Positions 1 through 64,000 of a stretch of DNA of 64,000 nt are shown here, one piece after another; within the stretch, counting starts at the first letter, position 1; the number at the start of each line of letters is the position of its first letter. A model generated the notes under the pieces. That model did no database searches, was not told the DNA's origin, and was given only the letters and a program-made list of their open reading frames with translations. Where the stretch lies: positions 67,675 through 131,674 of the forward strand of contig CAZPQI010000001.1 of the NCBI GenBank assembly GCA_964589005.1, in the 5' to 3' direction. Position numbers and translations under genes: made by a program. Source of the stretch: an uncultured Candidatus Saccharibacteria bacterium (lineage in GTDB: Bacteria > Patescibacteriota > Minisyncoccia > Phycocordibacterales > UBA2100).

Positions 1-1288
1 ATTGTCCGATTGCCGTGTGGTACGTGTTCCCAAGACGCCAGGGATTTTCTTCTCCAAACACTTCTTTTTTCCATGCAGGTGTCGGCACAACTCCACGTCC
101 TTCAGCGCCTAATTCAATTCCAGTTTTTTTACCAAGGCCAAAGCGAGAAGCGTATGCGGCGAGTTTTTCTATTCCCAACCCTTCCTGATCTTCGTATCCT
201 CCTCCCACAGCATAAAAATATACGTTAGAAGAAACTGCTAATGCTTGAGTAACATTCACCCATCCGTGTACCTTCCAATCACGAAATATCGAATCGTTTC
301 CCGGTGAATAAGGATTAGGAATTCTAATTTCACCTGTAGAAAGAATTGACGTACTCGGCGTCACCAAACCTTCAGCAAGTGCTGCTGCTGCTATATAGGG
401 CTTCACGATTGATCCCGGAGTATATTCTCCCAATACTGCACGATTTAAAAATGGCTGTTGCTCGTCCACTGAGTAGCTACCTATTTTTTGAGTATCTGAA
501 CCATCGGTCATTATTTGTGGAGAATATTCTGGATAACTAGTCATCGCTATAATCGCCCCTGAGGTAACATCCATAATGAGTCCAGCGCCTCCCACAAAAC
601 CAGCTGTACGTGCACCTTCTTTTACCGCCTTAAATAAAGCACTTTGCACTTGCGCATCGATATTAAGCATGACACTCTCTCCGTCAATTGGATCTTCGAT
701 AGTATTTTCTGATTGAATATTATTTAGAGCATCTACCTCGATAATACGAACGCCGTTTGTTCCTTGCAAGATACTATCTAAACTACTCTCTATTCCATCT
801 TTACCAACATACTCTGTGCGCCACCAATATCCGCTCGCATCTTTTTCTGGATACCCTACAAATCCTAAAATATGGCCAAACCCCTCTGCACTAGTATACG
901 AGCGCAGTGAATACGAATCAAAAATATCTTCTCCTTCTTCAGGTAAGGGTGGTACATTCCACGCAAGCTCGTTGTTGTTTCTATCGTAGACATTTCCTCT
1001 TTCTGCAAACAACACTTCGTGATCAAGACGATTTTTCTGAGAAAGAACAGAGAATGCCTCCCCTTTTGCAATTTGCAAATTCCAAACTTGAAATGCAAAT
1101 AGCAATAAAATCAGCACCGTTGCAACTCCAACAAAATGCGGAACCATGCCATGAATAGAGCGCTCGACTCGCCCTTCGAACTGGTTAGTGTCAAAAGCAG
1201 GTAGATTAAAAGCGTCGAGTAAAACCTCGTCGGGATCTATTCCAGTATTTTTAATAAATCCTGTTGGTCCTTTTTTTCTTCCAAACAT
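1..1288 (-). CDS. mrdA: penicillin-binding protein 2 (peptidoglycan transpeptidase), C-terminus runs off window start
   Basis: Translating the minus strand from the ATG (revcomp of cat at approx 1286-1288) gives MFGRKKGPTGF..., a transmembrane segment, then the SIVK (SxxK) and SSN transpeptidase motifs. Open to the window edge. Not in the ORF track because no stop lies in the window. Sits directly downstream of mreBCD. Confidence 0.85.
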   Translation of the reverse strand, partial: MFGRKKGPTGFIKNTGIDPDEVLLDAFNLPAFDTNQFEGRVERSIHGMVPHFVGVATVLILLLFAFQVWNLQIAKGEAFSVLSQKNRLDHEVLFAERGNVYDRNNNELAWNVPPLPEEGEDIFDSYSLRSYTSAEGFGHILGFVGYPEKDASGYWWRTEYVGKDGIESSLDSILQGTNGVRIIEVDALNNIQSENTIEDPIDGESVMLNIDAQVQSALFKAVKEGARTAGFVGGAGLIMDVTSGAIIAMTSYPEYSPQIMTDGSDTQKIGSYSVDEQQPFLNRAVLGEYTPGSIVKPYIAAAALAEGLVTPSTSILSTGEIRIPNPYSPGNDSIFRDWKVHGWVNVTQALAVSSNVYFYAVGGGYEDQEGLGIEKLAAYASRFGLGKKTGIELGAEGRGVVPTPAWKKEVFGEENPWRLGNTYHTAIGQ

Positions 1289-1341
1289 TCACTTAGAATA
1301 AAATGTATGCGTCAATAGAGCAAGTTTTACTCATATCAATA

Positions 1342-1602
1342 TTATGAACTCCAAAAAAGCCTGTTTCGAACATATTCAATAAGTACTGTACTTACTAAAA
1401 AGAGGCTGGTATAGAAACCTCCAAAAAAAACTGCGTCACCCGTAACCGCAAACAAAAAATCGAGTAGTAGTCCGGTTACTACCACAAAGTAAGAGCGCTG
1501 TATCAGTAGACTTGCTAGTCCAAATAACACAATCATCCACCACATTCCTGCAATTGCGCTGGCAGTAAATATTCCCAATAAAAAAAGGTGGCAAGATTTC
1601 AT
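1342..1602 (-). CDS. mreD: small polytopic membrane protein, likely MreD-like
   Basis: 86-aa hydrophobic ORF immediately downstream of mreC in the mreB-mreC order. No recognisable motif beyond hydrophobicity and position. Confidence 0.45.
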   Translation of the reverse strand: MKSCHLFLLGIFTASAIAGMWWMIVLFGLASLLIQRSYFVVVTGLLLDFLFAVTGDAVFFGGFYTSLFLVSTVLIEYVRNRLFWSS

Positions 1603-1604
1603 AT

Positions 1605-2411
1605 TTACTGGCGCACTCGAGTGAATCGAATAGTCTCTAAATTAAGAGGTGTACGAACCCGAACATGTTGAAATGCGTCGGTTGGTTTTGTTTCTATATC
1701 TCCAATAAATCCAACTAACGCAGATCCTTCAGTAACCAATATAATAGGATCATTTATTTGTATAGGTACGTCGCGCGGTATTTTTGTAGTCATATTGCCA
1801 TTTCCTGTGCCAACCAAAAGCGCCTGCGTTACGCTTTCTCCGCTTCCGATAAGCACTTGTGTTTCTTCTCCTGCTGCTGAAAACAAAGTAACAAGTGCAC
1901 TTTTTTTATTACTTTCAGTAATCGAACCTATAACAACATTAGACGCACCGAAAACCAGTGACCCAACAGCCAACGGCGCACTACCAGAGTTTGCAACAAC
2001 GATAGTACCGTATGGATTTTCTCCACCGCGCGAAATAACTTGCGCCAAAATTCCTATGTTTGTGTGCGAGCTAGTGCCCGCAAGGAGTTTCCTCAACTCT
2101 TCGTTTTCTGTAACCAAAATTAAATTATTCAGCGAATACAACTCTAGCTCACGCACACGCTCTTTTAATATACGCATCTCTTGTTGTAAAGCCTTTTTTG
2201 AGGCTAGCGCAGTGTTCCATGTACTCAATGTATTTCCAAACACTCCTTCGATTCCCCAAAGTGATGCAGCTGGCGTTCGCACTACATTTGAAATTGACCC
2301 GCTAGTAAAAAAATTTACGGTGAACAACAGAACTATAACTATAGAAAAACCAAAAAATAATTTCTCTTTCGCTGGTTTTTTGTCTTTTTTATTCTGTAGG
2401 AGAGAGTTCAT
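1605..2411 (-). CDS. mreC: rod shape-determining protein MreC
   Basis: 268 aa with an N-terminal TM segment, a coiled-coil region (LKERVRELE...), then a beta-rich C-terminal domain. Lies between mreB and the mreD-like ORF. Confidence 0.8.
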   Translation of the reverse strand: MNSLLQNKKDKKPAKEKLFFGFSIVIVLLFTVNFFTSGSISNVVRTPAASLWGIEGVFGNTLSTWNTALASKKALQQEMRILKERVRELELYSLNNLILVTENEELRKLLAGTSSHTNIGILAQVISRGGENPYGTIVVANSGSAPLAVGSLVFGASNVVIGSITESNKKSALVTLFSAAGEETQVLIGSGESVTQALLVGTGNGNMTTKIPRDVPIQINDPIILVTEGSALVGFIGDIETKPTDAFQHVRVRTPLNLETIRFTRVRQ

Positions 2412-3477
2412 GTGTTTGTGTTATTAGTGATTCTTCATACAACTCTAAGTCTTCTAATATCATTCCCGTACCTCGTACCACGGCCGTCATCGGATCGTCT
2501 GATACGTATACCGGCACACCTATATGTTCGCTTAGCAACCCCGACAAGCCACGTATAAGAGCGCCTCCGCCAACTATGTATATTCCACGGCGCATCACGT
2601 CCGATATAACTTCAGGAGGTGCTGTTTCAATAACTTCCTTAACTGCATCTACCAATTGGTCAATCGAACCAGCAATAGCCTCGCGTATATCTGTATCAGT
2701 AATAATAACCTCTCGCGGTAATCCAGTAATTAAATCGCGCCCTCGCACTGTTCCTTCTAGTGGTGTCTCTCCTTCCACAACGCTCGCAGCTGTAATCTTT
2801 AGTTCTTCTGCTGACTTTTTCCCGATGAGAATCTTAAATTCGCTACGAATGTAATTCATAATGTCGTCGTCGAGCTTGTCTCCTGCAATTCGCACGTTTT
2901 TGGAGTTCACAATCCCCCCTAGAGAAATAATACCGATATCCGTTGTGCCACCACCGATGTCTATAATCATAGAGCCCGAAGGTTCTTTAACTGGTAAACG
3001 AATTCCGATTGCGGCTGCCATTGGTTCTTCCACAATAAACACTTCGCGCGCACCTGCGTTTCGTGTAGCGTCTTGTACGGCTCGGACTTCAACCGAGGTT
3101 ATACCTGAAGGAACACCAACGACAACACGAGGCCCTAAGAGACGAGTTTTTCCATCCTGCGCCTTACGAATTAAATAGCTAAGCATTTCTTCGGTAACTT
3201 CAAAGTCTGAGATCACTCCATCAACTAACGGCTGAACTGCAACAACATGCGCAGGGGTTCTACCCAACATGCGTTTAGCATCAGCTCCTATCGCCACTAC
3301 CTGACCAGTTTTTTGATTCAATGCAACCATCGAAGGTTCATTGAGAACTATTCCGCGGCCATTTACATACACCAGCGTGTTCGCAGTTCCTAAGTCAATT
3401 CCAATATCATCGGAAATCAATCCCATCACACGAGTGGAGAGATGCTTGAACCATGCCCGAAGTCGTTCCATACGCAC
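2389..3477 (-). CDS. mreB: rod shape-determining actin-like protein MreB
   Basis: 362 aa. Motifs GIDLGTANT, DIGGGTTD and VVRGTGM. The true start may be a few codons inside the tracked ORF. Confidence 0.95.
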   Translation of the reverse strand: MRMERLRAWFKHLSTRVMGLISDDIGIDLGTANTLVYVNGRGIVLNEPSMVALNQKTGQVVAIGADAKRMLGRTPAHVVAVQPLVDGVISDFEVTEEMLSYLIRKAQDGKTRLLGPRVVVGVPSGITSVEVRAVQDATRNAGAREVFIVEEPMAAAIGIRLPVKEPSGSMIIDIGGGTTDIGIISLGGIVNSKNVRIAGDKLDDDIMNYIRSEFKILIGKKSAEELKITAASVVEGETPLEGTVRGRDLITGLPREVIITDTDIREAIAGSIDQLVDAVKEVIETAPPEVISDVMRRGIYIVGGGALIRGLSGLLSEHIGVPVYVSDDPMTAVVRGTGMILEDLELYEESLITQTHELSPTE

Positions 3478-3478
3478 T

Positions 3479-4753
3479 TTAGATATTTAAAAGCTCCTGT
3501 TCGGTAACAAAGGTAGATGTACCAGTAGCTCGAGAAACAAGCTCGTACTCACCTGATTGCAGTGTTTTTTCACTTACGATTACACGTTTCGGAATTCCAA
3601 TTAAATCGGAGTCAGCAAATTTCTCACCCGCTCTAGCCTCGCGATCATCAAACAATACTGACATTCCGCGCTCTTCCATCTCTTTAAATAATCTTTCAGC
3701 ATCTTCTTTCACATCAGCATTTCCGTTATCAAGCGAAATTAAGTGATACGTAAACGGAGCAATTTCTTCTGGCCACACAAGGCCTTTGTCGTCAGAAAGC
3801 AATTCGGCAACAGTTCCCATGGCACGTGCTGGTCCAATACCGTACGAGCCCATAATAACCGGAATATTCTCACCTTCCTCGTTTTTAAAATTTAAACCAA
3901 GAGCTTCTGAAAAACGTGTACCCAGTGGAAAAATGTTTCCAACTTCGATTGCTTTTTCTTCACGCAATGCAACTCCTTCCCATCCAAGGTCTTTTATAAC
4001 CTCTTCGGTGTTCACTTCTTTGTTCAAGGCAGTACCCGTTTCGTCATTAATATAAATAAGGTCTTCTCCTGCATCAGATATTGTTTGGAACTCATCACTA
4101 AATTTTGAAAAAGAACCTCCGCTTGCAAATGTGCGATAGGTTTTATCTCCAATTCCCAATCGATTAAAAATTTTAGTGTACGCTGCCGCACAGCTTTCAT
4201 AAAATTCTCTAAATCCTTCTTCGTCGCGGTTGAATGAATACAAATCTTTCATCACAAATTCTCGAGTACGCATAATGCCGCTTTTTGCTCGAGTTTCGTT
4301 TCTGAACTTTGTTTGAAATTGATAAATGTATTTAGGTAAATCTTTGTATGAAGAAATGTGTTCCTTAAGAAGCCTCGTGAGTGGCTCCTCGTGAGTGTTT
4401 GCTAACCCAAGCTCTGAACCTGTGTGATATTCATCGCCTTTGTGTAAATTCGTTTTAAACCATACGTCAACTTCAGAATCCTCCCAACGTCCAGATTTTT
4501 TCCAAATTTCTGGGTCTTGCAATGCAGTCATGTCTATTTCTTGTCCGCCAATTGCGTCCATTTCCTCCCGAATCACCTGCACTACTTTATTAAAGGTGCG
4601 CAACCCTAGAGGTAGCAACGTATACACCCCCGCCATTTCTTTATGAATATAGCCAGCTTGAATAAGTAATTGAGCGTTTTTTGAAACCTCGTCTTTCGGA
4701 GCTTCCTTTCGAGTCTTGGTGAAAAGTTTAGATTGGCGAAGTGTTTGAGTCAT
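3479..4753 (-). CDS. proS: prolyl-tRNA synthetase (compact form)
   Basis: Class II aaRS motifs (FRNETRAKSGIMRTREF, GSYGIGPAR) and a C-terminal anticodon-binding domain. The start is taken at the internal Met (MTQTLRQSKLF); the upstream 27 codons look like a spurious extension. Confidence 0.93.
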   Translation of the reverse strand: MTQTLRQSKLFTKTRKEAPKDEVSKNAQLLIQAGYIHKEMAGVYTLLPLGLRTFNKVVQVIREEMDAIGGQEIDMTALQDPEIWKKSGRWEDSEVDVWFKTNLHKGDEYHTGSELGLANTHEEPLTRLLKEHISSYKDLPKYIYQFQTKFRNETRAKSGIMRTREFVMKDLYSFNRDEEGFREFYESCAAAYTKIFNRLGIGDKTYRTFASGGSFSKFSDEFQTISDAGEDLIYINDETGTALNKEVNTEEVIKDLGWEGVALREEKAIEVGNIFPLGTRFSEALGLNFKNEEGENIPVIMGSYGIGPARAMGTVAELLSDDKGLVWPEEIAPFTYHLISLDNGNADVKEDAERLFKEMEERGMSVLFDDREARAGEKFADSDLIGIPKRVIVSEKTLQSGEYELVSRATGTSTFVTEQELLNI

Positions 4754-4914
4754 ATGTCTGGCAAGTTTATCAGAAAACGTGACTAAACAAAACATTGACG
4801 TCCAGAACACTAGTGATACGCTGTAATAAATCAAGAACCATAAAGAGTCTCAAGGTGTGCATATAAACTTTGTATTCGCACCCTGCGGCTCCCTGTGGAT
4901 TGGTGCAAAAAAAA

Positions 4915-5011
4915 CTTCGAATGAACAGGGGAAGTCGCGAACGCCAGATCTCATTCGAAGTTAACGAGAACGGTCTTGGACATATGTAAGTATGCCCAAG
5001 ACCACTTTTTT
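4915..5011 (+). ncRNA. candidate structured small RNA / orphan plus-strand terminator between two minus-strand genes
   Basis: Two hairpins. The first is cttcgaatga...tcattcgaag, a 10-bp stem with a 26-nt loop. The second is ggtcttgg...ccaagacc, followed by ac+TTTTTT. Both flanking genes are on the minus strand, so the structure is unexplained by them. No conserved SRP, tmRNA or RNase P motif was recognised. Confidence 0.25.
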
Positions 5012-5039
5012 ATGTATCTGATTATTGCCAATACCAAAA

Positions 5040-6149
5040 CTACGAAAATAATTTCGCGATATCGTAATAGCTAACTACTAACATCAACAAGATTAATAGC
5101 GAGAAACCAATAATATTAAATATAGTGCTGACTTTTTCATTCATTGGTTTTCCCGAAATTGCCTCGATAGCAATAAACAGAAGTCGTCCACCATCAAGTG
5201 CGGGGAGTGGGATAAGGTTAATAACAGCAAGATTCACAGAAATAAAAGCTGTAAAATATAGTAAGTAGACAAAGCTAACCGAAGACGCATCCCCAACCAA
5301 CCCAGCAATACCTATTGGACCAGCAACCTGAGACCAGTCGGCAGACACGGTCACCACCGAAAGTAGAAAACCTCCCAAGCCTATAGTTACTGCTTTTAGT
5401 GCCTTCATAGTGCCAGTAAAACCTTGTGCGACTGCTTGTGTAAACGGTAGCGATTGATCTGCAACCAATGCCATGGCTATACCAACTGCTGGAGTACCTA
5501 GAGTTTCGTTGATTACACCATGAGCTGGAGTTAGCGTGACTGTTTCTACTGTCTTAACTTTCGAATTGCGTATATACGAAACTACAATCGCTTGCCCCGC
5601 TCTTTCTTGAATAAACGCAGAAATCGTACTTGGTAAAAGCTCCTGCAAGCTCTCGTTTTTGTCTTTTAACCCCACGAGCTCGTCTCCCGCTGCCAAACCA
5701 GCTGCCGCCGCTGGAGACCCCGAAATAACTGAACTAACGATGAGTCGTGTTTCCAAACCAACTGCATCTGCTTCGTCTATCGCAGTAGGAGCGCCAATCA
5801 TTAACGTCGTCGAAAACAACAGCCACGCAAATAGGAGGTTAAATGTAACCCCAGCAATTAACACCGCGGCCTGCACCAACTTTGGTTTATAGACAAATGC
5901 ACGCTTCTTATCTTGCTCGCTATATTTTTCGCTTATACTTTCGCCGAATATCTTTACAAATCCACCAAAAGGAAGCCAATTGATTGTATAGACCGTGTCT
6001 CCTAACTTTCCAATTGTAAATGCGCGCGGCGGGTAACCAATGCCAAACTCATCTACTTTAATACCAAATAATTTTGCAACTAGAAAATGTCCAAGCTCAT
6101 GGATTACAATGAGCACGACGAGGACTGCGATAAAAAGAACAAATGACAT
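5040..6149 (-). CDS. rseP: RIP zinc metalloprotease RseP/site-2 protease
   Basis: HELGHF (HExxH) near the N-terminus, a PDZ-like central region, multiple TM segments and a C-terminal LDGG motif. Confidence 0.9.
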   Translation of the reverse strand: MSFVLFIAVLVVLIVIHELGHFLVAKLFGIKVDEFGIGYPPRAFTIGKLGDTVYTINWLPFGGFVKIFGESISEKYSEQDKKRAFVYKPKLVQAAVLIAGVTFNLLFAWLLFSTTLMIGAPTAIDEADAVGLETRLIVSSVISGSPAAAAGLAAGDELVGLKDKNESLQELLPSTISAFIQERAGQAIVVSYIRNSKVKTVETVTLTPAHGVINETLGTPAVGIAMALVADQSLPFTQAVAQGFTGTMKALKAVTIGLGGFLLSVVTVSADWSQVAGPIGIAGLVGDASSVSFVYLLYFTAFISVNLAVINLIPLPALDGGRLLFIAIEAISGKPMNEKVSTIFNIIGFSLLILLMLVVSYYDIAKLFS

Positions 6150-6242
6150 AATTTATTAGTAGTTAGTTATTAGACGTTAGTCGTTATAGTAAAATTAATC
6201 AAAATATTGTAGTACATTTCCCTAGATACTAGCGACTAATGT

Positions 6243-6791
6243 CTACTGGCTAATTTCTATTTCTTTTTTCTTAAATAATTCTTCTAGCGAACTATTTCCT
6301 GTATCAATATGTTTTTGTAGTTCGTCTTTAGCGCCAAATTTTTCGTCTTCGCTCATGTCTCCTGCTTTTTCTTTTGCTTGAATATCTCCCCACGAATCTT
6401 CGCGTGCACCGCGCAAACTTTGGCGTGCGTCTTCCAATTTGTCTTTAGCAATTTTTATAAGCGAGTCGCGGCGCTCGGACGTAAGCTCAGGAAACGAAAT
6501 TCTAATCCCTTTGTCATCAACACCCACCCCAACACCAAAATTTGCGTCGTTAATTGCTTTCTCAATTTCTTTTATTTGCGAAGTGTCCCACGGAACAATG
6601 CGTAGCGTTCGTGCGTCCTCAACACCAATATTTGCCACTTGATTAAGGGGCATCCGTGAACCGTAGCTATCTACTTGAATTGAATCCAGTAGCGTTGGTG
6701 TTGCGCGCCCCGTGCGAAGTCCCTGATACTCTTTACGCAGCCATTCTTCCCCTTCAGTAATTTTTAACTGCAATTCTTTGAAATCGTACAT
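6243..6791 (-). CDS. frr: ribosome recycling factor
   Basis: 182 aa of typical Frr sequence (LRTGRATPTLLD..., VPWDTSQIKEIEKAI). Confidence 0.95.
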   Translation of the reverse strand: MYDFKELQLKITEGEEWLRKEYQGLRTGRATPTLLDSIQVDSYGSRMPLNQVANIGVEDARTLRIVPWDTSQIKEIEKAINDANFGVGVGVDDKGIRISFPELTSERRDSLIKIAKDKLEDARQSLRGAREDSWGDIQAKEKAGDMSEDEKFGAKDELQKHIDTGNSSLEELFKKKEIEISQ

Positions 6792-6863
6792 GCTGCATAG
6801 TATATAGTATTTTTAATTTTATTTACATTTATTTATATTAAACACCTTGAATACAAACACTTA

Positions 6864-6889
6864 AAGTGTATCGGTTAACCGATACACTT
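6864..6889. repeat. 26-bp perfect palindrome aagtgtatcggttaaccgatacactt (copy 1 of 2)
   Basis: Read directly from the sequence. An identical 26-mer occurs at 48616-48641. Confidence 0.85.
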
Positions 6890-6894
6890 CTCTT

Positions 6895-6944
6895 AAATAT
6901 TAAATACCCATTTTAATATATATTAAAATGGGTATTTAATATTT
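6895..6944. repeat. 50-bp perfect AT-rich palindrome
   Basis: aaatattaaatacccattttaatatatattaaaatgggtatttaatattt. Every position was checked base by base against its reverse complement. It lies in the 550-bp frr-holB intergenic region. Confidence 0.85.
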
Positions 6945-7341
6945 GAGTAAAAGAATAAAGAAAATTTGAGTGTCAGGAAACTTAAAAACAAAAAAGTGGT
7001 GTCGAAACACCACTTTTTAAGATTTTAACCAAAGTGCCGAATATTAAGTACGAAGCAAATATTTTTCGGCTTTTCGAGTCATTAAATTCAGCTTTTGTGC
7101 TGGTATTAGTGCAGCGTTTTCCTTATCCGCACGAAACACAAAGTAACGTAAACGCCACGGCCATGTCCTTGCGAGATATGGAAACTTTTTTGCCAACCAC
7201 CCCTTCGGTTTTTCCCATTGCAGATACAACTTCCTCTCATTCGAAATTGTCGAAATGCGTCTGTGTGTAGATTCGCTCATTTAATTAATCCCTCTTCGTA
7301 AGTTTCTGCTAATAAAACTATACCATTCCAAGTCAAGATAG

Positions 7342-7995
7342 TCAATTCTTTGGTACAACTAATGCAACACTTTCCATAAGTGTTTTAAGTGATGCTCCTT
7401 TGTCTTGTAAAACTTTTCGTACATCAATAATATGCTGCAGTGCAAGTGCGGTAATTTCCGTGTTCTTAGTATTCTTCGTACTATATAATTCTGCTTCAAT
7501 ATTTTTCAAAAGTTCCCCTGCCTCTGATACACTTTTTTCTTTAAGTATTGGCTCCAGTAGTTCTAACCGAGCGCCTGCAGATGCATGTAAAAATTCTTTT
7601 CCAGAAGTGCTTTCTTTTGTCGCCGTAGTCGAGTTTACCACCCAAACGCGAGAACGAAGCGTCGGTAATACATTTTGTATGCCTGTGAGACAGATAAAAA
7701 AGTGTGTTCGCTCTGGTGGCTCTTCAAAAAGTTTCAAGAGTGCATTTTGTGCCTCTCGCGTGCACGACTGCGCTCGATATATAAATAACTGCGTTCCTAG
7801 TGAACGCATACCCGCCATATGAATAAGTGCACGACTGTCATCAATCCCCAACGTTTCAAATTCGCGAACATGCACCTCAGCATCTTTGTGAGAACCTTTC
7901 AGTAATTCCTGCAAACCAATAAAAATCCCCTCGTCATCCTCAAGTAAATACGCATGGTGTAGATTTTTTGTGTCAATAGTTTTGAGAGATTCCAT
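7342..7995 (-). CDS. holB: DNA polymerase III delta-prime subunit (short form)
   Basis: Motifs HAYLLEDD, AQNALLKLFEEPP and LPTLRSR. The usual N-terminal P-loop region is absent or shortened. Confidence 0.8.
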   Translation of the reverse strand: MESLKTIDTKNLHHAYLLEDDEGIFIGLQELLKGSHKDAEVHVREFETLGIDDSRALIHMAGMRSLGTQLFIYRAQSCTREAQNALLKLFEEPPERTHFFICLTGIQNVLPTLRSRVWVVNSTTATKESTSGKEFLHASAGARLELLEPILKEKSVSEAGELLKNIEAELYSTKNTKNTEITALALQHIIDVRKVLQDKGASLKTLMESVALVVPKN

Positions 7996-8084
7996 TGTGT
8001 AAGTATACCGCTGTATACAAACTTACAAAAATAACAATTACGTGTTATACATTGACTAGAAAACACACAACTGGAGGAAAGAAT

Positions 8085-8630
8085 ATGCTTACAACATTTC
8101 GCACTGTCGATATATGGATTCTTGAAAAAGTTGTGGAGCCTTTTTCGTGGACCATTGAATCATTTACCAACTTTAGCAATTTTAGACAAGCACGAGTGAC
8201 ACTTCTGGCATTTTTTGTTTCCTCTTATGGATTGAATACCTCAGGTAGTAGCTTGAGTGTAGTGGAATTGATATCAATGGTTTTTGCTGTTGTTTTATTA
8301 TATTTCCATTCAAAATGGCTGGAAAAAACAAGAAACAGTGGCACACTTAGTATTGCTCGCACAGCGTGGTATCACGTTCATGGGCGATTAATGGGCTGGG
8401 CTCTTGTATTTGTACTTTTGCTCCTAACTATTGCCATGCTAGAACGTAGTGACGAAACTGGCTATCGGAAAGTAGAATTTTTGAGATCCGAATCTGATTT
8501 ATGGTTTAATCTGTTTCTACTGTATGTATACCCATTGTCGGCGCTTTTGTATAGTTATTTTTTAGCATGCAGTTCTATGCCAGCAAAATATGAGCGACAC
8601 TTATCGTCAAAAGAAGTGTATTCTTCTTAA
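8085..8630 (+). CDS. hypothetical membrane protein
   Basis: ATG preceded by GGAGGA at a 6-nt spacing. Several hydrophobic helices. A weak hairpin plus T-run follows the stop. Confidence 0.5.
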   Translation: MLTTFRTVDIWILEKVVEPFSWTIESFTNFSNFRQARVTLLAFFVSSYGLNTSGSSLSVVELISMVFAVVLLYFHSKWLEKTRNSGTLSIARTAWYHVHGRLMGWALVFVLLLLTIAMLERSDETGYRKVEFLRSESDLWFNLFLLYVYPLSALLYSYFLACSSMPAKYERHLSSKEVYSS

Positions 8631-8880
8631 AGACGCTCGACCAAAAGACCCTGCAGAAATGTGGGGTTCTTTTTTTATGTAATTTTTTTAAAATTGATAC
8701 GTACAGGTGAAGTTATCTTGCGAATACCGTGCTAGGAACACGAGTAAAATTTAGGTCATAGCGACTTTTATTTTTGGATGTAGTGCAAGGCGCAGGAGAA
8801 AAACAAAAGAGACGTATTAACAATACGGCGAGTGAAGTTTTTTGAACTGTAACGCAGTAATGCGCCAAAAATAAAAGCCT

Positions 8881-9897
8881 CTACCTCTTGGAGATGATTG
8901 CCTTTTTATAGACGTCTAAATGTTGTAGTGCTATTCCCGTCCCCTTCGCCACACTATACAGTGCATCATCGGCAAGAACTGCTTTCACTCCAGTACGCCG
9001 ATACACCAACTCTGGCAAGTTACGCAACTGCGACGATCCTCCCGACATGGTAATTCCGTTGTCGATAATGTCTGCCGCCAACTCTGGCGGTGTCTCCTGT
9101 AAAACGTCCCTAATAGCCTTTACAATTTCGCGTAGTTCCCGACCAATAGCTTTTACTATTTCATTTGTACTCATCTCAACCGAACGTGGCAACCCTGTTA
9201 AATAATCCCTACCTTTAACTGTCATTGTTAGCTCTTCTTCCATTGGCAAGGCTGAACCAATTTGGGTTTTTACATCTTCTGCCGTTTTGTCTCCTATAGC
9301 TAGATTAAATGTTTTTTTGATATGCGCGGCGATAGCTTCGTCGATGCGATTACCCGCACACTTTACTGAAGTAGAAGCAACAATTCCACCAAGTGAAATC
9401 ACCGCGACATCAGTGGTTCCTCCACCAATGTCAACAATCATATTTCCTTGAGCCTCATGAATAGGGATACCTGCGCCAATTGCGGCCAAGATCGGCTCTT
9501 TTACCACTTGTGCTGTTTTAGCTCCAGCTTTTACTGCTGCTTCAATAACCGCTCGGCGCTCGGCAGATGTAACTCCAGCTGGAACTGAAATCATCACATC
9601 AGGGCGAAAAAAGCTCCACCAGCTTGTTGCCTTGCGCATATAGTAGCGAAGCATTGCTTCAGTTACTCTATAATCTGCAATGACTCCGTCTTTCATAGGT
9701 CGATACGCAATAATGTCATCAGGGGTTCTTCCAACCATTTCTTTCGCTTCATCCCCCACTGCTAGAATTTTATTTTCCTGTTCAGACACCGCCACGACTG
9801 AAGGCTCCCTAAGCACAACGCCTTTCCCAGGAACATAAATAAGAGTATAGGTCGTTCCTAAATCTATTCCCAATTTTGGTGTTAGTGAAAATTCCAT
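8881..9897 (-). CDS. second MreB/Mbl-like actin homolog
   Basis: 338 aa with GIDLGTTYT, DIGGGTTD and VAKGTG motifs. A paralog of the mreB at 2389-3477. Confidence 0.85.
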   Translation of the reverse strand: MEFSLTPKLGIDLGTTYTLIYVPGKGVVLREPSVVAVSEQENKILAVGDEAKEMVGRTPDDIIAYRPMKDGVIADYRVTEAMLRYYMRKATSWWSFFRPDVMISVPAGVTSAERRAVIEAAVKAGAKTAQVVKEPILAAIGAGIPIHEAQGNMIVDIGGGTTDVAVISLGGIVASTSVKCAGNRIDEAIAAHIKKTFNLAIGDKTAEDVKTQIGSALPMEEELTMTVKGRDYLTGLPRSVEMSTNEIVKAIGRELREIVKAIRDVLQETPPELAADIIDNGITMSGGSSQLRNLPELVYRRTGVKAVLADDALYSVAKGTGIALQHLDVYKKAIISKR

Positions 9898-10030
9898 AAT
9901 GATTTACTTTCAATGTAAAGTCGTATGGTGATTGTACTCGCTTCAAAGTTTTTTACAAATTTAAATGAGATAATAATTCTTTATACTAATTTTCTTTGCA
10001 TTTATCTCAAAAATTGTTCTAATGCCACAC

Positions 10031-10786
10031 ATGAAGCGCAAAATACAGAGAAAAACCATTCTAACAGGAGGTAGTATCCTTGCGGTATTCATATTGCTCT
10101 TCGGAGCGTTCAGCCAGGCTGGCTTTGTATTCGCTGGGCCGTATCTAATAACTAAAGGAGGGACACTACTAATAGAACAAGCTCGGCCACAAAGTAATGT
10201 CTTCATAGACAACAGGCAAGTTGGCATCGTTGACGCTAAGGGCAAAGCTACATTCGCTCGAATCAAACCCGGTAAGAGAAATATTATAGTGTCAAACGAA
10301 AGTGCATGGCCATGGACATTTGAATTCGTTAGTATTTCAAGCGAATCTATTACTCTTGAACCTTTGCAAGTTAATGTAAAAACAGACGGAGAAGTTATAA
10401 CTGATACGGAAAACCCTCTAAACAGTATCGCTATTGAAGCATTCAAAAACTACCAACCGCCTACACAAGCAAATCCGTTAGAGCGCAGTACTCGAAAAAT
10501 TTGGGTTGTCGGTTCAAATATTTTTATGCAACAAGAGAACGGCGAAGTAATAAATATTTACGCCTCACAAAATACCATTAGAAACATTTTTTGGTATGGA
10601 GATCGTGATGGCATCTTAATCATCGCATCTTTAAATAATGTATTCGCTTTAGATGTAAGAGAAATTCCTGTTAAAAATTTCCAACCGATTTATACAGGCT
10701 CCGCGCCCGAGGCAGTCGACGACGAATCAACATACGACAAAATATTTATACACGACGCCGACGGCTACCTATATATCACTATTTAG
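10031..10786 (+). CDS. hypothetical exported protein (signal peptide; PEGA-like beta region)
   Basis: N-terminal basic and hydrophobic segment (KRKIQRKTILTGGSILAVFILLFGAFSQA) consistent with a signal peptide. No catalytic motif recognised. Confidence 0.45.
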   Translation: MKRKIQRKTILTGGSILAVFILLFGAFSQAGFVFAGPYLITKGGTLLIEQARPQSNVFIDNRQVGIVDAKGKATFARIKPGKRNIIVSNESAWPWTFEFVSISSESITLEPLQVNVKTDGEVITDTENPLNSIAIEAFKNYQPPTQANPLERSTRKIWVVGSNIFMQQENGEVINIYASQNTIRNIFWYGDRDGILIIASLNNVFALDVREIPVKNFQPIYTGSAPEAVDDESTYDKIFIHDADGYLYITI

Positions 10787-10789
10787 AAT

Positions 10790-12313
10790 TTAAATATCAC
10801 TCACTATTTCTATCTGTGCCCCAATATCTGCGAGGCGCTCGGCAATACGCTCGTACCCTCTTTCAATTGAATATACGTTTCGCAATAAAGAAGTTCCCTC
10901 TGCTGCAAGCATGGCAATAAGCACCACCACCGCAGGACGAAGAGCAGGTGGACACACTACCTGTGCAGCTCTAAGTTCTGTTGGTCCTGTTACAAATACG
11001 CGATGTGGATCGGCAAGTTTTACATCCGCTCCCAAACGATTAAGCTCAGTAAAATAAATAGCTCTTCCTTCCCAAGCCCAATCGTGGATTAGAGTAGTGC
11101 CCTTTGCTTGTGTCGCAATAGGAACAAAGAACGGTAAGTTATCAATGTTAAGCCCTGGATACGGTAGCGGATGTATTTTTATGGGAGACGCTTTCAACTC
11201 CGATGGATATATCGTAAGGTCTACAAGTTTCGTTTTTCCGTTTTTGGAAAAATACACTTTACCTTGTTCATACTTTAATCCCATGTATGTAAGCTTAAGT
11301 AACTCGACTTCAAGAAACTCAATGGGGCACCTTTTTATTTGCAGTTCAGACTTCGTTACTGCTGCGGCACTTATAAACATCATCGACTCTATCGGGTCTT
11401 CGCTATTGTAGTGTGTAATTTTTTTGTCTATTTCGTCTACCCCATACACGGTTAGAGTCGTTGTTCCTACCCCATCAATACGTACGCCAAATTGCCGCAA
11501 CAAAAAACAAACGTCTTGTACTTGGTAATTAGGTGGAGCGTACTTTATTACTGTTTTTCCAGGAATCAGCGCCGCTGTCATCAGTGCGTTAATCGCAGCA
11601 GTGTCACTCGCCTCATACATAACAATTTCTGTAGGCTTCAATTTTTTTACTTTAAATGAATAGTGATTTTCGTGGGTTCCTACACGAACACCAAGAGATT
11701 CAAGGGCGTGCTTGTGTGCAGCTATTGTTCTATCACCCATATTACATCCACCAGCGTGTGGAAGCGTAAAATCGCCTTTACGATGCACCATTGCGGGAAT
11801 AAGCATAAGTACCGATCGCATTTTGCTTGCAGCACTTTTGTCTATACTGGAAAGTTTAAAACTTTTCGGGGGGGTGATATGTAATGTGCACTCGTTAAGA
11901 GCATCAACTTGCACGCCAATGCTTTTAAATACCTCAATCAGTCTATGAATTTCTTCTATGCGTGGAATTCCATGTAGCACTGTCGGAGCCTTGTTTAAAA
12001 GAGACGCACACATCAAAGCAAGCGCGCCGTTTTTGGAAGTGTTAGTAACTGCTGTTCCATGTAACTTTTTTCCACCGGTAACTTTAAAGTCTAAACCTTC
12101 TTTTAAACCAACAACTTGATGTTGTAATACATCGCTTATTTTCAATAGTTGTGTTGTAGAAAGGTTCTGGTCACCCTTTTCCATGCGCGCAACTGCCGAC
12201 TGCGAAGTTTGCATTGCTTGTGCAAACGCTTTCTGAGTTAACCCGCGCTTACGACGAAGATCTTTGATAAAAAGTCCAATTTTACGATGTGATTCTGAAG
12301 ACATGGGGTTCAA
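10790..12313 (-). CDS. murA: UDP-N-acetylglucosamine 1-carboxyvinyltransferase with an N-terminal XRE-family HTH domain (fusion)
   Basis: Residues 1-65 form an HTH_XRE domain (LRRKRGLTQKAFAQAMQTSQSAVARMEKG). From about residue 70 the sequence is MurA-like (KVTGGKKLHGTAV...NGALALMCASLL), including the active-site Cys loop HAGGCNMGDR. It is a single uninterrupted ORF. Confidence 0.8.
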   Translation of the reverse strand: MNPMSSESHRKIGLFIKDLRRKRGLTQKAFAQAMQTSQSAVARMEKGDQNLSTTQLLKISDVLQHQVVGLKEGLDFKVTGGKKLHGTAVTNTSKNGALALMCASLLNKAPTVLHGIPRIEEIHRLIEVFKSIGVQVDALNECTLHITPPKSFKLSSIDKSAASKMRSVLMLIPAMVHRKGDFTLPHAGGCNMGDRTIAAHKHALESLGVRVGTHENHYSFKVKKLKPTEIVMYEASDTAAINALMTAALIPGKTVIKYAPPNYQVQDVCFLLRQFGVRIDGVGTTTLTVYGVDEIDKKITHYNSEDPIESMMFISAAAVTKSELQIKRCPIEFLEVELLKLTYMGLKYEQGKVYFSKNGKTKLVDLTIYPSELKASPIKIHPLPYPGLNIDNLPFFVPIATQAKGTTLIHDWAWEGRAIYFTELNRLGADVKLADPHRVFVTGPTELRAAQVVCPPALRPAVVVLIAMLAAEGTSLLRNVYSIERGYERIAERLADIGAQIEIVSDI

Positions 12314-12335
12314 GGGTAATTTCTAATGTAAATAT

Positions 12336-12359
12336 GTTATATCATATATGATATAACAC
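12336..12359. promoter_or_regulatory. 24-bp perfect palindrome tgttatatcatatatgatataaca in the divergent murA/priA promoter region
   Basis: Read from the sequence. It lies 23 bp upstream of the HTH-murA start on the opposite strand. Proposed as an operator candidate. Confidence 0.5.
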
Positions 12360-12366
12360 AAGCACC

Positions 12367-14316
12367 ATGACACCTATGGTATGCTGTGCGCATTGGAGAT
12401 TACCGTCTCCAAAACTCTGTATGTTTATCATCCACGTTACACCAGTTGCCAAAGGAGGCATACATCAACTCTCCTACTTTTCGTCCCAAGAGTTTCCTGT
12501 GGGCACTATTATTCAAGTTCCCTTACGTAAGAAAGAAATCCCCGCATTGGTGCTAGAGCGCGAAGACGCGCGCGCAGTTAAATCAATTTTGCGCACAAAC
12601 GTATACGAAACTCGAAAAGTACGAAAACAAGAAGCCGTGCATATATTTTCTCCTGAGTTTGTAAGAGCAGCACAAACTACTGCGGCGTACTTTGCAACAT
12701 CTGTTGGAAGTATCATTCACAGTTATGTTCCTGCTGCTATTTTAGCTGCTCCGAGTGGAAAAAATTCGCCACAACAAATACCTGGAAAAGATTCCGTACC
12801 ATTTGAAAGATGTGTGCTTCAAGTTCCCCGCCACGCTCGCGTCGAAAAATATAAAGTGCTTATTCGAAACCGATTCGCAAAAGGGGAGTCGGTATTGCTG
12901 TGTGTGTCCACTCTTCGAGAAGCTCGGTTCTTTTACGAGCAATACAGTCGCGGTATTGAAAAATATTCGTTTTTGCTTGAAAGTTCGCAAACTAAGAAGG
13001 TTCAACAAGAAACATGGAATGCGGCTCTTTTGGAAAAACACCCTGTACTGATAGTTGCTACTCCTACGTTTATAAGTATCCCCCGTGGTGATATTTCGCT
13101 TTTTATTTTGGAACACGAGATGTCGTCGGCATATAAACAACAAACGCGACCGCGCGCAGATGCTCGTATAGTAATAGAAAACGTCGCTCGCGAAACTAAC
13201 AGCACCCTACTATACGCCGGAACTACTGTGAGTGTGCGAGTACACAAGTTGCTGCACGATGGTAGTGCACACGAACTCGACGAACAGGTACGCAAGTTAC
13301 GCACCGAAAATACCGTTACCATAGTCGATAGTAAAAAATCTCGTCGCAGCGCACGAGAGGAAAAATTAGATTTCCCCGTGCTCTCTGTACAGTCGCTCTC
13401 TGAGTTGTACGAATGCCAAAAAAAAGGGAGGCTCTCTTTCGTATTCACTGCGCGGCGAGGCATAGCATCACAAACAACGTGCAATGATTGCGACACGACA
13501 ATAAAGTGCGTGCACTGCGAGTCGCCAATGGTACTACACGAAAGCCGCGGGCAGCGCGAATTACTTTGTCATCGTTGTGGAAGCATGCGCGATGCAAACG
13601 AAACGTGTGTCTTGTGCGGTAGTTGGAACTTAGTACCACTTGGTATTGGATCAGAACGAATCGAGCAATTTTTAAAAAAACATCTTCCCGATTCCAAGCT
13701 CTTTGTACTTACCCGCGATACTGCCTCGACACCGACGAAAGCAAAAAAGATAATCGAAGAGTTTTATGCAACCCCTGGAGCAATTCTCATCGGTACAGAA
13801 ATGGCACTCCCGTACCTCACCATTGAAGTTTCGTGCAGTATTATGAGCTCAATAGATTCCTTATTGTGTATTGCCGACTTCCAAATTGAAGAGCGAATTT
13901 TTTCAATCATTGCAATGTTGCGCGAACGAACCAGTACCATTTTACTTATTGAAACTGGATCCCCAGAAAACCCAATGCTCAAACATGCTCAAAATGGTGC
14001 ATTAGCTGAGTACGCAGAAGAAGAACTAAAACTACGCGAACAGCTGCGCTACCCTCCGTATGCTCATATTATAAAAATAACGTATACGGGAACAAAAGAA
14101 GCTGCCATACAAAATATGCAAAAATTTGTGGAATGTACGTACGCAAAATACAAACCACGCGTTTTTTCTGGCTTCATACAAAAAGGTCGCGACGTGCAAC
14201 TCCACGCACTTATACGAATACCAGTGGAGAATTGGCCAGATACAGAACTCGCTGCAATTTTAGAAAATTTACCACTTTCTTTTACTGTTGATGTAAATCC
14301 TGAACGAACTCTTTAA
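12367..14316 (+). CDS. priA: primosomal protein N' (PriA) homolog with degenerate ATPase motifs
   Basis: N-terminal 3'-DNA-binding-like region and a Cys4 zinc-binding insertion (CNDCD...CVHCES...CHRCGS...CVLCGS). Helicase-core colinearity (LLESS..ETW, LIVATPTF) is kept. Where Walker A (GxTGSGKTEVY) should be, the sequence reads QVPRHARVEKY. Where DEEH should be, it reads LEHE. The real start may be at the Met 18 codons downstream. Confidence 0.8.
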   Translation: MTPMVCCAHWRLPSPKLCMFIIHVTPVAKGGIHQLSYFSSQEFPVGTIIQVPLRKKEIPALVLEREDARAVKSILRTNVYETRKVRKQEAVHIFSPEFVRAAQTTAAYFATSVGSIIHSYVPAAILAAPSGKNSPQQIPGKDSVPFERCVLQVPRHARVEKYKVLIRNRFAKGESVLLCVSTLREARFFYEQYSRGIEKYSFLLESSQTKKVQQETWNAALLEKHPVLIVATPTFISIPRGDISLFILEHEMSSAYKQQTRPRADARIVIENVARETNSTLLYAGTTVSVRVHKLLHDGSAHELDEQVRKLRTENTVTIVDSKKSRRSAREEKLDFPVLSVQSLSELYECQKKGRLSFVFTARRGIASQTTCNDCDTTIKCVHCESPMVLHESRGQRELLCHRCGSMRDANETCVLCGSWNLVPLGIGSERIEQFLKKHLPDSKLFVLTRDTASTPTKAKKIIEEFYATPGAILIGTEMALPYLTIEVSCSIMSSIDSLLCIADFQIEERIFSIIAMLRERTSTILLIETGSPENPMLKHAQNGALAEYAEEELKLREQLRYPPYAHIIKITYTGTKEAAIQNMQKFVECTYAKYKPRVFSGFIQKGRDVQLHALIRIPVENWPDTELAAILENLPLSFTVDVNPERTL

Positions 14317-14346
14317 CACTATGGTCTTTCAAGGTATAGTCCCTCT

Positions 14347-14880
14347 ATGCGAAATATCGTACACATAGGCAGCCCCGTACTGCGCAAAATTGCTCACGAG
14401 GTTGCACCTGGTGATATTCAAAGTGCGGAAATTCAGAAAATAATACAAGATATGAAAACTGTTCTTTCGAGCGAGAAATTTGGTGTAGCTATTGCAGCTC
14501 CGCAGATAGGAGAATCTCTGCGAATTTTTGCTGTGGGCGGTCCCGTGTTCGCATCGAGAGAAAAAGTAGATTTTGATCCAAAGTTACACCTTGACCAAAT
14601 ATTTATAAATCCCGAGATTCTTAAGGTTTCTAAAAAAACAAAAATCGGCGACGAAGGATGTCTTTCGATTCCTGGAAAATACGGTTCAAAGGTTCTACGA
14701 AACGAAAAAGTTTCGATTTCGTATTATGATGAATTTGGAATCAAAACCGAGCGTGGCGCGTCTAGTTTTCTTGCTCGAATTTTTCTTCACGAAATTGACC
14801 ATTTAAATGGAATACTGTATGTAGACGAAGCTCTCGAGGTAATCGATGTAGACGACGATCTTAAACCTCTCAAAAAATAA
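14347..14880 (+). CDS. def: peptide deformylase
   Basis: Motifs GVAIAAPQIG, EGCLSIPG and HEIDHLNG. Confidence 0.95.
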   Translation: MRNIVHIGSPVLRKIAHEVAPGDIQSAEIQKIIQDMKTVLSSEKFGVAIAAPQIGESLRIFAVGGPVFASREKVDFDPKLHLDQIFINPEILKVSKKTKIGDEGCLSIPGKYGSKVLRNEKVSISYYDEFGIKTERGASSFLARIFLHEIDHLNGILYVDEALEVIDVDDDLKPLKK

Positions 14881-14889
14881 AATAAGTGT

Positions 14890-15747
14890 ATGCAAAACTC
14901 TGATATCAAATTTGTATTTTTTGGCACACCAGAAATAGCAGCAACTATTTTGGATGAACTCAAGATGAAGGAGTTAACTCCTTCACTAATTGTTACCGCA
15001 CCTGATAGGCCCGCAGGACGCGGAATGAAGCTTACGTCCCCTCCTGTAAAAGTGTGGGCTGATGAAAATAGGATTCCAACCCTGCAACCAGAAAAATTAG
15101 ATGAAGATTTTATTGCGAAACTTAAGGAAGACAAATGGGATTTGTTTGTGGTATTCGCCTTTAGTTCAATTTTAAAGAAAGAAGTGATTGAAATACCCAT
15201 TCACGGAACCATAAACCTCCACCCTTCACTTCTGCCGAAACTTCGTGGACCATCACCGATAGTGAGTGCTATTCTTACCGATGCAAAAACTACTGGAGTA
15301 ACTGTAATTCAAATAGATGAAAAAATGGACCATGGCTCTATTCTTGCCCAAGAAGAAATTACTCCCGAAACATGGCCACTTCCTGTTACAGAATTGGAAG
15401 AAACTCTTATGAAAATAGGAGGAGAGCTACTTGCAGACACTATTCCAAAAATTATTAGTAAAGATGTGGAACCACGCGAGCAAGACCACTCCGATGCGAC
15501 GTTTTGTCATATGTTAAAAAAAGAAGACGGACTAATTGACCTAAACGACGACCCCTACCAAAGTCTGTTGAAAATCAAAGCTTACGCAGGCTGGCCAGGA
15601 ACCTATTTTTATGTGAAGAAAAATGGAAAGGAAATTCGTGTAAAAATAACCGAAGCTCGCCTAAGCAGCGACAAGCGTTTACTTATTGAGCGCGTTGTTC
15701 CCGAAGGTAAAAAAGAAATGTCGTACGTAGATTTTTTAAAGTCTTGA
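14890..15747 (+). CDS. fmt: methionyl-tRNA formyltransferase (short)
   Basis: N-terminal formyltransferase fold (VFFGTPEIAA, HGTINLHPSLLPKLRGPSPI) and a C-terminal Fmt domain. Forms a def-fmt operon. Confidence 0.9.
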   Translation: MQNSDIKFVFFGTPEIAATILDELKMKELTPSLIVTAPDRPAGRGMKLTSPPVKVWADENRIPTLQPEKLDEDFIAKLKEDKWDLFVVFAFSSILKKEVIEIPIHGTINLHPSLLPKLRGPSPIVSAILTDAKTTGVTVIQIDEKMDHGSILAQEEITPETWPLPVTELEETLMKIGGELLADTIPKIISKDVEPREQDHSDATFCHMLKKEDGLIDLNDDPYQSLLKIKAYAGWPGTYFYVKKNGKEIRVKITEARLSSDKRLLIERVVPEGKKEMSYVDFLKS

Positions 15748-15798
15748 TGTTTTCTATACTCGTGCAATAGTTATAGTGCTGGGGAAAAGGAGTACGTC

Positions 15799-15969
15799 AT
15801 GCGTATAAAAGATGTATCTTTTGCCGATTCCGTGCGTGCACGAAACTTGGCCAGCCACAGAGTTAAAGGAAAATTTCGCCTTCTAGAATACGTCGAAACC
15901 GCCAACACTTGGATAATAGAAATTGTTCTCGAGTCTGGTGAACACAAAACGATTAAAGGCAGTATATAA
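15799..15969 (+). CDS. small hypothetical protein (56 aa; below ORF-track cutoff)
   Basis: ATG preceded by AAAGGAG. MRIKDVSFADSVRARNLASHRVKGKFRLLEYVETANTWIIEIVLESGEHKTIKGSI. Followed by a hairpin terminator. Confidence 0.35.
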   Translation: MRIKDVSFADSVRARNLASHRVKGKFRLLEYVETANTWIIEIVLESGEHKTIKGSI

Positions 15970-15987
15970 AACTCTGAAAGTAACTGC

Positions 15988-16018
15988 TACCCCACCTATG
16001 AGGCGCTTTTGCGTCTCA
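15988..16018. terminator. hairpin (tgaggcgc tttt gcgtctca) plus T-run between convergent genes
   Basis: Near-perfect inverted repeat with one G:T mismatch, followed by tttgttt. Lies between the small ORF on the plus strand and hpf on the minus strand. Confidence 0.5.
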
Positions 16019-16035
16019 TTTGTTTACTTACATGT

Positions 16036-16398
16036 TTACTCCCAAAACTTTAGCATTTTCTTAATTCTGGCTCCCCCTTCGCGTAAAGAATCGAGACGTT
16101 TTGTTTTACCGCGTCGCAGACGTCGCGCAAGTTCATCTTTCGATTCGTCGATTGCCGCGAGTACCGACTCACCGTGCCCTACTGCGTGTGTTCTGTCGGC
16201 TCCTGCGTGAATAGTAATATCGGCTCTAAAAATTTCACCGCTTTGTTGATTTTGTTTTTTATCTAAGCTTACTTCCACTTGTACATTTTCTAACTCTACG
16301 TTTTGCAGTAACTTAACGAGCATCCCTACTTTTTCTTCTGCGTATGAGCGAATTGTATCGGTAAGTTCTATTGTAGTCGCCTTAAAATCTATGTGCAT
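16036..16398 (-). CDS. hpf: ribosome hibernation promoting factor / RaiA family
   Basis: 120 aa typical of YfiA/HPF (MHIDFKATTIELTDTIRSYAEEK...). Confidence 0.85.
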   Translation of the reverse strand: MHIDFKATTIELTDTIRSYAEEKVGMLVKLLQNVELENVQVEVSLDKKQNQQSGEIFRADITIHAGADRTHAVGHGESVLAAIDESKDELARRLRRGKTKRLDSLREGGARIKKMLKFWE

Positions 16399-16414
16399 AA
16401 TTTTATGTTAGTTA

Positions 16415-16654
16415 CTAAGACTTCTCTGGAACAATTGTAAGCACTTTCTTTCGTGCTCGATGTCCTGTTTTAATTATAACTCTCTCTTTCGGTACACCAA
16501 AATGCTCCCCGATGCATTCTCGTACGCGAATATTCGCCATATTGCGCTGTGCTGCTTCACGGACGTATATTTCAAAAGTCCCATCGGTATGGTGAATAAC
16601 TTTCTCTTTTTTGGAGCTCGGAAAAACTTTTACGTTTACCACTGTCTCTACCAT
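16415..16654 (-). CDS. DUF167/YggU-family small protein
   Basis: 79 aa. The pattern (KVFPSSKKEKV...FEIYVREAAQRNMAN..IRVRECIGEHFGVPKERV) resembles the UPF0235 family. Confidence 0.55.
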   Translation of the reverse strand: MVETVVNVKVFPSSKKEKVIHHTDGTFEIYVREAAQRNMANIRVRECIGEHFGVPKERVIIKTGHRARKKVLTIVPEKS

Positions 16655-16774
16655 TACTTTCTATTATATCACGTTGAAAAAACACTTTTCTCGTGTAGAA
16701 TACGGCTCAGTTCTTTCCAAAGTTATATAGATTTTTTCGCTCCGCGGTAGCTCAGTGGTAGAGCAATCGACTGT

Positions 16775-17026
16775 CGAAGGCAGCCTTTGGTAGTAATATC
16801 AAAGTGAAGAACGAGGTGAATTGACTGGAAACCCTAACGTAAAGGCGAGGGCAATCAGCAGCCAAGCTTAATTGAAGGTTCAGAGACTATTCCGAAAGGA
16901 AGTACTATCCATTGTAATTATTTTGCAACTGGACGGGAAGCGCCTCGCATCCTAATCCGATCACGTCAGTGATTTAGGATGGATGATGATATAGTCCACC
17001 CCTTTTGGAAACAATTGGAAAAGGTG
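16775..17026 (+). mobile_element. putative group I intron (approx 252 nt) in the tRNA-Asn anticodon loop
   Basis: The 5' exon ends in U and the intron ends in G. An internal guide GCAG can pair with exon CUGU to form P1. GGAAACCCUAACG, CCAAGCUU and AGAGACUA match elements I recall from small bacterial tRNA group I introns of the Azoarcus tRNA-Ile / cyanobacterial tRNA-Leu type. A GACGGG...AUAGUCC P7-like pairing is present. The size fits that class. Confidence 0.6.
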
Positions 17027-17046
17027 TAATCGATTGGCCATAGGTT

Positions 17047-17064
17047 CGAATCCTATCCGCGGAG
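17047..17064 (+). repeat. direct repeat copy A (tRNA 3' end gaatcctatccgcggagc)
   Basis: An identical 18-mer recurs at 17445-17462. The pair flank the HNH ORF. Confidence 0.75.
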
Positions 17065-17102
17065 CGAAGTAATCTATACTTAAAGAGTGGTAGACTTAAT
17101 AG

Positions 17103-17435
17103 ATGTCTACCACTAAGAAACGAAAAGAAAAACGTACGTACGCCGATCGTCGTGAGTACATGATAAAGGCAGTCGCTAAACGACGCAGAAAGTTACGAAC
17201 TATGGCTTTAGAGCATGGAGGTGGTAAGTGTACGATTTGTGGGTATAAGAAATGCACTAGAGCGCTCACTTTTCATCACCTGGATCCATCTAAGAAAAAG
17301 TTCGGATTATCTGCCAGAGGGATAACTCGCTCATGGGAAAAAACTAAAGCAGAGTTAGAAAAATGTGTTTTGCTATGTATGAACTGCCACATGGAAATAC
17401 ATGATGGAGTTACTAAAGTTCCAAAGAAAAGGTAA
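17103..17435 (+). CDS. HNH endonuclease
   Basis: 110 aa with CxxC...HHLDP...N...CxxCH, a His-Me finger. Lies immediately 3' of the intron-containing tRNA, bracketed by duplicated tRNA 3'-end sequence. Confidence 0.8.
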   Translation: MSTTKKRKEKRTYADRREYMIKAVAKRRRKLRTMALEHGGGKCTICGYKKCTRALTFHHLDPSKKKFGLSARGITRSWEKTKAELEKCVLLCMNCHMEIHDGVTKVPKKR

Positions 17436-17444
17436 TTTTACGTT

Positions 17445-17462
17445 GAATCCTATCCGCGGAGC
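17445..17462 (+). repeat. direct repeat copy B (partial tRNA 3' end)
   Basis: gaatcctatccgcggagc preceded by gtt. One base of the tRNA T-loop (c) is missing. Looks like an att-site-style duplication. Confidence 0.75.
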
Positions 17463-17489
17463 CATCGACATGCAAAAATATTTTTCAAT

Positions 17490-17517
17490 CCATATTTAAT
17501 TACGTAATTAAATATGG
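17490..17517. promoter_or_regulatory. 28-bp perfect palindrome ccatatttaattacgtaattaaatatgg, with a second aattacgtaatt immediately after
   Basis: Lies about 35 bp upstream of the AbrB-like ORF. The TTACGTAA core is present twice. Operator candidate. Confidence 0.5.
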
Positions 17518-17551
17518 AATAAATTACGTAATTCTGCTAAAATCAAAAATA

Positions 17552-17728
17552 ATGGGACGACGCAAACTAAGTGACAAAAACATACGAAAACTAAGTAAAA
17601 TTGGTGGCAAAAGCATCGGTGTCACGATTCCTATTGAAATGGTGCGTAAATTAGGATGGAGAAGTAAGCAAAAGGTTGTTGTAGAAGAAAGAGGCAAGAC
17701 CATTGTCATCAAAGATTGGAAAAAATAA
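17552..17728 (+). CDS. AbrB/MazE/SpoVT-like small DNA-binding protein (58 aa; below ORF-track cutoff)
   Basis: MGRRKLSDKNIRKLSKIGGKSIGVTIPIEMVRKLGWRSKQKVVVEERGKTIVIKDWKK. The pattern (K.G.s..vtIP.e....lg...g..v.v...g..ivI) matches the swapped-hairpin AbrB/MazE fold. Confidence 0.45.
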   Translation: MGRRKLSDKNIRKLSKIGGKSIGVTIPIEMVRKLGWRSKQKVVVEERGKTIVIKDWKK

Positions 17729-17777
17729 AAATCTTAAATTTTTAGAACAAAGGCTTCTAAACCCTTTTTAGATTTTT

Positions 17778-18173
17778 CTATAAAATTTCTTTGTATTCTA
17801 TATAGTTAGTTTGAATCATTTTCTTCCACCAGACAGTCTCGTTATTACCTCTAATGTCATTCTTACAATAAACTAACAATATTTTAACTTCTTTTTTTGT
17901 TTTGTATTGAGCAACAATACATCTATTCCCAGAGGCTTTTGCGGATTCACTTGGTAAAATTTTAAATTCGCACTTATAGATGACAATGTCACTATCCAAA
18001 TCAGAAATAGAACTAGTTACACTCCGATCAATCATTAAATCAAACTTTCTAAGCATCAGAATAAAAGCTGACCACGGAGTGTTAAAAGAACTTTTATATT
18101 TTTTGCGCAAACTCTTTAAGTATAATTTTTCAGCAACACTTTCTGTAGAGACATCGTAATAATTAGTAGACAT
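17778..18173 (-). CDS. hypothetical 131-aa protein, candidate toxin partner of the Panacea-domain protein
   Basis: Overlaps the upstream HTH-Panacea gene by 11 nt, so translational coupling is likely. A weak RelE/ParE-like C-terminal pattern (NRCIVAQYKTKKEVKILLVYCKND). No confident family assignment. Confidence 0.4.
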   Translation of the reverse strand: MSTNYYDVSTESVAEKLYLKSLRKKYKSSFNTPWSAFILMLRKFDLMIDRSVTSSISDLDSDIVIYKCEFKILPSESAKASGNRCIVAQYKTKKEVKILLVYCKNDIRGNNETVWWKKMIQTNYIEYKEIL

Positions 18174-18858
18174 GCTCTGGGTCTTCTTGGGTTATAAGTT
18201 CGTACGGAATAATTGACCCTTTATCGGCAAAAATATATGGTATCTGCTCATGAGTAAACCTTACAATATCCTGCGTATTTGATTTTTTCCAATTATCCCA
18301 GACGTCGTGCATAAGTTTCTCCTCTGCTTTAGAAATAGAGTTTAAAGAATTTTTTTCTGAACCTCGAGTTTCAGAAAAAGAATATGTATCTTTTCCTTCG
18401 TCACTTTTGTGACTTACCACGATACTTCCGTCATCTTCTAATTCTTGAATTGCACGAAAATACGCATCCGGAACTGGGCCGAATTCAATTTTACGATATG
18501 GCATTCCACTTATGCTCTCTTGATGCTTGTAGTACCAAGCGAAGTCAGCAAGATACAAAAGTTTAGCTAGTTTAGTTTTCTTCAATACCTGCCCACTTTT
18601 TTTTGCATCGCGTAAATACGATAGAATCATCTGCTTATACTTTTCATAGTTAGGTGCTTGATTAGATAGAAGCTCTTGAATAGAGATACCAAACATGTCA
18701 GATAGCTTTTGTGCCTCCAGTAAACTAAGTTCTTTTACACCTTTTTCTAAAGAAACGTAAGATGGTCTAGAGATGCCAATCCTCTCAGCAACTTCACCTT
18801 GCGAAAACTTACGGTCTAAACGAAGACTCTTTATAAATTTAAAATAAGTATTACTCAT
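18163..18858 (-). CDS. XRE-HTH + Panacea (DUF4065/SocA-like) domain protein, putative PanA antitoxin/regulator
   Basis: N-terminal HTH (SQGEVAERIGISRPSYVSLEKG). The C-terminal region carries KLAKLLYLADF...GMPY...FGPVPDAY, the conserved core of DUF4065. Confidence 0.65.
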   Translation of the reverse strand: MSNTYFKFIKSLRLDRKFSQGEVAERIGISRPSYVSLEKGVKELSLLEAQKLSDMFGISIQELLSNQAPNYEKYKQMILSYLRDAKKSGQVLKKTKLAKLLYLADFAWYYKHQESISGMPYRKIEFGPVPDAYFRAIQELEDDGSIVVSHKSDEGKDTYSFSETRGSEKNSLNSISKAEEKLMHDVWDNWKKSNTQDIVRFTHEQIPYIFADKGSIIPYELITQEDPEHVY

Positions 18859-19002
18859 AGAAACAGTATACTACATACAAATTATGCTACGTCAACATCT
18901 TATCCACAGGATGTCACCTTTTTGACATCCTAAACGTTACTTGGTAAAATACAAACCACTTCGAGTGCAACGGAGGATTATTAGTTAAGTTTCTCAAAAT
19001 AT

Positions 19003-19146
19003 ATGGGACACAAGAAAGTAACAAGCAAGAGTATGTCTACCAAGGCAAGCAAGGCTTTGCGTAGCGGAAGCACAGGAAAAACTACGAAGTCACTTGCTGG
19101 CTCTACTCTATCGCAAAGCAAGGGGAAACACAGGAAAGGTAAATAG
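19003..19146 (+). CDS. possible 47-aa Lys/Ser/Thr-rich basic peptide (low confidence)
   Basis: MGHKKVTSKSMSTKASKALRSGSTGKTTKSLAGSTLSQSKGKHRKGK, followed by a hairpin (aaaaccga..tcggtttt) plus a T-rich tail. No clear RBS. Confidence 0.2.
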   Translation: MGHKKVTSKSMSTKASKALRSGSTGKTTKSLAGSTLSQSKGKHRKGK

Positions 19147-19289
19147 TAGAAAACCGACCTAAAGGATCGGTTTTCTACAAAAGTTTTATTTCAAGGTCGT
19201 GCGGAAGGGTGACTTTGTTTTTATATACTAGCAATGAATTAGATGTTTAACTAAGAAAATCGTAGGACAAATGTTAATTTGTTTTAAAA

Positions 19290-20453
19290 TTACCGATTTC
19301 CTTTTGCGCGATTGTGTGTTTTACACAACATCTGGCAATTTTTTAGTGAAGTTGCACCACCCTTGCTCCATGCGGCTACGTGATCAGCGTCCATATCACT
19401 CAAGCTCCATACCTTATCCTTGTTAACATCGTGTCCAATAGCACAATGCTGGCAATTTGATTTCCCTTTGGTTTTGGCTGTCTTTGTTTGCGAGGCATAG
19501 ACAGATTTTTTTGTGGCTTCATCAAAAACTCGAACATCAAGAAGTTTTGTATCTTTTTCACCACCTAAAATATATTCAAATACTCCCCTATGATTTCTAA
19601 CATAAGGGTCTGCATATAATTTGTGAACTGTATCAGATAATTTTTTTGGGTTATATCCTTTCTTATGATGTTCTTCATAGAGCCTTCCCCACTCCAAACC
19701 TTTCATTTCACTTTCTATATCGATAAAAGTTTTAGAAACCCAATCAATTACACTACTAAAGTACGTTTCTAATTCACTGATATTAGCATCTTGTCTATGT
19801 TTACTCATATAATCTCCAACTTTTCCACGACTTACCCAATCAAGTGCTTTTGCCAAAAAATCTTGTCTATTAACACTACCCTTGATGTACGCACCCCATT
19901 TCAGAACATTAGAATTTCGTGAATTACTAAACTCTTCTTTTGCAAGTGTTACAAATGGTCCAGAATATATCGCATTGAGAAGTTCTTGTTCGTTTAATGG
20001 CACTCCTGCAATATTAATTGTCTTAAACCACTCTTTTATTTCACTTTCCTTTCCCATGCATTCATAAATTGTTAATTTAGTTTGCATTATTTCTTCTTGT
20101 TTGTCTTTTGAAATACCACTGAAATATTGCTCCATGCCGTTTTCATCTTTAACGGCAAATTTATTAGTTACATATCGTCCAAAGCTAGTGATTCTTTGTT
20201 GTCCATCCAAGACCTCCAAATTATCTTTTCCAACTTTATTGAAATAAATCAAACCTATTGGATAACCTTTCAGAATTGACTCAATTACAGCCACATCTTT
20301 TTTCCCATCAGCATAAATATAATTCCTTTGATACTCTGGCTGAATTTTTAATTTCCCATTTATCCCGAAAAGTCCTTTTCCCTCTAACTCATTATAAACA
20401 AATCCTTCGCAAATCTCTTTTACAGTGTATGTTGTTTTTAGTATTGTTTTCAT
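19290..20453 (-). CDS. DUF262 (ParB-like NTPase, DGQQR motif) + C-terminal HNH nuclease; restriction/defence endonuclease candidate
   Basis: [12 protein letters not shown] is the DUF262 signature. The C-terminus carries CQHC...[12 protein letters not shown]...[15 protein letters not shown], an HNH motif. Its start lies 1 nt after the stop of the upstream methyltransferase. Confidence 0.8.
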
Positions 20454-20454
20454 T

Positions 20455-21618
20455 TTATTTTTTGTGTTTGATTATAATTCTTGAGTATGGAACAACAGCT
20501 TTATCACCAACCATAATATAAAATCTCCATACAGAAGAATGACCTGGAAGAGACTTGTCTATTTCTTTTGGTATAGGAGTTATTCCCAATTTTTTTCCTA
20601 ATGCCCCAATTCCAATTCCAATTATTTCAAATTGTTCTGGGCAATATTTATCCATAAATGATACTGGCACACCCATTTCTCCCTTATAATCATTTGGAAT
20701 CGCTCTTACCATTGGGATATCAATCGCGTCATAATTAGCATATTTTGGATAATAATCTACTTCATACTTCTTTTTTAAATTATTTAATAGAGTAGTATTA
20801 AATTTAAGATTGTCTTTTTCAGACATTAACTGCAGGGGATGGTGCCTAACTCCATGGTCAATATTTGTATACCACCTTATACCATTTACTCTCCAATAAA
20901 ATTTACCATCTTTTATATATGCATTCTTTTCGTCAGACATTTTTTGTGAATCATATAGTTCTTTTGGAGCAATAAAATATGCTGCTCCCCCATTAAAGTA
21001 TGTAGCACCAAGCCACATAATATTATCTTTAATTAAAGGAAAGATTTCTTTATTCGCAATTGTGTTCAAATTCCCTATAATTACAAATTTTTTATTTGCT
21101 TCCAGTATCCAAGCTAAAAACTCTCTAAATAAACTAAATGGAGGATTTGTAATAATTATATCTGCTTCATCTCTTATCTTTTTTACTTCGCTGCTTCTGA
21201 AGTCTCCATCCCCTTTCATGTATTTCCAGTCTAAATCATCTATATCTATCTTATTATCTCCTGTTTTATCTTTTGTAAGAGTAAAAATCTTCCCTTTTAT
21301 TCTGGTTTTCTTTTTGTCAAACCTTGAACTTTTTTCTTCAAAAAGTGTTGTTTCGTATCCCTCCTTATATTTTTTACTTTCTACAGCATAACTTGTAGAA
21401 ACCAATTTTTTTAATTTAAATTTCTCAAAATTCTGTGCAAAGTATTTAGTGAAGTCGCTCCATTCAGGGTCATCGCAAGGTAAGAGAATAACTTTATCTT
21501 TAAAGACATTGGGGTTATATTCAAGATAAGCATTGATCTCTTTTTCAATGTCTTTATATTGTGTATAAAACTCATCGTTTTTTGCATTCTTCGCATCTGC
21601 CAAATTACTTTGTGCCAT
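20455..21618 (-). CDS. DNA amino-methyltransferase (N6-adenine or N4-cytosine), NPPF motif IV
   Basis: [11 protein letters not shown] is the catalytic motif IV of amino-MTases. The N-terminal DEFYT region is present. GC is very low, about 28-30% in sampled stretches. Confidence 0.8.
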
Positions 21619-21688
21619 AATGATTTCAAAACAATCGGGACTAAACCGATTTTATTATTACCAATACTACTCTTTTTGTACAAAAAAG

Positions 21689-22123
21689 CTAAGTTTTGCT
21701 TGAAAAATGCCGTGCAATGAGTTCATGTAAATGCTCCGGATTCTTTACCAAATCAACCAACACTAAACTCTCGGAGACTCCGTTGCGTTCGAGTTCATCT
21801 ACTTCACCCTGTGACGGATCATTATCGAACCAGACGAAGGGTTTTGAAAAGTCGATAGCTTCGGTTTTGTTTTCGCTCCACGTTGTTGGTTTGTATGCGA
21901 GAACATACTGAAAAAGTTCAGACGGGAATATTTTTTGCAGGTGTCGTTGAGCGTTAGTCTCGTCTCCGTGGCGACAGTGTGTAGTAAGCCAATACACATT
22001 GTGGAGCGAGAGAGCTTCCAGAAATTCTTCCAAATGCGCAGCTGGTTTATTGTAATTCGCCAAATCCTCGTGGATTATTGTTCCGTCTATATCTAGGTAG
22101 ATATTTGTTTCTTTGTTTAACAC
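21689..22123 (-). CDS. HAD-superfamily hydrolase (DxDxT motif; nucleotidase/phosphatase-like)
   Basis: IYLDIDGTII matches HAD motif I. 144 aa. Confidence 0.55.
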   Translation of the reverse strand: MLNKETNIYLDIDGTIIHEDLANYNKPAAHLEEFLEALSLHNVYWLTTHCRHGDETNAQRHLQKIFPSELFQYVLAYKPTTWSENKTEAIDFSKPFVWFDNDPSQGEVDELERNGVSESLVLVDLVKNPEHLHELIARHFSSKT

Positions 22124-22162
22124 ACCTTCATTCTAACAGTTAATATTTGCTACACTGGGCAC

Positions 22163-22408
22163 GTGAGAAACAACATGACAATACGAGCGCACGATGAAAA
22201 CATCTTCGCCGAAGGAGGTGGACATTATGTGAGAACTATACCAACACGTGGCCCGAGAGCTCCCTACATTGGATTTATAAAAACAACGCTTGGCGAGGCA
22301 GAGGTTGAGTACGACAACAAGGTGGTTTTTGAAGTGTTGGTGAGTGGCGATGAAATTACCGAGGAAGAGTACAATGATGCTGAAGTAACAGTCTTTAATG
22401 ATATATGA
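22163..22408 (+). CDS. hypothetical 81-aa protein, coupled to the downstream DUF2779 gene
   Basis: ATGA stop/start overlap with the next ORF. Acidic C-terminus. Confidence 0.3.
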   Translation: MRNNMTIRAHDENIFAEGGGHYVRTIPTRGPRAPYIGFIKTTLGEAEVEYDNKVVFEVLVSGDEITEEEYNDAEVTVFNDI

Positions 22409-23889
22409 CCAAAATAAACCTTACAAAAACGGATTTTAAGGAGTACCTACTCTGTAATAAGTGCTTGTGGTTGAAGAAGAAAAAACCAGATGAGTATATA
22501 GATGGGGAATTTTCGCAATTCCTTAAAAAACTGATAAAAGATGGTTACGAAGTTGAAAGGTACGCTCAGGGGTTGTTTCCTGGTGGGGTTTTTGTTTCCG
22601 GGGATAAAGAAACACTAATTAAAAAAACAAAGGAGCTACTAAAGGGCACAAAACCAATTTTCCAAGCGACATTTGAAACTATTGAGGGTCTTTTTGCAAA
22701 AATTGATATTCTCAATTTTAATGAGGAAACTAAAAAGTGGGATTTGTATGAAGTTAAAGCGAGCTCGGACATAAAAACTGATATCCAACACAATCACGTA
22801 AAAGACCTTATATTCCAAACTATTTTGCTAGAAAACGCGGGAGTAGACTTGGGTGAGAGTTACATAATTCACCTCAACAAAGAATACAGGCGTAATGGTG
22901 AAGTAGATATTCATGAGCTTCTTACTACTGAAAACCTAAAAGAGGAAGTGGGCGAGCAAAAAGAAGAAGTGCGAGACGAAATGAACCAAGCGTTAAAACT
23001 ATTGGCAAAAGACGAAATTGCGCTTGATAGTTGCGACTGTTTATATAAAAGCAGTGGTCAACACTGCGACTGTTTTGCAAAGTTTAATCCGCAAGTGCCT
23101 GAATACTCAGTGCACAATATTTTAATGGGTAAGAAGCTTAAAGCTTTGGTGGATGACGGAATTGTAGACATTACAAAAATCCCAGAAAACTTTGAACTTA
23201 CTGATATTCAACAGCAAAAAGTAGATTTACAAAAAGACGAACAGCCGATTATTAATCGCGAAGCAGTGGACGAAGCACTCTCGGGGCTGGTGTATCCAAT
23301 ATACTTTTTCGACTACGAAACGTACCCCTCGCCCATTCCTCCGCTTGATGCGTACAAACCAAACCAACACTTTGTATTTCAGGTTTCTATTCATGCCTTG
23401 CATGAAGACGGAGAACTAGAGCACTTTGAATTTTTAGCAGAAGAAATGGAAGGCTCGACAGAAGCGTTGGTGAATATGATGCGCGATAGTATTGGTGACA
23501 CTGGCAGTATTGTGGTTTGGAACGATGTGTTTGAGAAAGGTAGAAATATAGAACTCGCGGAGCTACACCCAGAAGAAAAGGACTTCCTGCTTGGGTTGAA
23601 CGAAAGAACGTTTGATTTAATGAAAGTATTTAAACGCGACTATACTCGCCCAGATTTTTACGGAAGCGCCTCTATTAAAGCTGTATTACCCGCTATGGTG
23701 CCCGAACTCTCGTACAAAGATTTGGAAGTACAGAATGGAACAATGGCAATGAGTGAGTGGAAAAAGATTATCGATGGTGAACTGGGCCTAAAGAGCGCAC
23801 AAAAGGCTCGTAAAGACTTACTCGACTATTGCGGGTTAGATACGTTCGCAATGGTAGAGATATATAAGAAGATTAAGGAAGAGTCGTAA
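22405..23889 (+). CDS. DUF2779-like protein: N-terminal Cys-containing PD-(D/E)xK-type nuclease region + C-terminal DnaQ-like 3'-5' exonuclease region
   Basis: N-terminal LLCNKCLWL with additional Cys (CDCLYKSSGQHCDC). C-terminal YFFDYETY resembles Exo I (DxE) and LDYCGLDTFAMVEIYKK resembles Exo III (YxxxD). Confidence 0.55.
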   Translation: MTKINLTKTDFKEYLLCNKCLWLKKKKPDEYIDGEFSQFLKKLIKDGYEVERYAQGLFPGGVFVSGDKETLIKKTKELLKGTKPIFQATFETIEGLFAKIDILNFNEETKKWDLYEVKASSDIKTDIQHNHVKDLIFQTILLENAGVDLGESYIIHLNKEYRRNGEVDIHELLTTENLKEEVGEQKEEVRDEMNQALKLLAKDEIALDSCDCLYKSSGQHCDCFAKFNPQVPEYSVHNILMGKKLKALVDDGIVDITKIPENFELTDIQQQKVDLQKDEQPIINREAVDEALSGLVYPIYFFDYETYPSPIPPLDAYKPNQHFVFQVSIHALHEDGELEHFEFLAEEMEGSTEALVNMMRDSIGDTGSIVVWNDVFEKGRNIELAELHPEEKDFLLGLNERTFDLMKVFKRDYTRPDFYGSASIKAVLPAMVPELSYKDLEVQNGTMAMSEWKKIIDGELGLKSAQKARKDLLDYCGLDTFAMVEIYKKIKEES

Positions 23890-23934
23890 ACGTATCGAAG
23901 TTGTTGTTTTAATTTCATAATATATTGCAAGGAT

Positions 23935-24333
23935 ATGAAGAAGAGAAAATCATTACCTAAAAAGCTTCAACTCGAAATATATAATCGAGATTACTGGACT
24001 TGCCAGTATTGTGGAGATCCTGTGTTTTATGTTCAAACCTTGAAACTATTAGAAAAACTCAGTCCAGACTGCGGATACTATCACCCTAATGGTAAATCAG
24101 AGAAAATGCTAAAGCTGTTTTTTAATAAATGGGCTAGTATTGACCACGTAAAACCATTTACAAAATACGGTGAAGACTCACTTGAAAATCTCGTAACAGC
24201 TTGTTGGGAATGCAATCTTAGAATGGGCAACAAAGATGATAAGCAAGGCAAAAGAAAGCCCAGAAAGATCAAAAAGCATCAAAAAACTAAATCTTGGGAT
24301 GGTCTTTACTCCCTTTATGAGAAGCTAAGATAA
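23935..24333 (+). CDS. HNH endonuclease
   Basis: CQYCGD...IDHVKP...N...CWECN. Confidence 0.8.
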   Translation: MKKRKSLPKKLQLEIYNRDYWTCQYCGDPVFYVQTLKLLEKLSPDCGYYHPNGKSEKMLKLFFNKWASIDHVKPFTKYGEDSLENLVTACWECNLRMGNKDDKQGKRKPRKIKKHQKTKSWDGLYSLYEKLR

Positions 24334-24383
24334 AATGAAGAATCTTAGACTCAAAGTGCTATACTAAACGAACAATTGAATAA

Positions 24384-24526
24384 ATTATCAAGAAAGATGT
24401 GAAGGGACTAGCCTTATGACCATCTTAGCAACCTGTCTCTTCGTCCAGATAAGGTGCTCCATCTAGCCTGTATAGGAAAGATAACAATGCATCAGCATCT
24501 TACCCTTCACAGGAAAGATGTTTTTT
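24384..24526 (+). promoter_or_regulatory. SAM-I (S-box) riboswitch with terminator in the metK leader
   Basis: UUAUCAAGAAAGAUGUGAAGGGACUAGCC...GCAACC...AGAUAAGGUGCUCC...AUCUAGCC...GGAAAGAUAA matches the SAM-I consensus blocks (YUCUUAUCAAGAG..GGAGGGACUGGCC...GCAACC...AAGGUGCUAA..CCAGC..GAUAAGA). It is followed by the hairpin catctt...aagatg plus TTTTTT just before the metK start. Confidence 0.8.
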
Positions 24527-24539
24527 AGTGTTAAAAGAT

Positions 24540-25478
24540 ATGAAGAAAACAGCAGAATTCGTAAGTCCAAAGCATCCAGATAAAATATGCGACTATATAG
24601 CGGATATTATATTAGATGCTTACTTGGGTGATGATAAAGATAGCAGAGTGGCCATCGAGGTTATGGGTGGCCACAATCTTGTTACCGTAAACGGAGAAGT
24701 AACGAGCAAGACAACCATAGATATTGAGGGGCTTATAAAAAACATAGTAGGCTCAGATTACAAAGTGATATCTAATGTCGTAGCACAAAGTAGCGAAATA
24801 GCGCGCGGTGTAGACACTGGAGGTGCAGGTGACCAAGGAATAATGAAGGGTTACGCAACAAGCGAGACAGAAAGCCTAATGCCATTAGAGTACGAACTTG
24901 CTCGAAACTTATGTATGAAAATTTTTGAGGTTTATCCTTATGACGGCAAGACTCAAATTACAATCGATGGAGAAAAAGTTACGTCGGTAATTGCTAGTTT
25001 TCAAAATTCTAAAAGTGATGAGCTGTTATCATTAGTAAAAAGTATTATTCAGTCCGAAGAGTACTTCATAAACCAATCAGGAGAGTGGTCGCAAGGTGGA
25101 TTTGATGCAGATACTGGGCTCTCGGGACGAAAACTTATTGTAGATAATTATGGCCCTGAAGTGACCATAGGAGGTGGCTCCTTTTCTGGAAAAGATTACA
25201 CAAAAGTGGACCGCTCGGGAGCATATATGGCTCGAAAAATATCTGTTGACTACCTAAAGAAGCGCTCAGCCAAGGAAGTACATACGAAGTTAGCATATGC
25301 GATAGGAAAACCTGAACCAGTTATGGCAACTGCTATTATAGACGGAAAAGAAATTCCAATAGAGGGGTACAATTTAACACCTGCTGGGATAAGGAAATTA
25401 CTGAAACTAGATAAGCTAAAGTTGTCGACAACCTCTAACTGGGGCCATTTTGGTAGAGGTTTTGAATGGGACGTTTAG
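24540..25478 (+). CDS. metK: S-adenosylmethionine synthetase (compact)
   Basis: Motifs KHPDKICDYIAD, GAGDQG and GGGSFSGKD. The first ATG lies 4 codons inside the tracked ORF, which is GTG-initiated. Confidence 0.93.
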   Translation: MKKTAEFVSPKHPDKICDYIADIILDAYLGDDKDSRVAIEVMGGHNLVTVNGEVTSKTTIDIEGLIKNIVGSDYKVISNVVAQSSEIARGVDTGGAGDQGIMKGYATSETESLMPLEYELARNLCMKIFEVYPYDGKTQITIDGEKVTSVIASFQNSKSDELLSLVKSIIQSEEYFINQSGEWSQGGFDADTGLSGRKLIVDNYGPEVTIGGGSFSGKDYTKVDRSGAYMARKISVDYLKKRSAKEVHTKLAYAIGKPEPVMATAIIDGKEIPIEGYNLTPAGIRKLLKLDKLKLSTTSNWGHFGRGFEWDV

Positions 25479-25615
25479 TAAATAACTCCATACGCAAGCC
25501 AAAGCGCGCTTTTAGCAACCTCCAATAAATTGTTCTGAGTGCATTTTTTAGTTGGAGCAAATAAAATTGGCCACGTGTGATATATTAATCTTATCAATAA
25601 TGAAAATATAAAAAT

Positions 25616-26095
25616 ATGGAATTCTCAAAAGAAATCACTATAAATGCACCGGCTGAGAAAGTTTGGGATATTCTCGCACATCAATTTGCCGATGTTGGTA
25701 GTTGGGCACGCTCAATTTCAGAATCATCAGTAAATCGCGATGCACAAAACGTTGGTAACTCCCCTGTCGGTGGTCGCGTATGTTCGACCAGTATTGGTCA
25801 CATCTCTGAAGAATTTATTGATTACGACGAAGAGGGTATGACATTTAGCTTCAAAGGTGTTATCACCTCAAAAATGTTTACGAGTGTAATTAGCACAAAC
25901 CTTGTTACGGCTATAGACGATAACACGTCGAAGGTCACCGTAACTCCGAGCATCAACCTAACGCCTTTGGGGATGTTAATGTATCCGCTGATTAAAATGA
26001 ATCTCAGTAAAACAATAAACGAAGTTTTACTAGACTTAAAATACTTTGCCGAAAACGACAAGCCTTCGCCCGAAAAAAACGCTACACAAAAATAA
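25616..26095 (+). CDS. SRPBCC (Bet v1-like/polyketide cyclase-like) family protein
   Basis: The INAPAEKVWDIL opening is typical of SRPBCC proteins. Confidence 0.6.
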   Translation: MEFSKEITINAPAEKVWDILAHQFADVGSWARSISESSVNRDAQNVGNSPVGGRVCSTSIGHISEEFIDYDEEGMTFSFKGVITSKMFTSVISTNLVTAIDDNTSKVTVTPSINLTPLGMLMYPLIKMNLSKTINEVLLDLKYFAENDKPSPEKNATQK

Positions 26096-26133
26096 TAACA
26101 AACTAACACTATAGATGTGGAACATATGTTACT

Positions 26134-26167
26134 TGACACAAGTTTATCTTAAGATAAACTTGTGTCA
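26134..26167. promoter_or_regulatory. 34-bp perfect palindrome tgacacaagtttatcttaagataaacttgtgtca abutting the phd start codon; TTGACA..16..TAAACT promoter-like element inside it
   Basis: Read from the sequence and checked against its reverse complement. Operator candidate for TA autoregulation. Its geometry implies a leaderless or near-leaderless phd mRNA. Confidence 0.55.
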
Positions 26168-26436
26168 TGAATGCAAACTTAACAAAAAAAAATACCGTGG
26201 GTCTTAAAGAACTGCGCGAGAACATCGAAACATACATTAAACGTGTGAGTAAAGGCGAAGTACTCACTGTTTTTAGACGCTCTACTCCCCTTTTCAAAAT
26301 ATCCCCAGTCGACGCGGAAGAAACTGGCTGGGAAACCATAGTAGATTTCACCAAAAAAACAGGACACGGCGTCCCTGTTGAAGAACTACTAGCCTCAATG
26401 AAAAAGATGCATGGACAAAAATCAAAAGTTTCTTAA
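26167..26436 (+). CDS. Phd/YefM-family antitoxin
   Basis: VGLKELRENIETYIKRVSKGEVLTVFRRSTPLFKISP. Confidence 0.75.
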   Translation: MNANLTKKNTVGLKELRENIETYIKRVSKGEVLTVFRRSTPLFKISPVDAEETGWETIVDFTKKTGHGVPVEELLASMKKMHGQKSKVS

Positions 26437-26653
26437 ACGACTCAGTACTAAAGAATTCTCATCTGTAGAAAAAGCCCTGCATAAAATTAATGTTGGTGAT
26501 ACTAAAAATCTTGATATAAAAAAGTTAACAGGATACCAAGACGTATATAGAGTACGAATTAAAACAATTCGAATTATTTTTCTCATCAACGAAAATCGCA
26601 TTGACGTGCTTGAGATTAGTAGACGAAATGAGAAAACGTATAAAAAATTCTGA
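26411..26653 (+). CDS. RelE/ParE-family toxin
   Basis: YRVRIKTIRIIFLINENRIDVLEISRRNEKTY. Overlaps the phd gene by 26 nt. Confidence 0.75.
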   Translation: MDKNQKFLKRLSTKEFSSVEKALHKINVGDTKNLDIKKLTGYQDVYRVRIKTIRIIFLINENRIDVLEISRRNEKTYKKF

Positions 26654-26728
26654 TATCGTCCTAATTCCATAAGGACAAAATTTCTTACTTATGCTATATT
26701 TTTCATGTTAGTAATAAATACAAAAAAT

Positions 26729-26929
26729 ATGAAAACTCTTAAATGTGATTTATGTGAAGTAACAGCAGACGGCGAGACATTCGAAGAATGGATGAAAGCA
26801 CTTCATCCTCACTATATGGAGGCTCACGCTGATATGATGAAAGGAATGGAGGGAATGAGCGAAGAAGATAAGAAGGAACATATGAAAAAGTGGATGGATG
26901 AAAACAAAGCACGGTTTGACGCTGAATAA
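26729..26929 (+). CDS. DUF1059-like small metal-binding protein
   Basis: MKTLKCDLCEV...HMKKWMDEN. The start is taken at an internal Met. A perfect hairpin terminator follows. Confidence 0.5.
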   Translation: MKTLKCDLCEVTADGETFEEWMKALHPHYMEAHADMMKGMEGMSEEDKKEHMKKWMDENKARFDAE

Positions 26930-26950
26930 CGCGAGACTGTCACAATAGTA

Positions 26951-26976
26951 AAAAGCACCGAGCTCGGTGCTTTTTA
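26951..26976 (+). terminator. rho-independent terminator (aaaagcaccgagctcggtgcttttt)
   Basis: Perfect GC-rich hairpin with a T-run. Confidence 0.8.
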
Positions 26977-27090
26977 CTTTGCTAAATGGCAACTATATAC
27001 TGTGTAGAAATTGTTTATGAGTATCTGAATACTTGTGCATATATTTGAACATTGCTAAAATATAATAATTAAAATTAACTAGAAAATCGT

Positions 27091-27948
27091 ATGAGTAATA
27101 CAAATACATGGGTTACTGGAATTGTTCTTTTAGTAATTGGATTTTTTGTAGGATCCTACGGATTAGGTATAGGAAGCTCAGCAAAGAATGTAGCTGTAGC
27201 ATCAGAAATGTCTGCAAGTGCTGATGGGTTAGCTTTATGGCAGTTCCCTGACAAACGGGCGCTCGATCCAGAAATATTCGGGACTCCACAAAATCCACTA
27301 AATAGTGACTTGCTTCCATTGAGCAAACGGGACGTAAACACAGCTGGAACAGCATATACAACAATAAAACAGCCAGCCATGTTTTCAAATAAAACAAAGC
27401 AAACTACCGGCTCGATAACTATTTCTGTTTCAGATTTGACAGCAAAAGATGGACCGAATTCAAAAGATTCTGCAGAAGTGGAAGCTAACTTTAAGGGACC
27501 AAATGGCGAGAAATTTAGAGTAGTTCTTAATAAACTCATATCAAAAGGTGGAGAACACCAGATGTTTGGTGGAGTAGGCACAAACGTGCTTATGCATGGT
27601 GCAACGGGTATTGGGACTCCCCTTGTTGCTGAAGAGTTCTCATACATTACCCTCTGGGGTACTGGAGACTTCTACAAAGACGGAGAACTTGTAGATGAAA
27701 ACCGAATAATTCATATTATGGTCAGTGAGCGCACACGAGATGCTGATTTCAAAGTTGGATTTGGTGTAGCGCAACCTGACAAACTGGAAATTCACTTAGC
27801 AATGCCTCCAAAGAAGGGAACGCCATCAGGACCAGTTGACAGTCCATTGCCAACGGGAGTTATTTTACCTAACGGAGTCGAACAGCCCTTCATACACACA
27901 AACTTCTATGGAAACATAGAATTGAATGGCAACCAATTTGTGCAGTAG
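27091..27948 (+). CDS. hypothetical exported protein (285 aa)
   Basis: N-terminal TM segment/signal peptide (WVTGIVLLVIGFFVGSYGLG). No recognisable domain. Confidence 0.5.
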   Translation: MSNTNTWVTGIVLLVIGFFVGSYGLGIGSSAKNVAVASEMSASADGLALWQFPDKRALDPEIFGTPQNPLNSDLLPLSKRDVNTAGTAYTTIKQPAMFSNKTKQTTGSITISVSDLTAKDGPNSKDSAEVEANFKGPNGEKFRVVLNKLISKGGEHQMFGGVGTNVLMHGATGIGTPLVAEEFSYITLWGTGDFYKDGELVDENRIIHIMVSERTRDADFKVGFGVAQPDKLEIHLAMPPKKGTPSGPVDSPLPTGVILPNGVEQPFIHTNFYGNIELNGNQFVQ

Positions 27949-27971
27949 AAATAGCGGAAACACATTCATTT

Positions 27972-27999
27972 AAAAACATCCTTACACAAGGATGTTTTT
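27972..27999 (+). terminator. rho-independent terminator (aaaaacatccttacacaaggatgttttt)
   Basis: Perfect hairpin flanked by an A-run and a T-run. Confidence 0.8.
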
Positions 28000-28107
28000 A
28001 ATTCAGTACAAAGGTGTGCAAAATTACTGCTACTGCTTGCGTATATGCCTAAAAACGTTAGGATAACGTATCGAACATTGAAAACTGATTAGTTAAAACT
28101 CATATTT

Positions 28108-28251
28108 ATGGCAAAACGAGCAACAGGTATTGAAAAAGGTAAAAAATCCCATTCACGAAAAACAAAAAAACGTCTTGACGTAAAGCACGCAATGCTTGAG
28201 AAAAAAGCAGAAAAAAATAAGTATAAGAACAAAAATAAGGGAAAAAGATAG
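28108..28251 (+). CDS. possible 47-aa highly basic peptide (low confidence)
   Basis: MAKRATGIEKGKKSHSRKTKKRLDVKHAMLEKKAEKNKYKNKNKGKR. Followed immediately by a very strong terminator. Confidence 0.25.
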   Translation: MAKRATGIEKGKKSHSRKTKKRLDVKHAMLEKKAEKNKYKNKNKGKR

Positions 28252-28261
28252 ATTTTTACCT

Positions 28262-28301
28262 CAAGCAAAAAGGAGCTCGCGTCGCGAGCTCCTTTTTGCT
28301 T
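28262..28301 (+). terminator. strong rho-independent terminator (caagcaaaaaggagctcgcg tc gcgagctcctttttgcttg)
   Basis: 19-bp perfect stem. Confidence 0.8.
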
Positions 28302-28329
28302 GACATATGCACCCTAATGCTATTTAATA
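28300..28329 (+). promoter_or_regulatory. sigma70-like promoter (TTGACA..17-18..TTAATA) with a roughly 175-nt 5'-UTR upstream of csp
   Basis: The -35/-10 elements were read by eye. A long 5'-UTR is characteristic of cold-shock genes. Confidence 0.4.
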
Positions 28330-28504
28330 CCTCTTAATCAAGTAGCTCCTATAGAGGAAAACCAAGTCGAGTTTGATTTTTTGGGTTGTTTACTGTGACT
28401 AGCTAGGAGAATCGCGAAAGCTTGCTTTCACGATATCCGAGTTACGGCACAATATGGAACGAATTCCATATTTGAAGTATTATAAATTTTTTGTTCAAAG
28501 AAAA

Positions 28505-28705
28505 ATGACACAAGGAACTATCGCTCGCATCATGGATAAAGGCTACGGCTTTATCAAGGTTGAAGGGCAAGAAAAGGACCTTTTCTTTCACTCTAACGAA
28601 CTTCAAAACGCTTCGTTTGACGACCTACAAGAGGGAGACAACGTAGAGTTCGAAGTTACAGAGGGAGAAAAAGGACCACAAGCTGTGAACGTTAGCAAAG
28701 TCTAA
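28505..28705 (+). CDS. cspA: cold-shock protein (CspA family)
   Basis: 66 aa. MTQGTIARIMDKGYGFIKVEGQEKDLFFH... carries the RNP1/RNP2-like motifs. Confidence 0.9.
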   Translation: MTQGTIARIMDKGYGFIKVEGQEKDLFFHSNELQNASFDDLQEGDNVEFEVTEGEKGPQAVNVSKV

Positions 28706-28875
28706 CTAGAGCATATTTGAAAACTTCATTCCGGCTCTGTTTTCACGTATTTCCCCCGACTACTCGTAAGAAAATTTTTGAAATATCTCGATATTCCTCT
28801 AACTTTCTTGCTTCGTATCGAACGAAATACGATAAAACATCCTCGAAAGCAAGTTTTCAAACAAGCTCTCACAAC

Positions 28876-28907
28876 AAAAACCCCGCGGGCTAGCCCGCGG
28901 GGTTTTT
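28876..28907. terminator. bidirectional terminator (aaaaaccccgcgggctagcccgcggggttttt)
   Basis: Perfect GC hairpin flanked by A5 and T5. Confidence 0.8.
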
Positions 28908-28966
28908 GTTTTTCTACTCCGAAGATCCACACTAGTACACACGTGCAAATACTTTATACTGTTGAG

Positions 28967-29566
28967 GTGAAATCTTTTTTCCAGGAGCTACTAAGTACAC
29001 GGAGAGGAAAATTTTGGGCACTATTCTTTATTTTGGTACTCCTTTCACTGTTTTTCCAAATAGTACATTTTGGTGAACATATAATCCAAACTGTAGCTTG
29101 GATTTTTGGATACCGTGGCGCTCCATACGTTACAACTACTGGCCATTACTTGATTCAAACATTGGGTACCATAGCAGCTCCTACAGCTGATGCGGCTCGT
29201 CAATTTCTTATGGGAAACGAAATCTTGCACCTCATCGGAAACGCAATCTATGCCTTTGGAACCGTGGGATTACTCTTTTTTATTCGTATCAAAGTTGCTA
29301 TAACAGCTGCACTTATAGAAGTGTTTCATCTCTACGAACATATTTCTCTAACCCTTTCTGCCGCAATAATGAGCTCTCCTATTGGTATGAGCACTCTTTG
29401 GGGGCTAACTATGGATCCAGCAATTTCAGTAACCATTCGCGTATGGTGGCATTTCTCCATGAATGCTATTCCAACATTCTTATCGATACTCGCTCTTTAC
29501 TTTGTGTATAAATCAGTGAAGCTCAAAAATAAAAAGCGTAAAGACTCTGCGATTGAAACTCTATAA
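28967..29566 (+). CDS. hypothetical polytopic membrane protein (start uncertain)
   Basis: The tracked ORF (28778-) reads through the terminator at 28876-28907, so its N-terminus is rejected. GTG at 28967 or a downstream TTG/ATG are candidate starts. Multiple hydrophobic helices. Confidence 0.35.
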   Translation: MKSFFQELLSTRRGKFWALFFILVLLSLFFQIVHFGEHIIQTVAWIFGYRGAPYVTTTGHYLIQTLGTIAAPTADAARQFLMGNEILHLIGNAIYAFGTVGLLFFIRIKVAITAALIEVFHLYEHISLTLSAAIMSSPIGMSTLWGLTMDPAISVTIRVWWHFSMNAIPTFLSILALYFVYKSVKLKNKKRKDSAIETL

Positions 29567-29602
29567 TAGCGATGCGAAAACAAGTCTTCGCGCCGTATTT
29601 TT

Positions 29603-31408
29603 TTACTTCTGATTATTCTTTTGGTTGCTCGTTGCCATTTTTCTGTCGGTTTCGGTGAGGTACTGCTTACGTAAGCGAATATCACTCGGCGTTACCTCCA
29701 AATACTCATCTGCGCCCATATACCCCATCGCTTTTTCTAATGTTAACTCTAGTGGCGGTGCAAGCTTTATATTTTCATCCGTCCCTGACGCACGCATATT
29801 TGTAAGTTGCTTGCCTTTTGTAGGGTTTACCATCATATCTTCTCCTTTAGAAGTATTACCGACTACCATTCCTTCATATACTTCAGTAGTGGGAGCGATA
29901 TACAATACTCCTCTCTCTTGCAAATTTGCCAATGAAAAACCAAGTGCTTTCCCATTTGCCATTGAAACCATCGAACCAAGTTCTGTTTTCTGAATTTCTC
30001 CAGCGTATGGTCCAAAGTGACTAAATATAGATGTCATAATTCCCTCTCCTTTTGTGTCGATGATCATTTCGTTTCTATACCCTAAGAGTCCTCGCGTAGG
30101 AACTTCTAACGTAATACGCACCTCTCCGTGCTCTTGCACCATACCTGTCATAACACCACGACGCTTTCCCAATTTTTCAATAACCGCTCCAGAGAATTCG
30201 TCTGGGACCAAAATGCTCACATCTTCATACGGTTCCAATTTTTTACCATCTTTTTCTTTAAAAATAACTTCAGGTTGCGAAACAGAAAGCTCGAATCCTT
30301 CACGACGCATATTTTCTATTAGAACTGCAAGATGCAATTCCCCTCGTCCGTACACCTTCATTCGTGCGCCCTCTAGAAAGTCTACACGAAGCCCGACATT
30401 TACTTCTAATTCTTTTTCTAAACGCTCTCGAATCTGTCGTCCAGTTACATACTTTCCTACGCGTCCTGCAAATGGGGAACTATTTACAAACATAAAGAAG
30501 GAGATCGTGGGCTCATCCACTGCAATAGCGGGAAGTGCTTCGCCTCCGGCAACTTGCAAAAGTGTGTGACCGATAAAAATTTCTGGGATACCCGCAATCA
30601 TCACAATGTCACCTGCGCTAGCCTCTTTAACTTCTTTTTTGGTCATACCTTCAAACGTAAAAAGTTTTGCTACTTTCCCCTTGAACTCATTGCCCGTAGC
30701 ATCTTTAAGAAAAATGTCTTGCTTCTCTTTAATAGTTCCTTCATAAATGCGCGCCACACCCATACGTCCGAGAAAATTATCATGCGCAAGGTTGAATACT
30801 TGGCTAGACAGAGCCTTGTCTTTAAGGTTATCTCCCGAAGCTGCGGGGATTTTTTCTAGTATTGTGTCGAGTATTGGAGTTAAATCCACGGCGTTGTCTT
30901 CCATTTTACGCTTTGCCACACCATCGCGCCCAATAGCGTATAGCGTCGGAAAATCCAATTGTTCGTCAGTCGCTCCAAGATCTAAAAAGAGTTCGTATAC
31001 AGCCTCCTGAGCTTTATCCACATCCGCTGCTGGTTTATCAATCTTGTTTAAAATAAGTATCGGCTTGAGTCCAAGCTCGAGCGATTTCTTCAATACAAAT
31101 TTTGTTTGTGGCATTGGACCTTCGGCTGCGTCTACTACCAATAAAACAGAATCGATCGAACGCAGTACACGTTCAACTTCTGAACCAAAATCGGCGTGCC
31201 CAGGCGTATCGAGGATATTTATCTTGGTGTCTTTATAGAATACGCTAGTATTTTTTGCATAGATTGTAATACCCCGTTCCATTTCCAGTGCATCAGAATC
31301 CATAGATACTCCTTCTTTTCCAGCACCAGTTTGCGCAAGAAGAGCATCAGTAAGTGTTGTCTTACCGTGGTCTACGTGGGCTATGATTGCTATGTTTCGT
31401 ATTTCCAT
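29603..31408 (-). CDS. typA: translational GTPase TypA/BipA
   Basis: AHVDHGKTT, DTPGH and NKIDK G-motifs with EF-G-like domains. The start is taken at MEIRNIAIIAHVDHGKT. Confidence 0.95.
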   Translation of the reverse strand: MEIRNIAIIAHVDHGKTTLTDALLAQTGAGKEGVSMDSDALEMERGITIYAKNTSVFYKDTKINILDTPGHADFGSEVERVLRSIDSVLLVVDAAEGPMPQTKFVLKKSLELGLKPILILNKIDKPAADVDKAQEAVYELFLDLGATDEQLDFPTLYAIGRDGVAKRKMEDNAVDLTPILDTILEKIPAASGDNLKDKALSSQVFNLAHDNFLGRMGVARIYEGTIKEKQDIFLKDATGNEFKGKVAKLFTFEGMTKKEVKEASAGDIVMIAGIPEIFIGHTLLQVAGGEALPAIAVDEPTISFFMFVNSSPFAGRVGKYVTGRQIRERLEKELEVNVGLRVDFLEGARMKVYGRGELHLAVLIENMRREGFELSVSQPEVIFKEKDGKKLEPYEDVSILVPDEFSGAVIEKLGKRRGVMTGMVQEHGEVRITLEVPTRGLLGYRNEMIIDTKGEGIMTSIFSHFGPYAGEIQKTELGSMVSMANGKALGFSLANLQERGVLYIAPTTEVYEGMVVGNTSKGEDMMVNPTKGKQLTNMRASGTDENIKLAPPLELTLEKAMGYMGADEYLEVTPSDIRLRKQYLTETDRKMATSNQKNNQK

Positions 31409-31595
31409 ATGTATAACTTTCATAACTACGTATATTTTGAATGAAGAAATAAACGTAGTGATTATTCTGAATTTATGTCTCGATTTCTCCCCGCTTTTCT
31501 TAGGGAGAAATTGCTAGACCACAATTACCACTAACAATCCCTCACGCCTCGAACTGTACGTAGTTCTGCAACTTCTACACTAGTTGCATTTAAAC

Positions 31596-31660
31596 AAAAA
31601 AACCCGCACTAGCGGGTAATGTGTGCAAACTATACAACACTTGCACTATTAATTCAATAT
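31596..31660 (-). promoter_or_regulatory. minus-strand promoter (TTGAAT..17..TATAGT), followed within about 10 nt of the predicted +1 by a terminator-like hairpin (acccgcactagcgggt plus U7), about 200 nt upstream of typA
   Basis: Elements read from the sequence on the minus strand. Their function as an attenuator or 5' stabiliser is inference. Confidence 0.3.
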
Positions 31661-31701
31661 GTGCGCTATACTAAACTTATATTAAGTAATTACGTACGTG
31701 T

Positions 31702-32085
31702 ATGTTGGAATCTATTATTATAAACGTAAATTGGGTCGCGACTCTTGTCGGAGCAGTCGTAGCCTTTGGTGTTGGATGGTTGTGGTACTCACAAAAAATG
31801 TTTGGTACTAAATGGGCAGAAGGAATCGGATTAGTTGGAGATCACAAACCAACGACGCACGCAATGGTTGCGCAAGGTGTTGGAACTTTTCTTCTCGCAT
31901 GGGTTATCGGTGTTACTGAAACCACGGGAGCAATTGCTCTTGCTATTCTTATTGCACTTACCATTTCGGTTCTTATAAAAGCCAACGGCTTTTGGTCCCA
32001 AAAAAGTAAGTATGCAATTGCTGTTGAATCGGGATACATTCTCGTTATGGTGATCATTATGATCGCCGCACACGCATTTTTGTAA
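31702..32085 (+). CDS. small hydrophobic membrane protein
   Basis: 127 aa with four predicted TM helices. Confidence 0.45.
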   Translation: MLESIIINVNWVATLVGAVVAFGVGWLWYSQKMFGTKWAEGIGLVGDHKPTTHAMVAQGVGTFLLAWVIGVTETTGAIALAILIALTISVLIKANGFWSQKSKYAIAVESGYILVMVIIMIAAHAFL

Positions 32086-32188
32086 GAATTTTAAAAAATG
32101 GCACAGGTCAAGCTAAAAACAAAAGGACACTGCGAAGCGTCTCTGATTTTCTTAATGGAATCAAGAAAAGCGCGCAGCTACAAAGACG

Positions 32189-33250
32189 ATGGGAGATAAC
32201 ATAAAAAACCAATTTCGTCCGTATATGAAATACATACCGACGGCTGCACTAGCATTCGGTCTGGTTTTCGATATTTTTACAATCGACCGACCAGACGCAC
32301 TATTTGAAAACGTAACCATCATTGGTTACTTAGTACTCAGTGCTCTTGCGATGCTCGCTCTACAAGCTCGTATACATAAAGAAAGCGAAAATAAAAGATT
32401 ACTACTACTTGGTATTTTACAATTTAGTTTCGGAAACCTAGCGAGCGCACTTATGGTGCTTTACGCACGTAGTGGAACACTAGCTGGAAGCGCAATTTTT
32501 ATTATTATTCTTGCGCTTTTATTAATTGGAAATGAAGTACTTAAAAATAACTACGCACGAACTCATTTGCGAATTGTGATTTGGTTCACACTCCTGCTTA
32601 CTTACAGCACACTCGCAGTTCCAATACTTTTAAACAGCATCGGTGTAATGACATTCTTTGTAAGTATTCTCATAGCACTTGGTCTTGCAGCGTTTTTTGT
32701 CTTTCTTCTTTCTCGAGTCGTACGTAACTCATTCAAAAGTCGTGCTCGTCGTGCGTTAGTTTCGGTCGTGCTGGTAGCAACAGGCTTTAGTGGCTTGTAT
32801 TTTGCTAATCTTATCCCTCCTGTACCACTCGCACTAAAATCTATCGGCATCTACCACTCAGTTGAACGAGTAGACCAAGTGTATAATGCGCAATACGAGG
32901 CACCGCGATGGTACGAATTTTGGCGAGAAACTAACAAAACATTCAGCTATAAAGCAGGTGATCTTGCGTATTGTTTTTCTTCAGTATTTGCACCACGTGA
33001 TTTAAAAACTGAAATCCGCCATCGATGGGAAAGATATGACGAAACAAAAAAGGAATGGCGAACTGTTGCGCGTATTCCATTTCCCATCCTTGGCGGTCGC
33101 GATGCTGGGTTCCGAGGCTATACACAAACTTCACAAATATCTGAGGGCACATGGCGTTGCGGTGTTGAAACTGCACGAGGTAATTTAATTGGACGCACCA
33201 CATTTATAGTAGAAAACGGGACTCAAAAAATAAAATCTACCACTCTATAA
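32189..33250 (+). CDS. hypothetical membrane protein (polytopic N-terminal half, soluble C-terminal domain)
   Basis: 353 aa. Hydrophobic segments run through about residue 210. The C-terminal region is rich in W/R/Y. Confidence 0.45.
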   Translation: MGDNIKNQFRPYMKYIPTAALAFGLVFDIFTIDRPDALFENVTIIGYLVLSALAMLALQARIHKESENKRLLLLGILQFSFGNLASALMVLYARSGTLAGSAIFIIILALLLIGNEVLKNNYARTHLRIVIWFTLLLTYSTLAVPILLNSIGVMTFFVSILIALGLAAFFVFLLSRVVRNSFKSRARRALVSVVLVATGFSGLYFANLIPPVPLALKSIGIYHSVERVDQVYNAQYEAPRWYEFWRETNKTFSYKAGDLAYCFSSVFAPRDLKTEIRHRWERYDETKKEWRTVARIPFPILGGRDAGFRGYTQTSQISEGTWRCGVETARGNLIGRTTFIVENGTQKIKSTTL

Positions 33251-33908
33251 CTTTTTCATTTTTTTCATGCAGATACTTATTTGCCTGACTAAAATGTTTG
33301 CAGCCGAAAAAACCATTATATGCAGAAAATGGTGACGGATGCGAAGCCTCAAGCACCAAGTGTTTTGCCCAGTCGATGTCACTCCCCTTCTTTTTTGCGT
33401 AGTTTCCCCACAACATAAATACAATTCCTTCGCGTTCGTCAGATAACTTCTTAATTATCGCATCAGTAAATTCTTCCCAACCTTTTCCTTGGTGCGAGCC
33501 AGCTTCGTGAGCTTGAACTGTAAGAGTAGAATTAAGAAGAAGCACCCCTTGTTTCGCCCATCTCTCTAAATCACCACCACCTTCCAGTAATGATGGACAT
33601 CCGATGTCCATCATTATCTCTTTATATATGTTTTGTAGTGAAGGGGGAAGCCGCACACCCTCGCTGACCGCAAAACATAAACCATTTGCTTGTCCTTCGC
33701 CATGGTATGGATCTTGCCCAAGAATAACAACTTTAACGTCATCAAACGGACATAGGTCTAAAGCTCGAAATATGTTTTTTGGATGAGGGTATACTTTTCT
33801 CTCAGAATATTCTTCGTGTACGAATTCGCACAAATTTTTAAAGTACGTTTTATTAAACTCACTTTTTAGTTTAATTCCCCACGATTTTTCAATTTGAACA
33901 TCTTTCAT
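33237..33908 (-). CDS. ung: uracil-DNA glycosylase (family 1)
   Basis: Motifs GQDPYHG and HPSPFS. 223 aa. Confidence 0.95.
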   Translation of the reverse strand: MKDVQIEKSWGIKLKSEFNKTYFKNLCEFVHEEYSERKVYPHPKNIFRALDLCPFDDVKVVILGQDPYHGEGQANGLCFAVSEGVRLPPSLQNIYKEIMMDIGCPSLLEGGGDLERWAKQGVLLLNSTLTVQAHEAGSHQGKGWEEFTDAIIKKLSDEREGIVFMLWGNYAKKKGSDIDWAKHLVLEASHPSPFSAYNGFFGCKHFSQANKYLHEKNEKVIEW

Positions 33909-33983
33909 AATTATCTAAAAGAGTACCACGTTGCATCAACCTCAATCACCTATTTTCGACGAGAATATAAAGAAAACAAAAAG

Positions 33984-34028
33984 CACTGTAAGTGATACGT
34001 CATAAAAAGTAACGTATCACTTACAGTG
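33984..34028 (-). terminator. 17-bp-stem hairpin (cactgtaagtgatacgt...acgtatcacttacagtg) with a T-run on the minus strand
   Basis: Perfect inverted repeat with an 11-nt loop. Lies downstream of the minus-strand ORF 34054-34431. Confidence 0.6.
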
Positions 34029-34053
34029 TATATATTGATTGAGCGCATTCACA

Positions 34054-34431
34054 CTAAACTGCTTCATCACCAACCACCTTTGTGCTGGTGATTAAATATC
34101 CTTTAAGCGTATTGGCGTACCTAACTTTTATAACCCTGTACGTTCCGAAGTCTTCGATTACATTTAGTACTGTAATGAGTCGGACAATCCTGATACATAG
34201 CAGATTACTGTTAAAAAGTTCCACACCCTTATTGAAATCCCTTTCAAACATTTTTCCGATTAAAATAGCAGTGTCCTTGTTCTGACAATACGGACCAGTA
34301 AAAAGAGTCATCTCACCAATCGTAAATGGTTTCTTATACTTTCGAGGATGGTAAGAAGCTGTGAGAAAGAAAATCATGGTGAAACTCAACGCAAGAGTAA
34401 TGGTTACCCTGCGAAACCTTTCCATATTCAT
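34054..34431 (-). CDS. hypothetical protein with N-terminal TM segment
   Basis: 125 aa. No motif recognised. Confidence 0.35.
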   Translation of the reverse strand: MNMERFRRVTITLALSFTMIFFLTASYHPRKYKKPFTIGEMTLFTGPYCQNKDTAILIGKMFERDFNKGVELFNSNLLCIRIVRLITVLNVIEDFGTYRVIKVRYANTLKGYLITSTKVVGDEAV

Positions 34432-34534
34432 TTATTTGCCTTTCTACAAAAAATTGCCCTTAAAAAAGAGCGACTATAGTAAGTAATATATAAATACTGC
34501 ACTTAGTCAATAAAATATGCATAACCGTACATAT

Positions 34535-34565
34535 AAAAACACTCGTCAATGACGAGTGTTTTTAT
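34535..34565. terminator. bidirectional terminator (aaaaacactcgtcaatgacgagtgttttt)
   Basis: Perfect hairpin flanked by A5 and T5. Confidence 0.8.
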
Positions 34566-34579
34566 ATGTATCACTACCG

Positions 34580-34849
34580 TTATTTACGGAAGCAATCACG
34601 ACACTTCAAATTGCTAGTGTCTCGAGGTTCAAATGGTAAGCTCGTAATGGCTCCCCCACAATCAGCACAAGTCCAGTTTCCTTCGTGCATTGCACGTTCA
34701 GGACGATCAGTTTGCCCTTTCTTGTGGCAGTCTCCGCATTTAAGCGAGTCTGCTCGCGCAGGATCTGGTTCGAATGGAAGTTCTGTAATTGCACCTCCAC
34801 AACTACCACATTTCCAATCTCCAGTGAACATTTTTCTTTCTTCGTTCAT
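34580..34849 (-). CDS. tandem zinc-ribbon protein (two CxxC...CxxC repeats)
   Basis: Repeat 1 is GDWKCGSCGGAITELPFEPD...LKCGDC. Repeat 2 is GNWTCADCGGAITSLPFEPR...LKCRDC. Confidence 0.5.
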   Translation of the reverse strand: MNEERKMFTGDWKCGSCGGAITELPFEPDPARADSLKCGDCHKKGQTDRPERAMHEGNWTCADCGGAITSLPFEPRDTSNLKCRDCFRK

Positions 34850-34976
34850 TGTAAAATATTTTTTCTATTAGTACGTTTTCAGTGTCGACGCGATTAGTGC
34901 ACACAAACTGCAGGCAAATCTATTTCGAAAACCATAATAAGCCTATCACGTATGATATACTCTCGCATACAAAATT

Positions 34977-35714
34977 ATGGATAGAGAAAAACCCGCACTC
35001 GAGATAAAAAATTTACACAAAGCGTACGGCAAAACAGTTGCTGTGGACGATATTTCTCTTACACTACCGCGTGGTGCTTTTTTAGGGCTCTTGGGACCAA
35101 ACGGTGCAGGTAAATCGACTCTTATAAACTGCATTGTAGGAGTAAACAAAATAACAAGTGGTACGATTAGCACTTTTGGGTTCGATGTCGAAAAAGACTA
35201 CCGTGAATCGCGCAGAACAATTGGCATCGCCCCACAAGAATTTAATGTGGATTTTTTCGCAAAAGTTTGGAAAGTCCTCGACTATGTAGGCGGGTACTAC
35301 GGTATGCGAAAAGAAGAGAGGGCACAACGTATCGAAGAACTCCTTGACCAATTTCAACTTCAGAAACATCGCGATAAATCGTTTAACGAACTATCGGGTG
35401 GATTAAAGCGACGTGTTGTGCTCGCTCGTGCACTCATACACGACCCTGAGCTCATCATTCTAGACGAGCCAACAGCAGGGATTGATGTTGAGCTCCGCCG
35501 TGAATTATGGGGACACTTACAAGAACTTTCAAAACGAGGAAAAACCATACTCCTTACATCTCACTACCTCGACGAAGTAGAGTTGCTCGCAGACCGTTTT
35601 GCTTTTATTAGCGACGGAAAAATAGTTGCACAAGGATCAAAAGAGAAAATGCTCACAGGAGGTAAAGACTTAGAAGATTTATATCTTGAATTAACTAGTA
35701 ATAACAACGTATGA
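34977..35714 (+). CDS. ABC transporter ATP-binding protein
   Basis: Motifs GPNGAGKST, LSGGLKRR and ILDEPTAGID. Confidence 0.9.
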   Translation: MDREKPALEIKNLHKAYGKTVAVDDISLTLPRGAFLGLLGPNGAGKSTLINCIVGVNKITSGTISTFGFDVEKDYRESRRTIGIAPQEFNVDFFAKVWKVLDYVGGYYGMRKEERAQRIEELLDQFQLQKHRDKSFNELSGGLKRRVVLARALIHDPELIILDEPTAGIDVELRRELWGHLQELSKRGKTILLTSHYLDEVELLADRFAFISDGKIVAQGSKEKMLTGGKDLEDLYLELTSNNNV

Positions 35715-36472
35715 ACTGGATAGGACTCTACACACTCGTGCGCAAAGAAATGGAGCGAACATTTCGCGTGGTTATTCAGACAATTTTTAGCCCTGTTATT
35801 TCTGCCACACTATTTATATTTGTCTTTGGAACAATCGTAGGGACACGCATCGACGAAATCGGAGGCGTACCATATATCGTATTCGTATTTCCAGGAATTT
35901 TAATTATGAATGTTCTTACGTCAGCGTTCTCTCACTCTTCAAGCGCAATATATTTTGCTCGGTTTATTCGTAACATCGACGAAATGCTTGTCGCCCCTCT
36001 TTCATACTTCGAAATTATGCTGGCTAATGTCATCAGTTCTGTAACGCGCGCCATTGTCGTTGGTTTTGTTATTGTGCTTGTGGGTATTCTTTTCGGCGCT
36101 GTTCAAATGCAAAACTTCTTTCTCTTTCTCATATATATTATCGCAGTTGCTGTTGTTTTTGCACTTCTTGGTATTATTACTGGTCTTGCCGCCAAAAGTT
36201 TTGAGCAACTTAATATTTTAAGCACGTTTATAATACTTCCTTTCTCATTTTTGGGAGGAATGTTTTACACACTCGATATGTTACCCGCTGCGGCACAAAA
36301 AGTAGCCGTTCTTAATCCATTCTTTTACTTTGTTGATGGAATTCGCTACGCAATGGTAGGTATTCACGACTCCAATCTGCTTGTCGGCGCTGGACTAATG
36401 CTTGCACTCATTCTTTCGCTAGGAGCCATAGTATGGTGGATTTTCTACACTGGTTGGAGAATTCGTGAATAG
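35711..36472 (+). CDS. ABC-2 type transporter permease
   Basis: Six TM segments. Coupled to the ATPase by an ATGA overlap. Confidence 0.8.
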   Translation: MNWIGLYTLVRKEMERTFRVVIQTIFSPVISATLFIFVFGTIVGTRIDEIGGVPYIVFVFPGILIMNVLTSAFSHSSSAIYFARFIRNIDEMLVAPLSYFEIMLANVISSVTRAIVVGFVIVLVGILFGAVQMQNFFLFLIYIIAVAVVFALLGIITGLAAKSFEQLNILSTFIILPFSFLGGMFYTLDMLPAAAQKVAVLNPFFYFVDGIRYAMVGIHDSNLLVGAGLMLALILSLGAIVWWIFYTGWRIRE

Positions 36473-36518
36473 AAGGAATTAACTCTAGAGTTAATTCCTT
36501 CATGGTATACTCCCCATT

Positions 36519-37043
36519 ATGAGCACAACACTACGCCTTTCGGGAGCTGTGATACTCTCCGTAATAGCGTTTATTCTTTGGGCGATTACTTCTCCTTCGA
36601 CGACAATAGAACCAATAGTTGCCGAGCCTGAGTCAGCAGTGGTAACACGAGTAATAGATGGGGACACCATAGTGATTACTGGTGCTGAAAAAGTACGACT
36701 TATCGGTATAAATACTCCTGAATTTTATGGAGATTCCGAAAGTAACGAATGTTTTGCGTTAGAAGCAAAATCGCTCATCGAACAACTTATCCTCGGAAAA
36801 AGTATACGTCTAGAAAGCGACGTTTCGCAGACCGACAAATATAACCGACTTTTACGATATGTATATATCGAAAATTCCCCTTCTTCTGATGCCGAAGATG
36901 TGTCAGTAAATGAAATCTTGGTGCAAGAAGGATTCGCACGCGCTCGTGCTTTTCCACCCGACACTAAACTACAAGCAGAACTAAAAGGACTAGAGCGCAA
37001 CGCACAAGAAAACAAACTCGGTTTATGGGGAGTATGTGAATAG
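36519..37043 (+). CDS. thermonuclease (SNase-like) family protein with N-terminal TM anchor
   Basis: VIDGDTIVI...RLIGINTPE...YNRLLRYVY...GLWG, typical of micrococcal-nuclease homologs. Confidence 0.8.
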   Translation: MSTTLRLSGAVILSVIAFILWAITSPSTTIEPIVAEPESAVVTRVIDGDTIVITGAEKVRLIGINTPEFYGDSESNECFALEAKSLIEQLILGKSIRLESDVSQTDKYNRLLRYVYIENSPSSDAEDVSVNEILVQEGFARARAFPPDTKLQAELKGLERNAQENKLGLWGVCE

Positions 37044-37055
37044 TGTTCGCCTTCC

Positions 37056-37463
37056 CTAACTCTTTACATGCGCAGGACACTTACATCCATGTGGTTTTAT
37101 AAATTCATCCACATATTCTTTTCCATAGTCGTATCCAAGTTCCTCTCCTACTGTAATATTTCTTGTTGCATAAAAGTTAAGTTGTCCTGCTTCGACTTCT
37201 ACCTCTGCATTTGGCTTACAAAAATGATTAATGTATCGCGCAGTATTCTCGCGTGTTGCTCCATCAATTGTATACCACTCGTTTATTTCAAATAAATATT
37301 TTGTCAGTCGTTTGTCTGCTTGCGCTGCTGAAATAAGCTCTCCAGTGTATTCAACTATAAATTCCCCTTTCTGTATTGGCGCTGTTGCAAAAAGACCAAG
37401 CCCCATACCCGTGCTGGCTCGTTTAACTGTAATTTTTGGCTGTGTACTTTGTGTATCTGTCAT
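37056..37463 (-). CDS. SET-domain protein (putative lysine methyltransferase)
   Basis: GLGLFA...IQKGEFIVEYTGE...ARYINHFCKPN...GEELGYDY...C.C post-SET cysteines. Confidence 0.8.
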   Translation of the reverse strand: MTDTQSTQPKITVKRASTGMGLGLFATAPIQKGEFIVEYTGELISAAQADKRLTKYLFEINEWYTIDGATRENTARYINHFCKPNAEVEVEAGQLNFYATRNITVGEELGYDYGKEYVDEFIKPHGCKCPAHVKS

Positions 37464-37485
37464 ATAAGCTGTAAAATATAAGCAC

Positions 37486-37728
37486 ATGGATATTTACACA
37501 AGTAGCTCGCTAGCACAAGCAAGTTCTGCCGCTTCCTCTGTGTGGGTACCAATGTTTCTTGCAATATTCGTATTTTTTGTACTCTATAGTGCGGTGCTCG
37601 TGTATCATTGGTTTACATACAGTATTCACGCACGTGCCGCCATTATGGCAACCACCGCTTATTTTATACTGAGTGCAGTGTTTCTTTTTTCAATGCTAGC
37701 GAGCGCCGTCACACTTTCAATTTTTTAA
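37486..37728 (+). CDS. small membrane protein
   Basis: 80 aa with two hydrophobic helices. Confidence 0.3.
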   Translation: MDIYTSSSLAQASSAASSVWVPMFLAIFVFFVLYSAVLVYHWFTYSIHARAAIMATTAYFILSAVFLFSMLASAVTLSIF

Positions 37729-37737
37729 TTTTTTATT

Positions 37738-38304
37738 ATGGTGCATAGATTACTACATAAAATAAGTTTGCAGCAAAACGAGAAGGTCTTGCTTATAGTA
37801 CGAAAACATTGGTTTACCTACTTTGTAAGCACACTAGGAATTATTGGTATCGGCATACTCCCCTTTATCGTCATCGCATTCGTTGCTCCCTTTATAGCCG
37901 CCAACCCTGCGGTGCCCGCTTTTTTTACCGCAGTATGGTTACTAGCTATTTGGATGATGTTTTTTACTGTCTGGACAAACTACTATTTAGACATATGGAT
38001 AGTTACCGACAAACGAATTATAAATATAGACCAAGTATATTTATTTAAACGCAACATATCTACACTGCGAGTTGAACGCGTGCAGGATATTAAAATAGAA
38101 GTCCATGGTTTTTTTGCAACGTTCTTTGATTTTGGAAATATACAAATTCAAACTGCAGGTCCAGAAGCCAGCTTTTATCTTATTAAAGGAATTCCTAATC
38201 CGAGCAATGTACGCAACGCCATTTTAGAGCGCGTTGATTTAACGACCGAACACAAAGACCGTTTCCAATACAACACCGATCAACGACCGTCGCAGAGCGA
38301 ATAG
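37738..38304 (+). CDS. bacterial PH-domain (YdbS/YdbT-like, DUF304) membrane protein
   Basis: A two-TM hairpin followed by a PH-like region (YYLDIWIVTDKRIINI). Confidence 0.55.
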   Translation: MVHRLLHKISLQQNEKVLLIVRKHWFTYFVSTLGIIGIGILPFIVIAFVAPFIAANPAVPAFFTAVWLLAIWMMFFTVWTNYYLDIWIVTDKRIINIDQVYLFKRNISTLRVERVQDIKIEVHGFFATFFDFGNIQIQTAGPEASFYLIKGIPNPSNVRNAILERVDLTTEHKDRFQYNTDQRPSQSE

Positions 38305-38351
38305 TAATATATGCAAGACACTGATTACGTTTTTTGCTATTATTGCTGCTA

Positions 38352-39596
38352 ATGAAACTTTCAACAGATAGCTACAAAGGAGTACGAGATTTTTATCCAC
38401 GCGATAAATTTGTACACGACTATATGGTAAATACTCTTTCGCAGGTGTGTGAGAGTTTTGGCTATGAATCTTACGACGCCTCAATTTTAGAACCTGCCGA
38501 GCTTTATAGAACTAAAACAAGCGATGAAATAGTCACTGAGCAAACCTATACATTTGAAGATCGAGGTGGCCGCGAAGTCACACTGCGCCCTGAAATGACT
38601 CCAACGGTAGCGCGCATGGTCGCTGGGAAATCGCGCGAGCTTGGCTTTCCACTGCGTTGGTACTCAATGCCAAACCTTTTTAGATACGAACGAGCACAAC
38701 GAGGTCGCCTTCGTGAGCATTGGCAACTTAACGCCGATTTATTTGGCATTGCTGGAGTAGATGCAGATGTGGAAATAATTTCGCTTGCATATAACCTTAT
38801 GACCTCCTTTGGTGCAACTGATGCTGATTTCGTAATTCGACTCAACGACCGAAGTGTCTTTGAACACATTTTTGACGAACTAAATATAGACTCAGGAACT
38901 CGCAAGGGTATCATGTCTCTTTTAGACAAACGCGCTAAAATAGACAACTTTGAAAGCGAACTCACAAAATTAACCGGAGACAAATCAAAAAAACTCATCG
39001 AGCTTCTTAATAGCGCCGCCTCCAACCCACTACTAGAAAACTTGCAATCACGCTTGGTTACACTTGGAATCACCAACGCTATCATCGACACTTCAATTGT
39101 TCGTGGTTTTGACTATTACACTGGTATGGTTTTCGAAATATTTGATACAGCGAAAGAAAATAATCGCTCACTAGCAGGTGGCGGCCGTTACGACGGTCTC
39201 CTTGAAATGTTTGGCGTTGACGCTATTCCCACTGTCGGTTTTGCGCTTGGTGATGTCACTATGAAAGATTTTTTGGAAACCCATGATCTCCTTCCTGAGT
39301 ACGTTTCGCCGACTGACATAATGCTGTGCGTCCTAGACGAAAATTCAACAGAATTTGCAAATCAAGTGGCGCAAAGTCTGCGTGACCAAGATATTAACGT
39401 TGCGGTTAATTACTCTTATAAAAAAGCAGGTGACCAAATCAAGCTCGCAGACAAAAAGTCGATTCCTTTCGCCGCGTGTGTTGGTGCAAAAGAGATAGAT
39501 AGTGGCAAACTTTCTGTAAAACATTTAGCAAGCGGTGACCAAAGCGAACTTTCGATTGAAGAAATAGCCGACCATATATTCACTCACGAATTATAG
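38352..39596 (+). CDS. hisS: histidyl-tRNA synthetase
   Basis: Motifs RGFDYYTGMVFE and GGGRYD with a C-terminal anticodon-binding domain. ATG lies 6 codons inside the TTG-initiated tracked ORF. Confidence 0.95.
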   Translation: MKLSTDSYKGVRDFYPRDKFVHDYMVNTLSQVCESFGYESYDASILEPAELYRTKTSDEIVTEQTYTFEDRGGREVTLRPEMTPTVARMVAGKSRELGFPLRWYSMPNLFRYERAQRGRLREHWQLNADLFGIAGVDADVEIISLAYNLMTSFGATDADFVIRLNDRSVFEHIFDELNIDSGTRKGIMSLLDKRAKIDNFESELTKLTGDKSKKLIELLNSAASNPLLENLQSRLVTLGITNAIIDTSIVRGFDYYTGMVFEIFDTAKENNRSLAGGGRYDGLLEMFGVDAIPTVGFALGDVTMKDFLETHDLLPEYVSPTDIMLCVLDENSTEFANQVAQSLRDQDINVAVNYSYKKAGDQIKLADKKSIPFAACVGAKEIDSGKLSVKHLASGDQSELSIEEIADHIFTHEL

Positions 39597-39692
39597 GATT
39601 CTCTACATGGGAAAACACAAGGGAATCAAACCAAAACTAACAGCAATAGATGCTTTATCGAGGCCAATAAAGAAATATGCTACACTAAAAAT

Positions 39693-39932
39693 ATGGACAT
39701 CGATAAACTTGCAATAATAATGAAAGATGGTTTTGACTCAGTTGATACACGTTTCGATTCCATCGAACAAGAACTACGAGAAATGCGTAACGAATTCAGC
39801 CAACAACTGAAAGAAGTAAGAAACGATATCGAAAACTTACAACAAATGCGTGGATACTCAAAAGAGATTGATACGCTTATAGGTCGTGTCGGAGAACTCG
39901 AAAAACAATTTAAGCAAAAATTCGCGTCGTAG
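39693..39932 (+). CDS. small coiled-coil hypothetical protein
   Basis: 79 aa, heptad-rich. Confidence 0.3.
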   Translation: MDIDKLAIIMKDGFDSVDTRFDSIEQELREMRNEFSQQLKEVRNDIENLQQMRGYSKEIDTLIGRVGELEKQFKQKFAS

Positions 39933-39960
39933 CCACTACTAATACTGTAATATCTCTAGG

Positions 39961-40536
39961 ATGCGTAAAATAGTTTTTGATATAGAAACGAGTAATACTT
40001 TTGGAGACGTGGGCTCGGGGAATCCCGCAGCGCTGGATATATCGGTTGTATGCTTGCATGATTCTGAAACAGACGAATACCATTCGTTTCTTCAGGAAGA
40101 TTTCTCGAAACTATGGAAATTTATTGAAGGAGCCGACATGCTTATAGGATACAATTCAGATCATTTCGATATTCCTCTTTTGGATAAATACTACCCTGGC
40201 GACTTAACTGCTATAAAAAGTTTAGATTTGTTGAAAGAAATTCACGCATCACTTGGACGTCGTGTTAAACTCGACGCAATTGCACAGGCGACCCTTGGAG
40301 AAAAAAAGAGCGGGCATGGCTTGCAAGCAATCCAGTGGTGGCGCGCAGGTGAAAAACAAAAAGTTATTGACTACTGTATTCAGGATGTAAAAGTAACCAA
40401 GAAAGTGTACGAATACGCACGTAAGCACGGAAAAGTGAAATATAAAGATTTAAGTACCATTAAAGATATTCAGCTCGATACAAGCACATGGGAAAACAAA
40501 GAAGATTCGTCGCTCACACATACTCTACCATTTTAA
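39961..40536 (+). CDS. DnaQ-like 3'-5' exonuclease (RNase H-like fold)
   Basis: VFDIETS (Exo I), YNSDHFDIPLL (Exo II) and YCIQDVKVT (Exo III, YxxxD). Confidence 0.7.
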   Translation: MRKIVFDIETSNTFGDVGSGNPAALDISVVCLHDSETDEYHSFLQEDFSKLWKFIEGADMLIGYNSDHFDIPLLDKYYPGDLTAIKSLDLLKEIHASLGRRVKLDAIAQATLGEKKSGHGLQAIQWWRAGEKQKVIDYCIQDVKVTKKVYEYARKHGKVKYKDLSTIKDIQLDTSTWENKEDSSLTHTLPF

Positions 40537-41462
40537 ATAAACACGATAATGATTCCAAGTGCGAGTAATAGCCTATACCAAACAAATATATAGAGGGTAT
40601 TGTTGCGCAGAAATTTCAGAAGGTAGTGGATTACAAAAATTGCTACAATAAAGGCTGTAAACGTTCCGATTAGGACATCAACCCCTATTTCACCGAGTCC
40701 CACATCAAATGCCTGCTTGGCGCCTGCGCCGATAAAAATTGGTATTCCTAGCAAAAAGCTAAACTTTGCAGACACAGCTCGCGGTAAGCCAAAAAACATT
40801 CCACCCGAGATAGTCATTCCTGAGCGACTCATTCCAGGAATGAGGGCGAGTGATTGAAACAATCCAATAGCCAACCCTTTCTTCCAACTTCCCTTCTCCC
40901 AAATGGTCAGGGAGCCTCCTTGACCATTTGAGTTACGAACTGTTGTGTATCGCTCGGCAGAGATCATAATTAATGACCCAATTATAAGAGCTACTGCAAC
41001 GAGTAACGGGTTCCGAAAAATCGTAGCCATAATATCTTCAAGAAAAAGTCCTAAAATTACTGCTGGTATTATTCCAACAATAAGTGCGTATAACATTTGC
41101 TTGTCCTCTTCGGCAACCTCAATCCCAAAAGGAGTAATCCGATTACTACCGTTTGGCAGCAGTCCGGTTACTACCGTGTAAAGAGTTGCTGTTAATTTCA
41201 AAATATCACGCCAAAAATAAACAACTATTGCGGCAGCTGTGGCAAAGTGTAGAAATGAATCAAATGTTAGGTCAAGTACCCCCGCAGACCCTAAAAATTC
41301 ACGTGCGAGAATTAAATGCCCCGAAGAAGAAATTGGTAAAAACTCGGTAAGTCCCTGTACGATTCCTAGTATTATATTTGTAAAAATTGTTGGTTCAATC
41401 ATATATGAACCATATCGTACAACACTAACGTATTTCAACAAAATTTCTTTATTCGTCATCAA
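40533..41462 (-). CDS. uppP: undecaprenyl-diphosphatase
   Basis: GLTEFLPISSSGHL and SRSGMTISGG motifs. Eight TM segments. Confidence 0.9.
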   Translation of the reverse strand: MMTNKEILLKYVSVVRYGSYMIEPTIFTNIILGIVQGLTEFLPISSSGHLILAREFLGSAGVLDLTFDSFLHFATAAAIVVYFWRDILKLTATLYTVVTGLLPNGSNRITPFGIEVAEEDKQMLYALIVGIIPAVILGLFLEDIMATIFRNPLLVAVALIIGSLIMISAERYTTVRNSNGQGGSLTIWEKGSWKKGLAIGLFQSLALIPGMSRSGMTISGGMFFGLPRAVSAKFSFLLGIPIFIGAGAKQAFDVGLGEIGVDVLIGTFTAFIVAIFVIHYLLKFLRNNTLYIFVWYRLLLALGIIIVFI

Positions 41463-42318
41463 CTAAACCAAAACGATAGACATCAAAAGAATCCTCGCCT
41501 TCAAACATGTCGGAGGGATTCGGGAGATAAATACGTTTACGTGTAATTTCTTTTGTCGCGTCGTTTATGAGCTTGTGAAAAACTTTAAATTCCTCTTTGC
41601 ACTCATCAAAATTAATTACATGCTTGCGCATTTGGCTTCTCCCGTCTGCATTTCTAGTTTTTTTACATTCAAAAAAAATAAAACGCTTTACTGGTTTTTT
41701 AAATTCCTGCGAAACGGTGTAGTAATTAAAAATTGCCTGTAATACAAAAAGTGTTTTGTCTTTCCCCTTTGAGCTGAAAAACGCAACAAATTTGTGATCA
41801 ACAATATCAACCGCACCTTTATTTCCTCTCGATTCCACAACTAAATCTGAAACTGCTTTCACAGGAAGTGCTAACCCTTTTACTTTTGCATATCCTTTAA
41901 CTTCAACTCCAAGCACTTTATGCCTAGGAGGGCGTGCGAGATAAAAACCAACTGAACGTAAATACTCTTTCTCCATCACTAATCTTTTCTTTTTTTGCGC
42001 TCCGCGCGTCTTGTGGACACCAAAGTTTATTTCGAAATTTGGTACGTCGCGTAGATATTCAAGTCCAATATCAATTGCCTCATCTTTAGGTACTCCCTCG
42101 TAAAAATGCTGTAGCGCAACATGTCCAGCTCGGCCTGTAATGCCGGCAGGAGAGCTCGGAGTGTCGTATATATGCTCAACATAGCGCTTGTACCACGCCA
42201 GTGGGTTGCGCAGCAATGCCATCAAAGAAGAGTGGCTCCAGTATTTTATGGGAGGTTTTCTTCTTACCCTGACTTTCGTCTTCTGTATAACTTTCTGTTT
42301 CTTTTTCGCTCGCACCAT
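41449..42318 (-). CDS. PD-(D/E)xK-superfamily nuclease-like protein
   Basis: GRAGHVALQHF plus D...VDIVDHKF-type motifs. The N-terminus is Lys/Arg-rich. Confidence 0.5.
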   Translation of the reverse strand: MVRAKKKQKVIQKTKVRVRRKPPIKYWSHSSLMALLRNPLAWYKRYVEHIYDTPSSPAGITGRAGHVALQHFYEGVPKDEAIDIGLEYLRDVPNFEINFGVHKTRGAQKKKRLVMEKEYLRSVGFYLARPPRHKVLGVEVKGYAKVKGLALPVKAVSDLVVESRGNKGAVDIVDHKFVAFFSSKGKDKTLFVLQAIFNYYTVSQEFKKPVKRFIFFECKKTRNADGRSQMRKHVINFDECKEEFKVFHKLINDATKEITRKRIYLPNPSDMFEGEDSFDVYRFGLVDDE

Positions 42319-42333
42319 AGGCAGCAGTATACA

Positions 42334-43497
42334 TTACGAGTTTGCCACGGCACCAGAAACCGCTTCCACTATCCCCTCGTCAAATGGTTCAGGAATTATT
42401 TTTTCTGCTGTTGGCTCTTTAACAAGTGCTGCGAGGGCTTCAGCTGCTTTAATTTTCATATCGTCGGTAATTTGCGAAACTCCTGAATCAAATGCTCCTT
42501 TAAATATTCCAGGGAATACTAATGAATTGTTTATCTGATTTGGTTGATCCGAACGGCCCGTGGCTACTACTGTAGCTCCCGCATTTCTTGCAACATCTGG
42601 ATCAATTTCAGGCACAGGATTCGCAAGTGCAAAGATTATTGGTTCTGAATTCATAGTCGCAACCATTTCTTTCGTTAAAATATTCGGTGCTGAAACCCCT
42701 ATAAATACATCCTTACCAACTACGGCTTCCTCTAACCCGCCACAAATTTCGCTAATAGCACAACATTCCAGTATCTTTTTCTGAGACACATCTAAGTCTT
42801 CGCGACACTTTGAAACAATACCTCCTCCGTCAACAATAGTTACTCGAGGAAAACCGTACTTCTGCAATAGCGAAACTATCGCAATACCTGCCGCCCCAGA
42901 ACCAGTAACAACAATTTTCAAATCATCTTTAATCTTCCCAGTAACCTTAAGTGCATTAATGAGTCCTGCCAAAACTACAATAGCGGTGCCGTGTTGGTCG
43001 TCGTGAAATACAGGGATATCGAGTTCTGCTTTTAATCTTTCCTCAATTTCAAAACACCGTGGTGCAGAAATATCTTCAAGATTAATACCACCAAATGTAG
43101 GAGCAATATTCTTAATCGTCTCTACTATTTCGTCAACATCTTGTGTGGCAAGAGCTATAGGAAAAGCATCCACACCAGCAAAGGTTTTAAACAGTGCACA
43201 TTTGCCCTCCATAACTGGTAACGCCGCTTCTGGGCCAATATTGCCCAAGCCAAGCACTGCTGAGCCATCTGTGATGACAGCCACCATCTTTTTAGTCGCG
43301 ACTAAATCGCGTGCTCGTTCAGGATTTTTGGCAATCAATTCTGAAACTGCTGCCACGCCTGGCGTATAGGCGATTGAAAGCTCCTCTTTGTTTGTAACGG
43401 GGAATATACTTTCAATGCGAATCTTTCCACCCTTTTCTTCGTGCTGCCTGATTGATTCCTCTCCGTAATTCATTCGGGCAAGTATATCACGCAGCAT
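42334..43497 (-). CDS. NAD(P)-dependent malic enzyme (short form)
   Basis: YTPGVA, the GSGAAGIAI Rossmann motif, and ALANPVPEI. Confidence 0.9.
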   Translation of the reverse strand: MLRDILARMNYGEESIRQHEEKGGKIRIESIFPVTNKEELSIAYTPGVAAVSELIAKNPERARDLVATKKMVAVITDGSAVLGLGNIGPEAALPVMEGKCALFKTFAGVDAFPIALATQDVDEIVETIKNIAPTFGGINLEDISAPRCFEIEERLKAELDIPVFHDDQHGTAIVVLAGLINALKVTGKIKDDLKIVVTGSGAAGIAIVSLLQKYGFPRVTIVDGGGIVSKCREDLDVSQKKILECCAISEICGGLEEAVVGKDVFIGVSAPNILTKEMVATMNSEPIIFALANPVPEIDPDVARNAGATVVATGRSDQPNQINNSLVFPGIFKGAFDSGVSQITDDMKIKAAEALAALVKEPTAEKIIPEPFDEGIVEAVSGAVANS

Positions 43498-43589
43498 TAT
43501 ACAGCACAGCCTTTGCAGAAAGGTGCTCTTAGTGATAAAATCGCTCGGTACATTTATCCGTTACTAGCTTAATAAAGGACAGGGAACTT

Positions 43590-44015
43590 ATGAATACCGA
43601 AGTAGCACAAGAAAAACAATACGACGTCGAACGAATCGAAACACCGCTCGACATTGCACGTGGAAATTTCGAGAAATGGAACGAAGCTCTGCAGAGCAAA
43701 GATCCAGCTATTGTGTCCGCACTTTATACAGAAAGTGCATCATTTCTTCCCACTATGGAGGTGACAAAAAGTGGTCGTGCTGAAGCGGAACAATATTTTG
43801 TTCATTTTCTTGACAAATTACCACTTGGTACTATTACAGAAGATACCGTGCAGCAAATAACCAACGATACTATCGTCCACTCAGGCCTTTATGACTTTGA
43901 ACTTGGTCCAGAAAATAACCGAAGTATCGCACATGCTCGCTTTACGTTTGTTTGGACACAAATAGACGGTTCGTGGAAAATCTTACACCACCATTCGTCT
44001 GTTGTTCCACAGTAG
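43590..44015 (+). CDS. NTF2-like/SnoaL-like (DUF4440-type) protein
   Basis: 141 aa. The pattern (ALYTESASFLPT...WKILHHHSS) fits the NTF2-like fold. Confidence 0.45.
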   Translation: MNTEVAQEKQYDVERIETPLDIARGNFEKWNEALQSKDPAIVSALYTESASFLPTMEVTKSGRAEAEQYFVHFLDKLPLGTITEDTVQQITNDTIVHSGLYDFELGPENNRSIAHARFTFVWTQIDGSWKILHHHSSVVPQ

Positions 44016-44078
44016 GAGCCTAACGAAATAATGTTGTACAAAAACCCTTGCTTAAGTGCGAGGGTTTTTATATTAAGA

Positions 44079-44699
44079 TTAAACAATTTCTTTTTCCTCA
44101 GGTTTCAGTTCTCTCAATTTTTGGTCTTCTTGGTACAGTTTGTAAAGTTCATTCATTGCTCGTTGTATCATTTCTTCATCATACGCATCGAAAAATTTCT
44201 CAAGCCTATGCACGAGTCTACGGACGCTATCGGCTATTAACCCCTCTATATTTTCTTCTAACTTCTCTCCAAGCACATCCTCTCTTCCAAAGGATCTCTC
44301 CATTTTTATATACAAATCATCGATATTTTCAAGTTCTCGGATCGCCTGAGCAATCAGAATATTTTCTTCAGAACTGAGTTCCTTAGACTCATACGTTTCG
44401 CTCCTTGCTACGGCACTAATTTTTCTCATGCGTGCTGAAAGTGCATTAATTTCCTGAAGTAATTTTTTTGCAGCCTCTGTGTCAAGACGGGGGACTATTG
44501 GTTTTTCTGGAAATAAATCTTTCACAAAGCCAGTACTGTAATGAGCTTGGCTCTCATTTGGACTCGTTGAAATACTTGCTTGAGCATTACCTTCTGGAAC
44601 AGCAAGTGCTCCAAAAAGTGCTGTGGCAAATATAGCCGCCTTTTTCCCGTTGACCTTTTTACCTTTTTCCGGATTTTCGTTACCAATTTTTTCGATCAT
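44079..44699 (-). CDS. hypothetical secreted coiled-coil protein
   Basis: Signal-peptide-like N-terminus (KKAAIFATALFGALAVP) followed by an E/K-rich coiled coil. Confidence 0.4.
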   Translation of the reverse strand: MIEKIGNENPEKGKKVNGKKAAIFATALFGALAVPEGNAQASISTSPNESQAHYSTGFVKDLFPEKPIVPRLDTEAAKKLLQEINALSARMRKISAVARSETYESKELSSEENILIAQAIRELENIDDLYIKMERSFGREDVLGEKLEENIEGLIADSVRRLVHRLEKFFDAYDEEMIQRAMNELYKLYQEDQKLRELKPEEKEIV

Positions 44700-44740
44700 A
44701 TTAAAAATTATCGCCTAACTCGTATCGAAAGTATACCAGA

Positions 44741-45682
44741 TCATAAATTAGAGGAACGATTCAATATAACTAAAAGTGCCATCCTAACCCATAAACCATT
44801 TTGAGCTTGCTCGAAGTGGCGTGCGTGCGAGTCGTTGTCCACCTCCACTGCCATTTCATCCACTCTCGGCAATGGATGCATAATAATTGCATCGTCCTTC
44901 ATTTGTTCAGCTAACTTTTTTGTTAATACATATTTTCCTTGAGCTTTTTCGTATTCTTCTTCACTCCCAAAGCGCTCCTTTTGTATTCGAGTCATATAGA
45001 GTACGTCTACTTTTTTAATGACTTCCTCAATCGTCTGCAGTTCCATATATGGAACTGCATTCTCTTTTAAATGTTCTTTCAGACTCTCCTTAAGCGAGCA
45101 GCTCTTTGGAGCAACAAAGCTAAAAGAATTTCCTGTGAATTTGGCAAGAATATACACCATCGAATCACACGTGCGCCCGTTGAGTAAATCGCCCACTCCT
45201 GCGATATGTAAGTTCTCGAGCGTTCCATGCTCGCGCCAAATGGTGTACACGTCAAGAAGCCCCTGCGTTGGATGCTGGCTACGCCCCGAGCCTGCGTTTA
45301 TCAATGGAACAGAAACTGTGGAGAGTGCTTTTATAGATGCGTCATCTTCGTGATGTCGCATAATAATCATATCGCTGTACATCGAAATAATACGAATAGT
45401 ATCTTCAATAGTTTCTCCTTTAGATACTGAAGAAGAACCTCGGGCGTTTTCAGTGGAAATTATAGAGCCACCCAGGCGAGCTATTGCAGACTCGAACGAA
45501 AGGCGCGTGCGAGTTGAGGGTTCATAAAAAAGCGTGGCAACTACTTTGCCACGCAATTCATTTTGGTATTCCTGAGGATTTGTCCGAATATCGTCAGTAA
45601 GAGCAAATAATTCCGCTAGAAACTCCGGCGTAAATTGCTGCGCGAGTATAGTGTGTGTATACGGACTCGGGTACGTACCCAT
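44741..45682 (-). CDS. pyrB: aspartate carbamoyltransferase catalytic subunit
   Basis: Motifs STRTRLSFE, HPTQ and HPLPR. The start is taken at the internal Met (MGTYPSPY). Confidence 0.95.
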   Translation of the reverse strand: MGTYPSPYTHTILAQQFTPEFLAELFALTDDIRTNPQEYQNELRGKVVATLFYEPSTRTRLSFESAIARLGGSIISTENARGSSSVSKGETIEDTIRIISMYSDMIIMRHHEDDASIKALSTVSVPLINAGSGRSQHPTQGLLDVYTIWREHGTLENLHIAGVGDLLNGRTCDSMVYILAKFTGNSFSFVAPKSCSLKESLKEHLKENAVPYMELQTIEEVIKKVDVLYMTRIQKERFGSEEEYEKAQGKYVLTKKLAEQMKDDAIIMHPLPRVDEMAVEVDNDSHARHFEQAQNGLWVRMALLVILNRSSNL

Positions 45683-45783
45683 TAAAACTAAATGGTAACA
45701 TTGGGACTCACAAACCACAAATATTGTAAAAATAAATTACCCTCATTAGCTTGCTCTAGAGTAGTTTATTACTACGTAGTTAT

Positions 45784-46791
45784 CTACGTATTTAAATGCT
45801 GAGAAAAAGGGTGTATGCATTCTTTTAACTCATAAGCATCCCCATGTCCTAGTAAACCTAAGTACGATTGCAAAGTCTCTTGCTTTCCATCAGTTTCAGC
45901 AACCCTCTTTAACATCCTGCGTTTTGTTACACTGCGTAGCACACGATGGTTAGGAAAATGTACCCAACCTAAAAAATCTATCCCAGAAGCAAGTGTCTCA
46001 ACAGAAGTCTTTCGTTGATGTAATTCGAGCTGTAGTTTAACTTGTAAAAACCTTTCGATATATCGAAAGGTTTTTACAGGAACATTCCTATCGTGTGAAA
46101 GAAACATGAAATCGTCAGCATAACGAATATAGTATTTTGCTTTCAGTTTGTGCTTAACAAACTGGTCAAACTCATTCATATATATATTAACAAAAAGTTG
46201 CGAAGTGAGGTTACCAAGCGGTAATCCTTTTCCTTTCACCCCGGAGTTGAAGCTCCCCATAATTTCTGCCAAAAGTGCAATACTATCTTTGTCAGCGATA
46301 TGTTTCTTCAAAATATCCATTAAGATACTATGGTCAATAGAGGCAAAGAACTTTCGTATGTCGCTTTTAAATACCCATACTGTTTTCGTGTTGTTTTTGG
46401 AAACTTTGTTTGAAAAACTACGAAAACGATTCACCGCTTTGTGTGTTCCCTTATTACTTCTACAAGAATATGAGTCAGCGATGAACGTGTTGTCAAAATA
46501 TGGATAGAGTTGTCTATATAATGCGTGGTGAAGCAAGCGATCACGGACACTTGCCTTGTGAATATTTCTTGGCTTCGGGTCGGAAATATTAAAGGCTTCG
46601 TATTTGCCATGCTTGTATATTTTGTTTTTTAAATCTTGGTGTAATGAAAGTATGTTATCCATTAGATGTAATTGGAATTCCTGCACATCTTTTCGTTTTC
46701 TTTTACCATTGAGAAATTCCTTCCACGCACCAAGAAGATTTTCTACTGAGATGATATCATTGTATGTATGAGAAAATCTCAACATCAGCAT
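45784..46791 (-). CDS. reverse transcriptase, DGR-type
   Basis: YIRYADDFMF is the YADD catalytic motif. GLPLGNLTSQLFVNIYMNEFD carries the DGR-specific [I/L]GxxxSQ motif 4. The N-terminus is FENLLGAWKEFLNGKRKRKDV. No maturase/X or En domain, 336 aa. The start is at ATG (MLMLRF); the tracked ORF uses an upstream TTG through a G10 run. Confidence 0.9.
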   Translation of the reverse strand: MLMLRFSHTYNDIISVENLLGAWKEFLNGKRKRKDVQEFQLHLMDNILSLHQDLKNKIYKHGKYEAFNISDPKPRNIHKASVRDRLLHHALYRQLYPYFDNTFIADSYSCRSNKGTHKAVNRFRSFSNKVSKNNTKTVWVFKSDIRKFFASIDHSILMDILKKHIADKDSIALLAEIMGSFNSGVKGKGLPLGNLTSQLFVNIYMNEFDQFVKHKLKAKYYIRYADDFMFLSHDRNVPVKTFRYIERFLQVKLQLELHQRKTSVETLASGIDFLGWVHFPNHRVLRSVTKRRMLKRVAETDGKQETLQSYLGLLGHGDAYELKECIHPFSQHLNT

Positions 46792-46798
46792 AATACTA

Positions 46799-46808
46799 CC
46801 CCCCCCCC
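46799..46808. repeat. C10/G10 homopolymer in the 35-bp gap between the RT and avd start codons
   Basis: Read from the sequence. This is the only long G/C homopolymer noticed in the window. Confidence 0.8.
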
Positions 46809-46826
46809 GCAACTACTCAACCTAAG

Positions 46827-47180
46827 TTGATACCAGTGGTTTTAAGATTGAAGGATGTGTACGGTATATGGCAAGCATATCTTATACACTTCCCGAAACA
46901 AAATCGCTATACTCTTGGCTCAAAAATTGACGAAGTATTCTTGCTCGCTATAGAATATTGTTTCCTAGCTAGTTACGCCCCAAAAGATACTAAAATTATT
47001 CACCTCAACCGCTGTATATCGCGAGTTGACCTTCTTAAGTTACTTTTACAATTATCTTGGGAAATACAAGCACTGGACACTAAAAAATATACGGTACTTA
47101 GTGAACAACTACAGGAAGTAGGCAGAATGCTTGGCGGGTGGAGAAAGGGGTTGGAAGTTAAAAACTCCCCACAAAAGTGA
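46827..47180 (+). CDS. avd: Avd-like accessory variability determinant (four-helix-bundle, 23S rRNA-IVS protein family)
   Basis: 117 aa. YGIWQAYLIHFPKQNRYTLG..., the central LLKLLLQLSWEI, and the C-terminal EVGRMLGGWRKG line up with Bordetella bAvd (EVGRILGSWIARVNRKG). Initiates at TTG. It is encoded on the strand opposite to the RT, TR and target. Confidence 0.7.
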   Translation: MIPVVLRLKDVYGIWQAYLIHFPKQNRYTLGSKIDEVFLLAIEYCFLASYAPKDTKIIHLNRCISRVDLLKLLLQLSWEIQALDTKKYTVLSEQLQEVGRMLGGWRKGLEVKNSPQK

Positions 47181-47193
47181 GGAGAAAATGATG

Positions 47194-47309
47194 TGTTGCT
47201 TGACCACCAAGCGATGGCGAGAGTCCGCATTCCAGACGTTGTCATTGTCAAAGCGGTTCACGTTGACCTTGAGCTTACCAGCATTCACATTGACGTTAGC
47301 GACAAACAG
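47194..47309 (-). repeat. DGR template repeat (TR)
   Basis: The minus-strand reading frame is LFVANVNVNAGKLKVNVNRFDNDNVWNADSRHRLVVKQ, with 8 AAC/AAT codons. It is 100% identical to the VR except at 10 adenines. Confidence 0.85.
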
Positions 47310-47638
47310 AGACGATATGTGAAGTGTGCCATCCATACCACCAACATTTGATAGCGAATTAACAAATATTTGTATTTTATGCGAGACCTAAAAGTCTTCA
47401 GAGAACACCTCACCAACAAACTATTTTTTTAAAAGAAATAACGTAACCATGCTCCAATCAGTCGTAACTTTATGAACTCTAAACTACGTCTTCCTACACA
47501 CAAACTTCCAAAGCCGTGACCGTTGAAATATTATCTGTGGCTTCCTTAGTATACAAAAGAAATCCCTCGGGCGCCCATAAAAAATGAGAGCGTCCGAGGG
47601 ACTAAGGTTCAAAGGGTCAAAGACCAAAGTGCAAAGAA

Positions 47639-48295
47639 TCAAACAGTCTGTTGCTTGACCACCAAGCGATGGCGAGAGTCCGCACGCCAGACGTAGCCAT
47701 AGTCAAAGCGGTCCACGTAGACCTTGAGCTTACCAGCACTCACATCGACGTAAGCGACAAACAGTTCATCATTTACTTCAAACAAAAAGAAGGTGCCATA
47801 TCCTTCTTGCCGGAGCAAGTCGCGATGCGAGCGGCAAAACTCTTTTATCTGTCCCTGGGTGAGACAGAACTTGTGTGGGTCGCCGAGTGAGCTAAACAGC
47901 GTTTGATAGTTACCGTCGTGTGTCATTTCGTACACGTCAACGGCTGTTTTTTCGGTGTCTTCGCCGGGGACGTTCGTGCTCCAGTTTTTGAAGTCACTGT
48001 CAACCCATCCGTTGAAGACGTCGTTGGCTTTAGCGAGTGTGACCGCGCCCTTCGCGAAAGCGATGGTGGTACTTTCAAGATAATGGAGGTAATCGTTGTC
48101 CTTGGTAGGGGCGATGGCCTCTAAAAATGCCTCGATACCACATTCCATTGCTTCGGCTCCAGCCTGAGTGCCAAGACGATGAATCGCCTCATCACTTATT
48201 CCGTGTTCACGGAGTCCGTTGATAACCCCACCTGCAAACTGAACGAGCCAACCTGCACCAGAGATAATCTCGTGTGGTTTATTTTTGCTAGACAT
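47639..48295 (-). CDS. DGR target protein (218 aa) with C-terminal variable region
   Basis: No signal peptide (MSSKNKPHEIISGAG...). The last 41 residues (LFVAYVDVSAGKLKVYVDRFDYGYVWRADSRHRLVVKQQTV) are encoded by the VR. Confidence 0.8.
   Translation of the reverse strand: MSSKNKPHEIISGAGWLVQFAGGVINGLREHGISDEAIHRLGTQAGAEAMECGIEAFLEAIAPTKDNDYLHYLESTTIAFAKGAVTLAKANDVFNGWVDSDFKNWSTNVPGEDTEKTAVDVYEMTHDGNYQTLFSSLGDPHKFCLTQGQIKEFCRSHRDLLRQEGYGTFFLFEVNDELFVAYVDVSAGKLKVYVDRFDYGYVWRADSRHRLVVKQQTV
47649..47764 (-). repeat. DGR variable repeat (VR)
   Basis: Aligned to the TR, the substitutions are N>Y, N>D, N>S, N>Y, N>D, N>Y, D>G, N>Y and N>R (the last being 2 nt). Every changed nucleotide is A in the TR. 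Confidence 0.85.
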
Positions 48296-48615
48296 TTTAG
48301 TCCTTCCTATGGTTCAAATCTCATTCAGAACGTGTGTCCCAAACCTCATTCTCACCAATTTAAGTTGAAAAATACTACGCCACAATGGTCATAGCTACAA
48401 ATCACCTAAACTTAGGTACCTTGTAGCTATAACCAACAAAATCTCTTATGTAAAGAACTATGCGTATACTATACCACATTTTATAGAGTACGCAAGTTCG
48501 CAAGTCCTGAAAGACAGGTAGAAATACACAGGATGCACAAAAAAACTGTTTCGTAGTTACGTAGCGAATCCAGTGTTGGGTATACTGTATGAAGCTTCAA
48601 ATTCATACTAGATCA

Positions 48616-48641
48616 AAGTGTATCGGTTAACCGATACACTT
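48616..48641. repeat. 26-bp perfect palindrome aagtgtatcggttaaccgatacactt (copy 2 of 2), flanked by a 7-bp direct repeat actagat
   Basis: Identical to 6864-6889. actagat lies at 48607-48613 and at 48646-48652. Confidence 0.85.
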
Positions 48642-48669
48642 ATGCACTAGATTTTAAGATTAATTTTAG

Positions 48670-48707
48670 AAATAATACCGCACTTGTTAATAAGTGCGGT
48701 ATTATTT
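48670..48707. repeat. 38-bp near-perfect AT-rich palindrome (aaataataccgcactt gttaat aagtgcggtattattt)
   Basis: 15-bp arms. Lies directly after palindrome copy 2, mirroring the arrangement at 6864-6944. Confidence 0.75.
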
Positions 48708-48779
48708 AAGCTAGCAGCTCCAAGCTCACGACTACTTTCCCAAGGCGAGCAAGAGTGCTGCTAGTTCGAGGAGTATAAG

Positions 48780-48827
48780 AAAACTACTTCGAGATGTACG
48801 TCTTTGGTACTTCTCGAAGTAGTTTTT
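48780..48827. terminator. rpoD terminator: 15-bp-stem hairpin (aaaactacttcgaga...tctcgaagtagtttt) flanked by A and T runs
   Basis: Lies 40 bp downstream of the rpoD stop on the minus strand. Symmetric, so it could act bidirectionally. Confidence 0.7.
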
Positions 48828-48867
48828 GTAAATGCGACAAAGAAATAGTAGTGCTGTTGCTCGCCGA

Positions 48868-50148
48868 CTAGTAGTTTTTCAACTGAGCAGCCCTCTCGTG
48901 TAATCGTATTTTCTCAAGCGACTTTGCTTCAATTTGTCGGATACGTTCGCGCGTAACACCAAACATCTTTCCAACTTCTTCAAGTGTGTGGCAAATCCCC
49001 TCTTCGTTGAGGCCGTTACGCATTTCCAGAATTTTTCGTTCTTTATCTGAAAGTTCTTCAAGTACTGCAGTAATATGCTCTGAAAGAATACGACGACTCG
49101 CGGATTGGTCGGGGGACTCCATTCTATCGTCGGCAATAAAGTGCCCAAGTGTTGACTTGTCTTCGCCTTCATCACCCACTGGTGATTCCAAACTAATAGT
49201 TGCTTGGCTAATTTTCTGAATATGGTGAATTTTCTCAACATCTAAGTCCATTTCTACCGCGACTTCTTCTGGCATTGGGTCTCGCCCTAAGTGTTGCGAA
49301 AGCTCGCGCACTCGCTGTTTATACTTTGCGATTGTTTCCACCATGTGCACAGGAATACGAATCGTGCGCGACTGGTCGGCAAGTGCACGAGTAATAGCTT
49401 GGCGAATCCACCATGTTGCGTATGTTGAGAATTTATATCCTTTTGTGTAATCAAATTTATCAACTGCCTTAAACAGACCAAGGTTTCCTTCTTGAATAAG
49501 GTCGAGTAACGTAAGGTCGCTTGAACGTCCTACATACTTTTTGGCAATCGAGACTACAAGACGCAAGTTCGAACGAGCTAAAATACCGCGCGCCTCATCG
49601 TCGCCAACCTCAATACGCTTTGCGAGCTCTTTTTCCATATCAGCATTAATAAGTGGGTATTGACCAATTTCGCGCAAGTACATTTGTACTGAGTCGCGAG
49701 ACGCATCCGACCCTGAGCCAAACTTTTTCTTATCAAGAATAGTTTCGGTGTTATTTTCTAGAAGACCACCACTTTCGAGCACATCAATCCTCGCTGCTGC
49801 GAAACGTTCGTACAGTTCCTCAAGAAATACAATATCCTGCTCGATAGCGGGAAACTCTTTAAGAATCTCATCGTATGTAACATACCCGCGTTCGTGTCCT
49901 TTTTTCAATAGCTTTTCCGCTTGACGTTCCTTTTTTGACGCCCCTTTCTTTGGTGGTGTACGTTTTGGAGTAATTTTTTTAATCGCAGCTTTAACAACGG
50001 GTACAACCTTAGAAACAGCGGGTTTCTTCGTGATTTTCCTTACCGCTTTTTTTACTGACGTTTTTTTAGCAACCTTTTTGGTCACTGCTTTCTTCTTTAC
50101 TACTGCCTTTCTAGGGGCAATTTTCTTTGTGGTCTTCTTTTTGGCCAT
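48868..50148 (-). CDS. rpoD: RNA polymerase sigma-70 factor RpoD with Lys/Ala-rich N-terminal tail
   Basis: Regions 1.2 to 4 are all present ([21 protein letters not shown], the [14 protein letters not shown] -10 recognition motif and the 4.2 [21 protein letters not shown]). The N-terminal roughly 75 aa is about 35% Lys ([27 protein letters not shown]...). Confidence 0.95.
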
Positions 50149-50396
50149 ATATTTTAATTTCTAAACCTGTTCCCATATAATAATCTTCGCCTATTACGCT
50201 TAGTTCTGGCTACAACTTGCTTCGTAAACCTCACCAATACGGTGTATTGATTCAACTTGCTCAACTTCGTTTCGCTCAAAACGCCACGTAATATACTTCG
50301 AAGATTAAACGTGAACAGGTCTTACTTTATAGTGTTTTAAATAAAATTCAACTGTTTTGCTCCACTTGGACCTCCGACTTCCAAGTTGGCGTTATC

Positions 50397-52094
50397 TTAT
50401 AAATTTGCGAGCTTTATATGTAACTCTTGGCACTTCAGTGCCATTTCCTCTATTTTTTTTGCATTCCCCTCGCTTTCTGCTTTTTTAAGTTCTGCACTAG
50501 CTATTTCCAACTCTTTTCTAACTCCTCCATTTATTAAGCGCTCGAGTAAATCATTAATTGCGCTCCTTGTTGCGTCTTCTGTTGTATATAACAATTCGAA
50601 TCGGAACGCTGCTTCTGTATCACCTATTAATCTTTCTTCATGTGCTTTAAAACCAATTGGCGTAAGTGCATCTTCTATCTGTTTTTTAAATCTTTTAACA
50701 TCAACAAATGGTTCGCTAAGACTTTTTTGCCATAGGTACATTAACATCAACTCGTTTTCTACATTACGTACCTTCTCCATACGTTTTTCTTTATCACCCC
50801 CATTAGTAACTCCAGCATTTAATGGTGTCGCTTTTATTTTGGAAAGCTCTTGTCGTACCGCTTCTTCTTTTACTGCCAACTGAGCAGCAACTTTTTGAAT
50901 AAAGTGACTCTTGTCTATTTCGCTCGCAATGTCGTGTAAATATGGCAACACCTCTTTGGTTACGATAAGTTTAAATGCGCGGTCGTCTTTTGCATGCTCG
51001 CGATAATATTCTAGAAGAAACTCTACAACATGTTTAGAATCTTTTATCGCCTTCTTCCAATTATCTACGTCGCCTCTTCCAAGCATATCCGACGGATCCT
51101 CTCCTTCTGGCAAGGCAACTATCTTTACATCAAACCCGGCGCGCAGCGCAGCGCGAGCCGACTTCCCTGCACTTGCGATGCCTGCCTCATCTGAATCCAG
51201 TGCTAAGCAAAGATTATTCGACATTCGCCCCAGTAACACAATATGCTCGGGGGTCAGTGCAGTGCCCGAAAGCGCCACGGTGTTTGTATATTTCGCTTGA
51301 TGTGTCGCTAGCAAATCCATTTGACCTTCAACTAACACTGCAAAATTTGTTTTACGAATAGCCTGTCGTGCCCTATCGTAGCCGTATAAAATTTTCGATT
51401 TATGATACAGCGCAGTTTCAGGAGAATTTATATATTTCCCAGTGTTGTCGTCTTCTTTATCGAATATCCTTCCTGAGAACGCCACCACACGCCCTACACT
51501 ATCAGTAATGGGAAACATAATCCGTGAGCGAAAACGATCATAAAAGCCTTTATCTCCCTTTTTTATCAACCCCGCATCTTCAATATGCTTCTCACTAAAT
51601 CCAGCTGCCCTAAGATGGTCCAGTGCACCACTCCACCCATCGGGCGCAAATCCAACACGAAAAGATTCAATAGTTTCTTTAGTCAGACCGCGATCGGTTA
51701 AGTACTTGATCGCCTTTTTATTTTTCTTTAGGTTGTCTACATAATACGCAGTTACCGATTCAAGAATAGAAAACAAAGTATCTTTGTCGTCTTTCTGAAC
51801 TCCTTTGTCGAATGTTAACTCTACTCCAGATTTATCGGCGAGCATTTTAAGTGCACCTCTAAAATCAAGCCCCTCGATTTCTTGCACAAAAGTGAAAATG
51901 TCGCCGCCCACACCGCAACCAAAGCAGTGATACGTATCTCGCATAGGTGACACAATAAACGACGGGGTCTTTTCTGCGTGGAACGGGCACTTACCCTTCA
52001 GGTTACTCCCCGCTGCTTTAAGTTCAACGTACTGCCCTACCACTTCCTCGATAGAAAGCCGTTCTTTTATATTTTCTACATTTCCTATAGCCAT
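50397..52094 (-). CDS. dnaG: DNA primase
   Basis: CPFHAEKTPSF zinc ribbon, RNA-polymerase domain and TOPRIM (EGQMDLL, ALDSDEAG) motifs. Confidence 0.95.
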   Translation of the reverse strand: MAIGNVENIKERLSIEEVVGQYVELKAAGSNLKGKCPFHAEKTPSFIVSPMRDTYHCFGCGVGGDIFTFVQEIEGLDFRGALKMLADKSGVELTFDKGVQKDDKDTLFSILESVTAYYVDNLKKNKKAIKYLTDRGLTKETIESFRVGFAPDGWSGALDHLRAAGFSEKHIEDAGLIKKGDKGFYDRFRSRIMFPITDSVGRVVAFSGRIFDKEDDNTGKYINSPETALYHKSKILYGYDRARQAIRKTNFAVLVEGQMDLLATHQAKYTNTVALSGTALTPEHIVLLGRMSNNLCLALDSDEAGIASAGKSARAALRAGFDVKIVALPEGEDPSDMLGRGDVDNWKKAIKDSKHVVEFLLEYYREHAKDDRAFKLIVTKEVLPYLHDIASEIDKSHFIQKVAAQLAVKEEAVRQELSKIKATPLNAGVTNGGDKEKRMEKVRNVENELMLMYLWQKSLSEPFVDVKRFKKQIEDALTPIGFKAHEERLIGDTEAAFRFELLYTTEDATRSAINDLLERLINGGVRKELEIASAELKKAESEGNAKKIEEMALKCQELHIKLANL

Positions 52095-52162
52095 AGATAA
52101 TTCCTATGTTAGCACGCTTAACTAGCTTATTAGCCACTAAACTACGTAGATTTAAAGCCTAT

Positions 52163-55100
52163 TTATCTATCTCGCGGCGGTTCGTTTTGTGTAAGTTCCT
52201 TTTGTAAGTTTTTAATGGCATCGTACTTCTTACTTCCTTCAAATCCTGATCCTGCGGGAATAATTCGCCCAACAATCACGTTCTCTTTCAACCCAACAAG
52301 ATTGTCTTGTGCTCCACGAACGGCAGCTTCGCTTAATTTACGTGTAGTGTTTTGGAATGATGCTGAAGAAAGGAAACTATTTCGCGTAAGTGACGTTTCG
52401 GTAATACCAGTTACAACTTGGTCGGCAACGGCAACTATTCCCTTTGCCTCCTTAACCCTATCGTTTTCAATTTCTAATTGAACATCCTCAATCACCTGTC
52501 CCACAGAGAATTTCGTATCTCCTGAACTTTTGATTTTTCGACGTGAGAACATTTGCTTAATTACCACCTCAAGGTGCTTACGAGAAATCGAAATACCTTG
52601 GAGTTCATAAATCTTATTAATTTCAGTAATTATGTATTCTTGGGTGAGTTCCTTTCCTGCATAAAGGAAGAGTTCGGGAAGCTCTGCAGATCCGTCAGTC
52701 ATAAAATCTCCCTTAGTTACCGATTGCCCTTTCTTTACCAGAATCTGTCGCACGTGTGGAATTTTGTACTCCAATTCACGCTTCTTTGAACTCTTGCTTG
52801 TTCCTGTTGGAAGCAACGTAATAATCGTATCGTCTCCTTCTTTAATAAGATCAGAAACGACTCCGTCAATTCGTGCAAGAGTTGCCGGGCTCTTAGGTGA
52901 GCGCTTATCAAACACCTCTTCCACGCGTGGCAAACCTTGCGTAATATCTCCACCAATTGAGGCGGTACCACCTGCGTGCTTTGTGTTCATGGTTAGCTGA
53001 GTCGACGGTTCTCCAAGTGACTGCGCAGCAACCGTACCAACTGCTTCTCCAAGATCAACGAGTTCATTTGTAGTTAGGTCGTATCCGTAACACTGCTGAC
53101 ACACACCTTTGCGAGTTTTACATGTCATAGGTGAGCGCACCATAGCGCTTTCTATACCTGAATTTTCGATAACCTCTGCATCTATTGCAGAAACCAAGTG
53201 CCCTCGTTTAAAGAGTTCTTTCTTTCCGTCTATCAACGGCTCTGAAAGAGTACGTCCTTTTGTTGCACGTCCGATAGAAATTTCCATTCCTAATGCGTTT
53301 ATACGAGAAACTAATGCCCCATCTTTTGTTCCACAGTTCTTTTCGGTAATAACGATGTCTTGTGCCACGTCAAAGAGTCGACGTGTTAGATATCCGGCCT
53401 GTGCAGTTTTAAGTGCAGTATCGGCTAGGCCCTTGCGAGATCCGTGAGTCGTAATGAAGTATTCAATTGGTGTCATTCCCTCTTTATATGAAGCAATAAC
53501 AGGAGTTTCAATAATATCTCCTTTCGGGTTTTGAATAAGCCCCTTCATTCCTGTCATCTGAGTAAGCTGGCCAACTGAACCACGAGCACCTGAAGTAATC
53601 ATGTCACTTACTGAACCATGCGGGTCAACTGCGTCCATCACTGATTCTTCAATTTGAGTTTTCGCTTTTTGCCACAGTTCAATAGACATGCGACGTCGCT
53701 CTCCATCTGAAAGAAGCCCCTCGTTGTATTGTTCTCGAAGTTCAAGAACTGCTTTTTTTGTAACCTCAATTATTTCTTCTTTCTTAACTGGTGAAGCAAG
53801 GTCAGAAAGTCCCCAAGTAACGCCAGAGTGAGTAGCATATTTGAATCCAAAGACCTTAATTTTGTCGAGAATTTTTGGCATACCCTCAAGTCCGTACTGT
53901 GCAATAAGAGCGTCTACAAGTTTATTCATGTATCGGCGGTCGACAGTCTCGTTGATGTACGGGAAGTCTGTTGGCAACACCGTATTGAACAAAAGTCGTC
54001 CTACCGTAGTTTCGAATAGTTTTCCTTCAAATTCTTTGTATTTTTCTGAATCTCCAGGAAGAACCTGGATTTTTGAACGGAAGCCCACTATGTCGTAGTC
54101 GTATGCGCCAATAGCGCGGTTTGTAGTTTCAAATATCGCCCCTTCTCCTTTTTCTCCCTCAACAATTTTAGTCATCCAGTAAATTCCGAGGATCATATCC
54201 TGACGAGCGTTTGTTGTAACATCCCCCGATCCTGGCTTCAGAATATTCTTGTGTGACGACATAATAGTTCGTGCCTCAAACTGTGCTTCGTCACTAAGAG
54301 GCACGTGTACTGCCATCTGGTCGCCATCAAAGTCGGCGTTAAACGCTTCACACACTAATGGATGAAGTTGAATAGCACTTCCTTCAATAAGTACGGGGCG
54401 GAACCCTTGCATACTTTGACGGTGCAATGTTGGTGCGCGGTTTAGGAGTACGTACTTTTCTCGAATTACTTCTTCAAGAATCGCCCATACTTCTGGAATT
54501 CCTTCTTCTATAAGTCGCCCCGCTCCACGAATGTTGTATGCGATTTCTCGCTCAAGGAGTCCTGCAATAATAAACGGACGGAACAATTCCAATGCCATGT
54601 GCTTAGGAAGTCCACATTGGTCAAGAGAAAGATCTGGACCAACCACAATTACACTTCGTCCTGAATAGTCTACTCGCTTACCAAGTAAGTTTTGGCGGAA
54701 GTATCCCTGTTTTCCTTTAAGATAATCTGCAAGAGACTTAAGTGGTCGTGAGCGTTGCCCGCCAACTGAGTAGGCGGTGTTTCCACGGCGCACCGAGTTG
54801 TCGAGCAGTGCATCAACTGCCTCTTGCAAAATTCGTTTTTCGTTACGCAAGATTACGTCTGGTGCATAAATATCCTTAAGTTTTTTAAGTCGGTTGTTTC
54901 GGTTAATGACACGTCGGTAGAGGTCGTTAATGTCCGACGAAGCGTGTCGTCCACCCTCAAGTGCAACCATCGGTCGCAGAGCAGGTGGAATAATTGGAAG
55001 CCTAGTCATAAACATCCATTCGGGGCGAACATTTGCGTCGTGCATTTGTTTTACTAATGCAATACGCTTTTGTAGTTTTACTCGCTCTGCTGCTCCGGCA

Positions 55101-55828
55101 CTTTCACTTTTTTCTGTAAGAATTTTTAAAAATTCTGGAAGGTCGAGCTTTACAAAAATGTCGTATAGAGCTTCAGCTCCAATTTTTGCTTCAAAACATG
55201 CCGAATACTTAAGTGCAAATTTGTGATATTCACCTTCTTCAAGCACTACTCCTTCCTTGATACTTTCAATTTCTTTCTTCGCAACTGTTGCAAGCTCTTT
55301 CAAAACTTTCTTTGTTTTTTCATCTTTAACTTCCTTGCTCTTAGCCTTAAATTCGCTTTCCAAGTCTTTCAGCAATCGCGCTTTCTCATCGTTAATCACT
55401 TTCGTAATAATGTATCCCGCAAAATAGACTACCTTTTCCACTTCAGAAGCAGAGATACCAAGTAGTAATGCGATTCGTGATGGGATTCCACGATGGAACC
55501 AAATGTGCGCTACGGGTGTTGCAAGTTCGATGTGTCCCATTCGCTCACGGCGCACAACACTTCGCGTTATTTCTACGCCACATTTTTCACATACGATTCC
55601 TTTAAATCGGATGCCACGATACTTTCCACAATAGCATTCGAAGTCTTTTTCTGGACCAAAAATCTTTTCGTCGAAAAGACCATTTTTCTCTGGCCGTTGT
55701 GTACGGTAGTTAATTGTTTCTGGTTTGGTAACCTCTCCACGAGACCACTCCAGTACCCTCTCAGGTGACGCGAGTTTAAGCGTTACCTTGTCGAAATCAT
55801 TTATGAGCATTTCTTTGTTGGTTTTCAT
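52163..55828 (-). CDS. rpoC: DNA-directed RNA polymerase subunit beta'
   Basis: 1221 aa. CxxC zinc motif, NADFDGDQM catalytic loop, and the bridge helix and trigger loop regions. Confidence 0.98.
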   Translation of the reverse strand: MKTNKEMLINDFDKVTLKLASPERVLEWSRGEVTKPETINYRTQRPEKNGLFDEKIFGPEKDFECYCGKYRGIRFKGIVCEKCGVEITRSVVRRERMGHIELATPVAHIWFHRGIPSRIALLLGISASEVEKVVYFAGYIITKVINDEKARLLKDLESEFKAKSKEVKDEKTKKVLKELATVAKKEIESIKEGVVLEEGEYHKFALKYSACFEAKIGAEALYDIFVKLDLPEFLKILTEKSESAGAAERVKLQKRIALVKQMHDANVRPEWMFMTRLPIIPPALRPMVALEGGRHASSDINDLYRRVINRNNRLKKLKDIYAPDVILRNEKRILQEAVDALLDNSVRRGNTAYSVGGQRSRPLKSLADYLKGKQGYFRQNLLGKRVDYSGRSVIVVGPDLSLDQCGLPKHMALELFRPFIIAGLLEREIAYNIRGAGRLIEEGIPEVWAILEEVIREKYVLLNRAPTLHRQSMQGFRPVLIEGSAIQLHPLVCEAFNADFDGDQMAVHVPLSDEAQFEARTIMSSHKNILKPGSGDVTTNARQDMILGIYWMTKIVEGEKGEGAIFETTNRAIGAYDYDIVGFRSKIQVLPGDSEKYKEFEGKLFETTVGRLLFNTVLPTDFPYINETVDRRYMNKLVDALIAQYGLEGMPKILDKIKVFGFKYATHSGVTWGLSDLASPVKKEEIIEVTKKAVLELREQYNEGLLSDGERRRMSIELWQKAKTQIEESVMDAVDPHGSVSDMITSGARGSVGQLTQMTGMKGLIQNPKGDIIETPVIASYKEGMTPIEYFITTHGSRKGLADTALKTAQAGYLTRRLFDVAQDIVITEKNCGTKDGALVSRINALGMEISIGRATKGRTLSEPLIDGKKELFKRGHLVSAIDAEVIENSGIESAMVRSPMTCKTRKGVCQQCYGYDLTTNELVDLGEAVGTVAAQSLGEPSTQLTMNTKHAGGTASIGGDITQGLPRVEEVFDKRSPKSPATLARIDGVVSDLIKEGDDTIITLLPTGTSKSSKKRELEYKIPHVRQILVKKGQSVTKGDFMTDGSAELPELFLYAGKELTQEYIITEINKIYELQGISISRKHLEVVIKQMFSRRKIKSSGDTKFSVGQVIEDVQLEIENDRVKEAKGIVAVADQVVTGITETSLTRNSFLSSASFQNTTRKLSEAAVRGAQDNLVGLKENVIVGRIIPAGSGFEGSKKYDAIKNLQKELTQNEPPRDR

Positions 55829-55832
55829 ACGC

Positions 55833-58800
55833 TTATTTGTCGGTGTTAGAGCTACTAATAGGATTTTTTTCTAGGTTTATATCGAGTGCTAATCCACGCA
55901 GGTGACGAACCAAAACATTAAATGTCGCAGGTACGTTTGGCTCTCGTATACGCTCCCCTTTTACAATCGCATCGAATGCGGCTGAGCGTCCAAGAATATC
56001 GTCTGACTTAATGGTGAGCACTTCACGTAGTGCATACGCCGCACCGTAGCCAAGCATTGCCCACACTTCCATTTCTCCAATTCGTTGCCCCCCGTTTTGC
56101 GCTTTACCGCCAAGTGGCTGCTGTGTAGTAATAGAATATGGTCCCACACTACGCATGTGAATCTTATCTTCCACCATGTGGTGAAGTTTTAAGATGTACA
56201 TATTTCCAACGGCAATAGGTTGGTCGAATTTGTCTCCTGTTCGTCCATCGTAAAGTTCTAGTTTTCCTGTTTCGGGGAATCCGGCCTCTTTAAGTTCATC
56301 TGTAATTTCTTTTTCGGTCGTTCCCGAGAACGGTGCAACAATCGCCTGATACCCAAGCTCTTCAGCAGCGAGCCCGAGATGCATTTCCAAAATCTGCCCC
56401 AAGTTCATACGAGAAGGCACTCCGAGGGGTGTCAAAATAATATCAATTGGCTTTCCTTCTTTTGTATATGGCATGTCTTCTTCGGGAAGTACGCGAGAAA
56501 TAACACCCTTGTTACCGTGGCGTCCTGCAAGTTTGTCTCCCACTGAAATGTTTCGCAATTGCGCTACTTCGATGTGAATTCGCTTAATGATTCCACTTTC
56601 AAGTTGGTCACCGTTTTCACGAGAGAATATGCGAATTTTTACAATGCGTCCTCGTTTTCCTGCTTCCATTCGTAGTGATGTATCTTTAACATCTTTAGCT
56701 TTCTCACCAAAAATAGAACGAAGTAGTCGCTCTTCTGGTGTCAATTGTGTCTCACCCTTTGGCGTTACTTTACCTACTAGAATGTCGCCCGAGCGAACCT
56801 CTGCACCAATGCGCACAATTCCCTCTTCGTCTAAGTTTTTAAGTTTCATTTCCGAAACGTTCGGAATATCGTAGGTTGTTACCTCGGGGCCAAGTTTCGT
56901 GTCGCGAACATACGACACAAATTCTTCAACATGAATTGAGGTAAATTTACTTTCTTTCACGAGTCGTTCAGAAATAACAATAGCATCCTCGTAGTTGGAT
57001 CCCGCCCACGACATAAATGCAATGCGTGCGTTTTGTCCAATAGCAATTTGCCCATCAACACTTGAAGATGTATCTGCAATAATGTCACCAGTTTTTATTT
57101 TATCGCCAACATTTACTGCAACTCGTTGGTGGAACATAGACATGTCGTTGGTACGTGAAAATAAAACAAGTTTATACTCTTTTTCCTTTCCTTTTGTATT
57201 TTTAACAACTACCTTACGCGCGTCGGCGTAGGTAACGGTGCCAGATTCAGTTGCAATTATAAGACGGCCCGAGTCGCGCGCTGCGTTTTCTTCGATACCT
57301 GTGGCAACATACGGAATTTCAGGAATGACGCAGGGAGTTGCCTGCTTTTGCATGTTTGATCCCATAAGTGAGCGGTTTGCGTCATCGTGCTCCAAAAACG
57401 GAATCATGGTTGTTGCAACTGAAAATGCTTGTCCTGTAGCTACTTCAATATATTCAACTTCTGTTGGCTTCACAAAATATGGTTCTCCCTTTTTGCGTGC
57501 TTCAATAAGTTTTCCTTCTATTTTTCCGTTTTTGTCGCGATCGGTTGCAGCATGAGCGATAAAGTAACGCTCTTCCACAAGTGCATTCATGTAAACAATT
57601 TCGTTTGTAACCTTTCCTTTCTCTACACGCGCATACGGAGTTTCAATAATTCCAAAATCGTTTAGTCGTGCGTGTACTGCAAGACGCAGAATAAGTCCGA
57701 TGTTTTGTCCTTCAGGAGTTTGAATTGGACACAATCGTCCGTAGTGGCTCGTGTGCACATCGCGCACATCAAAACCAGCTCGCTCACGTGTAAGACCTCC
57801 GGGGCCAAGTGCACTTAAGGTTCGCAAGTGCTCAAGTTCAGCGAGAATATTGTGCTGATCCATGAACTGCGAAAGTTGGTTTGTGGAAAAGAATTCCATA
57901 ACCGCAGCTGAGAATGGCCGCGGGTTAATGAATTGTACGGGTAAAATAGTTTCTGCATCAACGGTCGACATTCTATCTTGAATGTTACGCTTCATACGAC
58001 TCATTCCGATTCGTACTTGGTGTTGCATCATTTCGCCGACATAGCGAACACGACGAAATCCAAGGTGGTCGATATCATCTTCTTGTGCTCCTTTTGTGTT
58101 GTTAAGTGTAATTATGTTCCCTACAATACGCACAACGTCATCTTTTGTAAGTGTTTGTTCTTCAAGTGCCTTAGGGGTAGTTTTAAGATCAAAACGGTGA
58201 TTAAACTGGTATCGTCCCACACGCGAGAAATCGTATCGTTCCTTGCTAAAAATTGTAGAAACAAATTCTCGTGCGCTGTCAGGTGTTGCTAGGTCTCCAT
58301 CGCGAAGTCGTTTATATACTTCAACAAATGCATCAGCTGTAGTTTCTGCAATGTCGTTCTCGAGTGACGCTTTAATTACTTCATCTGCCCCTTTCACGTC
58401 CTTAAACGCTTTAAGCATCTCCTTTTCAGTCTCAAGACCAAAAATCTTTAAGAATGTAGTTACAGGAAACTTTCTCTTGCGATCAATCTTTACGTAAATA
58501 GCTCCATCTGGTTCTGCTTCAATTTCTACCCATGCACCACGGGCTGGAATAATTTTTGCGCCAAAATATTTTGCTCCCTTTATTTCGTTCTTCAAGAAAA
58601 ATACACCGTACGAACGGGCAAGCTGTGGTACCACCACACGCTCAACACCATTGATGATAAACGTACCGTGGTCGGTCATATATGGGAAATCGGCTAGGAA
58701 AATCTCCTGGCTCTTTTTCTCTCCTGTAGTTTTATTAGTGAGCTTCGCTTCAATGCGAAGTGGAATCTTATAGGTAAGACGCTTAAATTTAGCGTAGTGC

Positions 58801-59021
58801 TCGTCGTACTCTGGTTTTCCAAATTTGAAGCTCGAGATGTCGAGATCAAACTTTTTTCCCGAGTAATCGGAAATTGGCGAGAACTCCTCAAAAACAGATT
58901 TAACTCCAACTTCGAGGAGTCGCTTGTACGAGTTCAATTGTTCACAAACAAGGTCAGGTGTTTCGGTCATGTTCGTGGTGAACTTCCCGAAATGTTTTTT
59001 GGGTAATTTTGTGTTACTCAT
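55833..59021 (-). CDS. rpoB: DNA-directed RNA polymerase subunit beta
   Basis: 1062 aa with the conserved beta-subunit blocks (GRHGNKGV, the rifampicin cluster region). Confidence 0.98.
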   Translation of the reverse strand: MSNTKLPKKHFGKFTTNMTETPDLVCEQLNSYKRLLEVGVKSVFEEFSPISDYSGKKFDLDISSFKFGKPEYDEHYAKFKRLTYKIPLRIEAKLTNKTTGEKKSQEIFLADFPYMTDHGTFIINGVERVVVPQLARSYGVFFLKNEIKGAKYFGAKIIPARGAWVEIEAEPDGAIYVKIDRKRKFPVTTFLKIFGLETEKEMLKAFKDVKGADEVIKASLENDIAETTADAFVEVYKRLRDGDLATPDSAREFVSTIFSKERYDFSRVGRYQFNHRFDLKTTPKALEEQTLTKDDVVRIVGNIITLNNTKGAQEDDIDHLGFRRVRYVGEMMQHQVRIGMSRMKRNIQDRMSTVDAETILPVQFINPRPFSAAVMEFFSTNQLSQFMDQHNILAELEHLRTLSALGPGGLTRERAGFDVRDVHTSHYGRLCPIQTPEGQNIGLILRLAVHARLNDFGIIETPYARVEKGKVTNEIVYMNALVEERYFIAHAATDRDKNGKIEGKLIEARKKGEPYFVKPTEVEYIEVATGQAFSVATTMIPFLEHDDANRSLMGSNMQKQATPCVIPEIPYVATGIEENAARDSGRLIIATESGTVTYADARKVVVKNTKGKEKEYKLVLFSRTNDMSMFHQRVAVNVGDKIKTGDIIADTSSSVDGQIAIGQNARIAFMSWAGSNYEDAIVISERLVKESKFTSIHVEEFVSYVRDTKLGPEVTTYDIPNVSEMKLKNLDEEGIVRIGAEVRSGDILVGKVTPKGETQLTPEERLLRSIFGEKAKDVKDTSLRMEAGKRGRIVKIRIFSRENGDQLESGIIKRIHIEVAQLRNISVGDKLAGRHGNKGVISRVLPEEDMPYTKEGKPIDIILTPLGVPSRMNLGQILEMHLGLAAEELGYQAIVAPFSGTTEKEITDELKEAGFPETGKLELYDGRTGDKFDQPIAVGNMYILKLHHMVEDKIHMRSVGPYSITTQQPLGGKAQNGGQRIGEMEVWAMLGYGAAYALREVLTIKSDDILGRSAAFDAIVKGERIREPNVPATFNVLVRHLRGLALDINLEKNPISSSNTDK

Positions 59022-59355
59022 AATTTTTATAACTTTCTTATTTGGCGTAGTTCGTTGTTACCGCACAAAAAACCCTCGCTCCCCATATTGCAATATGGCT
59101 CGCTCGATTTTCCGCTTGCGCCTAGAACTACATCCAAATGCGTAAGTTCTAGAATAACTACAAACTAGAACGACGACGCAGAATCCCGACCAAAGGATTT
59201 TCTACCTCGTTTAACTTACACACTATGTTTATAAAGGGGTCAGGTGGGACTGGGAGTTTAACCACCTAACTAAAGTATTAAAAAACACTTTTCATAACAC
59301 AGCTGGTGACAAGCACACAACTAGCCATAACACAATCGAACAAAAAGTTCCCGCC

Positions 59356-59383
59356 ATTTTACATGATGCAGGAATTTTGTCAA
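59356..59383 (-). promoter_or_regulatory. near-consensus sigma70 promoter TTGACA-16-TAAAAT upstream of rpoB
   Basis: Read on the minus strand. About 335 nt upstream of the rpoB start. Confidence 0.45.
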
Positions 59384-59396
59384 ACACCTCTACCCT

Positions 59397-59588
59397 AAAA
59401 ACACATGTCGTTGTGTCTGGGTGAATGTTTTTATTCTAAAAACCCAAAACAGACAGTTAACTGTCTGTTTATTCAAAATGCCCTAGGAGCCTCCTAGGGC
59501 ATTTTGATTCCTCCCAATCTTCAACCTGCCTGCCGGCAAGGCAGGTAATTATACGTTTACATTTTTCGTCGATGGTGGATTGGAGTTT
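59397..59588. repeat. R-family intergenic repeat copy 1 (about 192 bp) with three hairpins H1-H3
   Basis: Near-identical to 62099-62292. H1 is aaacagacagttaactgtctgttt at 59447-59470. H2 is aaaatgccctaggagcctcctagggcatttt at 59475-59505, a terminator-like hairpin flanked by an A-run and a T-run. H3 is a GC-rich hairpin at 59524-59546. The repeat abuts the pepE stop. Confidence 0.85.
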
Positions 59589-60239
59589 TTATACAACAAC
59601 ACTTTCGCCTTCTCCTACTATTTCAATTTCTCCGTCAGCAACTTTGATCGCTGAGTTGTCGTCAATTCCGTACAACGGAGTTTGCAAGTCTTCTATTGAT
59701 TCTAAAATTTCTTTTCTAGATTGTGGAAAGTGAGCTGAGTTGAGGTGAGGAATGACTATCAAGTCAACAAAATCTAAAGACGGCTCCAGTTCTTTTTCTC
59801 GTTGTTCTTTAGGATACACTTGTTTAAATACTTCACCTGGCATAAATTTCCCAGCCACCATGCTTCCTGCACTAATTCCCATAAACACACGGGTCTCTAA
59901 TAGTTCGGGAAGTGTTGCTCCCAACCCAGATTCACTAATCATTTTTGCTAAATACTGCTCATCGCCACCGCCAAAGCAAATCAAATTTGCTTTTTCTAGT
60001 CTTGGACGCCACTTGTCTTCAGGAATCGCAGAAATATCTACAATATCAATAAATCCATAATCTTGTTCTTGAAAATGTCGTAAGTCGTCGATGAGCCACC
60101 CCTTGCCGCTTTTTTCAAGATTTGCAGCTGTCGGAACAAATACTAATTTCACTTCATTGGCAGGAACACCAACAAGATCAAGAATTGCGTCTGCGATAGT
60201 TTTATTTCTAATCCCCGCCGATGTCAAAAGTAATTTCAT
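59589..60239 (-). CDS. pepE: peptidase S51 (dipeptidase E-like)
   Basis: MKLLLTSAG, GGGD and GISAGSM (Ser nucleophile) motifs. Confidence 0.85.
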   Translation of the reverse strand: MKLLLTSAGIRNKTIADAILDLVGVPANEVKLVFVPTAANLEKSGKGWLIDDLRHFQEQDYGFIDIVDISAIPEDKWRPRLEKANLICFGGGDEQYLAKMISESGLGATLPELLETRVFMGISAGSMVAGKFMPGEVFKQVYPKEQREKELEPSLDFVDLIVIPHLNSAHFPQSRKEILESIEDLQTPLYGIDDNSAIKVADGEIEIVGEGESVVV

Positions 60240-60250
60240 ATTTTCATTAT

Positions 60251-60350
60251 ACCAAACCAAACACCCATCCCCTAAAACACATCTTTGTTATATCCGATTG
60301 AATATTTTTTATTATAAAACTCCAAAACCTCCAGTTAACTGGAGGTTTTG
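60251..60350. repeat. S-family intergenic element copy 1: a gene terminator hairpin plus a conserved roughly 55-nt leader carrying TGnTATAAT about 7 nt from the pepE ATG
   Basis: Shares cctaaaacacatctttg.t....c.g.ttgaatattttt with 60950-61050. Hairpin aacctccagttaactggaggtt lies at about 60326-60347. Confidence 0.7.
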
Positions 60351-60380
60351 AGGTTTCTATATACAAGGGACGGCTCTTTG

Positions 60381-60926
60381 TCATGACTTATTGTCTTTAG
60401 GTTTTTTATTTGCATCTTCGATCCACTTCTGCATTTCAGTTCGAGTCATAATGCCATTAGCGGTACGTGCTTCATCAGTAACACCGGACTCTTCATCAGA
60501 GAGAATCTCTCGGAGAATTATATTTCCCTCTTCGTCTCTTCCCATCTGCGTTCCCCATTTCTGTTTTTCGTTTATTGAAAGCAAGTATCTATCCTCTGCA
60601 AGACACACAAAGTGCCGAGCAACCTCATATCCTCCGTCTACTGATTCCTGTGCGAGCTCTTGGGCTAATTGATAGTCTTTGGTTTTTTGTCCATGTTGGA
60701 ATAGTAAAGCAAGATGAAATAAACTCTTTGGTGAAAGAGGTGCCGTTTCCTTGTTTTCTACTATTTCTACCGCACGTGCGTATCGAACTTTATCACGTTC
60801 AAAGCAAAGTTGTGGATCTGTACTAAAAAGACCACTAGCCACTCTATCTCCCTGATCCTCCTCATACATCTTTTGTGTTTCTCGCTCGAGATCAGAAGTT
60901 ATTTCTGGTTCTTCAATTTCTTCCAT
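60381..60926 (-). CDS. hypothetical acidic protein (181 aa)
   Basis: No motif recognised. Flanked by S-family elements. Confidence 0.35.
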   Translation of the reverse strand: MEEIEEPEITSDLERETQKMYEEDQGDRVASGLFSTDPQLCFERDKVRYARAVEIVENKETAPLSPKSLFHLALLFQHGQKTKDYQLAQELAQESVDGGYEVARHFVCLAEDRYLLSINEKQKWGTQMGRDEEGNIILREILSDEESGVTDEARTANGIMTRTEMQKWIEDANKKPKDNKS

Positions 60927-60949
60927 ACAACAATCTTACCTCCACACAC

Positions 60950-61050
60950 CACCAAAACCAACTCCCTTCTCCTAAAACACATCTTTGGTGTGCTCGGTTG
61001 AATATTTTTGTTTGTAAAAAAATACCGCCGCCCGAGGTGGGCGACGGTAA
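60950..61050. repeat. S-family intergenic element copy 2
   Basis: GC hairpin accgccgcccgaggtgggcgacggt (about 61024-61048) followed by a T-run on the minus strand, then the conserved leader ahead of the 60381-60926 gene. Confidence 0.7.
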
Positions 61051-61074
61051 AATATAAATTTGTGGAAAATCTAG

Positions 61075-61992
61075 TTAGGCAATAATATTAAGTTTTTTCT
61101 CTTGTATACCTAACTTGATATATGTCCAAGCAGCTTCCGACGTTTGCCGATTAACAGAACCTCTTGCCGCGTCTTGCACAGTGGCGAACACAGAACCGCA
61201 ACTCTGTGTAGCAATTTCGTGCAGTTTCTTCCACGTCACTTCGTCCATTTCCATTGGACGGTGAGGGTCTGTAAGCATATTAAGACTCTCCGCTTGACAA
61301 ATCATTAATAAAACATTTGCCCGAGCATCCCCACAGACACGTAGTACCGATTCAACTATATGTGGATCAAGTAGCGAAGAAGATTTTAACGTAAGCGTTT
61401 CAAGCCCGTTACTCTTTGTTGGCTTCCACACCCAACGAACAAAAGACTCCCAAAAAGCAAACGTGACCGAAACGGCATGATCACTTCCAGAATTCTTCCA
61501 AGCTGGGCGCGGGATATTATAAGAACGTTCAGTTGGATCAAAAAACCACAGTAACTTTTCTAACAAAACAACACCGTAAGCGCCAGACTTTAAGAAGAGT
61601 TTCTCAAAATCATTACTGTGATTACACCCTTTGAAAAAATTTCTAGCAAGAGCGCGGTGTGCCTTTTTTACGACTGCTTGCAACGATTCGTGTTGTTCGC
61701 GAAGTCGAGAGTCCAGTCGACTGGATACACCAAACACGTCGTAGCCATTAGCAAGATCCAAGTAACGAATTATGCAATCAATTTCCAAATCACGTTTCTT
61801 ATCCCAATCGCTACCACTGAGCGTATTCATATCAAATCCTATATGGACTAATTCACTCACTTGCCATAGTGGAACCGGTTTTTGCAAAAGAACTTCATCC
61901 AAAGTTTCCCTCCACTGAGAGTACGTACATAGATGGCGGATATCACACCCATTAAGAGGATGTCCATCTTGAAGAATATTCGTATCTGCCAT
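61075..61992 (-). CDS. hypothetical protein (about 306 aa)
   Basis: The start is taken at MADTNIL, preceded by AAGGGAA. No motif recognised. Confidence 0.35.
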   Translation of the reverse strand: MADTNILQDGHPLNGCDIRHLCTYSQWRETLDEVLLQKPVPLWQVSELVHIGFDMNTLSGSDWDKKRDLEIDCIIRYLDLANGYDVFGVSSRLDSRLREQHESLQAVVKKAHRALARNFFKGCNHSNDFEKLFLKSGAYGVVLLEKLLWFFDPTERSYNIPRPAWKNSGSDHAVSVTFAFWESFVRWVWKPTKSNGLETLTLKSSSLLDPHIVESVLRVCGDARANVLLMICQAESLNMLTDPHRPMEMDEVTWKKLHEIATQSCGSVFATVQDAARGSVNRQTSEAAWTYIKLGIQEKKLNIIA

Positions 61993-62098
61993 TTTTCTAT
62001 TCCCTTTTTGTTTCAAGACCGAACCATTTACGATCTGTGCTTAGACTATGCTACTTTGAAATCCTTCTGTCAAGACTACTGCCAGAAACCAAATTTCA

Positions 62099-62292
62099 AA
62101 AAACACATGTCGTTGTGTCTGGGTGAATGTTTTTATTCTAAAAACCCAAAACAGACAGTTAACTGTCTGTTTATTCAAAATGCCCTAGGAGCCTCCTAGG
62201 GCATTTTGATTCCTCCCAATCTTCAACCTGCCTGCGCAGGCAGGTAATTATACGTTTACGTTTTTCGTCGATGGTGAGTTGAGGGTATTTTG
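62099..62292. repeat. R-family intergenic repeat copy 2
   Basis: Identical to copy 1 through H1 and H2. H3 is a perfect 20-bp palindrome acctgcctgcgcaggcaggt here. Abuts the doc stop. Confidence 0.85.
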
Positions 62293-62730
62293 CTAAGTGG
62301 ATATATTTTCTCGAATCCATTTCGCTAAATCTTTTTTAACTTCAAGAAAATCTTCTGACTTTGTTCGAGCTAACCAAAGCGCTTTATTGGTAAGTTCATC
62401 AGGATTTACAGTGAACCTTTGCTCATTAAGAGACAGGAACACCAAAAAAGAAATTGTAGACATGCGTTTATTACCGTTAGCAAATATCTGCCCTTTGCAA
62501 ATTGTGTAGAAAATAATAGCTGCCTTATCTTCAATATCTGGATACAACTCTGTACCGTAGGATGTGCGCTGAGGAACAGCAACAAGACGTTCTATTCCCA
62601 TATTATCTGCCAGTGAAAAATCTGGAATTGGCTCTCCTCTATCACCAGTCCAACTGGCGAGTAATTTATGGATACGCTTATAATCCTCTTTATCGAGATA
62701 CTGTATCTTTGACTTGTTCTCCCCGATCAT
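62293..62730 (-). CDS. doc: Doc/Fic-family toxin (death-on-curing)
   Basis: FANGNKRMS matches the Fic/Doc HxFx(D/N)GNKR core. 145 aa. Confidence 0.8.
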   Translation of the reverse strand: MIGENKSKIQYLDKEDYKRIHKLLASWTGDRGEPIPDFSLADNMGIERLVAVPQRTSYGTELYPDIEDKAAIIFYTICKGQIFANGNKRMSTISFLVFLSLNEQRFTVNPDELTNKALWLARTKSEDFLEVKKDLAKWIRENIST

Positions 62731-62842
62731 ATCGCGCCAAATCTTTAAAAGTCTTTTCGTATCGTTTTAATGCACTTTTACTCACACTTTTAATTGTGTG
62801 ATTCTGAACTGCTCTCTTTAGGATTTTTTTAATGGTGGTCAT
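62690..62842 (-). CDS. small 50-aa ORF overlapping the doc start, candidate cognate antitoxin (below ORF-track cutoff)
   Basis: MTTIKKILKRAVQNHTIKSVSKSALKRYEKTFKDLARYDRGEQVKDTVSR. Overlaps doc by 41 nt, in the usual upstream-antitoxin position. Confidence 0.35.
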   Translation of the reverse strand: MTTIKKILKRAVQNHTIKSVSKSALKRYEKTFKDLARYDRGEQVKDTVSR

Positions 62843-62925
62843 ATGAATGTATTAATAGTCATTATACACCAATCTAAAGCATTCAATCAACTAACACGAT
62901 GGATAGACACGTGTAAAACATACAC

Positions 62926-63022
62926 TTCAAAATGCCCTAGGAGCCTCCTAGGGCATTTTGACATCTTTCAATCTTCAATAATTATACGTGTACGTTTTTC
63001 GTCGATGGTGAGCTGGGGTTTT
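62926..63022. repeat. R-family repeat copy 3 (partial: H2 plus the 3' tail, H3 deleted)
   Basis: Carries aaaatgccctaggagcctcctagggcatttt and ...attatacgtgtacgtttttcgtcgatggtgag. Confidence 0.8.
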
Positions 63023-63210
63023 TAACTTCTAAATATTCTGTGCCAAAACAAAAACCTTGCGATTAATCGCAAGGTTTTTGTTTTCATATTACCCAAGAGG
63101 GATCTCTTAAACTCATATACCAGATGTTAATTGACTCATCGCTTAAAACGCGTCATCATCCTGCCAGAACAAAACAAATTGAAAACCAACTCATATGGAG
63201 GATATATATC

Positions 63211-63579
63211 ATGAGTTTTTTACTTTTTGGAATAACTTTAGGAAAAAAGCCTACCTCACAGCCAACCGAACCAGATCCTTGGGAAGGCAGCTCTGGTACG
63301 CACGTTAGCGTCTACAAGTCAGAGATACAGAATATTGCAGACTTTCTGTCTGATGACACACGAAAGGTGCTCACACGATTCGTTCGAGAAGAGAAATGTG
63401 CGGAACTTTATGTGGAGGGTGATGCCGATGGTTATGGAATTATTGCAAAAATACACATACATGTATCCAAAGGTGTTCCATATGAAGCGGTCGTAAATCC
63501 CGTAAACCTTAAGAAATCTGAGGAAATGGCGTTCATTAACAAAATACCTCTCTCTGTCGAATTTAAACGAGATTCCTAA
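63211..63579 (+). CDS. hypothetical protein with N-terminal TM segment
   Basis: ATG preceded by GGAGGA. No motif recognised. Confidence 0.4.
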   Translation: MSFLLFGITLGKKPTSQPTEPDPWEGSSGTHVSVYKSEIQNIADFLSDDTRKVLTRFVREEKCAELYVEGDADGYGIIAKIHIHVSKGVPYEAVVNPVNLKKSEEMAFINKIPLSVEFKRDS

Positions 63580-63595
63580 AAATTGCGGTATTCCT

Positions 63596-63633
63596 AAATC
63601 TCTCAGAAGTATAAGACTACTTCTGAGAGATTT
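63596..63633. terminator. bidirectional terminator (aaatctctcagaagta taagac tacttctgagagattt)
   Basis: Perfect 16-bp stem between convergent genes. Confidence 0.8.
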
Positions 63634-64000
63634 TTATTTTTTCTTTTCTTTTTGTTTTTCTTTCCACTCTTCGATATTTTTGTGATGACCTGAGAGCAAG
63701 ACACTGGGGACTTTATAATTTTTCCCTTTCCATTTTAATACTTCGGGTCGTGTGTATACTTCGGGGCTTGCGGTACGAGAATCCTCGAGTGACTCAACAT
63801 TACCAAGTACTCCAGGAACATTGCGTGTTATTGCGTCCGCAACCACAGCTGCGGGCAACTCGCCGCCAGTGAGTACATACGGGCCAATTGACACTGGTTT
63901 TGCTTTCAGTATTTTCACCACACGTGCATCGATTCCTTCGTAGTGGCCACAGAGAAATATGATGTGCTTTTTCTTTGCCGCAAGACGCACTGCATCTTTT
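63634..64000 (-). CDS. trmD: tRNA (guanine37-N1)-methyltransferase, N-terminus beyond window end
   Basis: C-terminal TrmD motifs (GHYEGIDARV, LTGGELPAAVVADAI). The tracked Met at 63990 is internal and the ORF is open to the window edge. Confidence 0.85.
   Translation of the reverse strand, partial: KDAVRLAAKKKHIIFLCGHYEGIDARVVKILKAKPVSIGPYVLTGGELPAAVVADAITRNVPGVLGNVESLEDSRTASPEVYTRPEVLKWKGKNYKVPSVLLSGHHKNIEEWKEKQKEKKK

Follow-up and report, generated by a model that had tools for sequence, protein, structure and literature searches.

The question raised by this locus is whether two overlapping genes on the minus strand of the window (the whole 64,000-nt stretch of DNA that was analysed) form a Panacea-type toxin-antitoxin pair and, if so, what kind of toxin the second gene encodes. 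The initial annotation had read the upstream gene, panA, as an HTH-Panacea (DUF4065) antitoxin translationally coupled to a 131-aa ORF of no known family, panT, and had suggested that the latter could be a new toxin domain. Both ORFs were found exactly where it had placed them, panA (231 aa) at 18163-18858(-) and panT (131 aa) at 17778-18173(-), and the 11-nt stop/start overlap that it had described (18163-18173) is present. The layout is as follows:

18163..18858, minus strand: panA, 231-aa antitoxin and probable autorepressor, with an XRE HTH, a Panacea domain and a conserved C-terminal tail, IIPYELITQEDPEHVY
18670..18834, minus strand: HTH_3 (XRE-type) DNA-binding domain, PanA residues 9-63, Pfam match
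18238..18570, minus strand: Panacea (DUF4065/SocA-like) domain, PanA residues 97-207, Pfam match, with GPV at 18472-18480
17778..18173, minus strand: panT, predicted 131-aa toxin of the RelE/ParE superfamily, HigB2/RelE-like, and probable ribosome-dependent mRNA endonuclease
18163..18173, minus strand: overlap of the panA stop and panT start, ATGTCTACTAA, 11 nt, translational coupling

Inside ATGTCTACTAA lie both the 3' end of panA (...CAT GTC TAC TAA) and the 5' end of panT (ATG TCT ACT).

We checked the domain content of PanA against Pfam. The protein matched HTH_3 over residues 9-63 (E 9.8e-13, 48.4 bits, cut-off 23) and SocA_Panacea PF13274, the model by which the annotation had proposed to check it, over residues 97-207 (E 3.5e-15, 57.3 bits, cut-off 25.7), covering profile positions 1-111 of 113. 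Its description as a DUF4065 protein with an XRE HTH is therefore correct, and the quoted core motifs are present, KLAKLLYLADF from residue 96 and GPVPDAY from residue 127. Kurata et al. 2022 (PMC8832971) regard the GPV motif as the hallmark of Panacea and as crucial to neutralisation. In an alignment of 35 PanA homologues, with a mean column identity of 61%, G127-P128-V129 were invariant. Strong conservation extended beyond the Pfam Panacea envelope, to a segment at residues ~70-80 (YEKYKQMIL) and to the tail at 208-231 (IIPYELITQEDPExVY). A PanA profile search of PDB sequences returned HTH domains only (R-M controller proteins, HipB, PezA, SinR and CI-type) and no solved Panacea relative. 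PanA has no PAD1, ZBD or Phd-C domain. With no zinc-binding domain to neutralise the toxin, PanA must do so through either the Panacea domain or the conserved flanks (~70-95 and 208-231).

Next, conservation of the pair was assessed across 86 loci, comprising 80 genome loci, a viral locus, four metagenome loci and the window. ORFs around each panT were searched with iterated profiles of the Panacea and HTH segments of the window PanA. A same-strand HTH-Panacea ORF lay immediately upstream of panT in 85 of the 86 loci, the sole exception being truncated by a contig end, and precomputed Pfam annotation of independent contigs agreed on the HTH-Panacea/PanT pairing. The flanks otherwise varied, with the commonest neighbour family near panAT found in only 7/85 loci. 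The two-gene neighbourhood that defines a PanAT system was thus kept amid differing flanks. Junctions were short: in the 73 pairs whose toxin start was unambiguous, the spacing was -11 in 35 and -14 in 10, with gaps of +2 to +13 in 23. Pairwise distances of PanA and PanT were also strongly correlated (r 0.80, Mantel p 0.001, 80 pairs), a co-divergence indicating that the two proteins are inherited as a unit. The claim of a translationally coupled PanA-PanT pair was hence supported, with PF13274 well above threshold and the 131-aa ORF conserved beside Panacea homologues in all loci but the truncated one.

Upstream of panA, the window carries a promoter and a candidate operator:

18868..18895, minus strand: sigma-70-like panAT promoter, with -35 TTGACG (18895-18890), a 16-nt spacer and -10 TAGTAT (18873-18868), a 9/12 match
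18908..18931, unstranded: perfect inverted repeat AGGATGTCA-N6-TGACATCCT, lying shortly before the -35 and a candidate operator for PanA

The panA ATG lies 9 nt past the -10 box, so close that the leader of the panAT mRNA is probably very short or absent altogether. Similar boxes were found at other loci. Among 81 non-identical loci, TGTC-N8-11-[GA]ACA occurred upstream of panA in 50 and TTGA[CT]-N4-7-[GT]ACA in 55, compared with 5% and 3.4%, respectively, of control segments from the same loci, a 10- to 16-fold enrichment. The consensus of the panA upstream region is ATGTCAAgtTTATtAACA-N7-TTGACTTcTTTACA-N9-TATATACT-N6-8-ATG. A conserved promoter with TGTCA/TGACA boxes thus precedes panA. Binding of PanA to these boxes is suggested by its HTH domain and by the usual behaviour of type II antitoxins. 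At the other end of the operon, a search 3' of panT in the window for intrinsic terminators revealed none whose stem is G+C-rich; panT is followed by an AT-rich inverted repeat shared with a convergent mazE-like gene.

We then examined whether the 131-aa ORF belongs to a wider family. The window PanT as query recovered 32 homologues of ~130 aa. Searching 1.84 billion representatives with a 28-sequence profile gave 217 clusters at 50% identity, of which 157 had E below 1e-10, and a profile from Saccharibacteria members matched 2,094 clusters at 90% identity. Met1 was invariant in the homologue alignments, which supports the start codon. The ORF is thus a real conserved gene. Relatives are encoded by 287 species-representative genomes. 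Most of the 80 loci listed carry Patescibacteria/CPR labels (Saccharibacteria, Paceibacterota/Parcubacteria and others) and a few come from MAGs labelled otherwise, and a divergent branch (34-37% identity) occurs in a Lachnospiraceae MAG and on one IMG/VR viral contig. The family is very common in bacteria of the candidate phyla radiation.

The annotation had called the family of the 131-aa protein unknown, and PanT matched nothing in Pfam, NCBIfam, PHROGs or PADLOC. Against Pfam, 80 family members gave only noise besides one match to PF06296 (E 0.014, 1/80), the best in the family, and the window PanT had no match to that model at the gathering threshold. No match was found by tblastn of PanT against annotated plasmid and phage collections. 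Every source that names the family proteins calls them 'hypothetical', and none of them carries a precomputed Pfam domain.

The structure of PanT was predicted with AlphaFold2 using the 28-sequence alignment (mean pLDDT 87.6, pTM 0.82). The model consists of a strand at 7-10, helices at 12-29, 31-42 and 44-48, strands at 53-55, 63-69, 83-90 and 95-103 and a helix at 112-123, in the beta-alpha-alpha-beta-beta-beta-alpha order of RelE and HigB2. It has the elements of the RelE/ParE (BECR) fold, namely an N-terminal strand, two helices and an antiparallel sheet, to which a C-terminal helix may or may not be added. Foldseek matched the model to aRelE (E 6e-4) and HigB2 (E 1e-3). The structure prediction and fold search that the annotation had called for therefore led to a known RelE-type fold, and its suggestion of a new toxin domain found no support at the level of the fold: the fold is that of the RelE/ParE superfamily, nearest to HigB2 and RelE, and such PanTs were already present in Kurata et al. 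2022 (PMC8832971).

Profile comparison pointed to the same relatives. Chains of V. cholerae HigB-2 were the sole PDB matches of the PanT family profile below E 0.1, their E-value improving as the alignment grew, being 1.1 for 28 sequences and 0.009 for 80 diverse ones. The sequence similarity is weak, at 19 bits over ~40 residues, and aligns SGNRCIV...KILLVYxKND of the PanT family with GGSRIIYY...FYLLTIYGKNE of HigB2. The active site of HigB2 was defined by mutagenesis as R51, R64, Y82 and K84, with alanine substitutions at R64, Y82 and K84 costing 350-, 1200- and 3000-fold activity, respectively (Hadzi et al., PMC5416850). In the HMM alignment the latter three residues fall on PanT R84, Y102 and K104; each of them is found in 79/80 diverse representatives. 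K24 is conserved in 75/80. The fourth HigB2 residue, R51, aligns with the variable Lys71, which is Ala in the divergent branch, so that three of the four catalytic positions correspond to conserved PanT residues in the sequence alignment. RelE uses K52, K54, R61, R81 and Y87 for catalysis. The codons of the candidate active-site residues and of a family-specific invariant residue in the window are:

17922..17924, minus strand: PanT Arg84, aligned with VcHigB2 catalytic Arg64
17862..17870, minus strand: PanT Tyr102-x-Lys104, aligned with VcHigB2 catalytic Tyr82 and Lys84 (LLVYxKN and LLTIYGKN)
17973..17975, minus strand: PanT Lys67, K in 79/80, in strand 63-69 before a basic loop
17838..17840, minus strand: PanT Glu112, E in 80/80, at the start of the C-terminal helix 112-123, family-specific

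Lys67 is a plausible candidate for the equivalent of HigB2 Arg51 or RelE Lys52-Lys54. Judged by sequence alignment and the structure model, PanT is a divergent protein of RelE/HigB2-like type and scores under the cut-off of all curated models.

The pair was compared with known systems. PanAT systems were defined by Kurata et al. 2022 in PNAS, who counted 343 PanAs with an HTH N-terminus and whose toxins comprised MqsR-like, PemK, ParE and many unannotated clusters, among others; RelE/ParE-type and HigB-2-like PanTs are already on their list (PMC8832971). In their Dataset S1 the PanT group T14 (pT15) has 16 RefSeq members, is marked 'notest' and has HigB-2 as its best HHpred match at 99.7%. Its Saccharibacteria rows, Ca. 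Saccharimonas aalborgensis and TM7 HOT_356, show an HTH PanA, a 'hypothetical protein' partner and a -11 overlap (PMC8832971). The window pair shares with T14 the antitoxin-toxin order, an HTH and Panacea antitoxin with GPV, a Saccharibacteria host, the -11 overlap and HigB-2 as best match. Compared by this Dataset S1 description (taxon, HTH PanA, order, overlap and HigB-2), the PanT family is probably T14, although it is far larger here, with ~2,100 clusters at 90% identity and 287 species genomes against 16 members. The T14 accessions WP_015641600.1 and WP_129619247.1 were absent among the PanT profile matches listed, and a cluster look-up of 10 divergent PanT representatives returned one Saccharimonadales MAG name and no RefSeq accession.

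With VcHigB2 and PF06296, PanT shares the fold, the element order, the C-terminal helix, the long beta2-beta3 loop and the motif GxR[CI]I...LL.[IV]Y.KN. It differs from VcHigB2 in being ~20 residues longer at the N-terminal helices, in not conserving R51 in register and in its family-specific invariants Glu112 and Thr113. The operons differ as well: HigBA is toxin-first whilst panAT is antitoxin-first, and HigA2 has a disordered N-terminus and a C-terminal HTH whereas PanA has an N-terminal HTH followed by Panacea. Classical RelBE, YefM-YoeB and DinJ-YafQ systems resemble panAT in their antitoxin-first bicistronic operons and in probable autoregulation via an operator at the promoter. PanA is however unrelated to RelB, YefM or DinJ, and the putative catalytic set of PanT resembles that of RelE/HigB2 (Arg/Lys/Tyr) rather than that of YoeB (Glu/His) or YafQ (His).

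The panAT pair thus reveals no new kind of system. What is new is narrow, a sequence family outside all curated model libraries and found mostly in Patescibacteria-labelled genomes. A literature search for Panacea or DUF4065 together with Patescibacteria or Saccharibacteria found no paper in the library searched. Our contribution consists of a fold and active-site mapping, a measure of how large the family is and how often it appears in Patescibacteria-labelled genomes, the conserved promoter/operator and the defence-island context. It is a well-supported addition to the Panacea toxin-antitoxin network and predicts a probable function for a 'hypothetical protein' family. A Pfam or NCBIfam model built from the PanT alignments would improve annotation of Patescibacteria genomes.

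We consider it likely that the pair is a type II PanA-PanT toxin-antitoxin (or defence) module whose toxin is probably a ribosome-dependent mRNase. In the mechanism that we propose, panA and panT would be co-transcribed from the sigma-70-type promoter on a probably almost leaderless transcript, and panT would be translated by coupling via the 11-nt stop/start overlap. The XRE HTH of PanA would bind the TGTCA/TGACA inverted repeat beside the -35 and repress the operon. PanA would keep PanT inactive by binding it via the Panacea domain and/or the conserved flanking segments. A trigger, such as phage infection, transcription shut-off or proteolysis, may cause PanA to be lost or switched and so free PanT. 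Like RelE and HigB2, free PanT would then enter the ribosomal A site and cut mRNA with Arg84, Tyr102, Lys104 and probably Lys67, and this cleavage would stop translation and growth. The toxicity of PanT, its direct neutralisation by PanA, its ribosome dependence and the trigger are all inferred.

The invariant Glu112 has no counterpart in RelE or HigB2, and the chemistry or substrate of PanT may therefore differ from theirs. This leads to a broader reading, to which we give a small chance of being right. The family could be a distinct, mostly patescibacterial clade of the RelE superfamily, in which Glu112-Thr113 together with Lys67 might mark another catalytic set or substrate (another RNA, or ribosome-independent cleavage) and the HTH-Panacea partner might be a phage sensor within defence islands that these ultra-small episymbionts carry. 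In that case panAT would be one of the main defences, of abortive-infection type, in a lineage about whose immunity little is known, under a conserved leaderless promoter regulated by TGTCA boxes.

Another reading leaves the toxin of the preferred type II module as it is and changes only the neutralisation step. The Panacea domain was founded on SocA, an adaptor that brings SocB to ClpXP, and by analogy with this type VI system PanA might hand PanT to a protease such as ClpXP (PMC8832971). Kurata et al. noted that the two modes need not exclude each other. They showed, however, that PanAs neutralise by direct binding: all those tested did so without ClpXP or Lon, and five formed stable toxin complexes (PMC8832971). 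The tight translational coupling and the co-divergence (r 0.80) of panA and panT likewise fit a stoichiometric complex, and we regard the adaptor mode as improbable here.

In the MqsR-type PanAT the antitoxin has a ZBD-HTH-Panacea arrangement, and HTH-Panacea alone failed to neutralise MqsR (Ernits et al. 2023, PMC10440598), whereas the window PanA has no ZBD. Ernits et al. argued for two roles of Panacea, direct neutralisation where it stands by itself and a possible sensor function in antitoxins that neutralise through other domains (PMC10440598). The panAT pair is a compact test case for this question left by their work, as it sets an HTH-Panacea antitoxin with no extra neutralisation domain against a RelE-type RNase.

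The target of PanT also has to be weighed, as ParE toxins share the fold of PanT but poison DNA gyrase rather than cutting mRNA. We think a gyrase target quite improbable. The best 40 Foldseek matches were mostly RelE, HigB, YoeB and YafQ, with ParE absent, and in structure comparison ParE structures were placed below eight mRNase structures, so that all of the better matches are mRNases. Pfam ParE_toxin matched neither PanT nor any of the 80 family members, and the PDB sequence matches below E 0.1 were confined to HigB-2. In addition, the R/Y/K residues catalytic in HigB2 are nearly invariant in PanT, which would not be expected of a gyrase poison. An mRNase thus remains the preferred reading of PanT.

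The surroundings of panAT in the window are consistent with a defence function. Upstream on the plus strand comes a tRNA gene interrupted by a group I intron, after which stand an HNH gene and a solitary gene of MazE/AbrB-like type, and on the other side of panAT lies a type II R-M pair (an EcoRI-like methylase and a GmrSD_N+HNH endonuclease) with a DUF2779 protein. The GC content is 0.33-0.36 over 18-22 kb of the window compared with ~0.41 elsewhere. We read the surroundings of the panAT pair as a defence island of small size and low GC that adjoins a tRNA gene. Recurrent neighbours in other genomes are also mostly defence genes: the REase family seen in the window (7 loci), a Schlafen-like helicase with an S24 peptidase (6 loci), MazG-like (5 loci), an EcoRI-like methylase (5 loci), type I and type IIG R-M components (5, 4 and 4 loci), a PD-(D/E)XK nuclease (4 loci) and RhuM (3 loci).

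This location bears on whether PanT is a toxin at all. The protein could instead have kept the RelE fold while losing its activity or taking on another role, such as that of a co-repressor or of a ribosome binder that is no nuclease. Eight of the PanTs tested by Kurata et al. were non-toxic in E. coli (PMC8832971), and no curated toxin model matches the family. Against this, the active-site-like residues are kept in 79-80 of 80 diverse representatives, an antitoxin is retained in 85/86 loci and the module is located in defence islands, all of which make such a reading very improbable.

Controller (C) proteins of R-M systems are ~80-100 aa and HTH-only. That the 231-aa protein is such a controller of the adjacent R-M operon, with the 131-aa protein a non-toxic accessory, we rejected as barely credible: although its HTH region matches PADLOC 'Control_protein' models (E 5.9e-8) and, in the PDB, C.BclI and C.AhdI, and although the R-M operon immediately precedes the pair in the same orientation, its REase family being the commonest neighbour (7/85 loci), the pair is kept without that REase in 78/85 loci, the window protein has a Panacea domain as well, panA is set apart from the R-M genes by a strong terminator and by an ORF on the opposite strand, and the inverted repeat is located at panA's own promoter. 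The type II toxin-antitoxin reading of the pair is thus retained.

Since it usually occurs among R-M and other defence genes, the PanT family is well placed as a candidate for marking the defence islands and mobile DNA of the poorly understood, uncultivated CPR bacteria. In the divergent copy on the viral contig, the module is flanked by a large serine recombinase and an amidase endolysin.

Conservation across 80 family members picks out a residue pair in PanT, the 131-aa candidate toxin with a predicted RelE/HigB2-like fold.

17835-17840, minus strand: PanT residues 112 and 113

Glu112 was invariant in this diverse set (80/80) and Thr113 was present in 73 of the members. The active sites of RelE and HigB2 have no equivalent of either residue.

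A divergent copy of panAT, the candidate toxin-antitoxin pair, was found within 404-5493 of a 34 kb, predicted viral IMG/VR contig (L085; IMGVR_UViG_3300027891_000022). Its toxin shows 34% identity, and the pair is flanked by a large serine recombinase on one side and an amidase/PG-binding endolysin on the other. Because the L085 copy lies between these two genes on a predicted viral contig, this divergent branch is carried by a temperate phage. In other genomes, the commonest neighbour of panAT (7 of 85 loci) was the REase family of a pair also found in the window:

19290-21618, minus strand: type II restriction-modification pair in which the EcoRI-like adenine methylase (PF13651, E 8e-118) comes first and the GmrSD_N + HNH endonuclease (PADLOC REase_II, E 1.7e-82) second

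Divergent from panA lies a small, lysine- and serine-rich ORF, for which a Pfam search returned no match.

19003-19146, plus strand: 47-aa ORF (region 18922-19178)
19146-19178, plus strand: terminator with a 14-bp stem, directly after the ORF

Its promoter is near-consensus (TTGACA-17-TAAAAT with TG, 11/12), with a -35 box that overlaps the inverted repeat of panA, the candidate PanA operator, on its right arm. The ORF may share its regulation with panAT.

A tRNA gene, an HNH endonuclease ORF and a MazE/AbrB-like ORF follow one another on the plus strand.

16738-17066, plus strand: tRNA gene with a group I intron, from Rfam RF00028 and in silico splicing
17048-17065 and 17445-17462, plus strand: exact 18-nt direct repeat GAATCCTATCCGCGGAGC with the sequence of the tRNA 3' end
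17103-17435, plus strand: 110-aa HNH endonuclease ORF
17498-17509 and 17522-17533, plus strand: two copies of the palindrome AATTACGTAATT
17552-17728, plus strand: 58-aa MazE/AbrB-like ORF (PF04014, E 2.9e-7)

ARAGORN detected zero tRNAs in the whole window. The intron lies in the anticodon loop (RF00028 match 16725-17018, 77.9 bits, E 4.5e-18), and splicing in silico gave a clean 73-nt tRNA, either tRNA-Thr(UGU) or tRNA-Asn(GUU) depending on the junction chosen. The repeat, expected by chance at 0.02 copies, encloses the HNH ORF, and the unit sits exactly at the defence-island edge; at the 3' end of the tRNA, this looks like an insertion or an att-like duplication. The MazE/AbrB-like ORF is convergent with panT and no toxin gene adjoins it. 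The paired palindromes upstream of it are likely an operator, and the same arrangement is present on an independent metagenome contig (L086).

The low-GC island ends at its far side with a DUF2779 gene, whose product has an additional faint Cas4-like match.

22405-23889, plus strand: 494-aa DUF2779 protein (E 2.6e-34)
24382-24487, plus strand: SAM riboswitch (RF00162, 49.7 bits)

The next gene after the riboswitch is at 24528-25478.

What the first reader, a model, noticed from the sequence alone, without database searches (positions are those of the whole stretch)
19290..21618. Amino-methyltransferase (NPPF) immediately followed by a DUF262(DGQQR)-HNH nuclease: an R-M-like pair using a nuclease family usually seen in modification-dependent type IV systems
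DUF262 NTPase plus His-Me nuclease proteins (GmrSD/SspE-like) are typically stand-alone and modification-dependent. Here one is in tight operon arrangement (1-nt gap) with an MTase, which suggests a classical protect-and-restrict pair or a hybrid system.
Basis: partly seen in the sequence, partly recalled or inferred. Interest (0 to 1): 0.5.

Follow-up and report, generated by a model that had tools for sequence, protein, structure and literature searches.

The report
Methylase plus DUF262-HNH restriction gene pair
Two back-to-back genes encode an EcoRI-type DNA adenine methylase and a nuclease built like methylation-sensing "type IV" enzymes; the two travel together across bacteria, archaea, plasmids and a phage, so they are almost certainly a protect-and-cut restriction system of a catalogued but unstudied family.

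Summary
On the minus strand, a 387-aa EcoRI-family N6-adenine methyltransferase (20455-21618, NPPF) is followed after one base by a 387-aa nuclease (19290-20453). The nuclease has an N-terminal DUF262/ParB-like domain (DGQQR) and a C-terminal zinc-bound HNH.

- Starting from the nuclease, 76 of 84 loci carry the methylase upstream on the same strand. Only one of the other eight truly lacks it.
- Starting from the methylase, 50 of 50 loci with enough room carry the nuclease downstream.
- The pairing holds down to 34-39% nuclease identity, on small plasmids and in a Flavobacterium phage.
- PADLOC's "Type II restriction enzyme" and "Type II methyltransferase" profiles match both proteins, the nuclease end to end.

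The pair is therefore a new member of a catalogued Type II restriction-modification family. I found no paper or solved structure for that family.

Unexpected points:
- The nuclease is more conserved than the methylase (72% vs 58% mean identity) although synonymous sites are saturated.
- Methylase and nuclease genes reassort.
- The gap between them is an insertion hotspot for other defence genes.
- The closest folds are BrxU, SspE and DndI.

The recognition site and any NTP dependence remain unknown.

The parts
20455..21618 (-). Methyltransferase gene: 387 aa, EcoRI-family N6-adenine DNA methyltransferase, first gene of the operon
   Evidence: Pfam PF13651 E=8e-118, profile 1-345/345. PADLOC MTase_II E=1.9e-80. 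38% identical over its full length to genuine M.EcoRI.
21136..21147 (-). NPPF catalytic motif (motif IV), residues 158-161
   Evidence: T157-N158-P159-P160-F161 are invariant in alignment A3.
20454..20454 (-). Single-base spacer between the methylase stop (TAA) and the nuclease ATG, suggesting translational coupling
   Evidence: Sequence read.
19290..20453 (-). Nuclease gene: 387 aa, DUF262/ParB-like domain, helical middle region and HNH; the putative restriction endonuclease
   Evidence: Pfam hits. PADLOC REase_II PDLC03418 E=1.7e-82, residues 10-386 on profile 9-371/372. AlphaFold2 model pLDDT 94.4.
19965..20348 (-). DUF262 (GmrSD_N, ParB/Srx-like) putative NTP-binding domain, residues 36-163, with YQR (41-43) and DGQQR (83-87; nt 20193-20207)
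19455..19964 (-). All-helical middle region, residues 164-333
   Evidence: Secondary structure of the model. BrxU aligns over 191 residues, more than the DUF262 domain alone (128 residues).
19293..19454 (-). C-terminal HNH beta-beta-alpha-metal nuclease with a Cys4 zinc site, residues 334-387 (C334, C337, D357-H358, N372, C373, C377, H380-N381)
19146..19178 (-). Terminator-like hairpin (14-bp stem) about 110 nt after the nuclease stop; likely end of the two-gene operon
   Evidence: Consensus match only.
21654..21682 (-). Weak sigma-70-like promoter match upstream of the methylase start
   Evidence: 9/12 match. Promoter-like sites are not enriched over shuffles, so this is only a candidate.

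Best explanation
This is a two-gene restriction-modification operon.

The first gene encodes an EcoRI-family SAM-dependent methyltransferase that puts N6-methyl groups on adenines in a defined, still unknown motif of the host DNA. The second gene is translationally coupled one base downstream and encodes the restriction nuclease. Its C-terminal zinc-stabilised HNH site cuts DNA that lacks the mark, and host DNA is spared because it is methylated.

The N-terminal DUF262/ParB-like domain keeps the residues that bind and hydrolyse NTP in BrxU, SspE and GmrSD. It therefore probably acts as a nucleotide-controlled switch or dimerisation clamp that licenses the HNH site.

Shown here: gene anatomy, intact catalytic motifs, near-obligate methylase-then-nuclease linkage in both directions, mobility, and the fold. 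Inferred: that methylation blocks cleavage, and that NTP is involved. Unknown: the recognition sequence and the cut position.
For: - Domains and motifs are intact.
- PADLOC's Type II REase and Type II MTase models match both proteins, the REase model end to end.
- The methylase lies upstream on the same strand in 76/84 nuclease-seeded loci from Nanoarchaeota, Patescibacteria, Chloroflexota, Bacteroidota, Proteobacteria, Planctomycetes and other groups.
- 50/50 methylase-seeded metagenome loci with room carry the nuclease downstream.
- The pairing persists at 34-39% nuclease identity.
- The pair makes up much of the coding content of 7.5-10 kb plasmids and occurs in a phage, as expected of a self-sufficient mobile restriction-modification module.
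- Methylase-first order with a 1-nt gap fits protection being made before restriction.
- An in-frame methylase-like::nuclease fusion exists.
- SspE and DndI, two of the closest folds, are likewise DUF262 nucleases partnered with a host DNA-modification module.
Against: - No biochemical or methylome evidence is available. No paper on this family turned up in seven full-text searches.
- Palindrome avoidance in the window and in 745 kb of pooled carrier loci singles out no candidate site.
- Every solved structural relative of the N-terminal part is modification-dependent or modification-sensing, not modification-blocked.
- The nuclease is more conserved than the methylase, and methylase clades are swapped between closely related nucleases. 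That is unusual for two proteins that must each read the same sequence.
- One locus (L071) has the nuclease with no methylase within 4.4 kb upstream.
Confidence: 0.62

Rival explanations
1. Methylase-guided (Type III- or Type IIG-like) system. The nuclease has no sequence specificity of its own. It docks on the methylase, or reads the methylation state through it, and the DUF262 NTPase drives clamping or sliding before the HNH cut. Modification still protects the host, but recognition resides in the methylase.
For: - The nuclease is more conserved than the methylase in 91% of 6,786 pairwise comparisons (0.71 vs 0.59 mean identity) although 4-fold synonymous sites are saturated in both genes (0.33-0.34).
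- The methylase carries three hypervariable insert regions, and its C-terminal modules recur in otherwise distant methylases. The nuclease has no hypervariable segment.
- Methylases are exchanged between near-identical nucleases: L073/L122 have nuclease 89% and methylase 48% identity; L092 has methylase 90% and nuclease 81% relative to the window.
- A natural fusion joins the nuclease to a catalytically degenerate methylase-like domain (NPPF replaced by FPSF), as if that domain were kept for DNA recognition.
- The NTP-pocket residues are invariant.
Against: - No evidence of a physical complex.
- HNH Type II enzymes such as KpnI, Hpy99I and PacI read sequence without a separate recognition domain (background knowledge), so the lack of an obvious reader domain proves nothing.
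- The variable methylase loops may be neutral.
- The fusion is a single case, in an organism using genetic code 4.
Confidence: 0.22
2. An m6A counterpart of SspABCD-SspE or Dnd-DndI. The nuclease senses the host's own methyl mark as 'self' through the DUF262 domain, which tunes its NTPase, and it nicks or cuts unmarked invader DNA with little sequence specificity.
Against: The C-terminal nuclease is a canonical HNH, not DUF1524. SspE's modification-sensing hydrophobic patch was not examined here. Nothing here shows that m6A is sensed positively.
Confidence: 0.1
3. A true Type IV (modification-dependent) nuclease that is merely a neighbour of an unrelated or orphan methylase in a defence island.
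For: DUF262 nucleases characterised so far (GmrSD, BrxU) are modification-dependent. McrA and TagI are among the HNH matches. The region is a low-GC island with other defence-type genes.
Against: Reciprocal near-obligate linkage, same strand, methylase first, often overlapping or 1-12 nt apart, across domains of life and on minimal plasmids. A stand-alone Type IV enzyme needs no methylase, and an m6A-dependent one would be suicidal next to an m6A methylase. There is no DUF1524.
Confidence: 0.05

Closest known systems
EcoRI restriction-modification system (M.EcoRI + R.EcoRI, Type IIP)
   Same: The methylase is a full-length homologue of M.EcoRI: 38% identity, same PF13651 family, same DEFYTQ / CDDP / GDGDFRS / TNPPFS motifs. 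It is a two-gene mobile module on small plasmids.
   Different: The partner nuclease is unrelated: DUF262-HNH instead of the EcoRI endonuclease. Gene order is methylase then nuclease, whereas the EcoRI plasmid has nuclease then methylase. The methylase carries three extra variable inserts. The recognition site is unknown, and neither GAATTC nor AATT appears among the most under-represented palindromes in the window.
GmrSD / BrxU family Type IV restriction enzymes (DUF262 + DUF1524)
   Different: About 200 residues shorter. The C-terminus is a canonical zinc-bound PF01844 HNH, not DUF1524/GmrSD_C. It is always partnered with a methylase, whereas GmrSD and BrxU work alone and need modified DNA. 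Sequence similarity is marginal (profile E=6.6e-4).
SspE (SspABCD-SspE) and DndI (DndBCDE-DndI) phosphorothioate-linked nucleases
   Different: The modification here is N6-methyladenine made by a single methylase, not backbone phosphorothioation made by a multi-gene cluster. The nuclease domain type differs. Whether the mark activates or only blocks is unknown.
HNH-type Type II restriction enzymes (KpnI, Hpy99I, PacI) and McrA
   Same: Beta-beta-alpha-metal HNH catalytic core with structural zinc.
   Different: To my knowledge none of these carries a ParB-like DUF262 domain (background knowledge, not tested here). McrA is modification-dependent.

Membership tests
Type II restriction-modification system | Separate SAM-dependent DNA methyltransferase with an intact catalytic motif | tested here: met
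   PF13651 E=8e-118; NPPF at residues 158-161; PADLOC MTase_II E=1.9e-80.
Type II restriction-modification system | Separate endonuclease gene genetically linked to the methylase | tested here: met
   1-nt gap here. 76/84 and 50/50 linked loci. PADLOC REase_II PDLC03418 E=1.7e-82, end to end.
Type II restriction-modification system | Nuclease cuts at or near a defined sequence, and cleavage is blocked by the cognate methylation | not testable with these tools
   No biochemical data. Palindrome-avoidance analysis was uninformative.
Type II restriction-modification system | Cleavage needs Mg2+ only (no NTP) | not testable with these tools
   Doubtful, because the DUF262 nucleotide-pocket residues Q42, R43, D83, G84 and R87 are invariant across the family.
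GmrSD-family Type IV restriction enzyme | N-terminal DUF262 with the DGQQR motif | tested here: met
GmrSD-family Type IV restriction enzyme | C-terminal DUF1524 / GmrSD_C His-Me nuclease | tested here: not met
   No PF07510 hit. The C-terminus is PF01844 HNH with a Cys4 zinc site. A genuine GmrSD_N+GmrSD_C protein in L173 shows that the model is detectable in this kind of data.
GmrSD-family Type IV restriction enzyme | Stand-alone enzyme that acts on modified DNA and has no cognate methylase | tested here: not met
   Near-obligate methylase partner. The modification dependence itself is not testable here.
SspE/DndI-type modification-coupled DUF262 nuclease | Partner is a phosphorothioation gene cluster (sspABCD or dndBCDE) | tested here: not met
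   The only conserved partner is an EcoRI-family methylase. No ssp or dnd genes were seen in the loci examined.
M.EcoRI methyltransferase family (PF13651) | Full-length match above the curated cut-off, with conserved motifs | tested here: met
   394 bits against a cut-off of 26.4. 38% identity to M.EcoRI over residues 6-387.
M.EcoRI methyltransferase family (PF13651) | GAATTC specificity | not testable with these tools
   38% identity is too low to transfer specificity. There are 23 GAATTC sites in the window and the motif is not among the eight most under-represented 6-mer palindromes.

The most novel reading that the evidence does not exclude
The DUF262-HNH protein is not a sequence-reading Type II enzyme. 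It is instead a nucleotide-gated nuclease that depends on its methylase, or on the m6A mark itself, to tell self from non-self. That would make it a minimal two-gene, m6A-based counterpart of Type III or SspE-like systems. It would explain three findings: the nuclease is under much stronger purifying selection than the methylase, methylase clades are interchangeable, and a dead-methylase::nuclease fusion exists. Given its abundance (more than 8,000 clusters at 90% identity; at least 545 species-representative genomes), it could be a major barrier to DNA entry in Patescibacteria and DPANN archaea.
Probability: 0.3. Interest if true: 0.7.

Novelty: new member of a known kind. Interest (0 to 1): 0.45.

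Why it matters
The family is very common. More than 8,000 clusters at 90% identity were scored, and at least 545 species-representative genomes carry it across both prokaryotic domains. It also occurs on plasmids of Enterococcus and lactic acid bacteria and in a phage.

It is nevertheless annotated only as "DUF262 domain-containing protein". It has no solved structure and no publication that I could find.

It links the ParB-like DUF262 NTPase module, known so far from modification-dependent or phosphorothioate-sensing enzymes, to ordinary methyl-protected restriction. Working out how it operates would show whether DUF262 is a general "modification-state reader".

The unusually conserved nuclease could also be a useful new restriction enzyme. 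It is a likely obstacle to genetic manipulation of Patescibacteria.

Tried and rejected
1. Inferring the recognition site from palindrome avoidance, in the window and in 745 kb of pooled carrier loci. Only the generic under-representation of GGCC, GATC, CCGG and similar sites appeared, with no outstanding candidate.
2. Single-sequence searches of both proteins against PDB sequences found nothing significant. A family profile was needed.
3. The first AlphaFold2 run used 57 close homologues (77-88% identity) and gave pLDDT 56, which was unusable. A diverse 82-sequence alignment gave pLDDT 94.4.
4. A profile search of the 5.8-billion-protein set again returned only the dominant subfamily and no informative names.
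5. I could not trace which REBASE enzyme underlies PADLOC model PDLC03418. Seven literature searches and a failed supplement look-up gave no answer, and the afdb50 fold library was unavailable.
7. The idea that the high nuclease identity reflects a recent sweep was rejected, because 4-fold synonymous sites are saturated.
8. The 688-aa methylase::nuclease fusion looked like a possible gene-calling artefact. It is real: the only in-frame TGA codons fall at conserved Trp positions (genetic code 4), and the junction has no stop.

Full report
**1. Observation**

The window's minus strand carries two 387-codon ORFs, 20455..21618 and 19290..20453. They are separated by one base: TAA-A-ATG.

The upstream product matches Pfam EcoRI_methylase (PF13651) over the whole profile (E=8e-118) and has TNPPF at residues 157-161.

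The downstream product has two recognised domains:
- GmrSD_N/DUF262 at residues 36-163 (E=1.9e-21), with YQR at 41-43 and DGQQR at 83-87.
- A C-terminal PF01844 HNH at residues 334-387, with C334xxC337, D357-H358, N372, C373xxxC377 and H380-N381.

A 14-bp-stem hairpin lies about 110 nt after the nuclease stop, and a weak promoter-like site precedes the methylase. The pair sits in a low-GC stretch: 0.345 for 17.0-22.15 kb against 0.405 for the whole window, with the methylase gene at 0.305.

**2. Do the two genes belong together?**

*Starting from the nuclease.* A scan of one genome per species found at least 545 species with a relative. The best 80 loci are 72-83% identical and come from Nanoarchaeota, Pacearchaeota, many Patescibacteria, Chloroflexota, Bacteroidota, Ignavibacteria, Verrucomicrobia, Planctomycetes, and Gamma-, Beta- and Deltaproteobacteria.
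- Counting these 80 loci plus the four retrieved, 76 of 84 have an EcoRI-family methylase upstream on the same strand.
- Seven of the eight without one are cut by a contig end. For L018 and L074 this applies once inserted genes are taken into account.
- Only L071 truly lacks a methylase: a RhuM gene and the nuclease sit inside a menaquinone operon.

*Starting from the methylase.* A metagenome scan seeded with a methylase alignment gave 80 loci. All 50 with at least 1,400 nt of downstream sequence carry a nuclease homologue on the same strand.

*Distant and mobile members.*
- The pairing survives in distant relatives at 34-39% nuclease identity: Macrococcoides, Ligilactobacillus, Variovorax and three metagenomic contigs.
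- It occurs on 7.5-10 kb plasmids, where the pair makes up much of the coding content.
- It occurs on Enterococcus faecium megaplasmids and in Flavobacterium phage laban6-1.
- Genuine M.EcoRI (38% identical to the window methylase) instead sits next to R.EcoRI. The methylase family therefore serves at least two unrelated nuclease families, but this methylase subfamily is tied to DUF262-HNH.

**3. What do existing libraries say?**

- PADLOC-DB holds a model named 'Type II restriction enzyme' (PDLC03418). It aligns with the nuclease end to end (E=1.7e-82, residues 10-386 on profile positions 9-371 of 372). A 'Type II methyltransferase' model matches the methylase (E=1.9e-80). The family is thus already catalogued as Type II restriction-modification. 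I could not trace the underlying REBASE entry.
- NCBIfam has no model for either protein. Public annotation reads 'DUF262 domain-containing protein' or 'HNH endonuclease'.
- Seven full-text searches found no paper describing a DUF262-HNH nuclease paired with an EcoRI-family methylase. The reviews I read treat DUF262 only in the context of GmrSD, BrxU, SspE, Menshen, Dazbog and PD-T4-2.

**4. Structure**

- With a diverse 82-sequence alignment, AlphaFold2 gave a confident model (pLDDT 94.4, pTM 0.83).
- Foldseek agrees but finds nothing at E<=0.001, so no close solved structure exists.
- A family profile hits BrxU only marginally (E=6.6e-4) and canonical HNH proteins at 1.9e-6 to 1e-3.
- There is no DUF1524/GmrSD_C domain. 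The protein is therefore a distinct architecture, DUF262 + helical region + classical HNH, and not a GmrSD or SspE family member.
- The nucleotide-pocket residues (Q42, R43, D83, G84, R87) and the catalytic H358 are invariant across sequences only 33-64% identical to the window protein. This argues that both activities are used.

**5. Evolutionary behaviour**

In 117 methylase-nuclease pairs:
- Mean pairwise identity is 0.71 for the nuclease and 0.59 for the methylase. The nuclease is the more conserved partner in 91% of comparisons.
- Identity at 4-fold synonymous sites is 0.33-0.34 in both genes, which is saturated. The nuclease's conservation therefore reflects purifying selection, not a recent sweep.
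- Methylase and nuclease distances correlate only weakly (Spearman 0.20). Clear reassortments exist: L073/L122 have nuclease 89% and methylase 48% identity, and L092 has methylase 90% and nuclease 81% relative to the window.
- In the earlier 69-pair genome-only set, two methylase clades (about 52% identical to each other) broadly track two nuclease clusters that are still 79% identical.

The methylase has three hypervariable insert regions (about residues 81-130, 205-245 and 340-376), and its C-terminal modules recur in otherwise distant methylases. The nuclease has no hypervariable segment.

This is the reverse of the usual Type II pattern, in which the endonuclease is the fast-evolving partner (background knowledge).

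**6. Mechanism**

*Best explanation (0.62).* A methyl-protected restriction system. The methylase marks adenines. The nuclease cuts unmarked DNA with its HNH site. The DUF262 domain acts as a nucleotide-controlled switch or dimerisation clamp, by analogy with BrxU and SspE.

*Main rival (0.22).* Recognition resides in the methylase and the nuclease is guided by it, as in Type III or Type IIG systems. This would account for the conservation asymmetry and the interchangeable methylases. It would also account for a natural in-frame fusion of the nuclease to a degenerate methylase-like domain (NPPF replaced by FPSF, DEFYTQ lost) in an organism using genetic code 4, with no active methylase next door.

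*Further rivals.* A related reading (0.10) is an m6A counterpart of the SspE/DndI logic. A plain Type IV enzyme next to an unrelated methylase (0.05) is disfavoured by the synteny.

The recognition site could not be inferred.

**7. Verdict**

It is a new member of a database-catalogued Type II restriction-modification family. That family appears to be biochemically and structurally uncharacterised and has several non-classical features.

Interest is moderate (0.45). A restriction-enzyme specialist would not be surprised that the pair exists. The family's abundance, the inverted conservation pattern and the DUF262 NTPase in a methylase-linked nuclease make it a worthwhile experimental target.

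Noticed in passing
window 17778-18858 (- strand); also L006:2617-3673 and L074:2864-4004: Immediately downstream of the nuclease lies an HTH_3 + SocA/Panacea antitoxin-like gene (18163..18858). It overlaps a 131-aa ORF (17778..18173) by 11 nt, and that ORF has no hit in Pfam, PADLOC, NCBIfam or PHROGs. This is a candidate Panacea toxin-antitoxin pair with a novel toxin. A homologous pair (44% and 47% identity) follows the nuclease in a Saccharibacteria contig (L006), and a Panacea gene alone follows it in L074.
   Followed up: partly
L007, L010, L016, L018, L021, L026, L029, L035, L036, L039, L052, L059, L067, L071, L074, L083, L173 (between the methylase and the nuclease): The methylase-nuclease intergenic spot is a recurrent insertion site for 0.5-3.2 kb of unrelated, mostly defence-type genes. 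These include RhuM, T5orf172, AAA_15/OLD-like ATPase, AAA_13, DUF2130, Bro-N, DUF3800, Fic, Schlafen-AlbA_2/HATPase_c_4, a Dam-type methylase, HATPase_c_3 next to a 361-aa ORF that I took for an m5C methylase from its sequence but did not scan, and a NUMOD4/HNH_3 homing-type endonuclease. The methylase and nuclease stay linked around them. This resembles the 'embedded' defence genes described for other systems.
   Followed up: partly
L172:5001-7067: A 688-aa in-frame fusion of a degenerate EcoRI-like methylase domain (NPPF replaced by FPSF, DEFYTQ lost) to DUF262-HNH. The organism reads TGA as Trp: all in-frame TGA codons fall at conserved W positions. The flanking genes are FtsX/ABC transporter and a lipoprotein-like ORF, and there is no active methylase nearby.
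   Followed up: partly
L071:3405-5623: The only locus where the nuclease truly lacks an upstream methylase. RhuM plus the nuclease are inserted inside a menaquinone (futalosine-type) biosynthesis operon in a Saganbacteria genome. I did not check whether a methylase lies elsewhere in that genome.
   Followed up: no
window 19003-19146 (+ strand), promoter-like site 18922-18950: A 47-aa lysine/serine-rich basic ORF lies behind the best sigma-70-like match of the region (11/12, with extended -10 TG). It converges on the hairpin at 19146-19178 that also ends the methylase-nuclease operon. Function unknown.
   Followed up: no
window 17103-17435 (+), 22405-23889 (+), 23935-24333 (+): Three further nuclease-type ORFs lie within 7 kb of the pair. 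Two are small HNH proteins (110 and 132 aa; the latter weakly resembles the IscB/Cas9 HNH). The third is a 494-aa DUF2779 / UU173-family protein with a Cas4-like N-terminus. Together with the low GC content this looks like a small defence or mobile island between fmt/hpf and metK.
   Followed up: no
L173:3914-5548: In a phage-like contig, a distant methylase / homing-HNH / DUF262-HNH module is followed two genes later by a genuine GmrSD (GmrSD_N + GmrSD_C). Both kinds of DUF262 nuclease therefore coexist in one island.
   Followed up: no
Lactococcus plasmids, e.g. NZ_MG813925.1:6003-6182 (hits H71-H79): Many Lactococcus plasmids carry an unannotated fragment about 72% identical to residues 26-83 of the methylase. 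These are probably remnants of decayed copies of this restriction-modification module.
   Followed up: no

Follow-up and report, generated by a model that had tools for sequence, protein, structure and literature searches.

We propose that the 10-nt G/C run between the divergent avd and RT genes of a complete DGR is a slipped-strand contingency switch or rheostat. That it works here as a variable spacer in the RT promoter is the reading we favor with reasonable, though by no means full, confidence on the evidence of sequence comparison. The window (the whole stretch of DNA that was analyzed, 64,000 nucleotides) carries the run at 46799 to 46808. The run would be a contingency repeat within the sequence that controls a CPR-type (B3) DGR, making up most of the 16-nt spacer in a promoter that RT would have to itself (TTGAGT, TAGTAT, ATG 46785). 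Slipped-strand mispairing at replication would change the run by one nucleotide or more, the -35/-10 spacing would change with it and RT transcription with the spacing, and cells would come to differ heritably but reversibly in whether, and how strongly, the target gene is diversified. An effect on avd may come in addition, as the 5′ end of that gene begins just past the run or takes it in. Sister lineages have the run, or a repeat of di- or tetranucleotide units in its place, within the RT 5′ coding sequence, where it would switch RT by frameshift.

The DGR occupies positions 45784 to 48295, its RT-sense strand being the minus strand of the window, and its parts are as follows.

47639 to 48295, minus strand: DGR target gene, a 218-aa ORF with the VR at its 3′ end
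47649 to 47764, minus strand: VR (variable repeat), 116 nt, 91% identity with the TR
47194 to 47309, minus strand (RT-sense): TR (template repeat), a 116-nt repeat
47160 to 47184, minus strand: terminator-like hairpin CTCCTCAC-TTTT-GTGGGGAG plus T5, starting 10 nt after the TR, inside the 3′ coding end of avd
46827 to 47180, plus strand: avd, a bAvd-like four-helix-bundle accessory gene (PF22296 bAvd, E = 3e-13), divergent from RT
46799 to 46808, no strand assigned: C10 on the plus strand, G10 in the RT sense, a simple-sequence repeat proposed as a variable promoter spacer
45784 to 46785, minus strand: DGR RT (RVT_1, PF00078, E = 1e-22) with LGNLTSQ and YADD motifs

This anatomy is established: the RT is of the DGR type ([I/L]GxxxSQ and YxDD motifs), TR and VR differ at 10 of 116 nt with all 10 mismatches at TR adenines, the VR forms the 3′ end of the target and an Avd is present. 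The TR lies ~340 nt downstream of the VR. A Pfam search with the target ORF (47639-48295) returned no family, and an Rfam scan of 45000-49000 gave chance-level matches only. For the window strain, only one other contig, L091, spans both TR and VR, and over 4 kb it does not differ from the window. RT homologues number in the thousands, and those with names are from Patescibacteria, mostly MAGs, a few record titles carrying another taxon or none.

The first-pass annotation had described the layout as unusual and had suggested that avd may have been inverted. The core order TR-(avd, reverse strand)-RT matches the definition of Architecture B3, with target/VR, TR, avd on the reverse strand and RT in identical order and orientation, and in the passages of Wu et al. 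(2018, NAR; PMC5758913) that describe it this architecture accounts for 90% of CPR DGRs. Two surveys of relatives agree. The first comprised 80 one-genome-per-species loci with RTs 59% to 68% identical (75 with avd), and the second, a replication set, 80 metagenome loci among the matches listed, with RTs 61% to 69% identical and not the nearest relatives. avd is divergent and directly upstream of RT in 74 of the 75 first-survey loci, and divergent and adjacent to RT in 70 of 71 metagenome loci among the matches listed. The layout is thus a published one, and its orientation is ancient and clade-wide, which argues against a local inversion event. The architecture and orientation passages of Wu et al. 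(2018; PMC5758913) mention no junction repeat, no TR-proximal terminator-like hairpin and no phase variation.

It had also been supposed that the TR transcript runs antisense through avd. The hairpin speaks against this: in the window the stem-loop spans 47184-47165 and is followed by T5, and across loci a GC-rich hairpin of the consensus form ...TTTCTCTCC-loop-GGAGAGTTTTGTTTT stands 10 to 25 nt past the TR on the RT-sense strand, inside the 3′ end of avd. A hairpin with a T-run after the TR is found in 107 of 131 loci listed, as against 4 of 131 control regions. The hairpin is likely the 3′ end of the TR RNA or a structured element within its 3′ part, and that RNA probably does not traverse avd. 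Since a terminator-like element follows the TR, RT would not simply be read through from it and would need a promoter of its own.

That avd stands on the opposite strand from RT, with the two start codons 35 bp apart and a C10/G10 run between them, was confirmed, the width of the gap depending on the choice of starts: 35 bp (46792-46826) with RT ATG 46791 and avd TTG 46827, and 14 to 65 bp under alternative choices. For RT we propose ATG 46785, favored by a geometry typical of the window genome, since it lies 7 nt after the -10 box as in a leaderless-type start; ATG 46791 and TTG 46812 are further candidates, and with TTG 46812 begins the longest RT ORF, which reads through the G-run. For avd the candidates are TTG 46827, GTG 46836 and GTG 46857, the last matching the start of the NCBI-sourced avd protein P0122 (107 aa). 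One further start codon lies across the run:

46768 to 46770, plus strand: upstream ATG, on the other side of the C-run from avd and out of the avd frame in the window

This ATG would be in the avd frame only if the run were n = 11 or 8, giving M..PPP..ATTQPKLIPVV as in two relatives (P0121 and P0123). At n = 11 in the window it would be in frame and the RT spacer would be 17 nt.

The predicted RT promoter is built around the run, both of its elements being consensus matches:

46815 to 46820, minus strand: -35-like hexamer TTGAGT, 16 nt upstream of the -10-like box
46793 to 46798, minus strand: -10-like hexamer TAGTAT, directly abutting the G-run

The 16-nt spacer consists of AGTTGC plus G10, and TAGTAT is followed by N7-ATG (46785). 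Related loci have the following counterparts (-35-like hexamer, spacer, -10-like hexamer, distance to ATG).

82% relative (P0002): TTGCGA, N9 + G9 (18 nt), TAGGAT, N7-ATG
75% relative (P0003): TTGCAA, N9 + G8 (17 nt), CATTCT, N7-ATG
P0199 locus: TTGCCA, N7 + G9/8 (16/15 nt), TATTCT, N12-ATG

Use of this promoter, an effect of run length on RT expression and the reversibility of that effect are what we infer from such elements and from their recurrence. A TAnnnT hexamer directly follows the run in 41 of 121 non-redundant loci listed, where ~3 would be expected, and the RT ATG lies exactly 13 nt past the run (7 nt past the hexamer) in 28 loci. The clean TAnnnT-N7-ATG pattern fits only about one third of the loci. 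Similarity to TTGACA is highest at spacers of 16 to 18 nt upstream of the hexamer; this enrichment is weak, and one invariant -35 hexamer shared by every locus was rejected as a description of the data. Longer runs go with shorter distances from run to avd (Spearman -0.51, p = 0.006), one compensating for the other; their sum has a mode of 17 and a variance half the summed variances. The geometry is not peculiar to RT, as at least 15 other window genes have TAnnnT 5 to 8 nt (mostly 6-7) ahead of the start codon and Shine-Dalgarno-like sites are rare in the window genome, which suggests that leaderless starts are a habit of this organism. The -35 element is weak in the genome's other promoters as well, so RT transcription need not respond to spacer length. 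Near one related DGR a near-consensus promoter, TTGCCA-N8-G(7, 9 or 10 by contig)-TATAAT-N6-ATG, stands upstream of a PG_binding_1/Lcl_C gene pair. Beside a related DGR, a third G-run precedes a second avd-like gene.

At 37 loci the stretch from the run to the conserved RT N-terminus contains no start codon, which places the run in the 5′ coding region. An in-frame upstream start is present in 21 of them and absent from 16, a split that we read from the sequences as a mixture of ON-like and OFF-like states; several of the 16 start-less loci would gain a start by a change of +/-1. Nine coding-type loci, from the first survey, were checked, and in these no stop interrupts the RT frame across the run, which is read as Gly codons; several dinucleotide repeats likewise fall within the RT 5′ ORF.

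On the avd side, the Avd N-terminus x-L-P-V-L-x-K-L-K (QPKLIPVV in the window lineage) varies like coding sequence. The apparent avd start codon is TTG in 32 of 75 loci and TTA or CTN in 24 of 75, and many avd genes have no canonical start between the run and this apparent start codon. The predicted Avd of close relatives runs through the C-run (M...PPP...QPKLIPVV). A search for a promoter of avd, and for leaderless starts of this gene, gave no consistent pattern or start codon. The idea that avd generally starts upstream of the C-run was tried and rejected, as in-frame starts number 47 at the real n, compared with 66 at n-1 and 52 at n+1, of 121 loci listed. A coupled effect of the run on avd is possible from these sequences, but unsupported as a rule.

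The coding-type relatives raise the question of whether the window's switch would act on translation too, the run being read from TTG 46812 as Gly codons or from avd ATG 46768 as Pro codons and its length acting as an on/off frameshift. We give this a small but real chance. TTG 46812 is in the RT frame at n = 10, and the 37 relatives without a post-run start, with the RT ORF open through the run in the nine checked, show that such an arrangement occurs. The Avd extensions of close relatives point the same way, as do the residues from the run to the LPV/IPV motif, which vary in a coding-like manner (K/R exchanges, synonymous Pro and Leu codons), and the avd Leu codon at the start position, which is TTA or CTN in those 24 loci; and the single length n = 11 would both frame ATG 46768 and give a 17-nt spacer. 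However, two in-frame RT ATGs lie past the run in the window at the positions most relatives use, so that the upstream TTG is unneeded. There is moreover no excess of in-frame upstream avd starts (the counts of 47, 66 and 52 given above), and a TAA closes the window avd frame just upstream of the run.

The conservation of the run and its specificity for the junction are direct observations. C10 at 46799-46808 is the sole G/C run of at least 8 in the 64-kb window, and ~0.01 runs of at least 10 would be expected from composition; a G7 at 11868-11874 was set aside as irrelevant, because it falls within a long ORF (507 aa) of the opposite strand. G-runs of at least 7 are present at the avd-RT junction in 63 of 75 first-survey loci (window included) and in 61 of 71 metagenome loci among the matches listed. 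The surveys pooled, this is 124 of 146 usable loci listed (~85%), with G on the RT strand every time, and run length in relatives is n = 7 to 13 with a mode of 9-10; these runs, like the C10 of the window, reach the ~7 nt from which a G/C run can slip. Another simple repeat takes this place in 12 further loci of the 146 listed (~8%), which brings the share of loci with a repeat here to over 90%, with six non-poly-G motifs among the 12: (AG)16, (GA)12, (GA)10, (CT)10, (TTCG)9, (TGGC)8 and (TGGC)6 at seven first-survey loci, and (GT)n or (CTGG)n at 5 of 71 metagenome loci among the matches listed. The tetranucleotide junction repeats, at 24 to 36 nt, are too long for simple -35/-10 spacers. Throughout 568 kb of locus sequence, 60 G-runs of at least 8 lie at the junction, all with G on the RT-sense strand, versus 4 elsewhere, a number close to chance expectation, and all seven non-homopolymer repeats (7/7) sit at the avd-RT junction. 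The intergenic sequence around the run is unconserved.

Where selection favors mutability and not a given sequence, its classical mark is a repeat that is kept while its motif changes, and the motif-swapped but retained junction repeats suggest selection of this kind here. The uniform orientation of G could reflect inheritance rather than function. Beyond the surveyed clade, B3 loci with RTs 46% to 59% identical (IMG/VR contigs) have no junction repeat, with one exception (L211, G11); in the repeat-less loci avd begins with an ATG, its product is extended slightly at the N-terminus, and its start abuts or overlaps that of RT. In phage DGRs with RTs at most 40% identical, avd is co-oriented, the TR lies between avd and RT, and there is no repeat. 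Because these sister-clade and phage loci do without it, the G-run is, as far as such comparisons go, an add-on that the basic B3 layout does not need.

Length polymorphism of the run was observed in relatives by grouping contigs from different samples with identical RT or identical Avd. Of 11 informative groups, each made up of near-identical contigs, 5 differ internally in run length (range 8-11), these lengths being taken from short-read consensus assemblies, in which Illumina sequencing and assemblers can miscall long G-runs. The polymorphic groups are:

P0062 population: n = 8, 9, 9, 9, 10 (five contigs), 11
P0076 population: n = 8, 9 (five contigs), 10, 11, 11
P0009 population: n = 9, 9, 10
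L132/L133: n = 10 versus 8
P0199 population: n = 9 (four contigs) versus 8

Four sets were aligned over 1.5 to 2.3 kb: the run is the sole indel, 0 to 2 SNPs are present, and A/T runs of 7-8 are constant. Part of the +/-1 differences may be technical; the 3-nt spans are unlikely to be. Apart from the run, contigs of the two polymorphic populations with the best sampling differ upstream only by ~22 to 25 clustered VR substitutions, and this confinement of the differences to the VR indicates that the DGRs of those two populations are active. Length variation is absent in 6 of the 11 groups, among them one of ten contigs with G9 and that of the window strain. Two exact-protein contig sets (P0094 and P0102) were left out, since their called RT ORF spans the run and identical length is thereby forced.

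The first-pass annotation had named identical tract length in related genomes, with no heterogeneity in reads, as grounds for abandoning a switch. The closest relative (P0002) has G9 in three assemblies. The window strain itself has G10 in 3 of 3, a constancy that weighs little either way because its assemblies are identical over 4 kb. Taken together, these comparisons support phase variation well for the clade, the window's own strain showing G10 only. The earlier proposal of a slippage-prone homopolymer switching RT and/or avd is thus borne out comparatively, with a tract that is widely conserved, replaceable by other repeats, polymorphic in length and placed in a predicted promoter spacer or 5′ coding sequence.

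We also considered that the run is a fixed DNA or RNA element, such as a rigid GC spacer or insulator between the divergent genes, a homopurine/homopyrimidine tract that forms H-DNA, part of an extended -10 or a G-rich stand-in for a ribosome-binding site, its length differences being neutral noise or sequencing error. The invariable placement of G on the RT-sense strand, the purine/pyrimidine bias of most replacement repeats, for example (GA)n and (CT)n, and the constant length in several populations are all compatible with such a role. We nevertheless think it has only a slim chance of being right, as (TTCG)n, (TGGC)n and (GT)n resemble poly-G in repetitiveness only, differences of up to 3 nt occur in consensus assemblies with nothing else variable, for which error is hard to invoke, and the sister B3 clade gets by with no element of this sort. 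The 13 nt that separate the run from the ATG are also too many for a Shine-Dalgarno role, in a genome that rarely uses such sites. Homopolymers are error-prone in short-read data, but a chance run or assembly artefact without biological meaning is hardly credible where ~0.01 such runs are expected in the window and more than 120 independent assemblies, produced by different projects, show a run in this position and orientation.

Extended from the contingency run of the window to the main clade of Patescibacteria DGRs, our proposal is one of second-order bet-hedging, which we put forward tentatively and find nearly as easy to believe as to doubt. One hypermutable repeat between avd and RT would shift the spacing of the RT promoter by 1 nt at a time and, in part of the lineages, would determine with a 3-nt period the frame in which RT or an N-terminally extended Avd is read, turning hypermutation on and off stochastically. 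To our knowledge the regulation of DGR mutagenesis is largely unknown, DGRs are usually treated as constitutively available diversifiers, and contingency loci are known mostly from host-adapted pathogens. If the proposal is true, CPR/Patescibacteria cells gamble on when to mutate besides what to mutate into, and contingency loci are at work in environmental ultra-small bacteria. G-runs in the promoters of neighboring DGR-associated genes would, in that case, carry the switching logic to targets. For annotation, a "broken" or start-less RT or avd in such MAGs may be phase-OFF, not a pseudogene. Run length is in addition a simple genomic marker that can be correlated with VR turnover in existing time-series data. 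The Patescibacteria DGR clade shows lower-than-average activity (Roux et al. 2021; PMC8144416), which fits a frequently-OFF switch; the run would, if it acts as proposed, give a concrete explanation for this lower apparent activity in metagenomes. Our literature search, which did not cover Paul et al. 2017 (Nat Microbiol), found nothing linking DGRs or Patescibacteria with homopolymers, poly-G, phase variation or repeats. Repeat-tract phase variation, DGRs and the B3 layout are already known, and a contingency repeat governing targeted hypermutation appears to be new.

Several known switches resemble parts of this arrangement. In the hifA/hifB system the repeat length reportedly sets the -35/-10 spacing. 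As in the window, two divergent genes share a short control region with a simple repeat; there, however, a (TA)n repeat is involved, the two overlapping promoters have been mapped and a surface structure is produced, whereas the window has poly-G, an RT promoter that is predicted only, and a mutagenesis enzyme. The title of van Ham et al. (1993, Cell), as cited in PMC12721329, describes this Haemophilus influenzae fimbrial switch as a variable combined promoter region. In Bordetella pertussis (Willems et al. 1990; PMC1891110) the fim2, fim3 and fimX genes carry a poly-C/G tract of ~7 to 15 nt immediately ahead of the -10 box, and fimX transcript level differs 3.8-fold between C7 and C8, the tract being polymorphic between strains. 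This C-stretch adjoins the -10 box just as the window run does. The fim promoters, in contrast, need an activator (BvgA) site upstream of the tract, and nothing comparable is known for the window locus.

Neisseria provides both tract modes seen in the B3 relatives, namely poly-G/C in the promoter spacer with graded expression (porA, opc) and poly-G in the 5′ coding region with on/off frameshift. An example of a poly-G tract inside an ORF is HmbR, as given in the relevant part of PMC3786947. The Neisseria loci encode surface antigens of host-adapted pathogens, whereas the switch proposed here would act on a retroelement RT in environmental ultra-small CPR bacteria. Phasevarions, that is, phase-variable DNA methyltransferases (PMC5909438), are alike in that a repeat switches an enzyme with population-diversifying downstream effects; their outcome is epigenetic regulation of many genes, while that of the DGR run would be targeted hypermutation of one gene.

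Near-identical contigs from different samples, carrying DGRs related to that of the window, differ solely in the G-run of the avd-RT junction and in the VR, where 22-25 differences cluster. This was seen among contigs L081-L083 and L088, at about -1011 to -915 from the RT start, and among L004 and L105-L107 (about -966 to -896). These VR-confined differences are direct evidence of active diversification. No VR differences were found in another population, for which eight contigs of ten, all G9, were compared.

G-runs are also found outside the junction. In L004, which belongs to the same species as L105-L113, two more G10 runs lie beside the related DGR, at 3404-3413 and 5253-5262. One of the extra runs in this species is part of a promoter close to consensus, TTGCCA-N8-Gn-TATAAT-N6-ATG, in which n is 7, 9 or 10 depending on the contig; PG_binding_1 and Lcl_C genes lie downstream of it. 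The other, which supplies the 3' arm of a hairpin, comes immediately before a second avd-like gene. L290, the locus with the nearest Avd relative (91% identity), has an interrupted tract at the junction, C9-T-CC on the avd strand, so that the spacer region is longer (12 nt), the pure run is shorter (9) and an upstream ATG is in frame with avd. The junction repeat is absent from the B3 loci (TR, avd on the reverse strand, RT) of a sister clade represented by IMG/VR contigs L210, L212-L223 and L233, the RTs of which are 46-59% identical. The avd of this clade carries an ATG as well as an N-terminal extension, the start of which abuts or overlaps the RT start.

The start codon of avd is itself a puzzle, both in the window (46809-46860) and in the related loci. 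Conservation of the Avd N-terminus is seen at the protein level in both, and among the related loci the first conserved codon is often TTA or CTN, with no canonical start after the C-run. Avd lengths from gene callers range from 103 to 183 aa, and the NCBI-sourced avd protein of 107 aa corresponds to a start at GTG 46857.

Across the window, TAnnnT, often in the form TATACT, precedes the start codon of many genes by 5-8 nt (mostly 6-7), and these same genes are without a Shine-Dalgarno-like site; conservation of the -35 region is weak. Leaderless mRNAs appear to be the main type in this genome.

6791, 7995, 14347, 18858, 36519, 42318: example starts with TAnnnT upstream

Several inverted repeats accompany the cassette.

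47160-47184, minus strand: hairpin and T-run directly 3' of the TR, within the 3' coding end of avd
46043-46078: perfect 36-nt palindrome without a loop, TGTAAAAACCTTTCGATA / TATCGAAAGGTTTTTACA, within the RT coding region
47560-47610: GC-rich hairpin CCCTCGG...CCGAGGG, ~40 nt 3' of the target gene and VR
48386-48435: inverted repeat of 24 nt, 5' of the target gene

The post-TR hairpin and T-run recur in 107 of 131 related loci (from L001-L205) versus 4 of 131 controls, with a recognisable sequence consensus, and could either terminate the TR RNA or serve the DGR RNA as a structural element. The structures at 47560-47610 and 48386-48435 may be ordinary terminators or may correspond to the structure that other DGRs are known to have near the VR.

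Follow-up and report, generated by a model that had tools for sequence, protein, structure and literature searches.

The trmD-rpoB Region and Its Repeats

The window, as the whole stretch of DNA analysed is called here, comprises 64 kb of a Patescibacteria (CPR) genome in which a 4.6-kb accessory island occupies the gap between trmD and rpoB. Five cargo genes, which together span positions 59589-62842 on the minus strand, make up its coding content (Table 1), and neither Pfam nor PADLOC detected a recombinase domain in any of them. The gap itself is conserved, with a distance of 250-800 nt from trmD to the downstream rpoB at about 70 related loci, while its cargo differs in every relative (NUDIX, zeta toxin, DUF6884 or hydrolase genes, as against doc and an S51 peptidase here). 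Judging from sequence comparison, the region is a lineage-specific island within the conserved trmD-rpoB gap. Three copies of an intergenic repeat, R1, R2, and R3, are associated with the cargo, and all local genes of the repeat region are on the minus strand.

Table 1. Features of the trmD-rpoB island and the related paralog (positions in the window).
Feature	Position	Strand	Description
R1	59397-59588	-	Full unit right after pepE stop; ends 14 nt upstream of rpoB -35 box
R2	62099-62292	-	Full unit right after doc stop; module C only to halfway
R3	62926-63022 (remnant entry to 63024)	-	Partial, older decayed copy: remnant and H2
R1 remnant	59508-59590	-	Codons ~41-61, KLQSTIDEKCKRIIT[CLAGRQV]EDWEE, interrupted by H3; nhmmer positions 125-186 and tblastn
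R2 remnant	62210-62282	-	QLTIDEKRKRIIT[CLRRQV]EDWEE; brackets mark H3
R3 remnant	within 62926-63024	-	KPQLTIDEKRTRIIIED followed by a stop (TGG to TGA); nhmmer positions 124-183
H3 in R1	59525-59545		21-nt imperfect GC-rich palindrome CCTGCCTGCCGGCAAGGCAGG (+ strand), inserted within remnant
H3 in R2	62226-62245		Perfect 20-nt palindrome ACCTGCCTGCGCAGGCAGGT
H2 in R1	59473-59507	-	35-nt near-perfect palindrome, 16-bp stem, then UUUUGAA
H2 in R2	62175-62209	-	Same 35-nt sequence as H2 of R1
H2 in R3	62927-62961	-	Identical to other copies
H1 in R1	59447-59470	-	24-nt perfect palindrome, then TGGGTTTTT; terminator-like on minus strand
H1 in R2	62149-62172	-	Passes terminator scan
Module C in R1	59378-59446	-	Unstructured, leader-like; also in R2 (5' half), IGc and IGb
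IGc (g2-pepE intergenic)	60240-60380	-	H1-type hairpin 60322-60351 and module C
IGb (g3-g2 intergenic)	60927-61074	-	A distinct GC-rich terminator, 61023-61049, with module C
rpoB promoter (ancestral)	59356-59383	-	TTGACA-16-TAAAAT, then conserved leader; outside R1
pepE	59589-60239	-	S51 peptidase; island cargo
g2	60381-60926	-	No family match; island cargo
g3	61075-61992	-	Orphan gene; island cargo
doc	62293-62730	-	Doc/Fic toxin; island cargo
Antitoxin-like ORF	62690-62842	-	Island cargo
Intact AbrB/MazE-like paralog	17552-17728	+	58 aa, PF04014; reference for remnant origin

R1 and R2 are direct repeats 2.7 kb apart. An earlier note on this DNA had described them as near-identical and abutting the stop codons of pepE (TAA, 59589-59591) and doc (TAG, 62293-62295), and both coordinates and alignment agree. 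On the plus strand the first 137 nt are 100% identical, and a gapped alignment yields 148 identical nt, the rest being approximately 88-93% identical with a 3-nt indel within H3. Read in the opposite sense, from the remnant described below, mismatches are confined to the first ~70 nt and the next 148 nt are identical. R3 has in common with the other two copies the H2 hairpin (35/35 nt) and a TACGTTTTTCGTCGATGGTG stretch. In shuffled sequence no chance match is expected either for an H2 31-mer or for the TACGTTTTTCGTCGATGGTG 20-mer, and the similarity of the repeats is far beyond chance. Within module A, R2 differs from R3 at one position and from R1 at three; such a mosaic, with an R1/R2 identity block beside an R2-R3 affinity, is a recombination signature. 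The pepE-R1-rpoB arrangement was recovered in an independent metagenome contig (L188), and R3 and R2 in contigs L001 and L002. Deletion between the 2.7-kb direct repeats, as proposed earlier, is possible in principle; four metagenome contigs contained no structural variant, be it an empty site or a circle junction.

In gene sense the unit reads remnant, H3, H2, H1, module C, the reverse of the hairpin order previously implied, because the genes lie on the minus strand. The full set of three hairpins had been ascribed to every copy, which is true of R1 and R2 only, because R3 has neither H1 nor H3. R3 had been recognized as a partial copy lacking H3; module C and H1 are missing as well, with at most a possible H1 right arm at ~62912-62926. 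Placement at gene 3' ends likewise holds for R1 and R2 and fails for R3, which is located upstream of the promoter serving the antitoxin-like ORF and doc and has a gene of the opposite strand on its other side. Beyond half of module C, R2 gives way to unique sequence with a promoter-like site for g3.

Hairpins and the Reused Terminator-Leader Module

Predicted folds of the units are dominated by the three hairpins and are very stable by calculation (z-scores -7.0, -6.9, and -7.8). H1 is a canonical predicted intrinsic terminator, a GC-rich stem-loop that lies past a stop codon and runs straight into a U-tract. The terminator scan passed H1 of R1 and R2 and the hairpins of IGc and IGb, and passed H2 in R3 only. 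H2 is invariant over its 35 nt in the three copies, whereas the adjoining 19 nt differ at five positions in R3; its activity as a terminator is uncertain because the U-tract is short in R1 and R2. Resemblance to tandem or bidirectional intrinsic (Rho-independent) terminators lies in the H1 palindrome, perfect, GC-containing and set between an A-tract and a T-tract, in the 16-bp stem of H2, and in the location of both hairpins after stop codons in R1 and R2. Unlike in such terminators, the U-tract of H2 is weak in R1 and R2, H2 of R3 ends no gene, and H3 has no T-run at all. The earlier description of terminator-like hairpins right after two genes is borne out.

H3 is a palindrome of 18-21 nt that interrupts the remnant and is missing from R3 and from every intact family gene. 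Its perfect 20-bp form in R2, reported before, was confirmed. The H3 core palindrome is found again in other Patescibacteria. H3 (CCTGCCTGC/GCAGGCAGG) may conceivably belong to a small palindromic element with insertions across the phylum in non-coding DNA and in coding DNA, where the translation would be LPAQAG whichever strand is read.

H1 together with module C, a terminator plus leader, is reused before g3, g2, pepE, and rpoB. A promoter-like TTAACT-16-TA(G/T)AAT overlaps H1 in three of these four copies (R1, with TAGAAT, R2, and IGc); ahead of g2 the hairpin differs, and the promoter scan found no promoter-like TTAACT site there. The proposal of a reused terminator-promoter module stands for the terminator and leader, and for the promoter-like site in three copies of the four. 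IGc and IGb carry the terminator and module C part of the unit at 76-80% identity, module C of IGb being 80% identical to that of IGc, and IGc has an extended -10 sequence, TGGTATAAT, 7 nt ahead of the pepE ATG. These two intergenic regions belong to the same picture.

A Gene Remnant within the Repeat

Every R copy opens, in gene sense, on the final ~20 codons of a 61-aa gene from the AbrB/MazE/SpoVT family (PF04014), here called AbrB/MazE for short. A DNA profile was built from 64 distinct family genes at other loci or in other genomes and run against the window with nhmmer, giving four significant matches: the intact paralog (E = 9.5e-23), R3 (1.4e-7), R1 (8.4e-6), and R2 (9.2e-6). The R matches are all on the minus strand at model positions ~124-186, and the next match in the window has E = 0.85. 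Identity of the remnant DNA to the gene 3' ends of three relatives (L083, L108, and L106) is 76-91%, with 91% over 35 nt between the R2 remnant and L083 and 79-82% between the R3 remnant and L083 and L108. Family C-termini end in QKLQLTIDEKRKRIIIEDWEK, which the remnant peptides match at 14-16 of 17 residues. Coding capacity has been lost: codons 1-40 are absent, W59 is TGA in R3, H3 interrupts R1 and R2, and the copies have no common start codon. In R1 the pepE stop TAA is aligned to family codon Q41 (CAA). With similarity to PF04014 genes, an orthologous position and orientation in relatives, and this loss of coding capacity, about a third of the R unit is, on comparative sequence grounds, a pseudogene fragment derived from an AbrB/MazE-like 3' end. 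The remnant itself is non-functional.

The coding origin also bears on whether R might specify a small RNA, transcribed from a TATAAT hexamer to H2 or H1, or a small peptide. In each of the three copies the hexamer precedes H2 by 45-65 nt, but it corresponds to the family codons R-I-I (CGTATAATT), is accompanied by neither a usable -35 nor an extended -10, and was not flagged by the promoter scan. An SD-like GGGAGGAA precedes an ATG by 6 nt in R1 and R2, but the ORF that follows is two codons long. A 49-aa ORF over R2 is called in the JGI annotation; its start codon is missing in R1 and the frame is interrupted in R3. R has no match in Rfam 15 at the gathering threshold (best scores 19-29 bits, where 50-113 bits would be required), and a six-frame translation found nothing among 5.8 billion proteins. 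A small RNA or peptide is accordingly a highly improbable identity for R.

Arrangement of the Gap in Relatives

An intact family gene lies within the trmD-rpoB gap, on the rpoB strand, in six genus-level relatives (L005/L109, L083/84, L085/86, L087, L106/107, and L108). In L106 and L005, 10-21 nt separate the stop codon of this gene from the rpoB -35 box. In the window, the rpoB -35, -10 and leader begin 14 nt past the end of R1. R1 does not supply the rpoB promoter; promoter and leader are homologous in relatives without R (L003, L004, L005, L083, and L106). Upstream of R3 are trmD and the opposite-strand gene, with no intact target gene.

In L106 the intact gene is preceded, at a distance of ~75 nt, by a hairpin. 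Across 44 nt the hairpin region of IGc matches the corresponding hairpin of L106/L107 at 91% identity, so that pepE has on its two sides the sequences that border, in the relative, the 5' part of the gene missing here. At R1, the pepE cassette occupies the exact place of the operator, promoter, and first ~41 codons of the L106 gene.

Distribution of the Repeats

The three R copies fall within 3.7 kb, and no others were found in the 64-kb window or in 8.4 kb on either side of it, a total of ~81 kb of a genome whose size is assumed to be ~0.6-1 Mb, as is typical for the phylum. Relatives have no R copies, and no remnant copies occur at 90 other loci with a family gene. Searches with the H2 core gave no match in 185,579 species genomes, in the metagenome collection of JGI, or in IMG/VR, and neither did searches with the 194-nt unit in phage and plasmid collections. 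Within the ~81 kb searched, the R copies are locally restricted. The earlier note had treated the repeats as a family, a designation that in its dispersed sense is not sustained, and had set against it the possibility that only these copies exist, by local duplication; this is essentially what was found, with more than one duplication event.

Palindrome-rich units of ~100-200 nt at gene ends, sometimes with promoter or terminator activity, are characteristic of REP/BIME, Correia, and MITE elements, and R could be read as a dispersed, possibly mobile intergenic repeat of the MITE/REP/BIME kind that carries terminator and promoter modules. It is built of palindromes at the 3' ends of two genes, H1 and module C are used four times with a promoter-like overlap in R1, R2, and IGc, and the H3 core palindrome recurs in the phylum. 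Unlike those elements, R is not dispersed, neither in the ~81 kb nor in the collections searched, and is partly derived from coding sequence. Its terminal inverted repeats are at most 6 nt (AAAAAC/GTTTTT), no target-site duplication is present, the flanks are unrelated, and the rpoB and g3 promoters map outside the repeat in the promoter scan. On the ~81 kb and the collections searched, a dispersed or mobile repeat is very unlikely. An integron attC identity was rejected separately: the borders are TAAAAAC/CAAAAT, the GTTAAC of the H1 loop is unlike GTTRRRY, and there is no integrase.

Origin of the Repeats

The R copies are best explained as recombination scars, that is, as paralogous junction segments in an accessory island that would now act as terminators, and not as members of a dispersed or mobile family; we place the probability of this reading at about 0.65. 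The remnant starts at the same codon, within ~3 nt, in all three copies. Independent deletions are thereby ruled out, and one truncation followed by copying is needed. In the proposed sequence of events, an island would have inserted into the otherwise conserved gap, and an ancestral regulator or antitoxin gene of the AbrB/MazE family would have lost its operator, promoter, and first ~41 codons, H2 being probably that gene's own terminator. The R segment would then have been copied at least twice while cargo was stacked (the antitoxin-like ORF with doc, and g3-g2-pepE). We infer that copying took place by homologous recombination within the shared segment, either through a Campbell-type single crossover involving a circular intermediate or through unequal exchange and subsequent gene conversion. 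The present role of the hairpins would most likely be that of tandem bidirectional intrinsic terminators, insulating the cassettes from each other and from rpoBC. Against this explanation, no simple mechanism accounts for each new cargo ending exactly at the remnant border.

A rival reading is site-specific integration, in which the R copies would be att-like direct repeats formed as small cassettes integrated at the AbrB/MazE-like gene, in its 3' end. Accretion would have been in tandem, with integrases now missing, as in cis-mobilizable elements, and a recombinase supplied in trans. A copy of the target-gene 3' end follows each cargo block, at the borders of the element as in att sites, all copies share their 5' border, the cargo of the gap varies among relatives, and H2 is a perfectly conserved palindrome. 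The pattern matches CIME/IME accretion, as with ICESt1/CIME at fda, where direct repeats of the target 3' end flank islands (PMC5704250), and the tandem ssrA islands of Dehalococcoides, bounded by 3'-end repeats (PMC3146451). As in these accretion islands, copies of one gene's end bound successive accessory blocks at a fixed chromosomal hotspot, and, as in CIMEs, the blocks are without recombination genes of their own; the cargo includes a toxin-antitoxin pair. Integration of e14 and phage 21 at icd is flanked by 3'-end repeats of the same type. Unlike accretion islands, however, the present one has no integrase or recombinase gene in or beside it, has given no evidence of excision in four metagenome contigs, and has no intact target gene at its upstream head, since R3 breaks off at the codon where R1 and R2 do. 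The R copies also differ from att repeats in being long (97-194 nt), of unequal extent, provided with terminators and a leader, and limited to one lineage; homologous exchange fits such repeats better than a fixed core does. Neither the 90 family-gene loci elsewhere nor the cargo of relatives has comparable repeats. Site-specific integration is on balance unlikely. That the island is a cassette array produced by an undescribed dedicated process, with the remnant 3' end and H2 as the capture site upstream of rpoB, is quite doubtful also; if true, integrase-less cassettes would be captured in Patescibacteria and the codon 41 border would be the crossover point.

A possible parallel to the island is offered by Neisseria and its 'minimal mobile elements', hypervariable slots with conserved genes on either side whose contents are swapped by homologous recombination after DNA uptake. 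As in those slots, conserved flanks (trmD and rpoB) enclose varying cargo without mobility genes, whereas the Neisseria slots normally lack internal duplicated junction segments, and transformation is an assumption in the present case. A mirror case is seen in L106, where a 73-nt duplication of the hairpin and operator lies ahead of a cargo gene.

Structure and Genomic Setting of the Repeat

Copies R1 and R2 of the repeat R, found by reading the sequence and by repeat search, are direct repeats with a spacing of 2,702 nt. On the plus strand their initial 137 nt are identical and the rest about 93% so; in a gapped alignment in gene sense (minus strand), all differences fall within the first ~70 nt and are followed by 148 identical nt. 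R3 has two pieces in common with R1 and R2, the 35-nt palindrome H2 (35/35 identical) and the stretch TACGTTTTTCGTCGATGGTG, for both of which zero chance matches are expected in shuffled sequence. The predicted folds of R are dominated by the hairpins H3, H2, and H1 (z-scores of about -7), and the H3 pattern can be written as two arms, CCTGCCTGC N0-4 GCAGGCAGG. The earlier note had described a near-identical pair and an H3 that is a perfect 20-nt palindrome in R2, and both descriptions are borne out. The arrangement is reproduced in independent metagenome contigs (R3 and R2 in L001 and L002; pepE-R1-rpoB in L188). Its account of the copies otherwise needs amendment. R1 and R2 do carry both H1 and H2, but R3, said to be short of H3 only, is also without H1 and the distal part; nor does R3 lie behind any gene, an exception to the proposed placement at gene 3' ends. 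Besides the three copies, two more intergenic regions carry the terminator and module C part of the unit, module C being an unstructured, leader-like stretch. Since L002 begins at R3, and L001 and L188 end inside pepE near R1, the 148-nt identical repeats are likely assembly breakpoints. L001 (12735-12869) is 99.7% identical to the window as far as 59696 inside pepE and unrelated beyond, either through a structural variant truncating pepE or as an assembly chimera. A population variant of R1 in L188 (~300-320; window ~59465-59472) has an 8-nt tandem duplication, TAAACAGA, between H2 and H1.

The genes around R lie on the minus strand, apart from one opposite-strand ORF. By its rpoB the organism belongs to the Patescibacteria (CPR), which have tiny genomes and are thought to carry few classical mobile elements; in the nearest public genomes RpoB is 88-90% identical. 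Across ~70 related loci trmD precedes rpoB by no more than 250-800 nt, as against 4.6 kb here, so the intervening DNA is a lineage-specific accessory island. Among 5.8 billion proteins g3 has a single homolog, sited on a 982-nt contig and hence without gene context, and exact-protein look-up returned no identical protein on record for pepE or the opposite-strand gene. In a second sample, L002 (1606-1650 vs. window 61354-61415) is 100% identical to the window except for a ~62-nt deletion splitting the g3 ORF, which suggests that part of the population can do without g3 or is losing it.

R1 had also been proposed to supply the region just upstream of the rpoB promoter. The promoter itself and its leader start 14 nt beyond R1 and are common to relatives without R, and are therefore not provided by it. 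Some 100 nt of the rpoB 5' leader have counterparts upstream of rpsP (74% identity) and beside an mreB-like gene (72% identity), and relatives conserve them in their own rpoB leaders (77% identity in L106, 8402-8526). This stretch could be a structured leader that the genes share, or a further repeat.

Table. Positions of the repeat copies, neighboring genes, and other features (window coordinates unless a contig, L-number, is named)
Feature	Position	Strand	Remarks
trmD	ends 63634	minus	
Opposite-strand ORF	63211-63579	opposite to trmD/rpoB	
Perfect 40-nt palindrome	63045-63084		AAAACAAAAACCTTGCGATT|AATCGCAAGGTTTTTGTTTT
R3	62926-63022	minus	remnant reads KPQLTIDEKRTRIIIED, then stop
Antitoxin-like ORF	62690-62842	minus	50 aa
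Doc/Fic toxin	62293-62730	minus	
R2	62099-62292	minus	remnant reads QLTIDEKRKRIIT[CLRRQV]EDWEE (bracketed residues, H3)
g3	61075-61992	minus	without family hit
Intergenic region, terminator + module C part	60927-61074		76-80% identity
g2	60381-60926	minus	without family hit
Intergenic region, terminator + module C part	60240-60380		76-80% identity
pepE	59589-60239	minus	S51 peptidase
R1	59397-59588	minus	remnant reads KLQSTIDEKCKRIIT[CLAGRQV]EDWEE (bracketed residues, H3)
Ancestral rpoB promoter	59383-59356	minus	TTGACA-16-TAAAAT, then leader
rpoB leader stretch	~59033-59138	minus	
rpoB-leader-like stretches	~8773-8877; L001 6191-6286		rpsP / mreB-like contexts
rpoB	55833-59021	minus	rpoC next
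H3 core sites, window	62227-62244; 59525-59545		
H3 core sites elsewhere	L001 7131-7148; L007 8182-8199; L034 819-836; L028 8490-8505		
H3 close variants	L111 4427 and 9676; L165 4403; L135; L136		two copies in L111; L165/L166 pair
Direct repeat pair	47194-47309 / 47649-47764		
SAM riboswitch	24382-24487		RF00162
Intact paralog	17552-17728		profile match 17551-17726
Duplicate of tRNA 3' end	17441-17464		GTTGAATCCTATCCGCGGAGCC
HNH endonuclease ORF	17103-17435		
Apparently split tRNA gene	16742-17066		Rfam intron match 16725-17018

A Remnant of an AbrB/MazE-Like Gene

In gene sense each copy of R opens with a short stretch, module A/B. The trmD-rpoB gap of a relative, L005, contains a 62-aa ORF whose last 20 codons resemble this module. 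A profile search for its family, AbrB/MazE/SpoVT (PF04014), recovered 88 members, mostly from Patescibacteria, and many of these share the C-terminal end ...QKLQLTIDEKRKRIIIEDWEK. At the DNA level the remnants in R are 76-91% identical to the 3' ends of the genes in L083, L108, and L106. As a formal test, a DNA profile built from 64 distinct family genes of other loci was run across the whole window. It gave four significant matches: an intact paralog (E=9.5e-23) and the three R copies (R3, E=1.4e-7; R1, E=8.4e-6; R2, E=9.2e-6). All three R matches lie on the minus strand and at model positions ~124-186, and the next-best match in the window has E=0.85. Module A/B is therefore what is left of the 3' end of an AbrB/MazE-like gene that has been lost. 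Within this remnant H3 forms an insertion of 18-21 nt, present neither in R3 nor in any intact family gene.

An extension of the R3 remnant upstream through the 40-nt palindrome was considered and rejected, as tblastn reached residue 20 with chance-level identity outside the last 17 residues. This palindrome is situated between R3 and the opposite-strand gene's promoter region, and similar ones occur in L154, L108, L047, and L075. Exact-protein look-up of the intact paralog gave a sole match, on a 1.7-kb contig; in the window the paralog adjoins a SocA/Panacea-HTH gene and a putative intron-split tRNA locus.

The Lost Gene in Relatives

An intact family gene is found in the trmD-rpoB gap of all genus-level relatives recovered (L005/L109, L083/84, L085/86, L087, L106/107, and L108), surrounded in each by different cargo, including NUDIX, zeta toxin, DUF6884, a 380-aa protein, and unknown genes. 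Within one genus-level group of Patescibacteria the gap thus stands out as a hotspot of gene turnover. The stop codon of the family gene lies 10-21 nt from the rpoB -35 box in L106 and L005, and its start codon is preceded, at a distance of 72-75 nt, by an H1-type hairpin centered on CAGTTAACTG in L083, L085, L106, and L107. Over 44 nt the window hairpin located between g2 and pepE matches the upstream hairpin of L106 at 91% identity, so module C plus pepE takes the exact place of the operator, promoter, and codons 1-41 of the L106 gene. R1 is the in situ remnant of the lost gene. Among 90 loci with a family gene, truncated copies occur in this genome only.

L106 also presents a mirror image of the R duplication. 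A 73-nt module of terminator hairpin and palindromic operator, TACGTAAGTATnTACGTAAATAC, is duplicated there (6640-6712 and 7916-7988; 86% identity), the stem of the hairpin showing compensatory changes. One copy precedes the 380-aa cargo gene and the other the AbrB/MazE-like gene, which suggests that the regulator also controls its neighbor.

Origin of the Copies

Ahead of their 148 identical nt, R1 and R2 are told apart by the remnant and H3 alone, and module A of R2 resembles that of R3 more closely than that of R1. Such a mosaic of identity is the mark left by recombination or gene conversion among the copies. R3, with its premature stop and half-deleted H1, is older. By the simplest route, a single truncation of the regulator gene would have come first; homologous recombination inside the shared segment would have added the cargo afterwards, through either Campbell-type integration of a circle with one copy or unequal exchange. 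Every such event would duplicate the segment on both flanks of the insert. Awkward for this route, all three remnants begin at the same codon, and every cargo ends exactly there.

That common border is what would be expected of site-specific accretion of integrase-less cassettes at the 3' end of a gene, a process resembling that of CIMEs and tandem ssrA islands (PMC5704250, PMC3146451). Such accretion is nonetheless unlikely here, there being no integrase, no intact copy of the target gene heading the array, no fixed short core, and no recurrence in relatives. Were the copies true recombination sites, they would amount to a simple cassette-capture system in CPR bacteria; the evidence favors ordinary homologous recombination. 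Direct repeats of a gene remnant, with terminators, bounding accessory cassettes at a hotspot are of a known kind, found here in CPR and directly upstream of rpoB. The apparent "repeat family" becomes a readable history, in which a small regulator gene by the rpoB promoter was overwritten and its tail copied at each addition of cargo, including an S51 peptidase, an orphan gene, and a Doc toxin module.

Distribution of the Repeat and of H3

No further copy of R was found in the window, in 8.4 kb past either window end (L001, L186), or in 2.3 Mb of related loci. An exact-pattern scan for the H2 core gave zero matches in 185,579 species genomes and IMG/VR, and zero in the JGI metagenome collection, a weak negative because that collection is without the two JGI samples holding this organism. 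The 194-nt unit had no match in phage and plasmid collections, and R none in Rfam. Within the DNA searched, the family envisaged in the earlier note shrinks to the local copies, and a dispersed MITE- or REP-like element, which fails on copy number as well as on terminal repeats and target duplications, is very improbable.

Among the perfect palindromes of 2.2 Mb of Patescibacteria loci, the H3 core, CTGCCTGCGCAGGCAG, recurs most, being present in four independent genomes. In L007 and L034 it lies in a coding tail, probably that of ribosomal protein S16, just upstream of the KH-domain gene; in L001 it lies in the linker of a KH-domain protein, and in L028 in a homolog of ORF 50397-52094. Within these coding linkers it reads (D)LPAQAG whichever strand is coding, being palindromic. 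H3 could be a conserved hairpin, or else a small insertion element that is palindromic. When the KH-domain gene was checked for a clean 18-nt insertion, the linker proved highly variable. A DNA-uptake-type motif was rejected, as the 8-mer is not enriched in the window; its 17 matches in IMG/VR, mostly on contigs of 52-67% GC with one of 42% GC, are uninformative.

Function of the Hairpins and Module C

In a terminator scan, H1 scored as an intrinsic terminator in R1 and R2, and H2 in R3 only. H2 is invariant, while the adjoining 19 nt have five changes in R3, which suggests constraint or conversion. H1 is overlapped by a promoter-like TTAACT-16-TA(G/T)AAT. The idea of a reused terminator-plus-promoter family is correct only in part. 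The most likely present role of R is tandem bidirectional termination, predicted to insulate rpoBC and the cassettes; the gene remnant is non-functional. For module C a structured RNA was rejected, neither a conserved consensus fold nor covariation being present, and its similarity to relatives does not extend beyond the hairpin.

That R encodes an sRNA or small ORF is hardly credible given poor promoter quality, lack of frame conservation, and empty database searches. The six-frame translation of R, used as a protein query for spurious ORFs over other copies, had no match, and a small ORF or read-through from pepE or doc into R was rejected because frames differ between copies. The spurious 45-49-aa ORFs called over R copies should be removed from annotation.

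Other Features of the Window

A tRNA gene missed by ARAGORN is apparently split by a group I intron. An HNH endonuclease ORF comes after it, and behind this ORF stands a second copy, ~24 nt long, of the tRNA 3' end; the locus looks like an insertion at a tRNA gene. A pair of 116-nt direct repeats, 91% identical and 455 nt apart, is unrelated to R. A SAM riboswitch (49.7 bits) lies upstream of ORF 24528-25478.
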